A stretch of DNA of 63,894 nt, the filler included, from Collodictyon triciliatum (Eukaryota), in the NCBI GenBank assembly GCA_043381765.1. It is 3 parts of 3 records of this genome, joined end to end, with 100 filler letters (N's around TTAATTAATTAA, not from the genome) between each part and the next. Parts side by side here need not be neighbours in the genome. Positions count along the whole stretch, not along the records: positions 21,370 to 42,602 come from JBHJMP010001195.1; 2 more parts are not named here. One strand, given 5' to 3'. Shown here in pieces: positions 1 through 63,894 of this stretch; position 1 is the stretch's first letter; every line of letters starts with the position of its first letter. The position numbers and the translations under genes are program-made. The notes below the pieces were generated by a model, which saw only the letters and a program-made list of their open reading frames with translations, did no database searches and was not told the DNA's origin.

Positions 1-146
1 CAGCTCGCTATCACTGATTTCTTTCCGGTGCTAGCCTCTCCACGGTAGTGTCTTCTCCTACTCGCGTTTGCTCTCTCCCATGCGCTCCCATCCCGCCCCA
101 TTGTATGGCATAACCTCGCTACACTTTGAATCGAATAAAGGAAAAA
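1..146 (+). mobile_element. 3' end of L1/Tx1-like non-LTR retrotransposon (copy 1, runs off window start)
   Basis: Near-identical to the 3' ends of copies at 8705-9122, 42703-43360 and 55531-56017; ends ...actttgaatcgaataaagg plus A tract. Confidence 0.85.
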
Positions 147-345
147 TTAAGGATCGCGCCAGTCCTCTAACGTTCATCCTGTAGTTTTTAACCGAGCACC
201 AGGTTTAATTTGGTATTAATTCCATTTATTACTTACTAGAAAGGGTATAGCAATCTTTCGATTGGTAAACCCAGTGCGCTAGTATCCAAGGTCTCACCAC
301 TTTTTTCACAAAGATTGTGTAATGGTGAAGACTTTCAGGAAAGAC
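147..345 (-). ncRNA. Putative Fanzor omegaRNA scaffold / element right end
   Basis: Lies directly 3' of the Fanzor ORF on the minus strand. Nested stems (plus coordinates): tactag 234-239/ctagta 279-284 enclosing gggt/accc and caatc 251-255/gattg 260-264 (GAAA loop on the minus strand); tcacca 294-299/tggtga 323-328 enclosing cacaa/ttgtg; terminal agga/tcct stem at 150-166. Confidence 0.6.
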
Positions 346-2237
346 CTAACAGCCTGTTTTTTTAGGGAAGGTGTATGCATATTTTGAAGGATAAAAGAAC
401 TTTCTTGAGTATATTTTTATGCTGTTAGAGTCCCTTGTCAAGAATACACTTTGTTTGCTTTCTGAGCGGCTGCATTCTTTACATATGAGACATCTATACA
501 TTTTTTTGTGTTTCCTTTCGGTGTCATATATTCCAGATCTTTTTCGCAGATACAGCACATCTTGGAGGTTCTTAATTCATATACACTAACTGTTTCAAAA
601 CGTTTGGATGGGATTTTTCGTAATCCTCTTCGGATTGTTGGCATAAAATGTTTCATCTGACATTTTCTGCTCCGGTCTCCATACGCCAGTACAACATCCT
701 TGTGAAATGTCTTTTCGATTCGGTCCAAAAACAATTGTTCACTACTTTTTGTATTAACATACTGTCTCTATACCATCTTTCGAAAAGTTACGCGTTCATA
801 AAATCTGGATAAATCTACCTGGTATCATGGTTTCATAGAGATACATATTTTCGATTTTTTTCATAATCGACCGTGCATGAGTTATGTTTACTCAGTCCTG
901 TCTCTTAATCGATTAAAAATACTCTTGATACCTCAAACCGCTGATTCACTTCAAAAGTCATGGGATCAAAAGAAACATCACTTTGTAAATATGTTTCCAT
1001 GCATATCCCTAAACATCGTACTTCTTTTTTCACGCGCAAAAGTATTTTGTGATTTTTAAGAGATTTGCTATCATGTCTTGTTTGGTGTGCCGTGTAGCGT
1101 ATTTCTTACCTGTCTCATCCACCATGTAAACCATATTAAACTTTCCTGCGTCCACTTCTACTATTTTTTTTGTCGCTAATAAAGATAACTGCTCATCGGA
1201 AAGCTCATATATAAACATATTCTTGGTTCTTTTAGTTTATTTGAATTTTGAATTTGAAAAACCTTTCTTTTCAAACAATAATGACACCGCCAAGCCGTCT
1301 GCTTGTATCGTGTATTTAAAATTGTAGTCTCTTTGACCAAAATCCTCTTCTTCATTTCAAAGAACTTTTCCCTTAGAGTCTCTTTGCATCCTGATATATT
1401 CTTCATTAATGATTTTTTTCTAGTTGATACTAATAGACCTATCAAACATGCAGTATCTAGAGTTATATGACATCGTATATTGTTAGCTCTTGTAGAGATT
1501 GGTTGTAACAGTTTGGCTCTAATGTCCTCAAAAATGCGATTCATGTAAATCAGACATGGAATGCACTTGTTTGGGTTGACTTTGATGTCATATTCGATAC
1601 TTTTTACAATATCTCTGGGAATGATACGATTCAAATGTATTTTAGCCCTTCTTGATATTGTTACGGAATGTCGAGTTTCTTGAAGATGACTTCTTTTTTA
1701 ACTTTCGTAACTGTGCCTTTTTTAATAGCTTCCGTAATATTCTCATCTTTAGGAACTGTTTGATTTATAAAACGCAGGAACCTTTTTACATGATGCTCCT
1801 TAATGTTACTATGATGAGCTGTGAACATTTGCTTTGCCTAGTACGGTAATACATGAGACAGTCCAACCAACGGGGAGCGTTCTTCTTGGGACAAAAGGAA
1901 TCGAAAATCATAGAGATAAACAGTCATCATGTCTTAGCTCATTTCTGTTCTTTTAATTTTGCAGGTCTATATTGTGAAACAATTCCGACTGTCTTTAAAG
2001 CGTACGAAAAAAAACAAAAAACATTTGATTGATTGTTGGGAGTTGTGATTTCAATATGTAACATCTTGCAAACAAATAAGTGTCGGTAACCAAATTATGA
2101 TACAATAAAACCGAATCGTTGATTTTGTCATAGCCATCCGCATTCTTTACAATCGACTTTAGAGATGTTTTCACATTTCGATATTCTGGTTTTACAGACT
2201 TTAGATTCTCAGACTCAAGACGTTATATTTTCTTCAT
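346..2237 (-). pseudogene. Fanzor1 (TnpB/Cas12-related RNA-guided endonuclease), frameshifted and stop-interrupted
   Basis: Stitched minus-strand frames give YRNVKTSLKSIVK...KINDSV...VTDTYLFARCYIL, YDIKVNPNK..LIYMN, HITLDT, YNFKYTIQADGLAVSLLF (~1275-1330), RuvC-I VEVDAGK, YGDRS, RuvC-II VSVYELRTSKMCCIC, CLICKEC and RuvC-III LTRDSNS. Motif order matches Fanzor1 proteins of eukaryotes and giant viruses. Confidence 0.85.
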
Positions 2238-2945
2238 CTGAAAGTCTTTGTTTTACTTTTCCTTTAGAAATCCACCGAGTTCTCAATTTAATAAAACTTT
2301 AGACAATCAGTCAATTTAAATAAAAAAAAAAACTGCACAAAATCAATTCAGGTAAAATTAAGCATCTACCGAGACTTTCAAAATGTGTGCATTGTGGAAA
2401 ATAAACACACCAAGCTTTTTTTTACAGATGATTTGAGACAAAACGCTGAGAGCCGATTCGGCGAGTTCAAATGGGCGGCCGTATAGCCATTGCGACTGAA
2501 AGTCAACATATCAGCCGCAGACAACATGATTACCGCCGCAAGTGTGGATAATATGCTTTTTTAATATGCATGTTTGGTGGCAATTTATAGGGTGGGCTCT
2601 GTCTGGGCCAAGACAAGGGCTTGTTTGTCATTTTTTGAATTATTACAGGAATGGAAAATAAAATATAAATTGATTATAGGAATGTAATGAGATTTTTTAA
2701 GTATCTTTAACCTTATCATATACTGATTATACTATTATATTATTCAGGTTGTTTCTTGGATTCATCAAAGCTCCTGCTTTTGTCAAACCAGATTTAATTT
2801 GATGGTTGTCTGTGCAATAAACTGTTATATATATGGGTACACTTTTGTTGTATGAAAAGTGTTGTGTATTGAAAGGGATAAAACCAAGTTCGTCACAACC
2901 TTTGTAATAAAGTTAATCCATTTACTGGCTGAATGAGACCGAAGG

Positions 2946-3030
2946 AAAGAAAAAGAAAAAGAAAAAGAAAAAGAAAAAGAAAAAGAAAAAGAAAAAGAAA
3001 AAGAAAAAGAAAAGTAAAAGTAAAAAGAAA
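2946..3030. repeat. (GAAAAA)n microsatellite
   Basis: Direct reading. Confidence 0.95.
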
Positions 3031-3701
3031 CGGACGAATGAATCAGAGCAACTAATACTGAGCAATATATTCATACTTATTTTGCTGCGCGTGGGCCAAT
3101 TGCTTGAATTTGACCGTCTTTTTTTATTCCAGCTTTTGAGTATTATTATTATTATTTGTTTCAAAGAGCTCGCTCCATCTTATTAGTAGCTTGTTGTACT
3201 CACAGGTCGGTGGCAGCTGGTGTCTTGATCGTCGGTGTGACTCGGTGCATAACCTGTGTTGTAAAGGGACGTGGTCAAGTGACCTTTTCGCTCTGGGTTG
3301 GCTGTGTCGGCCTTCTCGGTTTGTGTACACTCAGTAGGCGTTCCACGGTTCAGGGTTGTGGCGTTGGTCTCTTGTTGGCTGTCTCTCGTCCTTCTCAGGA
3401 TCCCTCTTTCCGATCGCTTGCTTGTTTTTTGTTTTTATAGTTTTTTCGGCATCGGGATGCGGTGGGTTGGGAGAAGAAGGAAAGGACGCCAGTGTAATAA
3501 TATTATTTTCTGGAGGTGTCTCCTTTATTTCTCTGTGTCTTTTTTCAATGCTCTCAAGTCTGTCTCTCTCTGTCTGATCACCACATTTATCCACATTGTG
3601 AGGTACAGAATAGGTAAACTTTGGGAATTTCTATTGTTGCAAACAAACATGGAAGGAAACAAACCCGAGTATATATGTACACTTCCGTTGACTCAATTAC
3701 T

Positions 3702-6700
3702 TTATTTATTTGCTGGTAAAACTTCACGCTTTTCATCAACAAACTGTTCGATTTCCTCCACAACCTCGATGAGTTGTGTTGTTGCCTTCTTTCCATGATA
3801 CTCGGCCCGAATGCTGGCAAGTTCCTGAATCTGTGCGTGTTGGTAAGGGGATTTAGTAGAGTGGTTGGTTCTCAGGAAAACAAGGCATGGTATAGAACAA
3901 AGCAAAAGAGCTTTGGTTGTCGAATGAGATGCATGGGTTTCTGCGATATCTATTTACCTCTTGTTTCTTGCCTTGGATATAATCCAACCATTCCTTTCTG
4001 AGCTGCTGGCGCTCTTGGTCTTTGCTGGCTTGGAACTCATACATGATGGTGTCATCCACCTCCTTGTACTTTCTGGTCAAGTTCTTCAAGTCCCTCTCAA
4101 CAGTCTGTTTATTAATGTTAATAATTGTGGCGATTTCACGAGTGTTATCAAGCTGACAACAAAATGAAAATATAGAATCATGGAGCTGAAGAAAACACGT
4201 AAAACGTTTCCGATGTCTTTTTTTAAAACACATCCATAGGAAATTGAGAATATGTGATAATAGTTGCAACTGCGTCACCTTTTCTTGCTCGGGTGTCAAC
4301 GATGATGGGGGACGAGGTCTCCAGAGGAACTGCTCAAGCCTTTCTTTGACATTGTTCGAGATGAGCTGCCCAGTGACGCTGTAGATGTTAAATGCGTTTT
4401 CGGTCTGCGTCGGGTGTGTAAAAAAAAAAAAAAGAGAGAGAGAGATTGAATCGGCAAGAATGATAGACACATGCAATATAGATCAACAAGCACAGATATA
4501 AGTGATCTAGAATCGGTAGATCAACTTTCTTACAGCGCCCAACAAGTCGTCATTTAGGTCAACAGCCATGGGTTAAATCTTAGAAACAAATAAATGATAG
4601 ATGAATGATTACTGTGGATTTGAACTTCGTGACAACGGTGGCAAAGTAGCGGCCACTGAAATCCCAACCGATGACCGATGATTTCATATGCTCTTGGGTG
4701 CCCAGTATTTCATATGTGTTGGTCTATCCAATCATTTGAATATCAGCTGAACAGTGCGTGCTTTTTTTTTTTTTACAAAAGAAAAAAAGAAGAGAAAAAA
4801 GACTGGGCAAGGCAACTTTCCTCCATCTTCAAACCACAAAAATATTAATATTATCAATACATGGTAAATAATCATATGTTTGACAGGAACTTACATCGAT
4901 AAATTCATAGGCTCCATTCGGACCGCTGGCACCAGAGAGCACAAACACGGCAATAGGGCATTTCGGAGACCAGAATATTTGGCTAACACATTTCTTTTCA
5001 AAGGTTTCTTGAATGAAAAATAAAAGGAAAGGGATGGGGAAAGGAAAATGTGAATATATACTTTAGAGAGAAGCATAGTATTGACGCGTCTGCTGCATGC
5101 ATAATTATGATTGAAATATCAAAGCGATTCACTCACTGGCGATCTTTAGCTGCTTCTCGGCAACCTCGTATATAGCCAGATCCGGTTTCTGGGAGTCTCC
5201 GCTAGCAATAGCAAAGAATTTTGACTGTGCGTTGGGTATAGAGTGAGAGGTGGTACATCTTTCTTACCAATACTGTAAATCAGAAAGTGGCTACAATCAT
5301 CACGAAAGATAATTATCTGTGTAGTTTGGTAGAACTTGATAAATATGAAGTGAAACCTTCGGCTTCCATGAAAAATGTGTGACGACACTCTTGACCTCGA
5401 ATGTTTCGTTGGGGATGGACTTTTCACGCATACGGAAGATTTCAATTCTGTGAACGAATGCAACTATAAATACACGCTTTTTCATCGAGTTGCCTCCCAT
5501 AGAGACGAAAGTACTGTTATGTATTGATTAGCTGCTTACTGAGAGTTGATGACATTTTTCTGCTTGTTTTTCTCGACAATCACGGAAAGGAAATCTCCTT
5601 TATCATGCCATACCATTTTAAGCTAACACAGAACCAGAGTTAGAACTATAAAATGCTTCCATTCTTTTTTATGGAAAGGTTGTGACATAGTGCCAATATC
5701 TTACAGATTTGATTCCAATGGCACTCTTCTGCTTCATCTCGGCCTTTGTTATTGGGTTTACTATGACCAATCTGGCCGGGATTTGTCCCTGGTATTTGTG
5801 TGATCAATAATCTGCAAATTCTAAGTTCGATTTGCAGGATATAAAATTGTCATGTTTATGTTCAGCTTCTGAGTGGAAATAAAAACCCTTTCAGCCATCC
5901 AATATGCCAGGATGTTTTCGGTAGGAGACCAAGAGAAATCCTGAATGCTGGTGACCACAAAGCCCTCCTACATTTGCAGTGGACCCCATATTAACACAAG
6001 TGAAGTAAATTTGGTGGAAATCCTGAGATGAACCTTATCTATCCTGGTCATTGTGGATGACTGGAAGATATCGAGACTGGACTTTTCGCGATCAATTCGA
6101 GCAAAGTGTGCGCCGTCGAAACTCCACTTGAATGATGGCCAGACGTCCTTCTCACCAAGGAAACTACGGAGCTTTCTACCTGAAGAATAATAAACTCTTC
6201 CTTGAGTTTTACTTTTTTTTTTTTGGATTAGGTTGCACAATTCTCGGGGTGAATAAAAGGAAGGGTGAGCTGATAATGTCAAATAAATAGGGCAACCTGT
6301 CAGCACATCCCAAAAAATGACAGAATGAGGGTCACGCGGGTTATCCTTTTCAATATAGCAATATGTCATCAGATATCTGTATTATGATTAATTTAGTAAC
6401 CACTCTTTGCTGGAGAATAAGTTCAACCCCACATCAATAAAGATAATATGATATATAGAACGGGTATCCGATCCGATGAGGTACACATGAAATAGATATG
6501 TATGGCTACCCCTACTTTTCACATGGAGAAAACTGAGCGAAGCGCACATTAGGATGTTGGAAGCGGATGAGTTCTGTCCATGTGGTTCCTTCCCAAGCGA
6601 TAATTCCTTGGCGATGGAAGGTGATCAGATAAGTTCCTCGGGGAGACCATTCGACATGGTCATCGGTCCAGTTCTAAGTTACGATAGCATCTCATTATTA

Positions 6701-7519
6701 GTGAAATAAGCCATACTGAATTCTTTTTTTAGTCTTGCAGTTTACAAATAAAAAAATCAAGCCCATTTCCCAGACATGTAGGTCAATTGCATTTGTTTTT
6801 TCAGGGTATATCTTAAGGGGCGTACGTCTCGTGAGTAGATCTTTTCATGATCGACAAGAGAATCATGCCACATGATGCTTGTAGAAAGGCCGTGTCTGGT
6901 CACGTATTGGTCGCGCCCACGTGAGTCCAAAAGGTATGCAGCAGGGTTAGGCCGTTCTTTGTATGACTTCACCTCGGGCGGCACGTACTGGTCGGTGACC
7001 TTGCTGATTCGCGAAAGGTCGCTCCACAGGTACACGCGGAAAGTGTGGTTTTTGTCGAGCTTAAAGTTGTTGAGCTTCTCAACGAGTTCGTTTGCAGCCT
7101 GAGCGTTTTGCAGGTGGACGAAGGCGTACCTGTGTGAAGTTTTATGCGCATCAAAAAAGAAAAAAAAAGGGGGAGCTTACATATTACCCAAGTAAATAAA
7201 GAAAATAACGCTGTATTGAGAATTGGGATACATAAATAGATGATAGAGGGACACGTTTGAAGAAAGAAAGAAAAAAGGCAAACCCTTTTGTGCCTCCAGA
7301 CGCGTCTGCAGGAAGGACAAAGCCATGAATGCCGAGGGGAAGAGGAGCTATTTTACTCAGCAGAACAGACTTCAGTTTCTCATACTTGGAGGCGTCGATG
7401 CAGGGGATGTTGAGGATCACAACAAACTCGGCAAAGCCCTTTTCGATGGTGATGCTGAGATCTTGGTACTTTGCGACTTCGGGCGAGTCGAGGAAGTCTT
7501 GCAGAGTTTTTTTCTCCAT
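3702..7519 (-). CDS. EIF3B: Translation initiation factor 3 subunit B, multi-exon
   Basis: N-terminal RRM (VVILNIP...EKLKSVL...GTKG|YAFV...LNNFKLDKNHTFRV), propeller motifs WSPRGTYL, WPSFKWS and FSWSPTENILAYW, then FLWRPRPPSSLT and C-terminal EVVEEIE...*; GT-AG introns. Confidence 0.95.
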
Positions 7520-7678
7520 CGTTTATCTGCTCAGCGTGACCTCTGTTTGGACTGGTTTAGTTACTTCACAGGGAGAGTTGGCAAGAAGCGCACTAAGCGA
7601 AATCATGGGGTTGTACTTTGGGCCCTGCAGAGTATCGCCAGCGATCGGCCAACCCCGTTCCTCACCTGAAAGTGCCTA

Positions 7679-8613
7679 ATGATCATAGTGCGTGCAGCCT
7701 CGCCAACACAACTCTTTGACACAATAAAAACCCATCTACTTTCTCACACCTCCTCTGCCCCCGCTCCCTCGCCTTTCGCAGAACGATCTGGTATCGATAG
7801 CACGGAGGAAAATAAAAAAAATCAGACCACATTTACACCGTACTTATTTATCAGTAATATAGATATGGTGCTAATTCGTGCATTTCAAAAATTCAAAATT
7901 ACAAATCAATTGCAATTGGATCTCCCTCGAACACTCAAAACAAACTCGTTCGCTCACAAAGAGAAGGTTTCAATCTGCGTTTTGCAAACACAGATGACAG
8001 GCAACAACAAAAGAACAGAGTAACAGTCAAGAAGCCGCTCGGTCCCACCTCCATGGATACGCAAATCGGCCGAATGGTCTGAAACAAGCACCCTGCGGCT
8101 TCGACAACAGCTGAAGCAGATCGACCTTGGGAAGAAAACACCCGAGTATCAATCCTACGTCGGCCTTGTGGACAGGTTTGTCCAAGTCATCTTGTTTGCA
8201 CACTCTACTATTTTCCCTCTATTCAAAAGACAAGACTTTTATTGTTATGACTACGAAATCCCTTTTTTTTTGTTCTTTGTTTTTATTTCATTAATGCAAT
8301 CGCTGCAAAAATTTAAACTATCGACGGTCTATACAATTGTGACCATAAAACCTCGTGCTTATCTGTATAATTCTTGGACTTTGTTAAAAAAATCACCTCT
8401 CTTCAAAGAGAAAAAAGGAGGTGGCAGCATCCGTGGACGCCCAATCCAAAACACGGCTGCAGTAAACGCGCATGGGACGGACAGATTCGAGCCTGGCGGA
8501 GACTTCTTCACAAATATGACCCTGTTAAAGAGGTCGAAACAAATGCACTCAGCGCAGAACCCGACACATCTTCCATCCAAACCAAAGAGAAAGCAGACCT
8601 AACCCCTAGCTGA
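7679..8613 (+). CDS. SLBP: Histone RNA stem-loop binding protein (SLBP-like), spliced; start uncertain
   Basis: Exon 8027-8175 encodes ETSTLRLRQQLKQIDLGKKTPEYQSYV; it splices GT-AG to exon ~8409-8613 encoding HPWTPNPKHGCSKRAWDGQIRAWRRLLHKYDP. Together these match the SLBP RNA-binding domain (RQKQI.YGK.T..Y..Y / HP.TP....SRR.WD..I..W...LH..DP). Confidence 0.85.
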
Positions 8614-8704
8614 TTTAGGGACTTTTCTCAGGAACACATCATTATTTTGTTCATAAAGTGTTAAATGCACAAAACAAGGAGCCTTCAAGAAGAAACATTT
8701 GCTA

Positions 8705-9122
8705 GGGAACATGTCCTGTGGTTCTTATGGAGTGTGCGTGCATTCTCTCGCTCTAATGATTCGCCCGAACGAGAAATCAATGTATCCAGGCTGGAAAGTC
8801 TCGCAGATTACAGCTTCCTGAACGGCCTGCTGAAACACGCCCGCATTCTTCGCTACTCTGACCGCAAGCGAAGAGTGATTTGGGAGTGTGTCGTGCGATA
8901 TCTCCCACAGCACATCCAACCCCTGCTACCCACGCAACCAATCAATCAGTTGGGACGCCCACCTGACCAACTCGCTATCACTGACTTCTTTCCAGTGCTA
9001 CCTCTCCAGTAGTGTCTTCTCCTACTCGCGTTCACTCTACGTTACGCACCTATTCCGTTCCCTTTGTTGGTATAACCCTGATACGCTTTTAATCAAATAA
9101 AGGAAAGAAAAAGAAAAAGAAA
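8705..9122 (+). mobile_element. 5'-truncated LINE copy with degenerate 18-bp TSD
   Basis: Encodes LWFLWSVRAF..NDSPEREINVSRLESL...DRKRR shared with other copies; flanked by aagaagaaacatttgcta (8687-8704) and aagaggaaacattcacta (9123-9140), 15/18 identical. Confidence 0.85.
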
Positions 9123-9183
9123 AAGAGGAAACATTCACTATGTCCCAGTTCATATCAAATGGAATAAACCAAATACCAAGACT

Positions 9184-9209
9184 CTTTGAATCGAATAAAG
9201 GGGGAAAAA
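9184..9209 (+). mobile_element. 26-bp LINE 3' stub with perfect 18-bp TSD
   Basis: ctttgaatcgaataaagggggaaaaa flanked by aaaccaaataccaagact at 9166-9183 and 9210-9227. Confidence 0.85.
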
Positions 9210-9371
9210 AAACCAAATACCAAGACTGGCAAAGCGATTAAGAAATGTTCATCGGATATAGATGTCTTGCAGGATAGTAAAAAAACAAAGTTGGCGGCTC
9301 AGTAGGCTTCTTCCTTTGCTGGGCCATTAGGAGTTTATAACTCTCGTTGAAATTGGTTGGTGATTGAGAAG

Positions 9372-11244
9372 CTAAAGCCTAGGCAAGGATACGAACCCAA
9401 GCTCACTCTCTCGGAGAAGTTTGGATGCATGGTTGTACATCTCCTTCTTCAGCGCACCCAGCGTAACTCGGTTAACAGCTTTGGTTGAAATCTTCTCTCC
9501 TAGTTCCAAGCACTGAATGATTTGAAGTAAAAATAAAAAAAAAAGAGAAGAGAATCAGTTTTTTTTCAGTTTCTCAGCACTGGGTTGGACGTAAACATAG
9601 CAAGGGCAAAAAAGCTGTGAAGTCTAGTTAGAAAAAGGGACAGAAGGCGATTCGAGAACAAAAAAAAAAAAAAAAAAGTTTCACAAAAGGAGCCACCTTG
9701 ACCAGCAATTCTCCGAGCGGATATACACCGTCAATTAATTTATTCCCAAGAAGCTCTTTTGCGCCATATTTTTGGCCAAGGAGAATCGAATCTCTCAAAA
9801 CTGGCTGCGGCATCTTTGCACTGTTATAAAATGACTTCAGTTGGAATATATTTCAGATAGTATTACATATGCCTTTTACAATAATTTAACGATAAGATAA
9901 AATAACATAACAGAATAAAAATAAAAGGTTGGTAGAAAAATGTGAATTGTATCATTATAGCTTTTGAATTGAGTTTTTTTTTCTCCTATACTGTCCCTCA
10001 TATTAATTTGAAAAATATGTACAAGGACGGAATTTTATGCTTGAAACACTTTATATAATTACGCATAAGAAGCCGTATGACATTACTACCTTATAAGGGC
10101 CATCATTCCAGGAGTGACTTGATATGAGATTACAAAGATAAGTAATATGCTTATGCTCAAATATTCCAGTAAAAAAAACACTTACACATATTTAAATAAA
10201 TACTTGGAAAAATACAGCAAAAAATCTTACGTGGTGCATTTATGTCAATTTCTGGAAGGCAAAAAAAACCTCTATCTTCTCTCATGAAACCTAGGAAGAG
10301 TGCATTTACATATGTATATATTTTCTGTAGTTTTGGTGGATAGGTGATTAAAAGTAAACAACAAAAACAACAAAAACAACAAAAACAACAAAAACAACAA
10401 AAACAACAAAAACAACAACAATAACATAAAATAAAAGTGACAGAGAACGTGTGCGGACCATTTTGTATGCACAAACGAAATATTTGGATGAAAAAATAAC
10501 CCCCCGATTACATCTTCATCCTAGCAGTCATATAGTTCAAACGTGTATATATGAATACAATTCAAAAGAGAGAAAGACTCACGAAAATCACATGCCAGTG
10601 CTAGCATGGCACCTCCAGCGTATACGTGGCCGTTTATCGCTGCAATCGTGAGAACGGGAAGTGTCAGGACGCGATTGAGGAGATGATGGAACCCACGAAA
10701 AAATGACTCAGATTTCTCAATATTTTCAGACAGCCACGCCAAGTCCAATCCATTAGAAAAGAATTTGTCTTCGCCGGTGATGATGAGAGCTGCGGCTCCT
10801 TCAGACCTGGGGTTGCGTATGATTTTTGCAGAAAATGAATTGAATGGGGGTGTTCTTCGTTAAAATGGCACTATGCGTGCTAAAGAGCTCATGAATGTAA
10901 AAATATCCTGCGAAAAGGAAGTTACTGAGATAGGAAAAGATTAATAGGGGAAATCAGACGAAAATTTTAATGCGATGGTCATGTATGATTTACTTCTCAA
11001 CTTCGTCCAATGCAGTATTGAATTGATGAATAAACTCTTCGTTAAACCGATTCTCCCCATCTATAGCCAATGGAAAATAAAGCCAGATGAAGAGTCATGC
11101 AGGCCCTACTCACATGTTCGAAATCGCCCTTGTGTGTGTTTTCTGGCAAAGCCAACATCATATAAGTAGTACTATGGGATACTTGCCTCGCATCTGGAGG
11201 ATGAAGACGTCGTGCTTCCGTCCTATGTAGATCTTCCCTTTCAT
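9372..11244 (-). CDS. Enoyl-CoA delta isomerase (crotonase fold), probably peroxisomal, multi-exon
   Basis: Exons MKGKIYIGRKHDVFILQMR, DGENRFNEEF...ALDEVE, KFFSNGLDL...PVLTIAAINGHVYAGGAMLALACDF, MREDRGFFCLPEIDI and KYGAKELL...LIDGV; ends ...SLPRL* (PTS1-like). Confidence 0.88.
10358..10422. repeat. (CAAAAACAA)n intronic repeat
   Basis: Direct reading; lies within an intron of the isomerase gene. Confidence 0.9.
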
Positions 11245-12188
11245 TCTAAGGACAGCACAAGGGAAGAAGAAAAAGGCACGAGAGGACAGTCAGTCGAGCG
11301 CAGCAATATGATCGCCTCTATGATGGCTGGAAAGACTCCCCCTTTTTTATTTTTTTTTCTTCTTACTTTATCTCTATCGTTTGGTCCGCTCTGTAAGTAT
11401 CTGCTCATGAAAAGGCTGAGTATCTTGCCATTCATAATATCCCCATGGGATTGCGGCTGTGTACTCAGCAACATCGCATCTGGCCAGAGAGCTCGAAACC
11501 CCTGTTAATGACCCGCACGCAAGCGCTTGGGCTAAGCACACTCCGCAATACAGGGTTGAGTCGGGCGCTGACGCAGGCGATTGCGTCGTGGGACTGGGTT
11601 GGGTTGTTGACATTGGACAAAATGGGCATCAAGCACCAAACATCAACACAACACACGCACGCACAAAAGAAAAAGAGAAAGAAAACCCAGACTGATCCCT
11701 GCGGTATGCACAGGCCGTAGGTTTCCCAGCGCCAGGGGAAGTTTGGAGGCGTGGTTCTGATTATTACGTCGCATATCCCCTCATTTTTTTTTATTTTCTT
11801 CTTCTCTCTGTTGACTCACCCTGGAAGAAGAAGAAAAAAAAAAACATTGCAAGAATCAACGCTGTAAAAATAGTCTTTATTTTCGGGAAAGTGATCAGGG
11901 TGAGGTTCTTTTGTGCATTAAATGGATTTTGTGGTGCCGCAACTACTTGTGTCTGCTTGGGAAGTGCCAAGGGCGAATCTTTGCGATTCCTTTTCGAATA
12001 AAACACTGCAGGGTGGTGCGTCTGTTGGTTCTACGGCTGTTTCATTCGGTCATTTTCGATCCGATGAAGGAGTTAGACTTCCAGGGGGAGATTATAATAG
12101 ATTTTAGCTTGTGAATCGAGGCCACTCTAGGTAAACCACAAAGGGAAATGAGAAAAGGGAAATGAGAAAGAGAGCAAAGAAAGCGAAC

Positions 12189-12312
12189 AGAGAAAGGGAA
12201 AGAGAAAGGGAAAGAGAAAGAGAAAGAGAAAGAGAAAGAGAAAGAGAAAGAGAAAGAGAAAGAGAAAGAGAAAGAGAAAGAGAAAGAGAAAGAGAAAGGG
12301 AAAGGGAAAGGG
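12189..12312. repeat. (GAAAGA)n microsatellite
   Basis: Direct reading. Confidence 0.95.
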
Positions 12313-13797
12313 ATAAGAGAGCAGAGAAAAGTAGCAATTGTAAGGTAAAATTCAGCACCATCACCAGCTTTAAACGTTTGAGCATCTAACGAACAATAAT
12401 AATAATAATAATAATAATAATTTTCCTTTTTTCAAGGCAGGTCCTTGAATGCCGCATGTTTTTCTCCAAGCTGAAGACATTAACAGAATGAGATGTATTG
12501 AAAGGGTGTCGGCTTCGATATACCTGCCAGCGGCAGTCGCATTTGCAGAGAATGCACCAGTCTTACCGCAGGCGACTTCACCCCATTGCCCTTCTTCAGT
12601 ATGAGGTTTGGGCACTTGATGAAAGGATACTCTCATCCGTGTGCTCGCCCATGACTTACATAGGCCATTCACACAACAATCGCACTTATCCATACCGCAG
12701 TAGAATACCTTTCTTTTCTTTATGACTCTCTCTCCCAACAACCTACCAACACCCAACCCCGATATTATTAGAATGTAATTCGTCCAGCAGAAGGTAAACT
12801 TCATATGAGAAAAAAGCCTTCTTCCGCGAAATATGGCCGGGTCCCTTCCGAGAAAAGAAGCTCATTTCGAGGAAATTCAGTTTGAATTGCATAATTTTTT
12901 TTTCCTCCCCACAAGAGCCTTTAACGTAGTTCGATGCATACCCGCAGAAGAAAAAGGGCACTGGTTCACTGCTGAAGTTACAAACACTTGGATGGAGAGG
13001 GCGATGAGGGTTGCACACCAAAAAAACTTTCGCATTCATTGAGATCTATTTACATGTAATATGAAATCACTTGCTCCATAGCAGATGATTTCTGAGTACA
13101 TCTTTCGAACTCTGTGCGTGGGGATGTCCCCGCAGCTTAATTGGTTCAAATGATTGGAAAAAGACAGAAATTGGTCCGTCAAGTGCCTCGATGATCATTT
13201 TAAAAAAATGCTGGCAGCCAATCGATTACAATCCCCAAACTTTACGTTTTTTTTTTTTTGGCACACTGCCTACTGGCGAATTGACGACTTCTGAACCATA
13301 ATTGTACGTATTGACTCAGATGCACAATGGAAAGCTTACAATAAGACTTTTTTTGGACAACAGATAATCATTTTAATCAGTATGTCTTGTGCGTGCTTCT
13401 TCCTTTACTAAATTCCAAGTCGTGTATTTCCTAGTATAAATAATGTTTCATGTAATAATACGACAAAACTAAATATATGCCTTTACAATGCGGGATCGAT
13501 TTCATTATTAAGGGATTCGATTTCACTGCATATTCATTATCATAATATATTGAAAGCCGCACATCGACGAAGTGTATATTGAATTTGCCTTGTCTGGTCT
13601 TATAACTGGTATTATAGATATCTTCTTTTTTTTTTTTATTCTTCCTTTCAACTTTGTGCTGGACCGTGGGGGTGTTGGGTATTATAGATATCTTAAAAAC
13701 AACCTCAATTAAAAGACAAAAGTCCATTCATTGTCCATCGCCTCCAACATCTTTGCCCATTTCTTTTGAAGGTTACTTGCCATATTAAATCCTAATG

Positions 13798-13799
<2 letters not shown>

Positions 13800-13866
<67 letters not shown>
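13800..13866. repeat. (AAT)n microsatellite
   Basis: Direct reading. Confidence 0.95.
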
Positions 13867-13868
<2 letters not shown>

Positions 13869-14661
13869 TATGAAGTGAATAAATCCTGTAAAATAATATT
13901 TCAAGCCGTTCCATTTTCCAATTAACTAAAAATATCACACAAGTAACCAAAAAAAAAAATCCCCCTTCGCCTCTCTCGTCCTAATTGCACATGGGGATGA
14001 TCATATAAACGTAGAGCAAATTTTGAAAGAGCGCATTAGTACATGAATTCAAAATTATTTACGTAACAACGCAAAAAATCAGATTTAAATTTCAAAGCTT
14101 TTCTCTTTTCAACAAAAGTATATGTGACTGATTTTACGTCAAAATTAAGTTTTCTTGTTTACAATTATAGTAGATCTATTGATACATATACATATTTTTA
14201 AGATGATTTTTGAATAGGATTACTCCCCCCCCCCCTCTTTTTTCTTTCTTCCTTCTTTTTTTTGATTATTTTCAAGTGAATTTTGAATCTGTTGATCAAC
14301 TCGTTTATTTAGAATTGATTAAAAGGAAAAGACCGGCTCATAAATTTATTTATTTCTTTTTTTTTTATTACCTCCGTACTCTAGAGTGCTCATGTCCCAA
14401 TGAATTAATCATGTGCTATTAATTTTTCATTGAAAAAGGCGATAATATTCAATTTTGTATTATTTCATAAGAAGAAATACCGGCAGTTTCTTGATGACAG
14501 AACGACCCTCTTTTCCTAATCCACGATTCAAGAATGCCGCACATACCTTCCAATAAATTAAAATTAATGTATCAAAGACTCTAATACTAAATCTCATATC
14601 TTAGGACTCCAAGAGAATAATGAACTTCATCGAACCAAGTTTCATATTTGCATGTGCGTCC

Positions 14662-17600
14662 ATGAGAACATTTCTTCATATTACCTTATCTTTCATGTAC
14701 ATAATCTGTAGTTGAATATGTTTCGAATCAACTAATTTCTAATTATCAAAGGGCTGGTGATTTCTGGAATGATTTCACTGTCCCGATGCCAAGATGAATC
14801 GATATTTACCATCGGTGGTCACACTAATTGGGTAAATGTTGTCGTTGTAACCCCAGACGGCTCAAAGATAGTATCTGGAAGTGATGATTATTCAATCAAA
14901 ATATGGACACTGCCACATGGAAGGCTCATGCGTACCTTGACGGGGCATACCTCTTTTGTTGGATGTCTTGCTATCGCCCCTGATGGGGCTAAAGTAGTCT
15001 CAGGAAGCAGTGATGACACAATAAAAATTTGGAATCTAAATGACGGTAAATCAACACGTACACTAACCGGCCATTCCGAGAGAGTCAACAGCGTAGCCAT
15101 ATCTCCGGATGGTTCAAAAATTGTATCAGGAAGTAGTGATTATACAGTGCGGATTTGGAATGCATATGATGGTCGTTTAATTGATACTTTCTATGGCCAT
15201 TCCACCTATGTGATGAGTGTGACTATAACTCCAGATGGCACCAAAGTTGTATCAGGGGGTTCATATGATTATAGCATAAAAATATGGAACCTATCGAGTG
15301 GGTATCTCATTCGTTCATTGATCGGTCACAATTATGTTGTAACCAGTCTCGCTGTTACACCCGATGGATTAAAGATTGTTTCAGGCAGTTGGGATCGATC
15401 AATCAAGGTTTGGAATTTGCATGATGGAACACTTGTAACCACATGGAATGCTCACACAAACTTTATTACAAGCATTTGCCTTACATACGACGGATCAAAA
15501 ATTATTTCGGGGAGCAATGACCAAAAGATTAAGATATGGAATGCAACAGATGGTAAACTCATTCTTACACTTACTGGCCATTCAAAAAACATAAGGAGTG
15601 TCCACGTTAGTCCCGATGAATCAAAAATTGTGTCTGGAAGTGAGGACAAGACAATTATTTTATGGGACTTTGACAAAGGAGTTTATATTCGCTCCTTAAT
15701 TGGTCACAGTGGAGATGTTAATAGTGTCGCTGTTACCCCTGATAATAGAAATATTGTTAGCGGAAGTAGCGATGGGACAATCAAGATTTGGGATATGTAC
15801 AATGGAACTCTTGTTAGATCCTTGGTAGGTCATACATACATGGTTCTTTGTATTCAATTAACTACTGATGGTGAGAAAGTGATATCTGGAAGTTATGATA
15901 ACACGGTTAAAATATGGGATATCAACAAAGGTGCTTTAATTTTGACATTAAATGGACACGGAGATAGCGTAAATAGTATAGCAATCACACCTGATAACAA
16001 AAAGATAGTATCTGGAAGCTCTGATAATACGATAATAGTATGGAATCTCTACGATGGAGCGATAATTAATTCGTGGACTGGGCATTCTGATGGTGTATAC
16101 GCGCTTGTATTAAATCTAGATGGAACAAAAATCATTTCAGGTGGCGGAGACTCTATCATAAAAATTTGGTACCTTGATGATGGAAGACTTTTCAGTACCC
16201 TTATAGATCACTCTGCTTCAGTGAACTGCATTGCAGTTTCTCCAGATGGGAGGTTCATTACATCTGGAAGTAGTGATAGTACCATAAAAGTATGGGATAT
16301 ATCCAACAACATTTTGATATACACTTTAGCCGGTCATTACAGCCCTGTGACTGCTGTCGATATTACTCCAGATGGGACATACATTGTATCTGCAAGCAAA
16401 GATAGCTACATCAAGGTGTGGGACCTTCATATTCAATCTCTTGTTCATACATTTGGTGGACATGTCGGTTCTGTATATGGAGTCGTGGTAAATCCTGATA
16501 GTACTAAAATTGTCTCTGGAGGTGGCGATTTCAACATAAAATACTGGAGTATCTATGAAGGCATGCTTACTAGGACAATAACCGGGCATAACGCACGTAT
16601 ACGGTATGCTTCTATTATCCCTGATGGGTCTGAAGTTGCATCATGCGGGTCGGACAATCAAGTTAAATTTTGGAATTTTCGCACTGGATTACTGGTCCGT
16701 AATATCATGAGTGAATGTGAATTCGTCAGAGCCATATCTTTTTCACCAGATGGTTTTGAAATATATACAGGATGCGAAAATGGCATCGTCGCTATCTATA
16801 ACTACTCTGATGGCACCCCTCTTAAAAAATTAAATGCTCACAATTCAGGGGTAAATGATATCAAAATCACAAAAGATGGGGAAATGCTTTTATCAGGGGG
16901 TCAGGATGGCTTTGTCAGGGTTTGGAACCGCACTGACCTATCCTTGATCAGAGCTACCCAATTTCTTGATGGAAGTATAAACTGCATTAGCGTTGCATCA
17001 AATAACAATACAGTTGTGTCAGGAGGCTATCAGTACATTCACGTTTGGAATATATCTAATGGTGATATGATTCATGTGCTAAAAGGACATTCCTTGTGGA
17101 TTAATTCAGTCTGCATTACTCCAGATAACTCAAAAATTGTTTCGGGTAGTAGCGACAATACTATAAAAATATGGAATTTTTATGATGGGAAAATCATATT
17201 TTCCATATCAGGCCACACAGATAGTGTTCAGAGTGTGATAGTTTCATCTGATGGTTTGAGGATTGTTTCTGGGAGCAGCGACCGAACTATAAAAGTTTGG
17301 AACCTAAGTAATGGTTTTTTGGAAAGAACTTTGGCTGGCCATACTGATTGGGTCACTAGTGTTTCTCTCTCTTCAGACGGAACAAAGTTAGTATCTGCCA
17401 GTTATGACAAGACGATAAAATATTGGAATTTGTGCGCAGGAGGGTATTATTTCGATAGTGTAAAAAGCAAATGTGAAATATGTCCAACAGGAACATATAA
17501 TAACATGAATGATGTTGCATCTTGCTCACAGTGTATCCCCGGAACTTTTAATTCCAAGAATGGCTCTCTAAGTGAGGCCGATTGTTTTCCGTGCGAGAGT

Positions 17601-20168
17601 GGTTCATACAATGCCTTTAATGCGCAATCATTTTGTAGTAAATGCTTTCCAGGAACATACAACCCCAGCCGTTTATCGAGCTCTCCTTACAACTCATGCG
17701 CACACTGTTTACCAGGAAGCTATTCAGATGATTTTGGTGCAAGTTCATGTCAATTATGCCCTGCAGGAACTTACAATTCATACGAGAGGTCAGTATCGAA
17801 TTCTTCATGTCTTGAGTGCGAACCTGGTACATATAATGCGGCTGATGGACAGTCGGGGTGTGTAGATTCCAAGCCGGGGTTCTTTTCACCTGATGGAGGA
17901 GGGGTATTTTCTATACCTTGTAATCCAGGCACATTTACAAATAAATCAAAGGCGATTTTTTGTGAATCATGTCCAGTCGGTACTTATAACTCAAAAGTTG
18001 GATCTAAGTCTTCAAATGATTGTATTCCCTGTAATCCAGGATATTATTCACCGAATCCTGAACAATACTCTTGTAGTATGTGCGGCCCTGGTGAATATAA
18101 CCAAGATTTTGGGAGGCAAAACTGCACAAAGTGCCCAATTGGTAGCTACAATCCATACTACGGTGCAATTTCTCTTCAAAATTGCACTGAATGCCCAGCT
18201 GGCACCTATACAAATGATGTAAACACAGGGTGTATTTCATGTCCTGCCGGTACATACAATAATAAAACAAGTGCCTTTTCAAAAAAATCGTGCATTTTAT
18301 GCTCCAAAGGTACCTATAGTCCAGAAAGAAGTTCAAATTGCAATTCTTGCCCATCTCGTTCGACCACATCATATGAAGGTTCCCGTAAAATAGAAGACTG
18401 CACTTGTATTGAGACCTATACAAAACATAACGGCTTTTGCACATGCACACCTGGATTTTTTGAGGATGGCAATAAATGTGAGAAGTGCGCCGTAGGCAGT
18501 TATAAACCGTCCAACGACACTAGTTTGTGTATATCTTGTCCAGATAAGTATACAACTAATTCTACTGGCTCCGTGTCGATCAATGAGTGCATTTGTAGCC
18601 AAGGATATACTTCGATTGGAGATTCTTGTGAATGTGGCCCAGGAACATATATAGATGCAAATGGGAAATGTGTAAAATGCCCTGCGGACACTTATAATTT
18701 TGATTTCGGGCAAAATGCTTGTACCACCTGTCCAGAGGGATTTGTTTGCCAAGGAAGTAATGAATTAAAGGTAAAACCTGGATATTGGCAAGCTCCAAGT
18801 TCTGATGGAAAATATGTATCTTTCAAATGCCCAAACGCAGAGGCGTGTACAGGTGGAAACAATACATGTGCCGAAGGATACAAAGGTCCTCTTTGCAGTG
18901 TTTGCGAGGATGGATACGGTGCTGCTAATATTTATTGTATCAAATGTCCATCCCAGGGAACCAATTTTGTATTGGTATTGATGAGCATTATCATACCATT
19001 ATCTTTCATTATGTATATGATAGAGCAATCAAGGCAACCAAGAACAGAAAATATTCAAGTTCTTAAGACACTCGCAAACCATTTTCAGATTCTCCTGTAC
19101 CTCTCAAATTTCGATGTTGAATGGACTTTGGGATTGGTAACAACAATGAAAATTCCTGCAGTCTTTTCTTTTTCTCTGACTATCGACAGCTATCCTATGG
19201 AGTGCCAGTTCAATTTATCCTTTTACGATAAAATCTTTTACTCAATGGCGACTCCATTGATTTTGATGGGTACAGTTTTTTTTATTCTTACAATGAAGCT
19301 CTCCTACAAGACTTACTCTGGGGAAATAGATAGTTTAAAGTCGAATTACCGAGCATACATGCAAGAATTTGTATATTCTATGGTTGTAATGCTATTTTTC
19401 GTGCATCCAACAATAACAGCAGCTATATCGAATATATTCTCCTGTGAACCCATGGGCGATAAAAACTACTTAAGGTATGACATGTCAGTAATGTGCGACG
19501 ATTCAGGCTATTTATTGTGGAAAAGAAGAGTTCTGATCTACCTAGTAATGTATTGTTTTACCGCTCCTTTTTTACTCTTGGCACACCTTATTCAAAAGAG
19601 GCAAAAACTAAGGAATACTGAGTCTCGAACATACAATCTGTTGAGGTTTTTGGTGGATGGATATACCGAAAAATGCTTTTTCTGGGAATTTGTCTTGATG
19701 ATTCATAAACTGCTGATCGTCATCATTAGTGTTTTTCTTTCTGCATCCTTGCAAATGTACTTCGGCTTGTGGACCATTTTCTTAGTTATTGCTTCAACAA
19801 ACCATTTCAAGCCTTTTGTCTCTATCGTTCTACAAAAGTATCATATGAGGTCGCTCCTCGTCCTCTACTTCACATTGATGTTGAGTTTGGTTTTCAGATT
19901 CTCAAAAATGGATAAATCCACTGAAACCAGTTTGGTTCTCATTATTATAATCTTGAATGCCGCAATAGGAATCAACTTGATAGGCGTCGCTGGCCCTTCA
20001 ATGCTGAAAAGCTTTTTCGTCAAAATAGTTCAATTTATTGATATCGCCATGTGGTACCTATCTAATACAACATTTGCTCACTATATCTCTTTGCAGTGGG
20101 ACAATAAAATGAGGAGAAAGCATATTAACCTCCAAGAAAACAGCTATGTAGAACACTCTCCTGAATAA
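14662..20168 (+). CDS. Large membrane protein: putative signal peptide, 21 WD40 repeats, Cys-rich GCC2/GCC3/TNFR-like repeats, multi-pass (~7 TM) C-terminus
   Basis: Uninterrupted 1803-codon ORF at 14757-20168. 21 GH...WD/WN units (~14817-17430), many CxxCPxGTYN units (~17430-18950), CAEGYKGPLCSVC, then hydrophobic helices with KTLANHFQI, YLRYDMSVMC and GYTEKCFFWE. A likely short hydrophobic first exon starts at ATG 14662 (MRTFLHITLSFMYII); this is inferred. Confidence 0.88.
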
Positions 20169-20359
20169 TACTTTGGGTGATAAGCTGATAGGAGATGTTG
20201 CACATCTGTCGATAAAGAATAAACAGAGCGGGCAGGATTGGCAAAGACCATTTATAAAATAAAAGAAATTACTCCAAAAGAAACTCAAAGTAAAACGCAC
20301 AGTTATAGACTGTGCTTTGTTTCGTTTCCCAACCCCCCCCCCCCCCCCCCCCCCTTCCT

Positions 20360-20564
20360 TAAGCATAGGAAATAAGAGCAGTTCAAGTTCGGAATAGGAC
20401 ATGTTTGATGTAACTGCTATTAAATAAAGGCTGGTTATCATGATTTCCTGTGTTAGTCTCTTCCCTGTGGTGCCTTCCATTCCTGTTTGCTTTCTGTCGG
20501 GCAAACTTTTTTCTTTGCTCCTTGTATGGCCCAGCCTTCTTGCGCTTTGGTTCGAATAAAGGGG
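20360..20564 (+). mobile_element. Diverged LINE 3' end (older or second subfamily)
   Basis: cttgtatggc...ctttggttcgaataaagggg (20521-20564) resembles the family terminus ttgtatggcataacc...ctttgaatcgaataaagg. Confidence 0.5.
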
Positions 20565-21269
20565 CAATCTGCCTTCATCACTGATTATGTTTCTTTTCTT
20601 TTCTTTTCATTTTGGGAAAAACTATATAAATTTGAATTAAAACCCCCATCAAAACAACAGGAAAAAAGGTACAGAACACAGGAGCGAACAAATACTAACG
20701 GGAGGGCTACGAAAATAGTACAGACGTGGGGGGGAATGAATTGCAAAACATAAGGTGATAGTTGATTTTGAATAGGACATGCAATACATCGAGGCATGTA
20801 GAAAATATGATCGCCATAATGCTCTCTTAATCCCATATAATCTTTTGGAATTTTTATTTTTGTAGAATTTTCCCTCCGGTCATGAATACGCTTCAGTTTT
20901 GAAGACAAGGACCCAGCAACTCGCGAGCAAATCGAAAAATTAAGGTGAATATGGTGTGCAATTATTTTAACAACTGATTTTGAGCTTTGTTGTAATAAAT
21001 TAATGGTGCTACACATGTCAGAGTGAAATCATCCCATTTCATCATTTATTATATGATTCATTTGCTACGTTTTTATGAGCTCTTTCATTCTTTTTGATTT
21101 GTGTGAGATGGTAGAGGGTTTGGTTGGTTACATCCTTTTAATGACTTATATTTTTTTTCATGTTTGACTTTTGTTTAGACTACATCTCGTGTAGGTCACC
21201 TCAAATTTTTCATTATTTTTACATAGGATTATGGGAGTAGAGATTAAGGCAAATAAGAAAAAAGAGCGT

Positions 21270-21369
21270 NNNNNNNNNNNNNNNNNNNNNNNNNNNNNNN
21301 NNNNNNNNNNNNNTTAATTAATTAANNNNNNNNNNNNNNNNNNNNNNNNNNNNNNNNNNNNNNNNNNNN
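21270..21369. other. Artificial contig linker N44-TTAATTAATTAA-N44
   Basis: Exactly 100 nt, with stops in all six frames; repeated identically at 42603-42702. Confidence 0.95.
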
Positions 21370-21444
<75 letters not shown>

Positions 21445-21851
21445 AAAAAAAAACAAAAAAAACAAAAACAAAAACAAAAACAAAAACAAAACAAAAACTT
21501 CGCATTATAACATATCACCCAGCTAGATATAGGCAATTGAGAGCAACCAGACACATCTTTTGTATTTATGCCATGAAGATATTCAATATTTAAATAATAC
21601 GCCTTATACAGACAAGTGTCAAGACACAGATATTGTTATGCGAGGAGAAAGAAATATTGGAGGTAAGCGCAGTTTTCAAAAAGGGGTTCCATCCCAAAAG
21701 CGAGATTTACATCCCTTTTTTTCCAGCATGGATTAAAAAACCTGCGGGATGGCTGTGCGAAATATCTTATTCTTGATAGAGTTATATCTATAATCTTGCC
21801 ATTTTTATAGGTGAAAGAGAGTCAAATCTACTAACGCAGAATATCTTTAAA

Positions 21852-23980
21852 GATCAATGAGCAGTATGACTCCTCTCCAAAGTTTTGCAGCGCCTTGAAA
21901 AAAGGGTCATTCAATTGCACCTTCATGATGCCCCTCGCTGAAAATCAAACTACGCTTGACTTTACATATGTAATTCCAAAGAAAGGAATGTACTATTTTA
22001 TAATCGAAAATTGTAATGAGCAAGAATTTAAGGTCAAGGTAGATTATTTCTTTCGATAAAAAACAAATTAACCGCATATGTTTTCTCTCGATGCATCCTG
22101 AATATGTCAAAATTTCACCACATTCTACGAAATATAGAGATTATCTTAAGGGGCTCTATTTTTTTATAATTATTATTGTATCAAAAAGATACAAACTATG
22201 CATTTTTTATATTAACTACTAATAACTCTATCAACTCCACTGGTTCATTTTTTAGATGGACTATGTAATGCTAAATCCTGGTGGCGAGCATCTCGGATAC
22301 GGACACATACCGCTTCCTTCCACTCTCCAAGCTCTTTTGATCATATGGTTGATAGTCTCTATTCTTTGGGTCGCAAACTGGCTATTCCACATACGGGTAA
22401 GAAACTAACTGCACCTGGACTCACTGCTCCTTCGAGCAAATCGCTTTCTTCATTAACATATTTCCATAATGTTTGGGTCAGCAGATGAACTAAATTAATT
22501 AACAATTACTGCATTTGCTGTTTCTGTTCCGGGTAGCATCCCGTAAAACTACACTTTTTGATATCGACAGTCCCATTTTCAAAGATAGTTTGCTTTTATG
22601 AATCGTACATCTACTGGTCATATCTATCCGAGTATGGTACGATTTTTTCCAAAAAAAAGAGAAAGAATTAAGANNNNNNNNNNNNNNNNNNNNNNNNNNN
22701 NNNNNNNNNNNNNNNNNNNNNNNNNNNNNNNNNNNNNNNNNNNNNNNNNNNNNNNNNNNNNNNNNNNNNNNNNNNNNNNNNNNNNNNNNNNNNNNNNNNN
22801 NNNNNNNNNNNNNNNNNNNNNNNNNNNNNNNNNNNNNNNNNNNNNNNNNNNNNNNNNNNNNNNNNNNNNNNNNNNNNNNNNNNNNNNNNNNNNNNNNNNN
22901 NNNNNNNNNNNNNNNNNNNNNNNNNNNNNNNNNNNNNNNNNNNNNNNNNNNNNNNNNNNNNNNNNNNNNNNNNNNNNNNNNNNNNNNNNNNNNNNNNNNN
23001 NNNNNNNNNNNNNNNNNNNNNNNNNNNNNNNNNNNNNNNNNNNNNNNNNNNNNNNNNNNNNNNNNNNNNNNNNNNNNNNNNNNNNNNNNNNNNNNNNNNN
23101 NNNNNNNNNNNNNNNNNNNNNNNNNNNNNNNNNNNNNNNNNNNNNNNNNNNNNNNNNNNNNNNNNNNNNNNNNNNNNNNNNNNNNNNNNNNNNNNNNNNN
23201 NNNNNNNNNNNNNNNNNNNNNNNNNNNNNNNNNNNNNNNNNNNNNNNNNNNNNNNNNNNNNNNNNNNNNNNNNNNNNNNNNNNNNNNNNNNNNNNNNNNN
23301 NNNNNNNNNNNNNNNNNNNNNNNNNNNNNNNNNNNNNNNNNNNNNNNNNNNNNNNNNNNNNNNNNNNNNNNNNNNNNNNNNNNNNNNNNNNNNNNNNNNN
23401 NNNNNNNNNNNNNNNNNNNNNNNNNNNNNNNNNNNNNNNNNNNNNNNNNNNNNNNNNNNNNNNNNNNNNNNNNNNNNNNNNNNNNNNNNNNNNNNNNNNN
23501 NNNAAAAAAAGCTATTTCCTCATTATACACATATTAAATTAGAGAGAACAGGAGTATCTGCGCAGCTATAACTACGAAGGACCCTCCGATTCACTGCGAA
23601 GAAAAATAAATGTGATGAGGTACATTCATAATAATATTACCCGGTTCAACTCTCGTAAACATCGAGCAAGTTTGACATCATAATATTTCATCCAAGAATC
23701 GGTGTCGGAGCGAACCTGGTTTAACTTATTAACGCTGTAGATCATTTCAAACTGGTGTAATGCTTTACATCTTTGTCGATATCATGGTAATTTTATCCAT
23801 TCACATAACAATGGACCTCAGTTGTATATCTCTCCTGCATCATTCTGTCAATGCATAATTGTGGTATCTGTTCTAATATACAGGTGAACATAATTTCTGT
23901 GTTTTTCCTCTATAAATACTACTGGATTCAAGTGTTGGTTGAGGAAATTTCGCTTTTGCTTCTTTTCCTTCGAATAGCGT
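21852..23980 (+). CDS. GPR107/GPR108/TMEM87 (lung 7-TM/GOST) family protein, partial, interrupted by gaps
   Basis: Exons ...FTYVIPKKGMYYFIIENC... and MDYVMLNPGGEHLGYGHIPLPSTLQALLIIWLIVSILWVANW, then later LRRKINVM and YKYYWIQVLVEEISLLLLF. Ends are uncertain. Confidence 0.65.
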
Positions 23981-25526
23981 ACGTTTCTAATCAGCAAATG
24001 AAATCGACGGAAAAACTAATTATAATTTACTCTCTTCTTTATTTCCTTACCCGTTCTCTCTGAAAAGAATACCGATTATGCACATGTGTAATCTCGTGCA
24101 TACGGCACATCGCTTTATTGGTGCGCGCAATCTCACATTTTTTTCTCCTTCTTTTCCTAACACATTTGCGCAATAAGTATCCATTTCCGCCTGCAAAACT
24201 TCAGCGAATACCAAAACCAAAATATTCCAAACATTCTCGCCAATCTGTCAGGAGACTTGCCGGTAACGCTTTATCCAGCTCTCTTGAAACCTTATGTCAT
24301 TCACACTGTTGTTTATTTTTCATCAATATCGCTTCTGGATTATGGCCGGTTATTTTCTCCGATAATCGAAGATTTTATTCCANNNNNNNNNNNNNNNNNN
24401 NNNNNNNNNNNNNNNNNNNNNNNNNNNNNNNNNNNNNNNNNNNNNNNNNNNNNNNNNNNNNNNNNNNNNNNNNNNNNNNNNNNNNNNNNNNNNNNNNNNN
24501 NNNNNNNNNNNNNNNNNNNNNNNNNNNNNNNNNNNNNNNNNNNNNNNNNNNNNNNNNNNNNNNNNNNNNNNNNNNNNNNNNNNNNNNNNNNNNNNNNNNN
24601 NNNNNNNNNNNNNNNNNNNNNNNNNNNNNNNNNNNNNNNNNNNNNNNNNNNNNNNNNNNNNNNNNNNNNNNNNNNNNNNNNNNNNNNNNNNNNNNNNNNN
24701 NNNNNNNNNNNNNNNNNNNNNNNNNNNNNNNNNNNNNNNNNNNNNNNNNNNNNNNNNNNNNNNNNNNNNNNNNNNNNNNNNNNNNNNNNNNNNNNNNNNN
24801 NNNNNNNNNNNNNNNNNNNNNNNNNNNNNNNNNNNNNNNNNNNNNNNNNNNNNNNNNNNNNNNNNNNNNNNNNNNNNNNNNNNNNNNNNNNNNNNNNNNN
24901 NNNNNNNNNNNNNNNNNNNNNNNNNNNNNNNNNNNNNNNNNNNNNNNNNNACTCCGACAGACACATTTGTAACCACTTTTTTCTTTTCTTCTCTACTTAT
25001 GTTCCTTTCTATGAAAGAATTCGACGCATCTCACCCTCTTTAGATAACGTTATATCCTCTCTCTCTCCATTTGAGAAAGCTGACCCAATCTATTCGTATA
25101 CATCGATGAATCCAACCTTCATTCTTGCAATTATTATTTTTCGTTTTCGGAACACAATATGAGTTGACGAAAACGAAAACGAAAGAGAAAAAAAAATTAC
25201 AAGGATATGGGAATTCTCACCTCAACTTCATCCAACATATCAAATTACCCTTCCTTCCGCTTTTTGCTTAACACCAACAGATAAATAAATAAAGTCAGTA
25301 TGGCTACACCTGGGGAAAATAGGAAGCACAAAGTATTCTATGCGAAAGCAGCACTCAAGACGACGATGAGTGTCCGAACGCAAAGCTTGTAGATTCCTTT
25401 CTCCTTTATTCCAAGCAAAACAACTCCCGCCTTTATCCCAGCAAACAGAGGGACTCGCACATCCAGGTCTCGTCAGAAGAAAAGAAAGAAGGAAGAAAGA
25501 AAGAGAAAAAAAAATATGAGTGGATT

Positions 25527-27905
25527 CTACTGGCCGAGCGCCGCCTTCAAAGAACCATCGGCCGCCATCTCCTCGACAATGTCCACGCCGCCAATGAGCT
25601 CGCCCTCGTGGTAGAGCTGAGGATACGTGGGCCAGTTGCTGTATTCCTTGAGTCCTTGCCTCACGTCCTCGTCCAGCAGAATGTCAAATGTCCCAAACAC
25701 AACCCCGCTTGCGTGGAGAATATCCACAATCTTGCGGGAGAACTTGCACTGCGGCCGCTCAGCAGAGCCCTTCATAAAGAGCATCGTTGGCTGCGACGTG
25801 ACAAGCGCTCTCAGTCGCGCCTCCAGCTGTGCTTTTGCGTGGGCTGTCGTGGCCTCTGCAGGAATCAGGCCGAGAAGCTCGCCGGTCTCGTGGAGTTCCT
25901 TGGTGATGTCCACGCCCCCGACCAGTTCGCCCTTCACATAGAGCTGCGGGTATGTGGGCCAGTTGCTGAATGTGCGCAGCCCTTCTCGCACTTGGTTGTC
26001 AGAGAGGATGTCAAAGAATCCAAACTTGATGCCGTTCTTGTCCAGGAGGTCTACAATCTGTCGGCTGAATCCGCATCTGTAGTTGTGAGGCACAATGAGA
26101 ATCGCTGATAATAATAAAAAAAAAGAAAAGAAAAGAAAAGAAAAGAAAAAAAAGACAGTATGGATAAAATAATCAAAATGTATATAAGAGGAAGAGAACC
26201 AGAAACGTAATATCACACCAGCAAAATCTAATTGATACGGTTGGAAATAGCATCATAGTAACAAACTTTGGTGCCTGCGGCTCTCCCTTCATAAACAGCA
26301 TCACAGGCTCTCTGTTGACCAATTGTTCCAGGCGGGCATTCAAGGCTTTCAAAGCCGCCTCTGGGTCTGTGGGTGCAGAAGGATGGGAAGAAGACGGTTC
26401 TGTGGCTGGAATGGGCTCGGTATTGAACTTGGTCACTTTTTGGGCTAGTTGTGCAGGATTGACGCCTTCCACTTTGTCAAGCACACGGCCTCTCTGTAGT
26501 TTTGTGGATACAAACAAACAAAAACAAAGCATACCGCCGTGAATATGGCTATAATGTGGTGAAAAAAAAGTCATAGAAGTATATCAGAATAAAAAATCAG
26601 AATAAGAAAATCAGAATAAAAACAGAATATAAAAACAGAATATAAAAACAGAATATAAAAACAGAATATAAAAACAGAATATAAAAACAGAATATAAAAA
26701 CAGAATATAAAACAGAATATAAAAACAGAATATAAAAACAGAATATAAAAACAGAATATAAAAAAAGAATATAAAAAANNNNNNNNNNNNNNNNNNNNNN
26801 NNNNNNNNNNNNNNNNNNNNNNNNNNNNNNNNNNNNNNNNNNNNNNNNNNNNNNNNNNNNNNNNNNNNNNNNNNNNNNNNNNNNNNNNNNNNNNNNNNNN
26901 NNNNNNNNNNNNNNNNNNNNNNNNNNNNNNNNNNNNNNNNNNNNNNNNNNNNNNNNNNNNNNNNNNNNNNNNNNNNNNNNNNNNNNNNNNNNNNNNNNNN
27001 NNNNNNNNNNNNNNNNNNNNNNNNNNNNNNNNNNNNNNNNNNNNNNNNNNNNNNNNNNNNNNNNNNNNNNNNNNNNNNNNNNNNNAAAAGAATAAAAAAA
27101 GAATAAAAAAGAATAAAAAAATCAGAATAAAAAAATCAGAATAAAAAAATCAGAATAAAAAAATCAGAATAAAAAAATCAGAATAAAAAAAATCAGAAAA
27201 AAAATCAGAATAAAAAAAATCAGAATAAAAAAATCAGAATAAAAAAATCAGAATAAAAAAAATCAGAATAAAAAAAATCAGAATAAAAAAATCAGAATAA
27301 AAAAAATCAGAATAAAAAAAATCAGAATAAAAAAACTGATATTATATTTATCTATATAGTTAGATAAATATAATATCAAAAACAGAATATAACAATTTTA
27401 AAAACATAATAAAAGATAAAATGTAAGTTAATTAAACGTGAGAATAGAAAAAACAGAGAAGATAAGACATCCACCATCTCGCGCAAACTGAAAAGAATAA
27501 ATACAAAGAATTAAAATCATAAAAACTATGAAAAATGAAAAAAAAAACCATATTACCAAGAGGAAGAGAACAGTAGGTACAGACTCGACGCCATACTTAT
27601 CCGTGGCTTCCGAGACCGATTCGCTGTTAACCTAGACAGTTAGACACCCAAAGGCAAGGTTAGATAGTAAAGATCGACCCAAAAGCAGGGCCCAAAGCAA
27701 CCAGGAGTGAGAAACATGGAATGGTAAGTCTGACCTGAGCAAAGACCAGGTTCTGATTGGACGGAAGCAGAGCAGTCAGCAGTTGCGAGACCGAGCGGCA
27801 GGGAGAAGCCCAGTCGGCTGCAAAGAGCGCAACAACAATATTTGGTCTCGTGATGAGCGCTGCAAACTCTGCGGCGCTGTTGACGACTTCGAGGGCCTGA
27901 CTCAT
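25527..27905 (-). CDS. GLRX3: Multidomain monothiol glutaredoxin (thioredoxin-like + 2 Grx domains; GRX3/PICOT type)
   Basis: FAADWASPC Trx domain, [24 protein letters not shown]...[10 protein letters not shown], and a second Grx domain [16 protein letters not shown]...[10 protein letters not shown]. Confidence 0.93.
26583..27335. repeat. Intronic minisatellites (AAAAACAGAATAT)n and (AAAAAATCAGAAT)n spanning a gap
   Basis: Direct reading; inside a glutaredoxin intron. Confidence 0.9.
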
Positions 27906-28082
27906 TCTGCGAGAAAAAGCTGCTTCACTATGCGATTGGATTGGTTGCTGCAAGGGGCGTGTATTCAGTAATGGTTGTTTTTATTGTTCCTCTTCCTCTT
28001 CCTCTTCCTCTTCCTCTTCCTCTTCCTCCTCCTTCTCCTTCTCCTTCTCCTTCTCTTTCTTTTGTTCTCGCTTGTCTAGTTT

Positions 28083-28600
28083 TTAGCTGGTTTGGACTGC
28101 TATTTTTTTTTGCTCTTTCGAAGCCACCTCTATCTGAAGCATGTTTGCCTGATGCGATCCTCCGCCACACGGTTCTGAGAGCAGAAAGGTTGCAAAAGAA
28201 GCGAAGGCAAAATAAAGTAAAACAAAGGTAAAGCGTCCCTTCAGCAATCGGCACGAAAGCTGCACACACAGTGATGAGGAAGGTGCTGCGGTGGAAAAGT
28301 CAGTATGCAAGCAAACAACTGGGCTCTGTCGCCAGTCGGTTGTCTTTCTTTTCCCCCCTTTTTTAATCACTCCTGTCAGCTTGTGCAAGATGGTACGGAT
28401 GTTGGCTTTGGTTCGCGAGCCATCATTTGCATGGACGCTGCTTGGTGGCCGGGTGGTGAAGTAGTCGGTAATCAGGATTTCATCCAGCGCTTTGCCCCTT
28501 TTTCCTGAGTCTTGTGCTTGCGTGAGAGAGATAAGATGAGGTTGAATCTCTTTCTCAGCCTCTTTCCACATGGTTCTTCTTACAGGGTCTGGTTAATAAG
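28083..28600 (-). CDS. Hypothetical protein exon (part of an unresolved multi-exon gene extending to ~30450)
   Basis: 162-codon ORF with plausible composition and an upstream AG acceptor; no recognisable motif. Confidence 0.3.
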
Positions 28601-31600
28601 AGTGTGGAGATGGCGGACTAATCAGTTGAGAAAAGGGAGTCATTTCACACTAGTAGCACCGTTTCTGCATTTTCACACTGTCTTATTTTTACATTCACGT
28701 ACAGAACTGTTGTATGTAAATACATCCTGCAAGTGTGAGAAATATAGCTTCATCCGCTTTGGTATATTGAAGTATCATTAGTTTACTTTTTACCCTTTCA
28801 TCCCATAAAATACCAGACTAATGTCCTCTTATCTTTATGTAGCACCCATTTTTTTGGCGAGTTTACTGAAATAAGCATTTTATCAAACAAAGGTCGCATC
28901 TTTTTTTTTTTTTTTTAAAAAAAAAGACATTAATCCAACCAGAGCCTGTAGTATTCCGCTCTGCACATTTGCGTTGAAAAACAGACACTATTGAATTGTT
29001 TTGGTGAGCCTTACACATGTAGATTCAACAGTTTATAATAACATAGCAATATTTTAGACTTTTTATAATTTAGAATACATTAATTATTTATTGAAATATC
29101 TACAGTTTGTATATGGATGCGAGTAGACACTATGATTCTTTCGTCATATATAAGTCGATATTGTCAACATAAGGTCTGATATCTAATATTTAAACACAGC
29201 ATTTTTATTCTTAATCATCTCGATGACTTTTTATTTTATTCATATAGCAACGGCTTCATTCATCTAATTCGACGGACTGCTCGTGAAGCAAGTGAAGGCA
29301 ACAGATGCTTCTTTTTTATTTTTATTTTTATTATTATTATTATTATAATTATTAAATCTGTTTTTTTTTATCTCACACATGGAAATCGATTGATACAGGG
29401 ACGGCATGATTTGGTCGACTTTGATAGTCCCTTCAGTCAATTCTTATCCAATATTAATGACCGTAAACACCTGTAGTCACCCAGACCCAATTGTTTTCAT
29501 TCTGAATAATATAATAATGATATATATAAAAATGATTGTGTTCATAATTATACCCAGATTGATGATAAAACTTAAAATTCGTTTAAACCATCCAGGAGCG
29601 AGTTGGAGGCCTTTGAATACCCAATACAGCCGAAAGTAGACGAAGTTGCTTGCTTATTAAGTCGTGAGGCTCACGTTTTATTACGTTGCCTGAAATGAGA
29701 GATTACATTAAACAAATGCTTTTATTTTTACCTCATTTTCTTTTATGTGATTAAAATAAAAGATCTATAAGGTTATGATTGTTTCCTGTTCCAACACGAA
29801 TATGTCTAATATCAGAATAGCTCAATACATCACATTTTTAATTGTTTATTTTGAATTTATTAAATCGAAAAATATCCAAGCATAAAAAATTGTTTTTATA
29901 AACCAGCATATAGGAATCTTCAGATTTATTATTCATTTTATCTTGATTTTCAAACGACAAGTTTGTTTAATGATGAATCAGAAGTAACGTATGAATGAAT
30001 AACGATAGTCATACTTGGGTTTATAAGAACAAACCAGCTGATGAGAGAAAACTGATGATTTAATATCAAAATATTAGTTACCAACCAACGATGATAAATG
30101 AATATTTTTGACGAGTTTTATATTTTAATAGTATTTATTGGGTCATATTTTGAATCACTTCCATCTTAGACAATGAAATATATATCTCATCTTTGCGTAT
30201 AATTAATTTTCGCTAGCTCTATCTCCCGCTCTGAATCCTGCGAAGATCATGGCAAAAGGACACGAGACAAAACAACCAAGGGAAAGGGAACTGTTCGAAC
30301 TGCTGCTACTACCGAGGAGGAGAGGGGTGGTTGGATGACTCCTAGTTTTTTCCGATGATATGAAGAGATGGTCTAAGAAACGATTTGTGGGGTGTGGGGA
30401 TGAGTTGTTGTGTGAGAAACAGTTAGTCTCAATATTGTCCATAATCTTCATAAAAATAATAATAATACATCAGTTCAATATATTCGATGTGTTAAAATTT
30501 AACGCGAAGGAACAGGTATGTTATCACAAAACCATATTCTATGGATTTATTTGAATGGCTATTTTCATGTAGTATTTTATGATTCGTATTTTATTCAAAG
30601 AAATCAATATGTTAATTATGCAAAAAATACAGTTGTGTTTCTTCAGTGCAGTTTCATTTCACTTTTCATAACCAATCAAAACTTAATAAAACACCAGAAA
30701 TGTCTATGCCTGCAGACTTCAGAACCTAACTTTTCTATTTTATTAAAAAAAACCTTTGTTTGAAAGATGAGAAAATTTATTCTGAAATCACTCCAATTTG
30801 CTAGCTGTTTCTAATTATTACAAAACCGATAAGAGTCCTTGTCGAGCTGGTGGCATCGTTTACGATGAAAGGATTATTTCAATTAATGCCTATTCTCATT
30901 ATTACAATATTCTTATTACTCAAGAGCAACTATCTGCTCGAAACATTCTCGCCTCAGTTCGCCGCCTGTGATACCACCACACCTCCGCCTGACTCGGCTG
31001 GAAATGCGCACTTGGCAACAGCTCATCTTCGCTCACATAAATCGTTGCCTCGCTTCGGCCGCCTTTTTGCTGCTGTACGGTAAGGAGCACGAAGTGTTTT
31101 ATTGGAATGAATATAAATGCATGTGTGAGATGTCTACTGAAGCTCATGTAGCTGATTTTTCTTTTTTCCTTTTCTTTTTTTCTTGGATATAGTAACGCCA
31201 CGGAGGTCAAAAGCGCCGGCTTGAAGCAAACACAACCAAGCATAGGAATGGAACCCTCCGCTCGACCAAAGCTTCCCAGCCACGCAGCTATTCGCTCCCA
31301 AAGAGCGCCCGGAAGCAGAACCTGTACGACTCGGCTGCCACGTCCGCCTTCGAGGTAAGCACAAATGCCCATAACTACTACGCCCACATACAGGAAAGGA
31401 AAGAATGAGCAAAAGTCCTGAAAGACATCGAGTGCCACGATGAGAAGAATATCACCCGGCTATTAGGTCACCTTCAAGAATATACAACAGCCTTTTCCAA
31501 AAGAAAAAATCGCCGAGAGAGAGAGAGTTAAACAATACTTGACTGTTCTTTTTTTGCCCATACGAAGAGAGGCCAGCTCTTTGCTACCCATTATCTGCGG

Positions 31601-32926
31601 CATTCCTCCTGGCTTCATCAAGGGCGACATTGGAGGTACGTGAAAATAAAACTGTCATCGCCCAAAGTGTATTTCAAAGCCTGAAAGTGTTTTTGATTAA
31701 TGATAAGCTGAACAAGAACCCAACATCAGAATTAACCAAAGTATAATAAAAGGAAATCAACTTGCATGTCACGTTTCCGTCCCTCTTTCGTACTCCGTCC
31801 CAGAACACAAGCAAAAAGGAAAAAGAAAAAAAAGGATGGTAAACACCGTCACAATACTAACAGACCGAGCTGTCATGCATAGAAAGACAATGTCGACCCT
31901 TTTAAACACAACCTCATGGAAATATGGAAGAATCAGCACTCAAGCAAAAAGTTACTTTCACAGGAGCTCCCCCTAAAAAGTGGACTGGTCCTTGGAAACG
32001 CGCCTCACCCAAAAAAAATCTTGACAAACAATCCCATGTGCAGTATTATGAAGTCAGTATTATTTCTATTTTTCATTCAAAATGTTGTTTCTATTTCATT
32101 CGAAGAGTATTGTTATACAATAAAAATTCCTAATGAAACATTTTTCATGATTTGTCTGTTAATGCAAGGCACATTTGGAAAAAACGCTTACGTTGAATGG
32201 AAGACAAGCATATAAACCTTGAAAAATCCATGCGCTGGTGGTTTGGTATATTTATATTCAAATCTGACGCAAAAATCTTCACGATGCAAACCTCACACGA
32301 TGATTAATGGAGAGTATTACATTAGTATCGGTATTAAGATTTTATTTTGTTTGTAAATTTGGCATTCTGTGGGAATATACTAACCATGACATATAATTTG
32401 AGACGTTTGCACAATTTAGAATATTTTTAAAGGATAATAAAAAATTGACCGGAATAATATCCCGAATCATCGTGCAGAGATTTGCAGACATCACATATCT
32501 TATATTTACTAAATATTTAGCATTCACAAAATATTTTATGTTTAGTGACTGTATGATACATAAGCAACCCACATCAATAGTGTTTACAGATCAAAGAAGC
32601 AGTTAAAAAAGATACATGAAATCCATCAAATGTATTGAGATATTTGCAGTCCCTTATAATTTATTTCATAATAAAGAAAAATAAAATATAATAAGAATTG
32701 ACGATATAATGAACTTTGAGCGTTAATACAATAAAACCTTGTCAGCCCATGAAACAATCTAAAACGCTTTCAAAATAAGAATCATAATTAATCAAACAAT
32801 ATCCATTCAAGAAAAAGGAGAAATAGGTTGTTATATATTAGAGTTGATTGATTATTGGCATATATTATAAGCGATGAATACGATGTTTTTATGCAACACA
32901 CACGAAGGAATAGGAATATTCGAAAC

Positions 32927-35900
32927 ATGTCTGCAACCGAAGCAAGCACCGAGGCCAACATCAGTCTTGTCACCATTGACGAAGTCTGTACAAATACATA
33001 CATTTTGATCAATAATTATTATATATATTAGAGAGGATAGATTACTTACGCCAACTACTGAGCATAGGCTGTCCTCGAATGGGTGAACCACCACCTGGGA
33101 AAAATCGAGCTCAAGGCGAAGAACATCCGCGATGACTTTACGGACGGGTTCTATTTGGCCATATTGATTGCGGCGGTTACCGGAAAGTCCTTGGGAAGCT
33201 ACCATTCCCGCTTGTTTGCGTATACTTTATTTATGATATTTAGACATTAATTCTGTAATTTTCATGGATTTGTATTTCATCCCTGTATTTATATCAGTGA
33301 CAAAGCTATTGAGGAGGAGGTTCTTGTTGACGAGAATCAAAAACTCATCATTGATTGGTTTGTGAGATTTAATGTGTGTGATGAGGCTGTTGCTTCTCAG
33401 TCCCATTTCGCTGGTTTGCTTTATTTGTTTTCAAGGGAAATAATATTGGAATTTTTCATATGTCACAATTTTATTTTGTATGAGTAATTGACATGTAAAT
33501 ATTCTTACAGATTTGGTCAATACAATTCTCCAGTATCTTATTGGACAAAGCGTTGGCCATCTGGGAAATATCGGCGTAAAAATTCTTACTTTTTTCTTCA
33601 TTTTTCACGATTTTTGAACTATGTCGAAATATAATTTCTGGTCGTTAAAAATTATAGAAAAAATGTCGTGAGAGGTACAATATTGCCAAGAGGCTCTACG
33701 AAAGAGCAAATGCCCCGTTTCCGTTCCATGGTTGAAATTCGATGTATCTTAATTTTTTTTTATGTTTTTTTATTTATTGTATTTTTTTATATGTTAACTA
33801 TATTAAATTTAAAATTTTATGCAGGTCTTGGTCTGGAAGAAAAAGGCTCTGTCGTGTTCATCCGCACTTGCATTCTTCTTGACAAGGTAGTAATAATTAA
33901 TTAAAAACATATAATGAACATTTAATAAATACATTTCGTTTTGTCGAGTATAATCGCATATGCAAACCAGATGAAGCTCGCTTGTGAAGACATGAAGGAG
34001 AGGCAATACAAGAAGTGGAATCCAGCTCCACAAAGATACATGAGCTCGATACCACTTCCCGAAATTATCTTTGAAGAGCGTGTCATCCGTGTTTTCCTTT
34101 CCTCCACTTTACGTGACATACAGCAAGAAAGAGACGAGTTTTTCAAGAACGGAGCCCCTGAGTAAGTATACTACATTTTTATAGTGAATAAATCTATGAT
34201 AAGGAATGATAATTTGATGTCACCATTCGCTTTCATAACAATATAATATTAATGACAGGTTGAAAAGACTTGCGAAATCGAAGGGACTGGACCTTGTCTT
34301 TATCGATTTGCGCTGGGGACTGACTTCTGTGGACAGTAGTGAGGGATGGGTAGTGGCTTCATTATAACATGTCATCATATTTTCAATAATTGAAATGATG
34401 TGTTGCATTTTATAAAATGGATACCTTAATTCATTCCTTTTTTCTTCATATTTATTGTAGGTTGTCATTCGCTGTCTGGACTCCATTGGAAAATGCCCAT
34501 ACTTTGTGTGCTCTCTCGGTGCGCGCTACGGCTGGATTCCTGACCAGAACAAAACGGAGCTGAATAAACAAGCCCGCCTTGAGGAGCTGCTGAAAACCAA
34601 GCCTGATGCCACCATGAAGGATATCTCTGTGGAATGGCGCAGTGAAACGAATAGCCGCTTCCCATTCATTGATGGAATGCCTGGGTTGAGTGTGACTGAA
34701 TACGAGGTGAAGTGAATCTCTACATTATATTCGGTATCGTCTCACGAATAATAACAATAGAGTAATTAAACAAATCATTCTCTAAATCATTATTCATGCT
34801 CAGATTCAGTACGCCTGTCTGATTGACAAACCAGCATGCAGCCGAGCTTTCTTTTACCTCCGCGATGAGCAGTATGCTGTCCAAAATGCCAAGAGCGAGG
34901 AAGAAAGAAAGCTATTCCAAGCTGAAAGCGAAGAGGCGGTAAAAATTGATAGAAAGTCTTTAATTTTCTTTTTTATGTTATTATGTTACTTTTATTTAAT
35001 TATTTGATTTTTTTGACATATATTATAATGTATTTTTTTTTTAGCGTAAGAGGCAGGACGAGCTCAAAGGGAAAGTCAAGGCCAAGTTCGGGCATGTTGT
35101 CTACAAAGGAGGGAAGGAGTATTCGGACTTTGTGACCTACCATCTCTCCTATGCCATCGAGCGAGACTTTGGGAAGCAAACCGTATTTTTTATTTTTAAT
35201 GGATTGAGATTTAAATATTGATTGGTGGTATATATTTCATTTCATTTATATTTTGTTATCATGACTATAATATAGGTGAGAGACCCTGAAGACCAAGCGC
35301 AGCACCAGTTCAAGATGCATCGACTGGCTGGGTTTGGCGGAAGAAAGGAGCTTCTCAAGACAATCATGGAGCAAGTAAGATAAAGATCAATTAATTAAAA
35401 ATGACATCGCTGTCTTTTTATTTTCTCTTTTCAATTCTCTTATTCTTTATTTATCAGGCCATGAGCCAGCTGAACATAGACAAGTCCAAAATCATCGTTC
35501 TTGCTGCCGAGTCTGGTATTGGAAAGTCGTCGCTCATGGCTGCTACAGTGAGAGACCTCGAAGGGCTGAAGCATCCTGGGCTGCATGTCTTTTTCCATTT
35601 TATCGGATGCACCGACCTCAGCAGTTACGTTGAAAGGTAATTTTTATTTGTAATTTTTAATGGGTTTTATGATGGTTTTGGTTGTTTTGTATATTCAAGC
35701 CTTTTTTTATTTAGCATTTCGATTCGCTTCTGGACTCTGGTCACAAACTCTGCCAACTTTGTCGAGAAAAAGAAGCAAGAAGCTGGTATTACAGTATTTT
35801 ATTTTATTTTTCAATTCAATTCAATTCAAATTTCGTGTAATTATTCATCTATTTTTTTATTTTGCCACCAGAATACGAAAAAGAGGGACTCCAGGGCTTG

Positions 35901-38900
35901 CTGAAAATGGTTCAGGAGAAAAATAAGTAATAATTATGCCAATTTTGTCTATTTTAATTATAAAATCAAAATTAAAATAATTTGAATCGAATTAAAAATT
36001 TGATATTAAATTATATATTGTAGGGACGAGATGTTTGTCTTCCTCATCGATGCCATCAACCAAATCCACCCATCGCAAGGAACGCCAGCTCCGCATCTGC
36101 TGACCTGGTTGCCCAAAGAAACGCCACCTAATGTTGCGATGGTTGTGTCGACCATTCATACCCATGAATCTTGCACGGTATTCATCATTTATTTAAGTTT
36201 TGGATATGTTTATTTTCTGCATAAAATTGATTTGAGTGGATCTTTATTAAATGTACCTGTCATAAGTCTGCCAAGCAAAGTGGACTGGAGCCGATTTCTG
36301 TCGCCAAGTTGACCGAGGGCGAAATTAAGGACGGTGTCGAATCATTCCTCATCCGCTATGACAAGACCCTGAACGAAAAGCAAGTTGGAATGATTCTGGC
36401 TGACTTTGAATATACTGGTGAGACATTTGTTAAAAGAGTGTATATTTTGATTCCTTTTTTAGTTGTATGATTTAGTTATTCATTATCTGATATTTCTATA
36501 GGCCATCCACTTTATCTCCGCATCATTCTGGATGAGGTCAGGATCTTTGGCGTCTATGAGAAGATTGATGAAGAACTGTTTGTGCTGCTTTCTACGGATG
36601 GTGTCATTGAGCTTTACACTCTCATTATCAAGCGCTGGCAACTGAAGTTTGACAGGAAAGGTGAGTATTGGTTTCATATTTCACAAAAAAAAAAAAGCAA
36701 TATAATTGAAACTTTTATTGATCGATACTTTTTCAGTGGCCTCATCTGATGGAAAAGAGACAATGAAGGTCGAGTATGTCTCTCTCTCGATGAAGGTTCT
36801 GTTTGTCTCTCGTATTGGTTTGAGTGAAGGTGACTTGGACAAGTACATGAAAGATGCGATTGGCACAGGATTCGAGCTTGCTGAGTGGTTTGCTTACTCT
36901 TGAATATTAATAGAATTAAAAGGTTTGCCCTTTTCTTTTCTTTTTTATTTGACTTATCTTTTATCCATTCAAATAGGAAATCCTTCTTCTTTACCCTTAT
37001 CGAGTCGCTTTTCGTCCGCAATGGAAGGTTAGTGTCAATATTCAGTCTTTTTGATTCATTAATATGTTTTTCTGTTATAATTCTATGTTGGATAAAAGCC
37101 TTAATTACTTATATCAAAGATGCATGTACTTCCACCAGCTGCTGCTGGAGACCTCCCAAAAGGTCTACTTCTCCGAAGAGAAAGAGGTGGAAAAAACGCA
37201 CGAAAAATACGGAAAATGGCTGTTTGGACAGTATTCTGAGGCTGCTGACGCGGATGAGGAGCTTGCTGCTGAGATTTGCTACCAACTTCTGAAGGGCAGT
37301 TTGTTTGACTTGCTTGTCGAATACATGAAGCAAAAACATGTAATTTTTTATTTTTTATTTTTCGATTATTCTTAGTTATAATGAAACGGCATTCACTGAT
37401 TAATTTTAATACTTTATAGGTTATCAGTATCATGCTCGGCGGTCGCTATCGCTACGAGTTCTTTACATGCTGGAGAGCAATCAACGCAAGTGGAGCAGCA
37501 AACTACAAAGATGTTTATGGAAGCTTGGCTAAGGTAATTTATAATTTTTTTAAAAATTTTTGAAGGTTACTACTCACAAATTTAATTATCAATCATGATA
37601 TATCTATTAATTTTTTTTTGTTTTTTTCAGTCTTTGGATAAAGTGGGAGACCTGCTGGTTGGATTTTTCTTGGAGTCTTTTGAGAACTCGTTTTTGTTGT
37701 CTGTACTGAATGTGCGTCTTGGAAAGCATCAGACAGAAGGTATACAATTTGTTATCTTTTTTGATGAATTTATGCAATGAAGATGAGTTGATGTGTGGAC
37801 ATATTGAATAATCTGCGAATTTACAGATGCAAAGGCTGCTGATTACCTGAATCTTGGTCGTGTCTACAAGAATCTCCAAAAGTAAAGAAAAAAGAACAAA
37901 TAAAATTTTGATTATCGATTAATACAAGATTATAAAATATAATGAAAACTTTTCTAAAATAAAAATTAAAAAGCTGGGCGGAGTCCATGGTCTACTACAA
38001 GAAATGCCTCGATGCAGTTGAGAAAAATGAAGATGATTCCCTGGGTATCGCTACCATTCACGAAGAGATGGGAATTATCTACCAACATCAGGATAAGTAA
38101 GTCTCGCTCGCCACTTAAAATATTAAATATAGTTAATGTTACAAAAAAAGGTGTTCTGATATATTATTTACACAGAATTGATGAAGCCCTCCACGAATAC
38201 AAGAAATCCCTGGACTTTAGAATAAAAAAACTGGGCGAAAACGACTTGCAAGTGGCCCAATCGTACGACCGCTTCGGAGACATATATGTGAAACAGTCAA
38301 AGTAACATTTGAATAATTTATATTCGCTGATTTTCTGCTTTTATATTGTAAATTAATTTATGCTGATCAATTTTTTATGATAGGAATGAGCAAGCTCTGG
38401 CTGAATACACAAAGGCCATGAAAATCCGCCAAAAGAAAGTCGGAAACGAGCATCCTCTTGTCGCAACATCGCACCAGAACTATGGTCATGTCTCTCTGGC
38501 TGGGAAAAAGTAGCTTAGTTATTCGATTTAACCTGATTTTAAATATTATCATCATTTTTGAGAAATATTAATATGATTGAATCACAAAGGTATGAAGAGT
38601 CTATTGACAACTACGAAAAAGCGAAAGCAATCCTTGAAAAATCATTGGGAGCCAAGCATGCATCTGTTGCCTCGACAATCCAGTTTATTGCGAACGTTCA
38701 TCTTGCCAGTGGAAAGTTGAAATTTCTAAATTTTAGATATTTGCATACATAATTTTCCTTTCTTTTAATTTTTGCAAAAAGAGTGTGGCTTTATATCTTT
38801 CATTTGTATGGACTCTATTTAGGGTTATATTTTTGATAATAAAATTTAAAGTATTTAATAACCAAAACCATCGTATTATATAGGAAAACTGAGGCCTTAT

Positions 38901-41900
38901 CCTCACTAAAGCAATCACTGGATATTTTCATAATTGCCCTGGGTGAAAATCATCCGAATGTTGTGGCCTGCTATGAAATGATTGGAGACATCAGCCATGA
39001 TTTGAAGGAGTATGTCTTTAACAATTATTTTTAAATTTTTAATTGAAAACAGCGTATTTACTCGCTCATATTATCCTAGCTTTAAGGGTGCTTTGCAGGC
39101 CTATGTAAAGACGCTGGATATTCGCATGAGAACGCTGGGCGAAAAGCATGCTGATTATGCGACTTCCCTTGAAAATGTTGGCAGAACAAACTTTAGCCTC
39201 AAGAGGTTTATTTCTGTATTATTTGTTAAAATCGAATATTTTGATTTCATACTTGTAAAAAAGAAAATCAATAATGTAATAATATAATTGCATTTAGAAT
39301 GGACCAAGTTGTTGAATACTTCCAGAAGGCAGCTGCTATAAGAAAGGAGACAAAGACAATCATGTCACTGAAAGACGGCCATCAGATTGAAAAGATTATC
39401 CGATTTATGAAGGACAAGAAGGAACACGAAACAGTCATTCAGCTGTACAAAACAGCTGCTGTTAGACACGGTGAGAAGTCCTCCTTTGAAAACTGGGACT
39501 GCTGGGTGGCTTGTGAGAATGCGCATCAACACTGCAAAGAGAACAAGCTGTATGAAAGTGGCGTCGAATTTTGGGCTGAGATGAGAGATATATTTGCTGA
39601 TAAAGTTGGATGGATTCACCCCACAACATTAAACTCATGCGAATACTTGTCCGTCTATTCAAAAGAAATCGGAATCAACAAAGAGCTTGTCGAGTTAACA
39701 AGAGTCAAGAAATTCATCAGCGAAACTCTTGATGATGCAAAGTTGGATGGAGAATGGAATCGTAAGCAAATCATTGCATCGTTATTCAGAATTGTCTACA
39801 TGTCAAAGACTGATGAAAGCAAATCAAAGGCTGCGTCTGATGCCATGACACTTTTGAATTTCATGAACGTTTCGTTTGGTGGAATGGATTTATCAAACAT
39901 CAAAATTCCAAATGCAAATCTCAGTAACTCAATCCTTGATGGCGCAAATTTAACTGATGCCAACTTGAGTGGTGTTGATTTCACGAATTCGATGCTTGGT
40001 GATTGTGTTTTTGATCACGCGAATATGAATAATTTGAAATTTGGAATTTCTCATGATAAATTAGAAGGGCATACTGAGACTGTCTATAGTATTTGCAATA
40101 TTCAAGGACCGAATGGTGAAAATTGGTTGGCTTCCGGAGGTAATGATAGAACATTACGTATTTGGGATGTAGCCACAGGAAGCCAAATCAAAAGATTAAA
40201 TGGACATACAAATGCTGTCAGCTGTATTTGCAGTATTCAAGGATCGAATGGTGAAAATTGGCTGGCTTCAGGAAGTGAGGATAAAACAATACGTATTTGG
40301 GATGTAGCCACAGGGAGCCAAATCAAAACATTAGAGGGTCACACAGAAGGTGTCACTAGTGTTTGTAGTATTCAAGGACCAAATGGTGAAAAGTGGCTGG
40401 CTTCTGGGAGTCGTGATAATATAATACGTATTTGGGATGTAGCCACAGGAAGCCAAATCAAAACATTAAAAGGACATACAGGCTATGTCATAAGTGTCTG
40501 CAGTATTCAAGGACCGAATGGTGAAAAGTGGCTGGCTTCTGGAAGTGGTGATAGCACAATACGTATTTGGGATGTAGCCACAGGAAAAAAAATTAAAACA
40601 TTAAAAGGACATGAGAATGATATTAATAGTGTTTGCAGTGTTCAAGGACCAAATGGTGAGAAATGGTTGGCTTCTGGAAGTGGTGATAAAACAATACGTA
40701 TTTGGGATGCATCCACAGGAAAACAAATAAAAACATTAAACGGGTATGCAAATTGGGTCTTGAGTGTTTGCAGTATTCAAGGATCGAATGGTGAAAAGTG
40801 GTTGGCTTCTGGAAGTGGTGATGATACAATACGTATTTGGGATATAGCCACAGGAAACCAAATCAAAACATTAGAAGGACATACAAATACTGTCAATAGT
40901 ATTTGCAGTATTCAAGGACCGAATGGTGAAAGGTGGTTGGCTTATGGGAGTGATGATGAACCAATACGTATTTGGGATATAGCCACAGGAAACCAAATCA
41001 AAAAATTAGAAGGTCATGAAAATGATGCTAACACTGTTTGCATTATTCAAGGACCGAATGGTGAAAAGTGGCTGGCCTCTGGAAGCTATGACAAAACAAT
41101 ACGTATTTGGGATATAGTCACAGGAAACCAAATCAAAATATTAAAAGGTCATACAAGTGTTGTCTATAGTGTTTGCAGTATCCAAGGACCGAATGGTGAA
41201 AAGTGGCTGGCCTCTGGAAGCTATGACAAAACAATACGTATTTGGGATATAGCCACAGGAAACCAAATCAAAACATTAGAAGGTCATGCAAGTGTTGTCT
41301 ATAGTGTTTGCAGTATTCAAGGACTGAATGGTGGAAGTTGGTTGGCTTCTGGAAGTATGGATTATACAATTCGTATTTGGGATGTAGTTACAGGAAACCA
41401 AATCAAAAAATTAGAAGGTCATGCAGAAGGTATCTATAGTATTTGCAGAGTTCAAGGACCGAATGGTGAAAATTGGTTTGCCTCTGGAAGTGAAGATAAA
41501 ACAATACGTATTTGGGATGCAGCCACAGGAAACCAAATCAAAAAATTAAAAGGTCATAAAGACGCTGTCTATAGTGTTTGCGCTATTCAAGGACCGAATG
41601 GTGAAAAGTGGTTGGCCTCTGGAAGTGAAGATAAAACAATACGTATTTGGGATGTAGCCACAGGAAACCAAATCAAAACATTAGAAGGTCATATAAGGGA
41701 AGTTGACAGTGTTTGCAGTATTCAAGGACCAAATGGTGAAATGTGGCTGGCTTCTGTAAGTGATGATGATACAATACGTATTTGGGATGTAGCCACAGGA
41801 AACCAAACACACAGTCTGCAAAAATCAGAAGTGACTTACACGCAAGGAAAATACCTAGTCATGAAAGAAAAGCCAGACGAGGTCATTGCAGTATTCAATA

Positions 41901-42602
41901 GAACCAGTGACGCGATGAACACGATTGACACCAACAGAATCCTAGATGCAAAGACAGTCCAGATTATCGGCCCAAGAAAGCTGCGAGGTGGAAACATCCA
42001 AATCAGAAACGTCATGGGATTGAGTCGATCCAACAAATTCCTCCTACATTCCATCGGTGCTGTTTCCTATGATGCGGACTTTGTTGCCTATTGTGAGCAG
42101 GGTAAGTTCACAAAGTTCCAGGCTCAAATGATGGCTGAGTGTTATGACAATGGATGGGGTGTTGAGAAAGATGCTGAAAAGGCTTTTTATTGGAGATATA
42201 TTGCCTTTCCAAAGTTATCATTAGATTTTGATGGATTGAAGCAACTAGCACAACAAGGCTCAAACGAGGGATTCAATGTTTTGAAAGACATGGCTGAAAT
42301 AAAGAATAGATGGGAAGAATACAAATATCCACAAGCTGTTTCTATTGTTGCTGAATGCTATGAGAATGGATGGGGTGTTGAGAAGGACTCTTCGTTGTCT
42401 CTTAAATGGGAAATATTCAGTGGAAAGGCTGAAAACTTTGAGAAACTGAAGCAATTTGCGCAACAAGGCTCAATGGGTGCATTCAACGTTTTGAAAGAAA
42501 TGGCTGAAATGAAGGAAGATATCCTGGACCGATGGGGAAACAAAGATGGTGAAAAACACAAATATATACATGCTGTATCAATCGTTGCCGAGTGCTACGA
42601 AA
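32927..42602 (+). CDS. NLR-like STAND NTPase: calponin-homology - DUF4062 - NACHT/AAA_16 - TPR array - pentapeptide - 13xWD40 - Sel1-like; 3' end truncated by contig end
   Basis: CH: VLEWVNHHL...NIRDDFTDGFYLAILI. DUF4062: IRVFLSSTLRDIQQERD...IDLRWG...CPYFVCSLGARYGWIP. Walker A: AESGIGKSSLMA. Walker B: FVFLIDAINQI. KLC-type TPRs (LGEKHADYATSLENVG), pentapeptides (ANLSNSILDGANLTDANLSG), WD40 at 40067-41821, and AECYENGWGVEKD repeats. The exon junctions I checked join in frame. Confidence 0.9.
40067..41821 (+). repeat. 13 tandem 135-bp coding repeats (45-aa WD40 units)
   Basis: Consensus GHxxxVxSVCSIQGPNGEKWLASGSxDxTIRIWDVATGNQIKTLE; nucleotide blocks such as acaatacgtatttgggat recur at 135-nt period. 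Confidence 0.95.
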
Positions 42603-42702
42603 NNNNNNNNNNNNNNNNNNNNNNNNNNNNNNNNNNNNNNNNNNNNTTAATTAATTAANNNNNNNNNNNNNNNNNNNNNNNNNNNNNNNNNNNNNNNNNN
42701 NN
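42603..42702. other. Artificial contig linker N44-TTAATTAATTAA-N44
   Basis: Same as 21270-21369. Confidence 0.95.
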
Positions 42703-43360
42703 GTGGATAGGTGCGCGTGTAGTCCATGCAGCAACGACCTCCCCAGAATGCACCATGTGCCATAGTGGAGATGACTCTATCGAACACACATTTGTGAAGT
42801 GTTCTCTGACTCAAAAGTGACAGAATCTAACCCACAAGATGCTCTCTGAGCTTGATTATGCTCCCAACCGACTCAGCGCGTCTGACACCCTGTTTGGCCC
42901 ACAATACCAAATGACCCACGACTCTAGAATACTCTGGACAGTCACAAGGGGACATACGCTGTGGTTCTTATGGAGTGTGCGTGCATTCATCCGCTCCGAT
43001 GATTCACCCGAACGAGAAATCGATGTATCGAGGCTGGAGAGCCTCATGCGATACAGCTTCCTGAACAGTCTGCTGAAACACACCCGAATTCTTCACTACT
43101 CTGACCGCAAGCGAAGAGAGATGTGAGAATGTGCCGTGCGATATCTCTCAATATATCCAACCCCTACTACCCGCACAATCATTCAACCAGCTGGGTCGCT
43201 CGCTTGACCAACTCGCTATGACTGATTTCATTACAGTGCTAGCCTCTTCACAGAAGCGTCTTCTTCTACTCACGTTTGCTCTCTCCCACGCACACCTATC
43301 TCGCCCCTTTGTATGGCGCAACCTCGCTACACTTTGAATCGAATAAAGGAAAAAAAAAAT
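42703..43360 (+). mobile_element. LINE (L1/Tx1-type) ORF2 C-terminus and 3' UTR, degraded
   Basis: CTMCHSGDDSIEHTFVKC is a C-x2-C-x8-H-x4-C zinc knuckle typical of the ORF2 end after RT. It is followed by the shared LWFLWSVR segment, stops, and gaatcgaataaagg-poly(A). Confidence 0.88.
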
Positions 43361-43538
43361 ATGTGGGATTTACACTATTTACAAATTTTGAGGTGCGTGT
43401 CAACAAAAATGCCATTAGAGTACCTATTATAGGCAACAAGAATACACGCTGTGCAATAATAAGATATTTCACACTTGGGGTACTTAATAATGTTCTGCAC
43501 CTTCCCAACCACTACGCGAGCCACACATCGCACACGAG

Positions 43539-43572
43539 TGACGCACAGCCCAATCCGTCTACCTATATATAG
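43539..43572 (+). promoter_or_regulatory. Possible promoter (TGACG, CCAAT, TATA-like) upstream of the LRR-kinase
   Basis: tgacgca...ccaat...tatatatag clustered about 320 nt upstream of ATG 43893; short motifs, so weak support. Confidence 0.25.
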
Positions 43573-43892
43573 TTATTGAGATGGCCACATCTTAGTGTTC
43601 CCGGAAGAAGCCGGCCTTTGAGGGATATTCAATATCCGTTCCTGTCAAAATTGCTGCTGCCTTGCGCTCTTTCTTTCTCGCTACCTTATCGCTTCACTCA
43701 TTCGCAACGCGCATTCTGTTGTATATGTGCACAACCGCATCGCTCTCACTAAATCAACACTCGTCCTGAGTGACTTGTCGAGTGCATTCACAAAACCAAT
43801 AAACACTATACAACACACTAACACACAACCCAGTCCACTCGCCCACACAGAATCCCAGAACCCCCAGAACCCGTCCAATCGCCTCTGTCACG

Positions 43893-45842
43893 ATGGCCGA
43901 CAAGACTGCGCTTTTAGAAGAGCTCCGAAAAATCGCCGGGAAATCCAACATCGCCTATTTAAAAAGCTCCAAGAGTTTACAACTCTTCCAAAGAAGTCTC
44001 AAATCTGTTCCTTGTGGAGTTTTCTTTCTGGAAAGTTTGAGAGGATTGGATCTTCACAGCAATCAACTGTCGTTGCTACCCCCAGAAATATCGTGTTTGA
44101 CCTGTCTCTTGAAACTTTTGGTTTTTGGCAACCAGTTGTCATCTCTGCCTCCACAAATATCATGTTTGACCGGACTCAGTGTTCTTTGTGTTAATCACAA
44201 CCAGCTGTCGTTTCTGCCTCCACAAATATCGTGTTTGACTGGTCTCACATATATTGGTGTTAATGCCAACCCGGTATGGTTTTTTTTTTTCATTTGTTAA
44301 TATATTTTTACTTCGTGCTTAAAGAGAATCTTACTAACAAAGATACATGCAGATGGAGGAGCTTCCACTGCAAATCACAGCGCTCACAAATCTGAAAGTG
44401 CTCTACATAAGAGGTTGGGGTACACAGACCATAAGGAGGGCGCCGCGTGGCATCACAACTCTTCCAGTGTGGAACAACACAGAGAACGAGAATTATAATC
44501 ACATCCGCGCTCTGCAGCTCTACGGCCATGTCAGCACACACATCCCCACAACCCCCAGATACTCACATATAGAACACAACTGACAGAACTCCAGGTTAAG
44601 GCCGCAGCTGAAGTTCGTAAGGCTGAACCGTCGAGTAAGCAAAAAGACCAATCTCCCAAACAGCATTCCCTGCAACCTTCTTTGACTCGAATAACGGAAG
44701 AAATAAACATTCTCTCCTTCCTTACAATAGGATATATCTCACAATAAACCACTACAGCAGCGACCAGCCGCCTGGCCCATGGCAAGTATGCCGACCTGTT
44801 GACCACGGACTTTGAGACGCAGGGGAACTTCCTGGGCAAGGGTGGCTTCGGGGTAGCATTCAGGGTGCAGTTGAAGGAGGGTGTCTTTGCTGTGAAGAAG
44901 ATCGGTGACACCATGGTCTCATTGTCTCCGGGCAGTGCAGACCCCGAGAAGGAGGGCAACATGATGCTCGAGCTGCAACACCCGAACATCCTGACGCTCT
45001 ACGACTTTGGATTCCGCGGTAGAGACCTGCTCTTTGTCATGGAGTTCGCAGACGGCGGAGACTTGTGTGCACTAAGCAAAAAGCAAAAAGCACTAGGAAA
45101 CGACCGTACCCTCAAGTATGGGCTGGATATCATCCAGGGCCCTGTCTACCTGCACACGCGGCCAAGGCCCATCCAGCATCGCGACCTTAAGTCCGAGAAT
45201 GTCCTCCTTGTGAACGGGATCGCCAAGCTAACCGACTTCGGCCTTGCAAAGAGCGGGGTCTCTGTCAACTCGGTGAGCAAGTTTGCCGGCTCGACGAACT
45301 GGTCGCCGCCCGAGGTCTTTGACGAAGGCAAAAGCATGGGGCTGCCCAGCGACGCCTACTCGTACGGCGTGGTCCTCTGGTCCATGCTGAGCGGCGAGTA
45401 TCCGCACGAGGGCATGGCAAACGGCAAAGTTGGAGCCTCTGTGACTAGCGGTAAACTGCTTCCCCTCCCTGCAACCTGTCTTTCTAACCTCGCAGCTCTT
45501 ATCCACAAGTGCTGGGAAAAGGACTATGGGACTCGCATCACTGCCCAATAGGTTGAGGCTGAACTCAAAGACATCGCCGCTAATCCCGGTCCTGTCTCGG
45601 CGGTTACTCCAAGGGCTGGCCCTGTAAACACCATCAGAAACATGAACAACTCCGAGCTACTGTCCTATTTGGCCAGTAAGAATGCTAGTGAAGTTGTGAT
45701 TGAGTCATTTAGAAAGGTCAGAACCACTGGTGCGGAGATTGTTCTACTGAAGAAGGAAGATCTCTTGGGAGAACCCTTTCAGCTCCCAGCATTCCAGGCA
45801 CGCTTTGTCTTAAAGCTGATTGAGGAGGCCAGCCGCACTTAA
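43893..45842 (+). pseudogene. LRR - TKL-type protein kinase - SAM-like gene with an in-frame TAG at 45549-45551
   Basis: 23-aa LRRs (LxxLxxxxNQLSxLPPQISCLT); three in-frame GT-AG introns; kinase motifs LGKGGFG, AVKK, HRDLKSEN, DFG and WSPPE; RITAQ*VEAELK continues in frame into a SAM-like tail (FRKVRTTGAEIVLLKKEDL). Confidence 0.8.
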
Positions 45843-46366
45843 CCACCGCTCCTTTCCCTCTGATTCATTTCACGGAGTTTGGAGCTTTGCTGAACCTTTC
45901 GTTGATTTCTGTCCTCATTCCCCGCGCATCCCATCCCACCTACAACTGAATAAAGGAATAACAAAAAGGTTCCGCTTCGCCCTCACCATCCTGCCAGCAA
46001 ATGACTGTTCCGCTATCTATTGGGTCGTTTTTTTGTTAGTCACATAGTCTGGGTAGTCGTGCTTTAACCCATAGCTCTTTCACTCCAACTTTATCGTTAA
46101 CTTCAATAACAATAACAAAAAAAAAAAAAACTTTCATTTCCCCCGAATAGAATTGCCCACCTGAAAACTTGGTGGGCTGCAAATCAAACCCGCACAGAAA
46201 TCAAAGCAGCTCGCTATTGAGGCAATCCTTTTTCTTTTTTTTTTCTTTCCATTTTTCTCCATTTTTCTCCTTTTTTCTTTCCTATTTTTCTTTTGTCTTT
46301 TCTTTAGCATGACTTTTGTAGTTGAGATAGAAAACCCTGCTGATCACCACAGAAAAGATTCAGGAC

Positions 46367-46945
46367 ATGACTCGCGCGGTGGTGTTGAGCTTCGCAGAGG
46401 CGATGAAGTATGCAAAGAAAGTGGAGGTGACTTTCAGTCCGATGGCCGGGCGACACGGCGCAGTGCGGTTTGTTGAAGCGCTTCCCATGTGATCACGCCC
46501 GCCTCGAAACAACTTTCTCCGGCTCACCCACACTTTTCGCTTCCGACCGCAGAGAGCTCATCTCGAGACTGGGCTCAGACAAAGTAAGCGCGTCCAACCC
46601 AAAGCTCGAAGTGAAGGTCAACGTTGTCCACGACGGCGAGTCCCCAAAGGTTGACGTCCAATACGGTAATCCTCTCTTCTTTTTCTTGGCGTTGCTCTTG
46701 TCTCTGACCAAACCTCACCCACAACCCCGCATAAAATGTTGCTTTCTGGCTCTCACCCTTCGCTCCTCCGCTGCCTTTTGGATGCCGCAGTCAACAACTC
46801 GCAGAAGACAATCAGCGTATGGGCTGCAAATACCGGAGCGAAGGACATGAGCATCGACCAGCTGATGAAGGAGATGTCAAAGACCCCACAGATTGTCTTC
46901 ATCAAGGAACGACTCGGCATGAAGCTCGATGACGATGGGAAATAA
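46367..46945 (+). CDS. Mitochondrial ribosomal protein mL53-like, 3 exons
   Basis: MKYAKKVEVTFSPM...AVR|ELISRLGSDKVSASNPKLEVKVNVVHDGESPKVDVQY|VNN... fits the mL53 (MRP-L53/yeast MrpL44) pattern. Confidence 0.7.
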
Positions 46946-47288
46946 AGTGCGAGAGAAGATAGATACAACCACACGCGGTTGGCATGAAAACTGCGTTCTC
47001 CTCTCCAGTGTGTATCAACGTGTTGTCTGTTTTATGGCCAATGCAGGTGGTTCAAGGTTGGGTGGTGACGAAAAGAGCAGTAAGAAAACGGTGGGCAACC
47101 GAGCTGCTTTACTTTTAATTCTATGTTGCCCTGTCTTAATGCCAAACTGCTATTTTCCTTGTTTTTTTCTTTTTTTCTCTTTTTTTTTTTCTTTTGAGCC
47201 GTGTGATTTCTTTCTCCTTTTTTCTTTAGGGTTCTTCGCTTTGGTACATTTCTGTGGCGCTCCACAAGAGTGTTGCGTTCGTGTGGAA

Positions 47289-49655
47289 TCAGCGACTGGA
47301 GCGTCCGAATTGTGAATAGAATTCGTCGGTGATTTCGTTCACGTGCATCACTCGGTTGACGTACTCTTGTCTGCACACCGGAATGGTGATTGAGATATGG
47401 AATACAGTATGTCATGTATTGAATGAAGAGACGAATATACAGCGGGGCGAGTAGTAATAACTGGGGTAGAGAAAAAAAAGGCAAATCTACTACAGGAGAG
47501 AGTGGCTCTCTACCTCTGCTGTTTCTCTTGAGCTTGGCGAATAAATTCCTGTTGTTGCTGTGCCATTTGAGCCTTCTGCAGTCGCTGCTTTTCACGCTCT
47601 TTCAGGATGGCTTCGCGTCTCAGAGCCTCCTGTAGCTGCTCCCATGTCCGTTGCTCTTCAGCTTCCTTAGCTTTCTGTGCCTGAGTGAGTTTCATAGAAA
47701 AGGAAAAAGAAGGCCGCGTTTTGTGAGTGTAATTGGATGTATTTTCGGAGCACGAATCTAGTGGACTGGGTAAAGAGGAGACAGCGACAACCACAGTTCA
47801 AAAAATTCACAAATTGATATCTACTTGTTTCTCTTGTCGTTGTCGCTCTTGCTCTCGGACAACTTGGTCAACCTCTGATGGGCTCATCCCCTTGTAATGG
47901 TAAGGAACAACCCTACCAGAAAAAAAGTGGTATTACATATCAACCAAGCCCTTGAGTTGGTAATGCACCAAGCAATAGATTGGCCATGTATCGTGTTTTT
48001 TCAACTCTATTTTTCTTACTTCTTCGGATTCCAAGAATGTGTAGCCAGTGCGGGGTTTTCAGTCATCAAGTCACTCGCTAGAGTTGTTTCAATTTCAGCC
48101 AACGACTGCTCGGTATCCACAATGCGAGCAGTTCTGTCCTTGTACTTTTTCTCTTCCATCTGTATTAAATATATTCATTTTTTGATTACTGTATATATCC
48201 TTTCATACTTTCTACACTATTTTAAAAAAAGAATTTATTACTTCGCGTTCGCAATTAGAATTTTTCTATATATAAAAAAAGCTAATGTATGCATGGGTTA
48301 TAGTACGTGAATTCATATTAATTCGAAGATATAAATTACTTGGTGTTGGTTATATTCCTTTCTCTCAAACAAATCCGCTTTTCTACGTCGTTCCAGCTCA
48401 CTTTCGATACGTGAAGCTTCCTCGACAAGCGCTTTTTCTTGCTCCTCATACCTCCTGCATTCCAAAGAAAAAAAAAGTTACACCCTCCGGACTTCGAATT
48501 GAATATAGTGGGGTGGAAAGTTTAAGACCTCTGGGGATGGAAAGTAGAATTGTTTTCATTTCAGTCTGATATGAAAATATATCTTCTCCTTGGAAACACA
48601 CTGGGGCTTGTGAATCCTACTCGTCGCCGTGATTTATTCGTGTAAATCTACGAGAGATACTTACCTTTCAAGTTCTTTTTCTGTCGACTTCCTGTCATGT
48701 TTGTCCTTTGCCTGCTGCTCAATATAAACACGCATTTGTTCGCGTTGTGTTTTGAGTCTCTCGGTCGATGATAGATCTTCGCCAGAGAATTTTTGAAGGC
48801 TGGATGGCCCGAGTCGCGGATCATCATCCGATATCTTTGAAAAATCAATGCAGGATAAATGCACGCAAAAATCCACACAAAACACTTTATCAATTATCCA
48901 AGACATATTGATATAAGGGAGGAAAAGATAAATATGATTTCATATATCTTACGCGAACAGGAAGAGACTTCTTCAACTGGTCTGGGTCATTCAAATCATA
49001 CTCTCTGCGTGTTGTAGCACCTTGATTCAACTGCCGATACGTCATGACGTGATTCAATTGACGTCGACGAAAGTCCTTTCGCTCCTCCTCTTGCATCTCC
49101 AGCTGTCGTTCTTGTTCAGTCATCAAGCGATCTACAAATGCCTCAGAATGAGTATTTTCAGCTTCTCTTTGACTGACTCGGTTCTTTCCAACCAATATAC
49201 ATGAACCATATTTTCGCATTTAAATTTCGATGACTTTTTTTCTGCTCCTTTTCATTTCTTTAAGATTTTGTATGGACTATGAAAAAAAAATATAAAGTTT
49301 ACGGAAGTCATCCTCCTTTTTCTTTTCCATCTCCTTTGTACGTTGCTTCTCAAGTTTCTGAGCCTCTATCGCGTCCTTGTCGATCTGTACACGTTTCACA
49401 GGTCGATATTATTGCTTAAATATTCTAAAAGACGTACATATATGCGCACACTTGAATCAATCTCATTCCCCCAGAACATAATTTGTGACCAAAGGAGAGT
49501 ACAGCACTGGGAATTATGAAGCTAATCACCCCAAACTGCCGCTTGTGTGGATCGAGAATGATGATGCGGCGTTCTTCTTCGGCTCGGCGACGTCTTTCGA
49601 TCGCCAGCTGCGCCTTCTCTTCCAACGCGACATTACGTCGTGTATTCATCGCCAT
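47289..49655 (-). CDS. RIB43A: RIB43A-domain ciliary microtubule inner protein, multi-exon
   Basis: IERRRRAEEERRIIILDPHKRQFG|IDKDAI, RREYDLNDPDQLKKSLPVR|ISDDDPRLGPSSLQKFSGEDL, YHYKGMSP and C-terminal DEFYSQFGRSSR*. Confidence 0.92.
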
Positions 49656-50501
49656 TTGCCTCTGCCTCTGCTTCTGCCTCTGCTTCTACTTTTTACTTTC
49701 TTTTTTGATCAACATGAAAAGAAGTTAGTTATCGAGCCATACAGAAATACCGCTTTGCAAGAAAAGGCCGAGCCTGTCCAACATTAAAGCCCTGGTTTGA
49801 CTTAAGCCTTTTGAAGGACTTGGTGCGGTCGACCACGATTGGACGGCAGAGAAGCGCGTCGAATGGACAGCAAGAACGAGTCTTAGCAAGTGCGACTGGA
49901 ACAGAAGAAACCGTCTGCTTTGATCGTCCTGCCTCCCTGGAGGAATTCCCTCGCCTGCCTTACTCGCTTTCTGGTGCTGTGAGAATGAATGATGGTCGCA
50001 ATGATTTGCACCAACAGACCGAATCATAACGAAGTTGGTGCGCATTTCAGATAATTCATTGAATCCGTTTTTCCTTCTTCGAAAATATATTGTGGAAAAT
50101 ATAGAACTTCAGCATGCAAGCCGTTACGAGATGGTTTGAATGGTACAAAAAACCACAAATAATGGTACAGTACAAAAAAATTGCACAATTGAAAAGCATT
50201 TCAATCTGGGAGTCAGCAGCACGTGATTCCTCCTGGAAAATGTGTCGATTATATAAAATTGCGCCAAAATTCCAGAAACAATCAAACGGAAATCTACTCG
50301 CTCTTTGACAAGACGGCAGCAAGCAAAAGCAAAAGCAAAAGCAAGAAAGGTCGAAGGACAAGAAAACACCCGAGCCGATCAGCCAAGCGGCGAATTGAGC
50401 GGTAGACTATGACAAACACAAGAGGATCAGAGGATCAGGGAGCCGAGAGGCATGCAACAGTAGAAGGGGCCGGCCTGACAAAACCTCCCTGCACAGAAGC
50501 C

Positions 50502-63894: not shown

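Follow-up and report, generated by a model that had tools for sequence, protein, structure and literature searches.

Fanzor1 proteins are eukaryotic and giant-virus relatives of TnpB and Cas12, and they act as RNA-guided RuvC endonucleases. In the OMEGA systems of IS200/IS605 and IS607 elements, TnpB is a RuvC nuclease that works with an omegaRNA, a guide RNA from the right end of the transposon. Fanzor1 and TnpB systems have this logic in common, although the latter are prokaryotic and shorter. Fanzor1 genes, pseudogenes and omegaRNAs, together with their links to giant viruses and mariner-type transposons, are already in print in the portions of the literature used here (PMC3627910, PMC10432273, PMC10530073). 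In the portion of Bao & Jurka 2013 (PMC3627910) that we draw on, the Fanzor1 motif is given as D-X(125,275)-[TS]-[TS]-X-X-[C4 zinc finger]-X(5,50)-RD, and Fanzor1 elements borne by Tc1/mariner transposons of giant viruses are represented by PGv-1 and PUl-type elements. The excerpted text of Saito et al. 2023 (PMC10432273) describes the Spu-1 ghost loci of Spizellomyces punctatus, which are without the ORF, keep both inverted repeats, are numerous and are active.

The window analyzed here is the whole stretch of 63,894 nucleotides (filler included) from the genome of Collodictyon triciliatum. Most probably, it holds a solitary dead Fanzor1 gene (2237..306) with a remnant of an omegaRNA scaffold (356..234), both on the minus strand and descended from a mobile element. 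The pseudogene was delimited by tblastn and by a frameshift-aware alignment to P0001, an intact metagenomic protein of 648 aa with which it aligns end to end. Searching the window with P0001 by tblastn returned seven segments in three frames, covering aa 1-643 (E 3e-153), and the read-through of the window is identical to P0001 at 369 of 639 aligned positions (57.7%). Stitched from the minus-strand frames, the reading comprises 646 codons from an ATG at 2237-2235 to a terminal TGA at 308-306. This upholds the earlier note, which had proposed a decayed Fanzor1 gene for a minus-strand protein of ~630 codons.

A comparison with known Fanzor proteins, which the same note had suggested, was made through P0001 and came out in favor of its assignment. 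Among PDB entries, P0001 matched the Fanzor1 structures of GtFz1 from Guillardia (9cer; E 2.1e-28), PpFz1 from Parasitella (9cf0; E 2.7e-24) and SpuFz1 from Spizellomyces (8gkh; E 3.7e-23), with no other nuclease family, TnpB included, among its matches at E<=10. The window fragment 767-438 matches PpFz1 by itself (9cf0; E 4.7e-5), and the fragment 1356-1030 by itself had no match in the PDB. Pfam searches of eight window fragments placed no family at or near threshold; for P0001, they gave only a sub-threshold Cas12f1-like_TNB hit (E 0.11), and NCBIfam gave nothing. The locus is thus homologous to SpuFz1, GtFz1 and PpFz1, as far as they are covered in the text of PMC10432273 used here and in the three structures, over nearly the full length by way of P0001, although its likeness to the solved proteins is of low identity and is picked up at the HMMER level only. 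It also differs from them in being a pseudogene.

The catalytic constellation is retained at the positions where the family has it. All three RuvC acidic residues that had been read from the sequence (VDAG, YELRTS and RDSN) fall on columns that are invariant in an alignment of 17 family proteins. The VDAG motif (1155-1144) supplies the RuvC-I aspartate (codon 1150..1152, aligned with D364), YELRTS (581-564) the RuvC-II glutamate (codon 576..578, aligned with E555) and RDSN (435-424) the RuvC-III aspartate (codon 430..432, aligned with D604), all on the minus strand. In the PpFz1 alignment, the YELRTS glutamate lies against the E of 'DEFRTS'. The expected zinc-finger motifs were likewise located within a minus-strand C4 region (557..472) that aligns with C562, C565, C587 and C590, each at least 90% conserved in the 17 proteins; its CCIC half (557-546) is parted from its CLICKEC half (492-472) by a frameshift near 509. 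An I(Q)ADGxxVS motif had also been noted and is present as IQADGLAVS at 1308-1282 (minus strand). The 17-protein alignment shows no variation at T312 and D313 ('TDG' motif), and the window has A at T312. The read-through satisfies the published Fanzor1 motif with VDAG, RTSKMCCIC, CLICKEC and TRDSN, and in P0001 numbering the spacing is 194 residues from D364 to T558 and 13 from C590 to R603. The D...[TS][TS]xx-C4-...RD constellation is therefore common to the window and to SpuFz1, GtFz1 and PpFz1. The locus contains no open frame encoding a nuclease, and its membership in Fanzor1 is by descent only.

The frameshift-aware alignment to P0001 places eight frameshifts near 2030, 1947, 1648, 1337, 1104, 841, 509 and 405, and there are eight premature stops, at 2225, 1936, 1840, 1663, 1239, 907, 827 and 770. 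With this number of lesions, the window copy cannot make the protein. The premature stops lie opposite K, A, L, E, L, L, R and W of P0001 and include all three kinds of stop codon, and a recoded stop codon was rejected on that ground. Seven of the eight frameshifts run in the same direction and one is situated within a T-run, a pattern that homopolymer errors can give. Nevertheless, it is scarcely credible that the gene is intact and that its lesions are assembly errors or reflect an unusual genetic code. Eight in-frame stops of three kinds facing differing residues argue against it, as do the ORFs of 1810 and 1127 codons that are open under the standard code in the same window. The long end branch of the window copy (0.76, vs 0.12 for P0001) points the same way.

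In the phylogenetic tree, which included no Fanzor2 or TnpB sequences, the window, P0001 and P0004 were grouped with a support of 100, and this group is sister (support 97) to a clade of giant-virus Fanzor1 genes carried in viral contigs by Tc1/mariner-like transposons with inverted repeats. The sister-clade proteins are 44-47% identical to P0001 in the best aligned segment (loci L001-L010). In IMG/VR, relatives were encoded in 262 of 267 pattern matches, and the viral relatives are accompanied by inverted repeats of 31-33 bp and by a DDE_3 plus HTH transposase. A search for relatives based on P0001 only found none in metagenome contigs (184 pattern matches) or in viral contigs (36). Since the nearest available relatives at the DNA level are all in giant-virus contigs, and since the spread of Fanzor1 by viruses has been proposed in the portion of PMC3627910 used here, the relic might lie within an integrated piece of a giant virus and not be a copy of a host transposon. 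We consider this highly improbable. The surroundings look cellular, being sparse in coding sequence and containing microsatellites and a family of poly(A) repeats, and the ten largest ORFs of the window have no viral hallmark, matching only WD40, Ephrin_rec_like, kinase and, weakly, SLBP. In addition, the window lineage falls outside of the viral clade, on a separate long branch (1.04). A transposon copy resident in a eukaryotic genome remains the preferred reading.

At the 3' end of the gene, a structured omegaRNA had been proposed for 345..147. We instead place a predicted omegaRNA-like scaffold remnant at ~356..234 on the minus strand, as indicated by a covariance model (R1) and by folding. 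It takes in the last ~50 nt of the ORF and continues for ~75 nt beyond the stop. The predicted elements, all on the minus strand, are helix 1 (355-345 with 339-329), helix 2 (328-321 with 301-294), helix 3 (319-315 with 311-307), a closing helix (284-279 with 239-234) and an inner stem (272-260 with 255-243) closed by GAAA at 259-256. A 3' omegaRNA that shares part of its sequence with the ORF end, predicted in the case of the window, is a further feature in common with SpuFz1, GtFz1 and PpFz1, although the scaffold sequence of the window is unrelated to theirs where comparable.

Model R1 was built on six omegaRNAs of the giant-virus sister clade, taken from the 3' ends of the genes. These six relatives are conserved over a stretch that opens ~108 nt ahead of the stop and breaks off sharply 48 nt past it, and RNAalifold assigned them 48 pairs, with compensatory changes in 14. 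When applied to 80 additional viral loci, the model recovers the RNA in 41 of them, at the corresponding position. Over those matches, 33 of the 48 pairs change on both sides, a number reached by none of 500 shuffles. In the window, R1 matches 369..225 (minus strand) with 30.8 bits. The E-value is 1.8e-7 when 3 kb are searched and 3.8e-6 for the full window, and both are rough, the model having six similar sequences as its basis (effective number 1.24). The next unrelated match reached 10.3 bits, and no other in the window exceeded 12.9 bits. The alignment is local: 65 model positions, the inverted repeat among them, are skipped, with 38 bases of the window opposite. Some 60 nt of the match lie within the ORF tail, where a weak protein similarity (FTIT vs LTIT) raises the score; however, the match runs beyond the stop codon at 308-306 and is therefore not coding homology alone.

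A second model, R2, was restricted to a more distant viral clade (clade 2) and started from helix 2. It did not match the locus, its best result in the window being an unrelated 18.3 bits at 36675-36759. R2 recovers five of the six sister-clade RNAs at 28-42 bits, and it leans on the right inverted repeat. A joint MAFFT alignment of both viral clades misaligned the middle of the RNA and gave only nine pairs with RNAalifold, and no model was built from it. Folding of 356..225 gave -37.3 kcal/mol (z -3.13), with none of 200 shuffles as good. The wider segment 420..130 (z -0.99; 28 of 200 shuffles as good) folds no better than shuffles. Scans of the window with Rfam and for tRNAs found nothing.

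One may read the miss by R2, the insignificance of the wide fold and a local, partly coding match to a narrow model as signs that there is no omegaRNA remnant here, and that the 3' stems are chance hairpins combined with homology of the coding tail. This is unlikely. The R1 match is the sole one in 128 kb of searched strand and sits exactly at the end of the ORF on the right strand. Helix 1 is retained with a different sequence, the 3' strand of helix 2 and the closing helix lie past the stop codon, and the narrow fold is better than all 200 shuffles. Accordingly, we favor 356..234 as the probable remnant of a Fanzor1 omegaRNA scaffold, having the strand and position expected of one. The original RNA claim thus holds only in part: nested stems with a GAAA-capped hairpin (264-251) are indeed predicted within the ~200 nt at 147-345, but 233..147 is unsupported.

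The limits that had been proposed for the element are not upheld. The DNA 3' of the scaffold (147..233, minus strand) has no other copy within the window and no supported structure. The R1 match ends at 225, membership of this segment in the element is without support, and the apparent pairing of 233..147 in the wide fold extends into the neighboring repeat. That repeat occupies 1..146 on the plus strand, is unrelated to the Fanzor relic and is represented there by its 3' end, which ends in AATAAA and an A-run. Three more copies (55530-56016, 42874-43359 and 8704-9115) are 81-90% alike to 1-146 over the common part and share its end point. The earlier 3' limit of 147 is hence a mere junction with this repeat, and the metagenome contigs described below depart from the window sequence at 141-146. 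No support was found for the 5' limit of 2361. A direct repeat (134-155/2345-2366; 18 of 22 nt) was not accepted as a target duplication, since 134-146 belongs to the AATAAA/poly(A) repeat, and chance is its likeliest explanation.

Terminal inverted repeats were not found: when the 3' end was compared with the 1.6 kb upstream of the ATG, the top local scores were 17-20, vs 57-66 in six viral elements. Nor was a transposase remnant found: with the L004 transposase as query, tblastn over the window reached no better than E 0.14, at a site distant from the locus (10626-10871). With neither feature found, the description of the locus as a complete element is unsupported. Compared with the giant-virus elements, the window shares omegaRNA helices 1-3 and the closing helix, yet the viral copies are intact, with a DDE_3 transposase as well as inverted repeats, and the window is without any of these. 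In the viral elements, the right repeat lies inside the omegaRNA; it was not found in the window, where the ORF ends ~60 nt earlier relative to the RNA. We infer that the window and the viral omegaRNA have their 5' helices in common and not the 3' part, which in viral elements also acts as the right inverted repeat.

Contigs from freshwater metagenomes contain pieces of the coding part that are 85-99% alike to the window. These pieces fit a multi-copy family, although their source is freshwater metagenomes and they are not tied to this genome. Three freshwater-metagenome DNA runs share a small part of the window's words (0.06-0.09), and no RNA run is listed with a share. Metagenome reads leave 179-336 and 1917-1995 uncovered, which is evidence neither way.

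The existence of related coding pieces, from which other copies probably follow, raises the question of whether the omegaRNA module of this dead gene is still transcribed and serves intact Fanzor1 copies in trans, as the Spizellomyces 'ghost' loci described in the excerpted PMC10432273 would suggest. The scaffold still folds (z -3.13), and its R1 score is on a par with that of many intact viral loci of other subclades (20-37 bits). Like the Spu-1 loci, the window has an omegaRNA scaffold, here predicted, without a working nuclease gene beside it. In contrast to them, it retains a dead ORF, no repeats were found, the expected one at the right end included, and no second scaffold copy occurs in the 64 kb window. 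Moreover, lesions in the ORF number ~1 per 120 nt, so that about one would be expected over a 130-nt stretch, and the good looks of the scaffold prove little. We therefore regard such a guide in trans as quite unlikely. A still more specific scenario is very unlikely: a lineage, resident in eukaryotes, that branched from the mariner-borne Fanzor1 of giant viruses and in which the transposon-end half of the omegaRNA was exchanged, the protein-binding 5' helices were kept, and the scaffold is still transcribed as a 'ghost' guide for intact copies.

We thus return to a solitary dead gene with a scaffold remnant. By analogy with characterized Fanzor1 systems, the transcript of the 3' end of the gene in the living ancestor would have folded into the scaffold, and this RNA would have included a guide transcribed from the DNA that immediately follows; in the window, the guide would be expected to start just beyond 234. 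The guide-loaded nuclease would then have cut matching DNA beside a short target-adjacent motif. The relic probably arrived as a mobile element of the Tc1/mariner-like kind found in giant viruses, or descends from one, and neutral decay in a eukaryotic genome would have followed.

The window copy is an ordinary relic and matters little by itself. It is a pointer to an undescribed Fanzor1 sublineage that has an intact 648-aa member in P0001 and whose sister is a giant-virus group of great abundance. It also illustrates a guide RNA whose 5' helices persist and whose transposon-end part differs, which bears on the part of the RNA that the protein needs.

The minus strand of the window carries a Fanzor1 gene broken by eight frameshifts and eight premature stops. 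Its pieces are visible in a stop-to-stop frame listing of positions 1-3000, and a 109-aa query from 767-438 matched a single longer relative, P0001, at 66% identity across 83% of the query. P0001 is a 648-aa protein encoded on a metagenome contig of 2.6 kb. In tblastn against the window, it aligned as seven collinear segments in three frames, covering residues 1-643 and spanning 2237 to 315 (joint E 3e-153), with no match better than E 4 in the rest of the 64 kb. A scripted frameshift-aware alignment to P0001 produced a read-through from an ATG at 2237 to a TGA at 308-306, with identities at 369 of 639 aligned positions (57.7%). Frameshifts were placed on the minus strand near 2030, 1947, 1648, 1337, 1104, 841, 509 and 405, the first seven of which run in the same direction, as the loss of one base or the gain of two would. 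Two bases at 834-837, adjoining the frameshift at 841, are missing from relatives on metagenome contigs.

The premature stops comprise five TAA, two TAG and one TGA codons, and the P0001 residues facing them are K, A, L, E, L, L, R and W. A reassigned stop codon at the locus was ruled out, as all three kinds of stop face differing residues. Under the standard code, two long plus-strand ORFs of the window are uninterrupted, one of 1810 codons (14736-20168; WD40 repeats throughout and nine Ephrin_rec_like repeats) and one of 1127 codons (39275-42658; WD40 repeats throughout). Given the mixed stops and these ORFs, the Fanzor1 gene is truly broken. A 33-codon insert at ~1020-922 (minus strand) is common to the window and P0001, absent from giant-virus relatives and less conserved than the remaining gene; in P0004, a protein 78% identical to P0001, similarity is wholly gone exactly where the insert begins. 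The insert may represent an intron that the gene caller left in the coding sequence, or else a loop specific to this lineage.

Elsewhere, the window holds a plus-strand ORF encoding an entire protein kinase domain (44748-45551; Pkinase 9.7e-43) and a (CTTTTT)n run at about 2945-3000. Two regions, 22499-27149 (GC ~0.20-0.32) and 56275-58396 (GC 0.60), stay open over long distances in several or even all of the six reading frames and are therefore probably simple or low-complexity repeats.

Assignment to Fanzor1, as the earlier note had proposed, was upheld through P0001. The window fragments had no Pfam match; a Pfam scan of P0001 returned Cas12f1-like_TNB below threshold (E 0.11) and did not recover PF26935, its precomputed database label. 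Against solved structures, P0001 matched over most of its length the Fanzor1 proteins of Guillardia theta (9cer; 2.1e-28), Parasitella parasitica (9cf0; 2.7e-24) and Spizellomyces punctatus (8gkh; 3.7e-23), and no other nuclease at E<=10. Window fragment 767-438 itself matched the P. parasitica protein at 4.7e-5 across the RuvC-II/zinc-finger stretch, and fragment 1356-1030 alone had no match among solved structures. The latter has 60 relatives at E<=1e-3 among 1.84 billion representatives searched, many of them 600-760 aa long. When P0001 was aligned with 16 of these 60, D364, E555 and D604 proved invariant, and conservation of C562, C565, C587 and C590 was 90% or higher. All seven residues are retained in the window, in agreement with the RuvC acidic residues and zinc-finger cysteines first reported. 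The read-through also carries the family-defining motif of Bao & Jurka 2013 (PMC3627910). The proposed 'IQADGxxVS' motif corresponds to a conserved 'TDG' block; the otherwise invariant T312 of that block is replaced by A in the window.

Phylogeny was inferred with a quick, unrooted IQ-TREE run on 52 rows: the window read-through masked with X, P0001 itself, 21 of the 60 representatives (the roughly full-length ones together with P0004 and P0006) and 29 of 74 long viral ORFs, after exclusion of ORFs shorter than 580 aa or at least 92% identical to a retained one. The window, P0001 and P0004 grouped together (support 100) and, in this unrooted tree, were sister to the giant-virus clade L001-L010 (support 97). 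Both clades and a second, larger viral clade were nested in a 35-row group (support 95). The terminal branch of the window measured 0.76 versus 0.12 for P0001, a length that fits neutral decay. In three freshwater-metagenome DNA runs, short contigs correspond to coding sequence within 337-1870; their likeness to the window ranges from under 90% to over 99%, and indels occur close to some of its frameshift sites. Such contigs are consistent with a multi-copy family carried by a freshwater eukaryote, which need not be C. triciliatum.

Relative loci were fetched with A3, a closer alignment (four metagenome and eight IMG/VR loci). The family abounds in giant-virus contigs: relatives of fragment 767-438 were encoded in 262 of 267 IMG/VR pattern matches, the best 80 of which were retained. 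Among the 90 loci where tblastn located the gene, 74 have an ORF reaching 580 aa or more. Six non-identical loci of the nearest group have terminal inverted repeats of 31-33 bp (local alignment scores 57-66). Gene listing and domain scan of one viral element, L004, gave a 634-aa Fanzor1, a 346-aa transposase (DDE_3 and HTH) on the opposite strand and, between the two, a 69-aa ORF (2740-2949, plus strand). This Tc1/mariner-type arrangement is known for giant-virus Fanzor1 elements (PMC3627910). The small ORF has a basic tail and no Pfam match, and an alignment of the upstream regions of six loci showed it conserved at the matching place in L001, L003, L006, L008 and L010; a conserved ~50-nt stretch follows it in giant-virus elements, immediately before the Fanzor1 ATG. 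L003 (element 380-2654) and L010 (2156-4899) have their left inverted repeat only ~320 nt and ~840 nt, respectively, upstream of that ATG, compared with ~1370 nt in the other four loci; these two copies therefore lack the complete transposase gene and look non-autonomous. Unlike these elements, the window locus has no inverted repeats (scores 17-20) and no transposase remnant nearby, so that its description as a complete element was not sustained.

In the six nearest viral loci, a stretch from ~108 nt before the stop codon to 48 nt beyond it is conserved, and conservation stops abruptly at GGTGTAAA. RNAalifold predicted 48 pairs in this stretch, 14 of them with compensatory changes, and the L001 RNA folded with a z of -7.1. 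A covariance model of the stretch, R1, recovered the RNA in 41 of another 80 viral loci, in every case directly after the matched protein region. On these matches both sides had changed in 33 of the 48 pairs, above all 500 shuffles and all slid controls, in an alignment that was fitted to R1 and so favours the structure.

With filters off, R1 matched the window at 369..225 on the minus strand with 30.8 bits (E 1.8e-7 over 3 kb, 3.8e-6 over the whole window); the sole other match above 10.3 bits was on the overlapping opposite strand (12.9 bits). The match includes helix 1, which is kept although its sequence differs, the very similar helices 2 and 3, and the closing helix. In place of the 65 intervening model positions, which include the right inverted repeat, the window has 38 bases that make their own stem capped by a GAAA loop. 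Since the window's stop codon falls in helix 3, the 3' strand of helix 2 and all that follows are non-coding there, whereas the same stretch is coding in the giant-virus relatives, which argues for conservation of the scaffold at the RNA level. Positions 356..225 fold at -37.3 kcal/mol (z -3.13; 0 of 200 shuffles as stable). The structured omegaRNA of the earlier note thus stands in part: the R1 match and this fold speak for it, but the wider stretch originally proposed folds no better than chance (z -0.99), and the locus is missed by R2, a second covariance model built from the more distant viral clade only and from helix 2 onward only. The top R2 match in the window was an unrelated, AT-rich one (18.3 bits). 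R2 recovered five of six sister-clade RNAs at 28-42 bits and also matched, weakly and partially, the left inverted repeats of that clade, which suggests that it recognises these RNAs largely via the shared inverted repeat. As the window lacks that repeat, we take its RNA to be homologous to the 5' scaffold alone.

Neither of the limits proposed for the element, 147 and 2361, was supported. Position 147 is the junction with the end of an unrelated repeat (1-146; AATAAA and an A-run), the metagenome contigs diverge from the window at 141-146, and a 22-nt flanking direct repeat lies partly inside the unrelated repeat; for 2361 no support was found. The unrelated repeat belongs to a family at least ~490 bp long, with three further copies at 55530-56016, 42874-43359 and 8704-9115; all share one orientation and terminate in AATAAAGG and an A-run, an ending that resembles the 3' end of poly(A) retroposons. 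By homology, the scaffold ends near 234, and 233-147 belongs to no assigned part.

The initial observation was largely right and its interpretation partly so. PMC10432273, PMC3627910 and PMC10530073 describe Fanzor1 in fungi, protists, arthropods, plants and giant viruses, its capture by Mariner and other transposons, guide RNAs overlapping the right inverted repeat, partial gene copies, and 'ghost' guide loci without protein. The C. triciliatum locus is a previously undescribed, dead Fanzor1 copy of an already described sort.

Follow-up and report, generated by a model that had tools for sequence, protein, structure and literature searches.

The window, a stretch of 63,894 nucleotides from Collodictyon triciliatum assembled from three contig parts, contains a gene whose proposed start is an ATG at position 32927 and which runs to position 42602. 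The spliced model comprises 31 exons and codes for 2318 residues in a frame that is open throughout. All 30 introns are bounded by GT and AG, and each measures 70–168 nt. The model was built by a simple dynamic program with hints. In the order of translation, it encodes a predicted calponin-homology (CH) domain, a DUF4062 domain, a NACHT module, a TPR array, a helical linker, a pentapeptide helix, a WD40 array and Sel1 repeats (Table 1).

Table 1. Features of the gene and of the adjoining contig join, in window coordinates
Feature	Position	Strand	Basis
Exon 1, proposed start codon, 19 codons	32927..32983	+	ATG chosen by model
Predicted calponin-homology (CH) domain, exons 2-4, aa 20-124	33068..33557	+	Pfam, homologues
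Conserved segment from CH to DUF4062, aa 125-213, exons 4-7	33558..34081	+	collinearity in P0131, P0005
DUF4062 / TIR-like (TeTIR) domain, aa 214-439, exons 7-11	34082..35170	+	Pfam fragments, TEP1 chain
Glu352 codon, equivalent of TEP1 catalytic E1008, second E of SVTEYE	34704..34706	+	alignment
NACHT-type STAND NTPase core, aa 463-699	35333..36560	+	motifs, sub-threshold Pfam
Walker A (GIGKS)	35515-35529	+	motif
Walker B (FLIDA)	36040-36054	+	motif
GHPLYL motif, interrupted by intron	36417-36518	+	motif
Helical and winged-helix-like region, aa 700-948, exons 18-24	36561..37828	+	collinear with four D. rotans ORFs
KLC/NPHP3-type TPR array, ~6.5 units of 42 aa	37829..39349	+	TPR_12, exon phase
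Helical linker, degenerate TPR-like hairpins	39350..39880	+	AlphaFold2
Short pentapeptide-repeat beta-helix	39881..40045	+	Pfam, AlphaFold2
13 tandem WD40 units, 45 aa (135 nt) each, intronless	40034..41788	+	Pfam, period
Region between WD40 and Sel1	41789..42115	+	aligned with P0131, P0007, P0011, P0230
Sel1 repeats, at least 2-3	42116..42602	+	Pfam, AlphaFold2
Artificial contig join: 44 N, TTAATTAATTAA, 44 N	42603..42702	.	sequence read

The GT donor of exon 1 lies at 32984 and is spliced to 33068 with the frame preserved. The model starts 19 codons ahead of the CH domain and downstream of an in-frame stop at 32849-32851. An alternative in-frame ATG is present at 32891. Two homologues from Diphylleia rotans carry 186–270 additional N-terminal residues relative to the model, and no counterpart of this extension was found within the window. 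At the other end, position 42602 is the last base ahead of a run of N; a join of identical structure lies at 21270-21369. Since the gene runs into the end of its contig, the tail of the Sel1 region and the stop codon are absent from the model, and since the DNA past 42702 is a different contig, the end of the gene and its right-hand neighbours fall outside the window. The limits that the original prediction gave for the gene, 32927 and 42602, are right: the ATG follows the in-frame stop and the last base adjoins the N run.

The chain from CH to Sel1 is most probably one gene. The intron at 39206-39297 is located inside a TPR unit, between the last base of exon 30 (39205) and the first of exon 31 (39298), and the frame continues across it as the original prediction had proposed for this junction. 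Three transcript ORFs from D. rotans continue across the same point, sharing the motif NVGRTNF.L.R..QV.EY, and an X2 contig splices 39194 to 39305. No stop, gap or long intergenic stretch separates the two halves of the gene in the window. Among the 15 of 74 contig joints listed for the public runs X1 and X2, 13 skip model introns exactly, one does so approximately, and one (36881 to 37202) disagrees with the model; these runs are only putatively RNA, and their contigs are short, 90–99% alike and possibly derived from paralogues or relatives. In D. rotans, the transcript ORF P0131 (2619 aa) follows the model collinearly over aa 18-2182 and shares 49% identity with aa 18-2067 over 2145 columns, so the entire chain is present as one ORF in a relative. 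Other D. rotans ORFs correspond to aa 21-1007 (P0005), aa 603-2184 (P0007) and aa 747-1829 (P0011).

These data bear on the alternative that the chain is an artefact, either a chimera of two neighbouring genes that code for CH-DUF4062-NACHT-TPR and pentapeptide-WD40-Sel1, respectively, or a WD40 array that was collapsed or inflated by assembly. The gene model is self-built, the window strings several contigs together across stretches of N, no read and no transcript of the Collodictyon gene itself spans the whole chain, and the pentapeptide-WD40-Sel1 module can belong to another NACHT protein (P0230, see below). On the other hand, the frame that crosses the intron within a TPR unit, both here and in three D. 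rotans ORFs, the X2 splice and the complete chain of P0131 make an artefact highly improbable. The open frame, the spliced contigs and P0131 together uphold the earlier claim of a single spliced chain.

Turning to the individual modules, exon 2 alone matches the Pfam families CH and CH_2 with 20.6 and 19.6 bits, both below threshold (CH cut-off 26). The aligned homologues score 34.1 bits (P0005) and 42.9 bits (P0131, first 1123 aa scanned), and the CH alignment with the model has no gaps across the N-terminal half. Among PDB structures, P0005 also matches CH1 of plectin and of alpha-actinin with E values of 1e-5 to 1e-4. In its classical form, the actin-binding module consists of a tandem CH1-CH2 pair. 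With Pfam, no second CH domain was detected in P0005 or P0131, and assignment to the spectrin/alpha-actinin-type actin-binding domains was rejected on account of the lone CH match in both proteins. For the 188 residues by which P0131 extends further at the N-terminus, the PDB holds no relative at E ≤ 0.1. A lone CH domain is insufficient to establish binding to the cytoskeleton, and it may act, as the original prediction suggested, as a cytoskeletal tether or as an integrated decoy. The conserved region that follows contains no Pfam match in the ORF pieces scanned.

Exons 7 and 9 contain fragments of DUF4062 that score 17.2 and 24.3 bits against a cut-off of 24.7; the domain exceeds this cut-off in both homologues (P0005, 42.9 bits; P0131, 42.5 bits). 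The DUF4062 core of the model aligns with that of P0005 without gaps. P0005 in turn matches the crystal chain of the TIR-like domain of TEP1 (11gz_A) with E 3.4e-15, and a family profile of 22 sequences (A1) matches residues 3-219 of this chain with E 2.5e-47. The original prediction had assigned DUF4062 a TIR/SIR2-like fold; the profile match supports the TIR-like part, and no evidence for a SIR2-like fold was seen.

Residues that are important for NAD+ hydrolysis by TEP1 have been identified by mutagenesis, according to 2026 preprints. We transferred these positions by adding 893 to the residue numbers of 11gz_A, an offset verified on R908, R954 and R976. All nine of them (F902, S905, R908, R914, R942, W943, C959, R976 and E1008) are kept in the model, as aa 218, 221, 224, 230, 258, 259, 275, 292 and 352, respectively. 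The equivalent of Glu352 is invariant in profile A1. Since the TIR-like domain keeps all the TEP1 residues tested for activity, it is a predicted NADase.

A receptor of this kind may nevertheless use its TIR-like domain as an adaptor or oligomerisation module that is devoid of NADase activity and recruits further proteins, as non-catalytic TIR domains do in animal Toll/IL-1 signalling. Of four human DUF4062 proteins that were purified, three are inactive according to the preprints: NWD1, NWD2 and NPHP3 show no NADase activity in vitro, and NPHP3 lacks the catalytic Glu. The preprints also propose W943 of the RWG loop as an intermolecular interface in TEP1, and this loop is kept in the model. 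However, the retention of the catalytic Glu, the Cys and the three Arg that TEP1 requires for activity is unexpected under selection for a scaffold only, and activity has been reported for homologues of TEP1 across diverse eukaryotes. An adaptor without catalysis therefore appears quite unlikely.

Downstream of the TIR-like domain, the P-loop exon (exon 13) matches NPHP3_N (19.0 bits), AAA_16, nSTAND1 and NACHT (14.5 bits), all of them below threshold. P0005 scores 27.4 bits for NACHT and 32.0 bits for nSTAND1, and P0131 scores 25.3 bits for NACHT, just under the cut-off of 26.7. Two exons of the following helical region were scanned and gave no Pfam match. The acceptor of exon 19 is ambiguous (36737 or 36758).

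Exons 26-30 measure 126 nt each, are entered in the same codon phase and hold one TPR unit apiece. TPR_12 matches six consecutive exons with 14.9–27.0 bits, individually below the cut-off of 30.1, and scores 126–136 bits in homologues. An AlphaFold2 model of 39299-40081 (mean pLDDT 86.9) contains nine helices. The best Foldseek matches to the helical linker are weak similarities to kinesin light chain TPRs (E 4e-3, TM 0.28). This linker is covered by 3 of the 150 matches listed from a search of 1.84 billion proteins, and all three are from D. rotans. The adjacent pentapeptide segment scores 59.7 bits (cut-off 20.2), is modelled as beta rungs with a period of five residues, and finds NP275, Rfr23 and MfpA among its Foldseek matches.

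The WD40 array scores 390.5 bits over 13 stretches, and its IWD motifs are spaced by 45 aa in 12 of 12 intervals. The mean identity between units is 0.81 for nucleotides and 0.70–0.71 for protein, with a pairwise maximum of 0.84; the corresponding protein value in five D. rotans relatives is 0.30–0.44. Eight hypervariable columns (14, 15, 16, 18, 22, 30, 37 and 39) accommodate five to eight residues each, and the pairs 16/18 and 37/39 bracket the conserved columns 17 and 38. At these eight columns, pN is 0.49 and pS 0.34, compared to 0.10 and 0.24 elsewhere, an excess that is partly circular because the columns were picked by their variability. The units look recently homogenised and varied at surface positions. 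Behind the array, the first 68 residues of the intervening region are modelled with pLDDT below 50. Sel1 scores 40.2 bits (cut-off 30.7) over two stretches, with a third beginning just ahead of the sequence end, and is modelled as helical hairpins with pLDDT of about 70–87. The repeat stack described in the original prediction is thus present, with an amended inventory: where three repeat types had been counted, there are four including Sel1, plus the helical linker.

Close relatives of the gene were found only in D. rotans, as 10 ORF clusters, which agrees with the proposed origin in a protist. With 10 clusters whose modules are shuffled, it is not a single-copy gene in D. rotans. More distantly, 199 proteins match at E ≤ 1e-5, and those listed are mostly DUF4062 and NACHT proteins with TPR or WD40 repeats; most of 120 listed matches combine PF13271 with PF05729 or PF13191 and with TPRs. 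Among the matches listed, some of them with truncated Pfam lists, the CH domain is absent from all 113 entries from outside EukProt, and a pentapeptide-WD40 tail after TPRs occurs in two D. rotans entries only. The tail itself is also found in other contexts. In P0230 from D. rotans, pentapeptide and WD40 repeats and a Sel1-like repeat come immediately after a different NACHT (34.6 bits), and in the metagenomic protein P0201 a NACHT stands directly ahead of the pentapeptide-WD40 module. Together with paralogues from Hexamita inflata, which are annotated as pentapeptide-, WD40- or NB-ARC-domain proteins, these sequences share 40–51% identity across the junction and the pentapeptide segment (query residues ~155-259). 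Unlike the gene in the window, they are devoid of DUF4062, CH and the TPR array (the Hexamita N-termini lay outside the scan).

Judged by its sequence, the gene clearly belongs to the DUF4062/TeTIR-NACHT STAND family of TEP1, NWD1/2, NPHP3 and TTC41. The shared domain pair and the match to the TEP1 chain are in line with the kinship to TEP1, NWD and NPHP3 that had been predicted. As in TEP1, the TIR-like DUF4062 directly precedes NACHT, WD40 propellers are C-terminal, and the nine probed residues are common to both. In contrast to TEP1, which has a TROVE/VWA N-terminus, a CH domain occupies this place, and the protein has TPR, pentapeptide and Sel1 repeats in addition; the BB-loop Arg954 of TEP1 is replaced by Trp in P0005, and the gene contains an insertion of about 25 residues ahead of the catalytic motif. 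Orthology to TEP1 was rejected, since TROVE and VWA are absent from the Pfam matches of P0005 and P0131 (first 1123 aa).

NWD1/NWD2 (DUF4062-NACHT-WD40) and NPHP3/TTC41 (DUF4062-NACHT-TPR) share its three-part core. Exons in the window are matched weakly by NPHP3_N and TPR_NPHP3, the relatives more strongly, and the 42-aa TPR units are of the kinesin light chain type. In its published description, the family ends in "either" WD40 or TPR; in this protein, both occur in series. An NPHP3 orthologue was rejected as well, given Glu352 and the WD40, pentapeptide and Sel1 repeats after the TPRs. Bacterial and metagenomic DUF4062-NACHT-TPR/WD40 proteins share 25–30% identity over 55–79% of the CH-to-helical part of P0005. 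DUF4062 is described as a NADase effector in the anti-phage systems Swarozyc and Evangelion; unlike the present protein, these are short and without NACHT. The departures from described systems are the N-terminal CH domain, the combination of TPR and WD40 with pentapeptide and Sel1 repeats, and WD units that are 71% identical, with their variation concentrated at surface positions. We found no paper that describes CH-DUF4062-NACHT-TPR-pentapeptide-WD40-Sel1 in the literature searched, and the original prediction had likewise not recognised this architecture.

These family ties raise the possibility of a constitutive scaffold instead of a receptor for non-self, related to NPHP3, NWD1 or TEP1 but specific to its lineage and working at a cilium, the cytoskeleton or a ribonucleoprotein particle. 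The CH domain, the kinesin-light-chain-type TPRs and the WD40 units would bind cargo or cytoskeleton, and the TIR-like domain would be silent or metabolic. The human members named in the literature have non-immune roles, namely NPHP3, NWD1 (purinosome) and TEP1 (vault), and the inactive NWD1, NWD2 and NPHP3 fit this role too. The full architecture is common to the window gene and P0131, and the CH domain belongs to the CH1 type known from plectin and alpha-actinin. Yet a scaffold does not readily account for the complete set of TEP1-activity residues, including the Glu missing from NPHP3, for 10 D. rotans clusters with reshuffled N- and C-terminal modules, or for variation at surface positions among near-identical WD units, and the first 1123 aa of P0131 yielded neither TROVE/VWA nor anything else specific to TEP1. 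We regard a constitutive scaffold as a serious alternative that is nonetheless doubtful.

A different comparison is offered by the fungal NACHT-WD NLRs (HET-E/HET-D/HET-R and Podospora NWD), in which NACHT is also followed by mutually similar tandem WD units. According to Paoletti 2007, variation of HET-E/NWD repeats is located in two pairs around conserved residues on the interaction face of the propeller. The variable columns of the present gene are similarly concentrated and flank conserved WD residues. The fungal-type "high internal conservation", defined as at least 85% repeat identity over at least 100 aa in Dyrka 2014, is not reached, with a mean of 0.70–0.71 and a maximum of 0.84. The fungal proteins further differ by a HET effector, 42-aa units and ~0.85 identity, as opposed to DUF4062, 45-aa units, 0.71 identity and extra repeat types. 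Dyrka 2014 lists WD, ANK and TPR as repeat types of fungal NLRs; a term search of this paper found no mention of two repeat types in one protein.

Plant TIR-NLRs and SARM1 resemble the proposed protein in that an NAD+-cleaving TIR effector is triggered by oligomerisation of a sensor-controlled module, a comparison drawn in the abstract of the TEP1-homologue study. Plant TIR-NLRs contain LRRs and NB-ARC, in contrast to the NACHT and the divergent DUF4062/TeTIR branch of this gene. By analogy, the resemblance would be one of mechanism, not of family membership. No LRR family appeared among the Pfam matches of the scanned gene pieces (for the last exon, the best 25 of 52 families), and an NLR in the strict sense (NACHT/NB-ARC plus LRR) was rejected; "NLR-like" is used here in the wider STAND sense.

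On balance, we lean towards a giant STAND (NLR-like) switch or sensor protein that activates a TIR-like NADase, and we infer an immune or allorecognition role. In analogy to Apaf-1, TIR-NLRs, SARM1 and a model for TEP1, the long C-terminal repeat arm may keep the NACHT module closed in the resting state. Binding of a ligand to the repeats would induce nucleotide-dependent oligomerisation. The most likely reader of this ligand is the top face of the WD40 propellers, on which the variation among near-identical units is concentrated. Oligomerisation would bring the TIR-like domains together and switch on NAD+ cleavage, and depletion of NAD+ or a resulting signal could lead to cell death or arrest. 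The CH domain may position the complex on the cytoskeleton or provide a further interaction site. The sensor arm may have originated by fusion, in that a DUF4062-NACHT-TPR protein of widespread layout gained a pentapeptide-WD40-Sel1 module; in P0230 this module stands directly behind a different NACHT in the same lineage.

A more far-reaching version of the NADase switch is that CRuMs of the collodictyonid type possess their own NLR-style immune or allorecognition system built on a DUF4062 NADase. The product of the gene would be a cytoskeleton-anchored death switch whose two sensor arms differ in origin, one composed of TPRs and the other, composed of pentapeptide, WD40 and Sel1 repeats, diversifying rapidly, and the CH domain would serve as guard or decoy against pathogen factors that attack the actin cortex. 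We consider this rather unlikely; if true, a "TIR-NLR" would have been assembled independently of plants in a deep-branching eukaryotic lineage.

Recognition of DUF4062 as a TIR-like NADase dates only from 2026 and concerns the vault protein TEP1 as well as anti-phage systems of bacteria. Here, a little-studied protist lineage has expanded the DUF4062-NACHT family, kept the full catalytic set and recombined it with a CH domain and a second sensor module. If NADase activity and sensor logic were confirmed, it would become testable whether STAND-controlled NAD+ cleavage by TIR domains is an ancient eukaryotic defence or whether TIR-type NAD+ cleavage is a plant and animal speciality, and so would the role of a CH domain on such a receptor. 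As a constitutive scaffold, the protein would merely be an ornate member of a known family. Finally, the identity to P0131 extends across the whole architecture, an observation that is also compatible with a conserved cellular role.

The window consists of eukaryotic DNA whose introns are short. Its plus strand breaks up into many short open segments between 32000 and 39300, followed by an open frame of 1127 codons that runs uninterrupted from 39275 to 42658. The gene was modelled by means of a small dynamic program that scored codons by log-odds, allowed GT..AG introns and kept track of phase; three introns were corrected by hand on the basis of read joints and homology. The resulting model comprises 31 exons and 30 GT..AG introns of 70–168 nt, begins with the ATG at 32927 downstream of an in-frame stop (32849–32851), and stays open for 2318 codons through to 42602. 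A multiple alignment with related open reading frames (ORFs) from Diphylleia rotans validated the doubtful small exons 14 and 20 and leaves the acceptor of exon 19 ambiguous between 36737 and 36758. The original prediction had proposed a giant NLR-like receptor at this locus, and its start, end and junction agree with our model, in which the junction corresponds to the intron 39206–39297. The same filler construct, in which TTAATTAATTAA places a stop in all six frames, occurs at two places in the window (see the table). We read both as artificial joins and the window as at least three contigs concatenated. Because the second join lies immediately behind the gene, the latter is truncated at a contig end and lacks a stop codon. 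Since contigs have been concatenated, the gene neighbourhood across the join points is uninformative, and the probable LRR-kinase gene past 42702 need not adjoin the gene described here. At the other end, the 186–270 N-terminal residues of the two D. rotans homologues P0131 and P0005 found no counterpart in the window when both proteins were used as tblastn queries.

Positions of features in the window
Feature	Positions	Strand	Basis or remark
Filler construct, 44 N + TTAATTAATTAA + 44 N	21270–21369		identical at both places
Filler construct, 44 N + TTAATTAATTAA + 44 N	42603–42702		identical at both places
N gap	22674–23503
N gap	24383–24950
N gap	26779–27085
Codon of E352 (equivalent of the catalytic Glu)	34704–34706	+	alignment to TEP1 via P0005
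WD40/Ephrin_rec_like frame	14736–20168	+	intron-free, 1810 codons
LRR and protein kinase segments	43803–45551	+	LRR_8, 38 bits; kinase, 147 bits
Glutaredoxin segment	25530–26252	-	118 bits, 2 stretches
GC-rich region	56000–58000		GC up to 0.60

Chance would not be expected to leave a frame open across 30 introns. Spliced contigs matching the gene were found in two public sequencing runs (X1 and X2), in which a small share of words matched (0.07) and whose kind of data was guessed as RNA. These contigs are short and 90–99% like the window, and may derive from paralogues or close relatives. Among the 15 joints listed (of 74), 13 coincide exactly with model introns (2, 3, 7, 9, 10, 11, 12, 14, 15, 21, 22, 23 and 24), one falls close to intron 4, and one, from 36881 to 37202, has no model intron. 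Intron 17 and the originally predicted junction (39194 to 39305) are also supported, approximately, by a tabulation of the letters between joints. The contigs show splicing, without a start, an end or a full-length transcript. Homologues from D. rotans, a relative of the source organism, provide the longer range. P0131, a transcript ORF of 2619 aa from EukProt that may be an orthologue or a paralogue, aligns to model residues 18–2067 in one segment with 49.1% identity over 2145 columns, and the alignment continues on to residue 2182. P0005 covers residues 21–1007 with 51.9% identity, P0007 spans residues 603–2184, and P0011 spans 747–1829. The 39205/39298 junction is read through by all three D. 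rotans ORFs that span it, with an identical motif. The claim that these modules form a single chain is thus borne out by the open frame over 30 introns, the spliced contigs and the collinear P0131 ORF.

The joint from 36881 to 37202 occurs in contigs of both runs, skips 320 nt and has TG..AC ends. It would delete exon 20 along with parts of exons 19 and 21, and no GT-AG intron fits; it may represent a divergent paralogue aligned piecewise, or an alternative form. Some X2 contigs also skip 683 nt (about five units) within the WD40 array (40074–40757), and some jump backwards in the Sel1 region (42317–42523), a pattern expected where repeat number varies between relatives or paralogues.

Pfam scans and structure predictions were run on single exons and on database homologues. 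The C-terminal arm was recognised directly on the window, with WD40 at 390.5 bits, Pentapeptide at 59.7 bits and Sel1 at 40.2 bits, and TPR_12 matched six successive exons with 14.9–27.0 bits each. Because the scans took exons singly, the N-terminal domain calls rest on the collinear homologues: the exons themselves gave sub-threshold matches to CH (20.6 bits), DUF4062 (17.2 and 24.3 bits) and the NPHP3_N/NACHT P-loop, P0005 scored 34.1 bits for CH, 42.9 for DUF4062, 27.4 for NACHT and 32.0 for nSTAND1, and the first 1123 residues of P0131 scored 42.9 bits for CH, 42.5 for DUF4062 and 25.3 for NACHT. The P-loop and Walker B motif are intact in the window protein. Against the PDB, P0005 matched the first CH domain of plectin, alpha-actinin and MACF1 (E 1e-5 to 1e-3). 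Only one CH domain is detectable; a candidate second copy in the first 188 aa of P0131 was dropped, its PDB matches being at chance level (E 0.69 and 1.8). For the 190-residue stretch that separates the TPRs from the pentapeptide repeats, AlphaFold2 predicted nine helices and, behind them, a beta-helix whose rungs are five residues long (mean pLDDT 86.9). Since Foldseek returned 0 matches at E≤0.001 for this linker model, its TPR-like reading rests on the helix pattern and on weak similarity to the TPR domains of kinesin light chain (E 4e-3); pentapeptide proteins were matched weakly as well. For the last 271 residues the prediction was poor (mean pLDDT 63.5), with values below 50 over the first 68 residues and helices from residue 80 on.

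The DUF4062 domain can be compared with proteins of known activity. Osinski et al. (10.64898/2026.05.01.722283) show DUF4062 to be a TIR-like NADase, both in human TEP1, where E1008 is catalytic and R908 and R976 contribute, and in a bacterial system directed against phages; no activity was seen for purified NWD1, NWD2 and NPHP3. Hornebeck et al. (10.64898/2026.09.21.753143) name the domain TeTIR, place it directly before NACHT and then "either WD40 or TPR", report that NPHP3 lacks the catalytic Glu, and list F902, R914, R942, C959, R976 and E1008 as required for TEP1 activity. Additional DUF4062 defence proteins appear in the Evangelion preprint (2026). Exon 9 alone found no match in the PDB at E≤1. 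P0005 matched the TEP1 crystal chain 11gz_A with E 3.4e-15, and a profile of 22 family members matched the whole chain with E 2.5e-47. With TEP1 numbering obtained by adding 893 to the chain number (verified on R908, R954 and R976), all nine of the probed TEP1 residues are present in the window protein when positions are transferred along the ungapped alignment between model and P0005. The equivalents are F218, S221, R224, R230, R258, W259, C275, R292 and E352. Arg954 in the BB-loop of TEP1 is not conserved.

Exons 26–30 measure exactly 126 nt each, are entered in the same codon phase and encode one 42-residue TPR unit apiece. The WD40 array contains no intron and consists of 13 units of exactly 45 residues with mean identities of 0.81 (DNA) and 0.70 (protein). 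Delimited with a WD unit HMM, the mean identity is 0.71 in the window array compared to 0.44, 0.40, 0.36, 0.34 and 0.30 in five D. rotans relatives, and 0.50 in an unrelated WD40 gene at 14736. The identity within the window array lies below the 85% that Dyrka et al. (2014, PMC4986451) set as the cut-off for "high internal conservation". Eight WD columns hold five to eight different residues each; in these hypervariable columns pN is 0.49 and pS 0.34, compared to 0.10 and 0.24 in the other columns, a contrast that is partly circular because the columns were chosen by their variability. Variable columns stand in pairs on either side of two conserved residues, the Val that follows GH and the Asp in SxDxT. 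Paoletti et al. (2007, PMC1805685) describe the same flanking pattern in the NWD family of Podospora and locate it on the propeller's interaction face.

The CH-to-helical part of P0005 was scored against 8000 candidates of 684–2179 aa and matched 199 proteins at E≤1e-5. The 120 listed comprise seven D. rotans ORFs and 113 bacterial or metagenomic proteins with 23–30% identity, which mostly combine DUF4062 with NACHT or AAA_16 and TPR, some with WD40. CH (PF00307) is found in one of the 120 matches listed (P0005), and Pentapeptide (PF00805) in at least two (P0007 and P0011). Among proteins of 1974–5000 aa the linker-pentapeptide part retrieved two bacterial pentapeptide proteins and no other match. 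The same part was also searched exhaustively with HMMER against 1.84 billion representatives, the only search that retrieved P0131; this gave 10240 matches at E≤1e-3 and six at E≤1e-30. Among the 150 matches listed, the whole query is covered only by P0130, P0131 and P0011, the short fragments P0132 and P0139 are 76% and 67% identical, and the remainder match the pentapeptide part only. Searched against metagenome contigs, the linker found no relative, and exon 9 found three loci (L001–L003) with 51–59% identity, confined to the DUF4062 core.

The D. rotans family contains 10 distinct clusters. P0006 and P0008–P0010 are DUF4062-NTPase ORFs, followed by TPRs in three cases (according to precomputed Pfam lists, with P0006 rescanned); P0005 and P0131 add CH to this layout, and the TPR-pentapeptide-WD40-Sel1 arm is present in P0007, P0011 and P0131. 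Behind its Sel1-like repeat P0007 carries more C-terminal domains (residues ~1620–1849), including MIB_HERC2 (PF06701) in the precomputed Pfam list, so the window gene, too, might carry more than Sel1 in its missing 3' end. In P0230, also from D. rotans, a different NACHT (34.6 bits) is followed directly by pentapeptide, WD40 and a Sel1-like repeat. A similar junction and pentapeptide module occur in several Hexamita inflata proteins, named in the source as pentapeptide, WD40 or NB-ARC proteins, and in the metagenomic NACHT protein P0201. From these layouts we read the sensor arm as a probable fusion of the widespread DUF4062-NACHT-TPR layout with a protist pentapeptide-WD40(-Sel1) module.

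If the protein works like Apaf-1, plant TIR-NLRs and SARM1, and in the way that the TEP1 papers propose for TEP1, the repeats would keep the NACHT module closed. Ligand binding to the repeats would then permit oligomerisation, and the proximity of the TIR-like domains would activate the putative NADase, so that NAD+ falls. Near-identical WD units with variable surface positions and an expanded, reshuffled D. rotans family fit a diversifying receptor, although they do not prove it. The main rival explanation sees in the protein a scaffold comparable to NPHP3 or NWD1 that works constitutively at the cilium or the cytoskeleton. This alternative draws support from the conservation of the architecture between two organisms, the cytoskeletal type of the CH and TPR domains, and the inactivity of three human family members in vitro. 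The core of the protein belongs to a known family that has only recently been characterised, and three features vary it: the added CH domain, the arm of TPR, pentapeptide, WD40 and Sel1 repeats in series, and the homogenised WD units. The original prediction did not recognise the architecture as described, and a search of main texts returned no paper describing it; supplementary tables, including those of the TEP1/TeTIR preprints, might list such architectures. Within that scope, no paper links D. rotans with NACHT, and no CH-NACHT protein is described, papers with both terms being proteome or expression lists. A eukaryotic protein combining NACHT, pentapeptide, WD40 and TPR is likewise undescribed, the matching papers dealing in their available text with prokaryotic conflict systems.

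Several other loci in the window deserve mention. On another contig, the WD40/Ephrin_rec_like frame encodes many WD40 units, 35% identical to the array of the giant gene over 570 residues, followed by nine Ephrin_rec_like cysteine-rich repeats (187 bits) and a long hydrophobic tail, which is probably multi-pass membrane. The pairing of a WD40 propeller region with a Cys-rich region of extracellular type is unusual. The contig beyond the second join carries LRRs and then a protein kinase in separate open segments, which probably form one LRR-kinase gene with an intron. Two glutaredoxin domains share one open segment, which may encode a PICOT/Grx3-like monothiol glutaredoxin. Finally, the GC-rich region, which stands out against a GC content of 0.35–0.45 elsewhere in the window, contains long overlapping frames on both strands; Ala, Arg, Pro and Thr/Asp repeats abound in them, and one frame resembles an ankyrin repeat.
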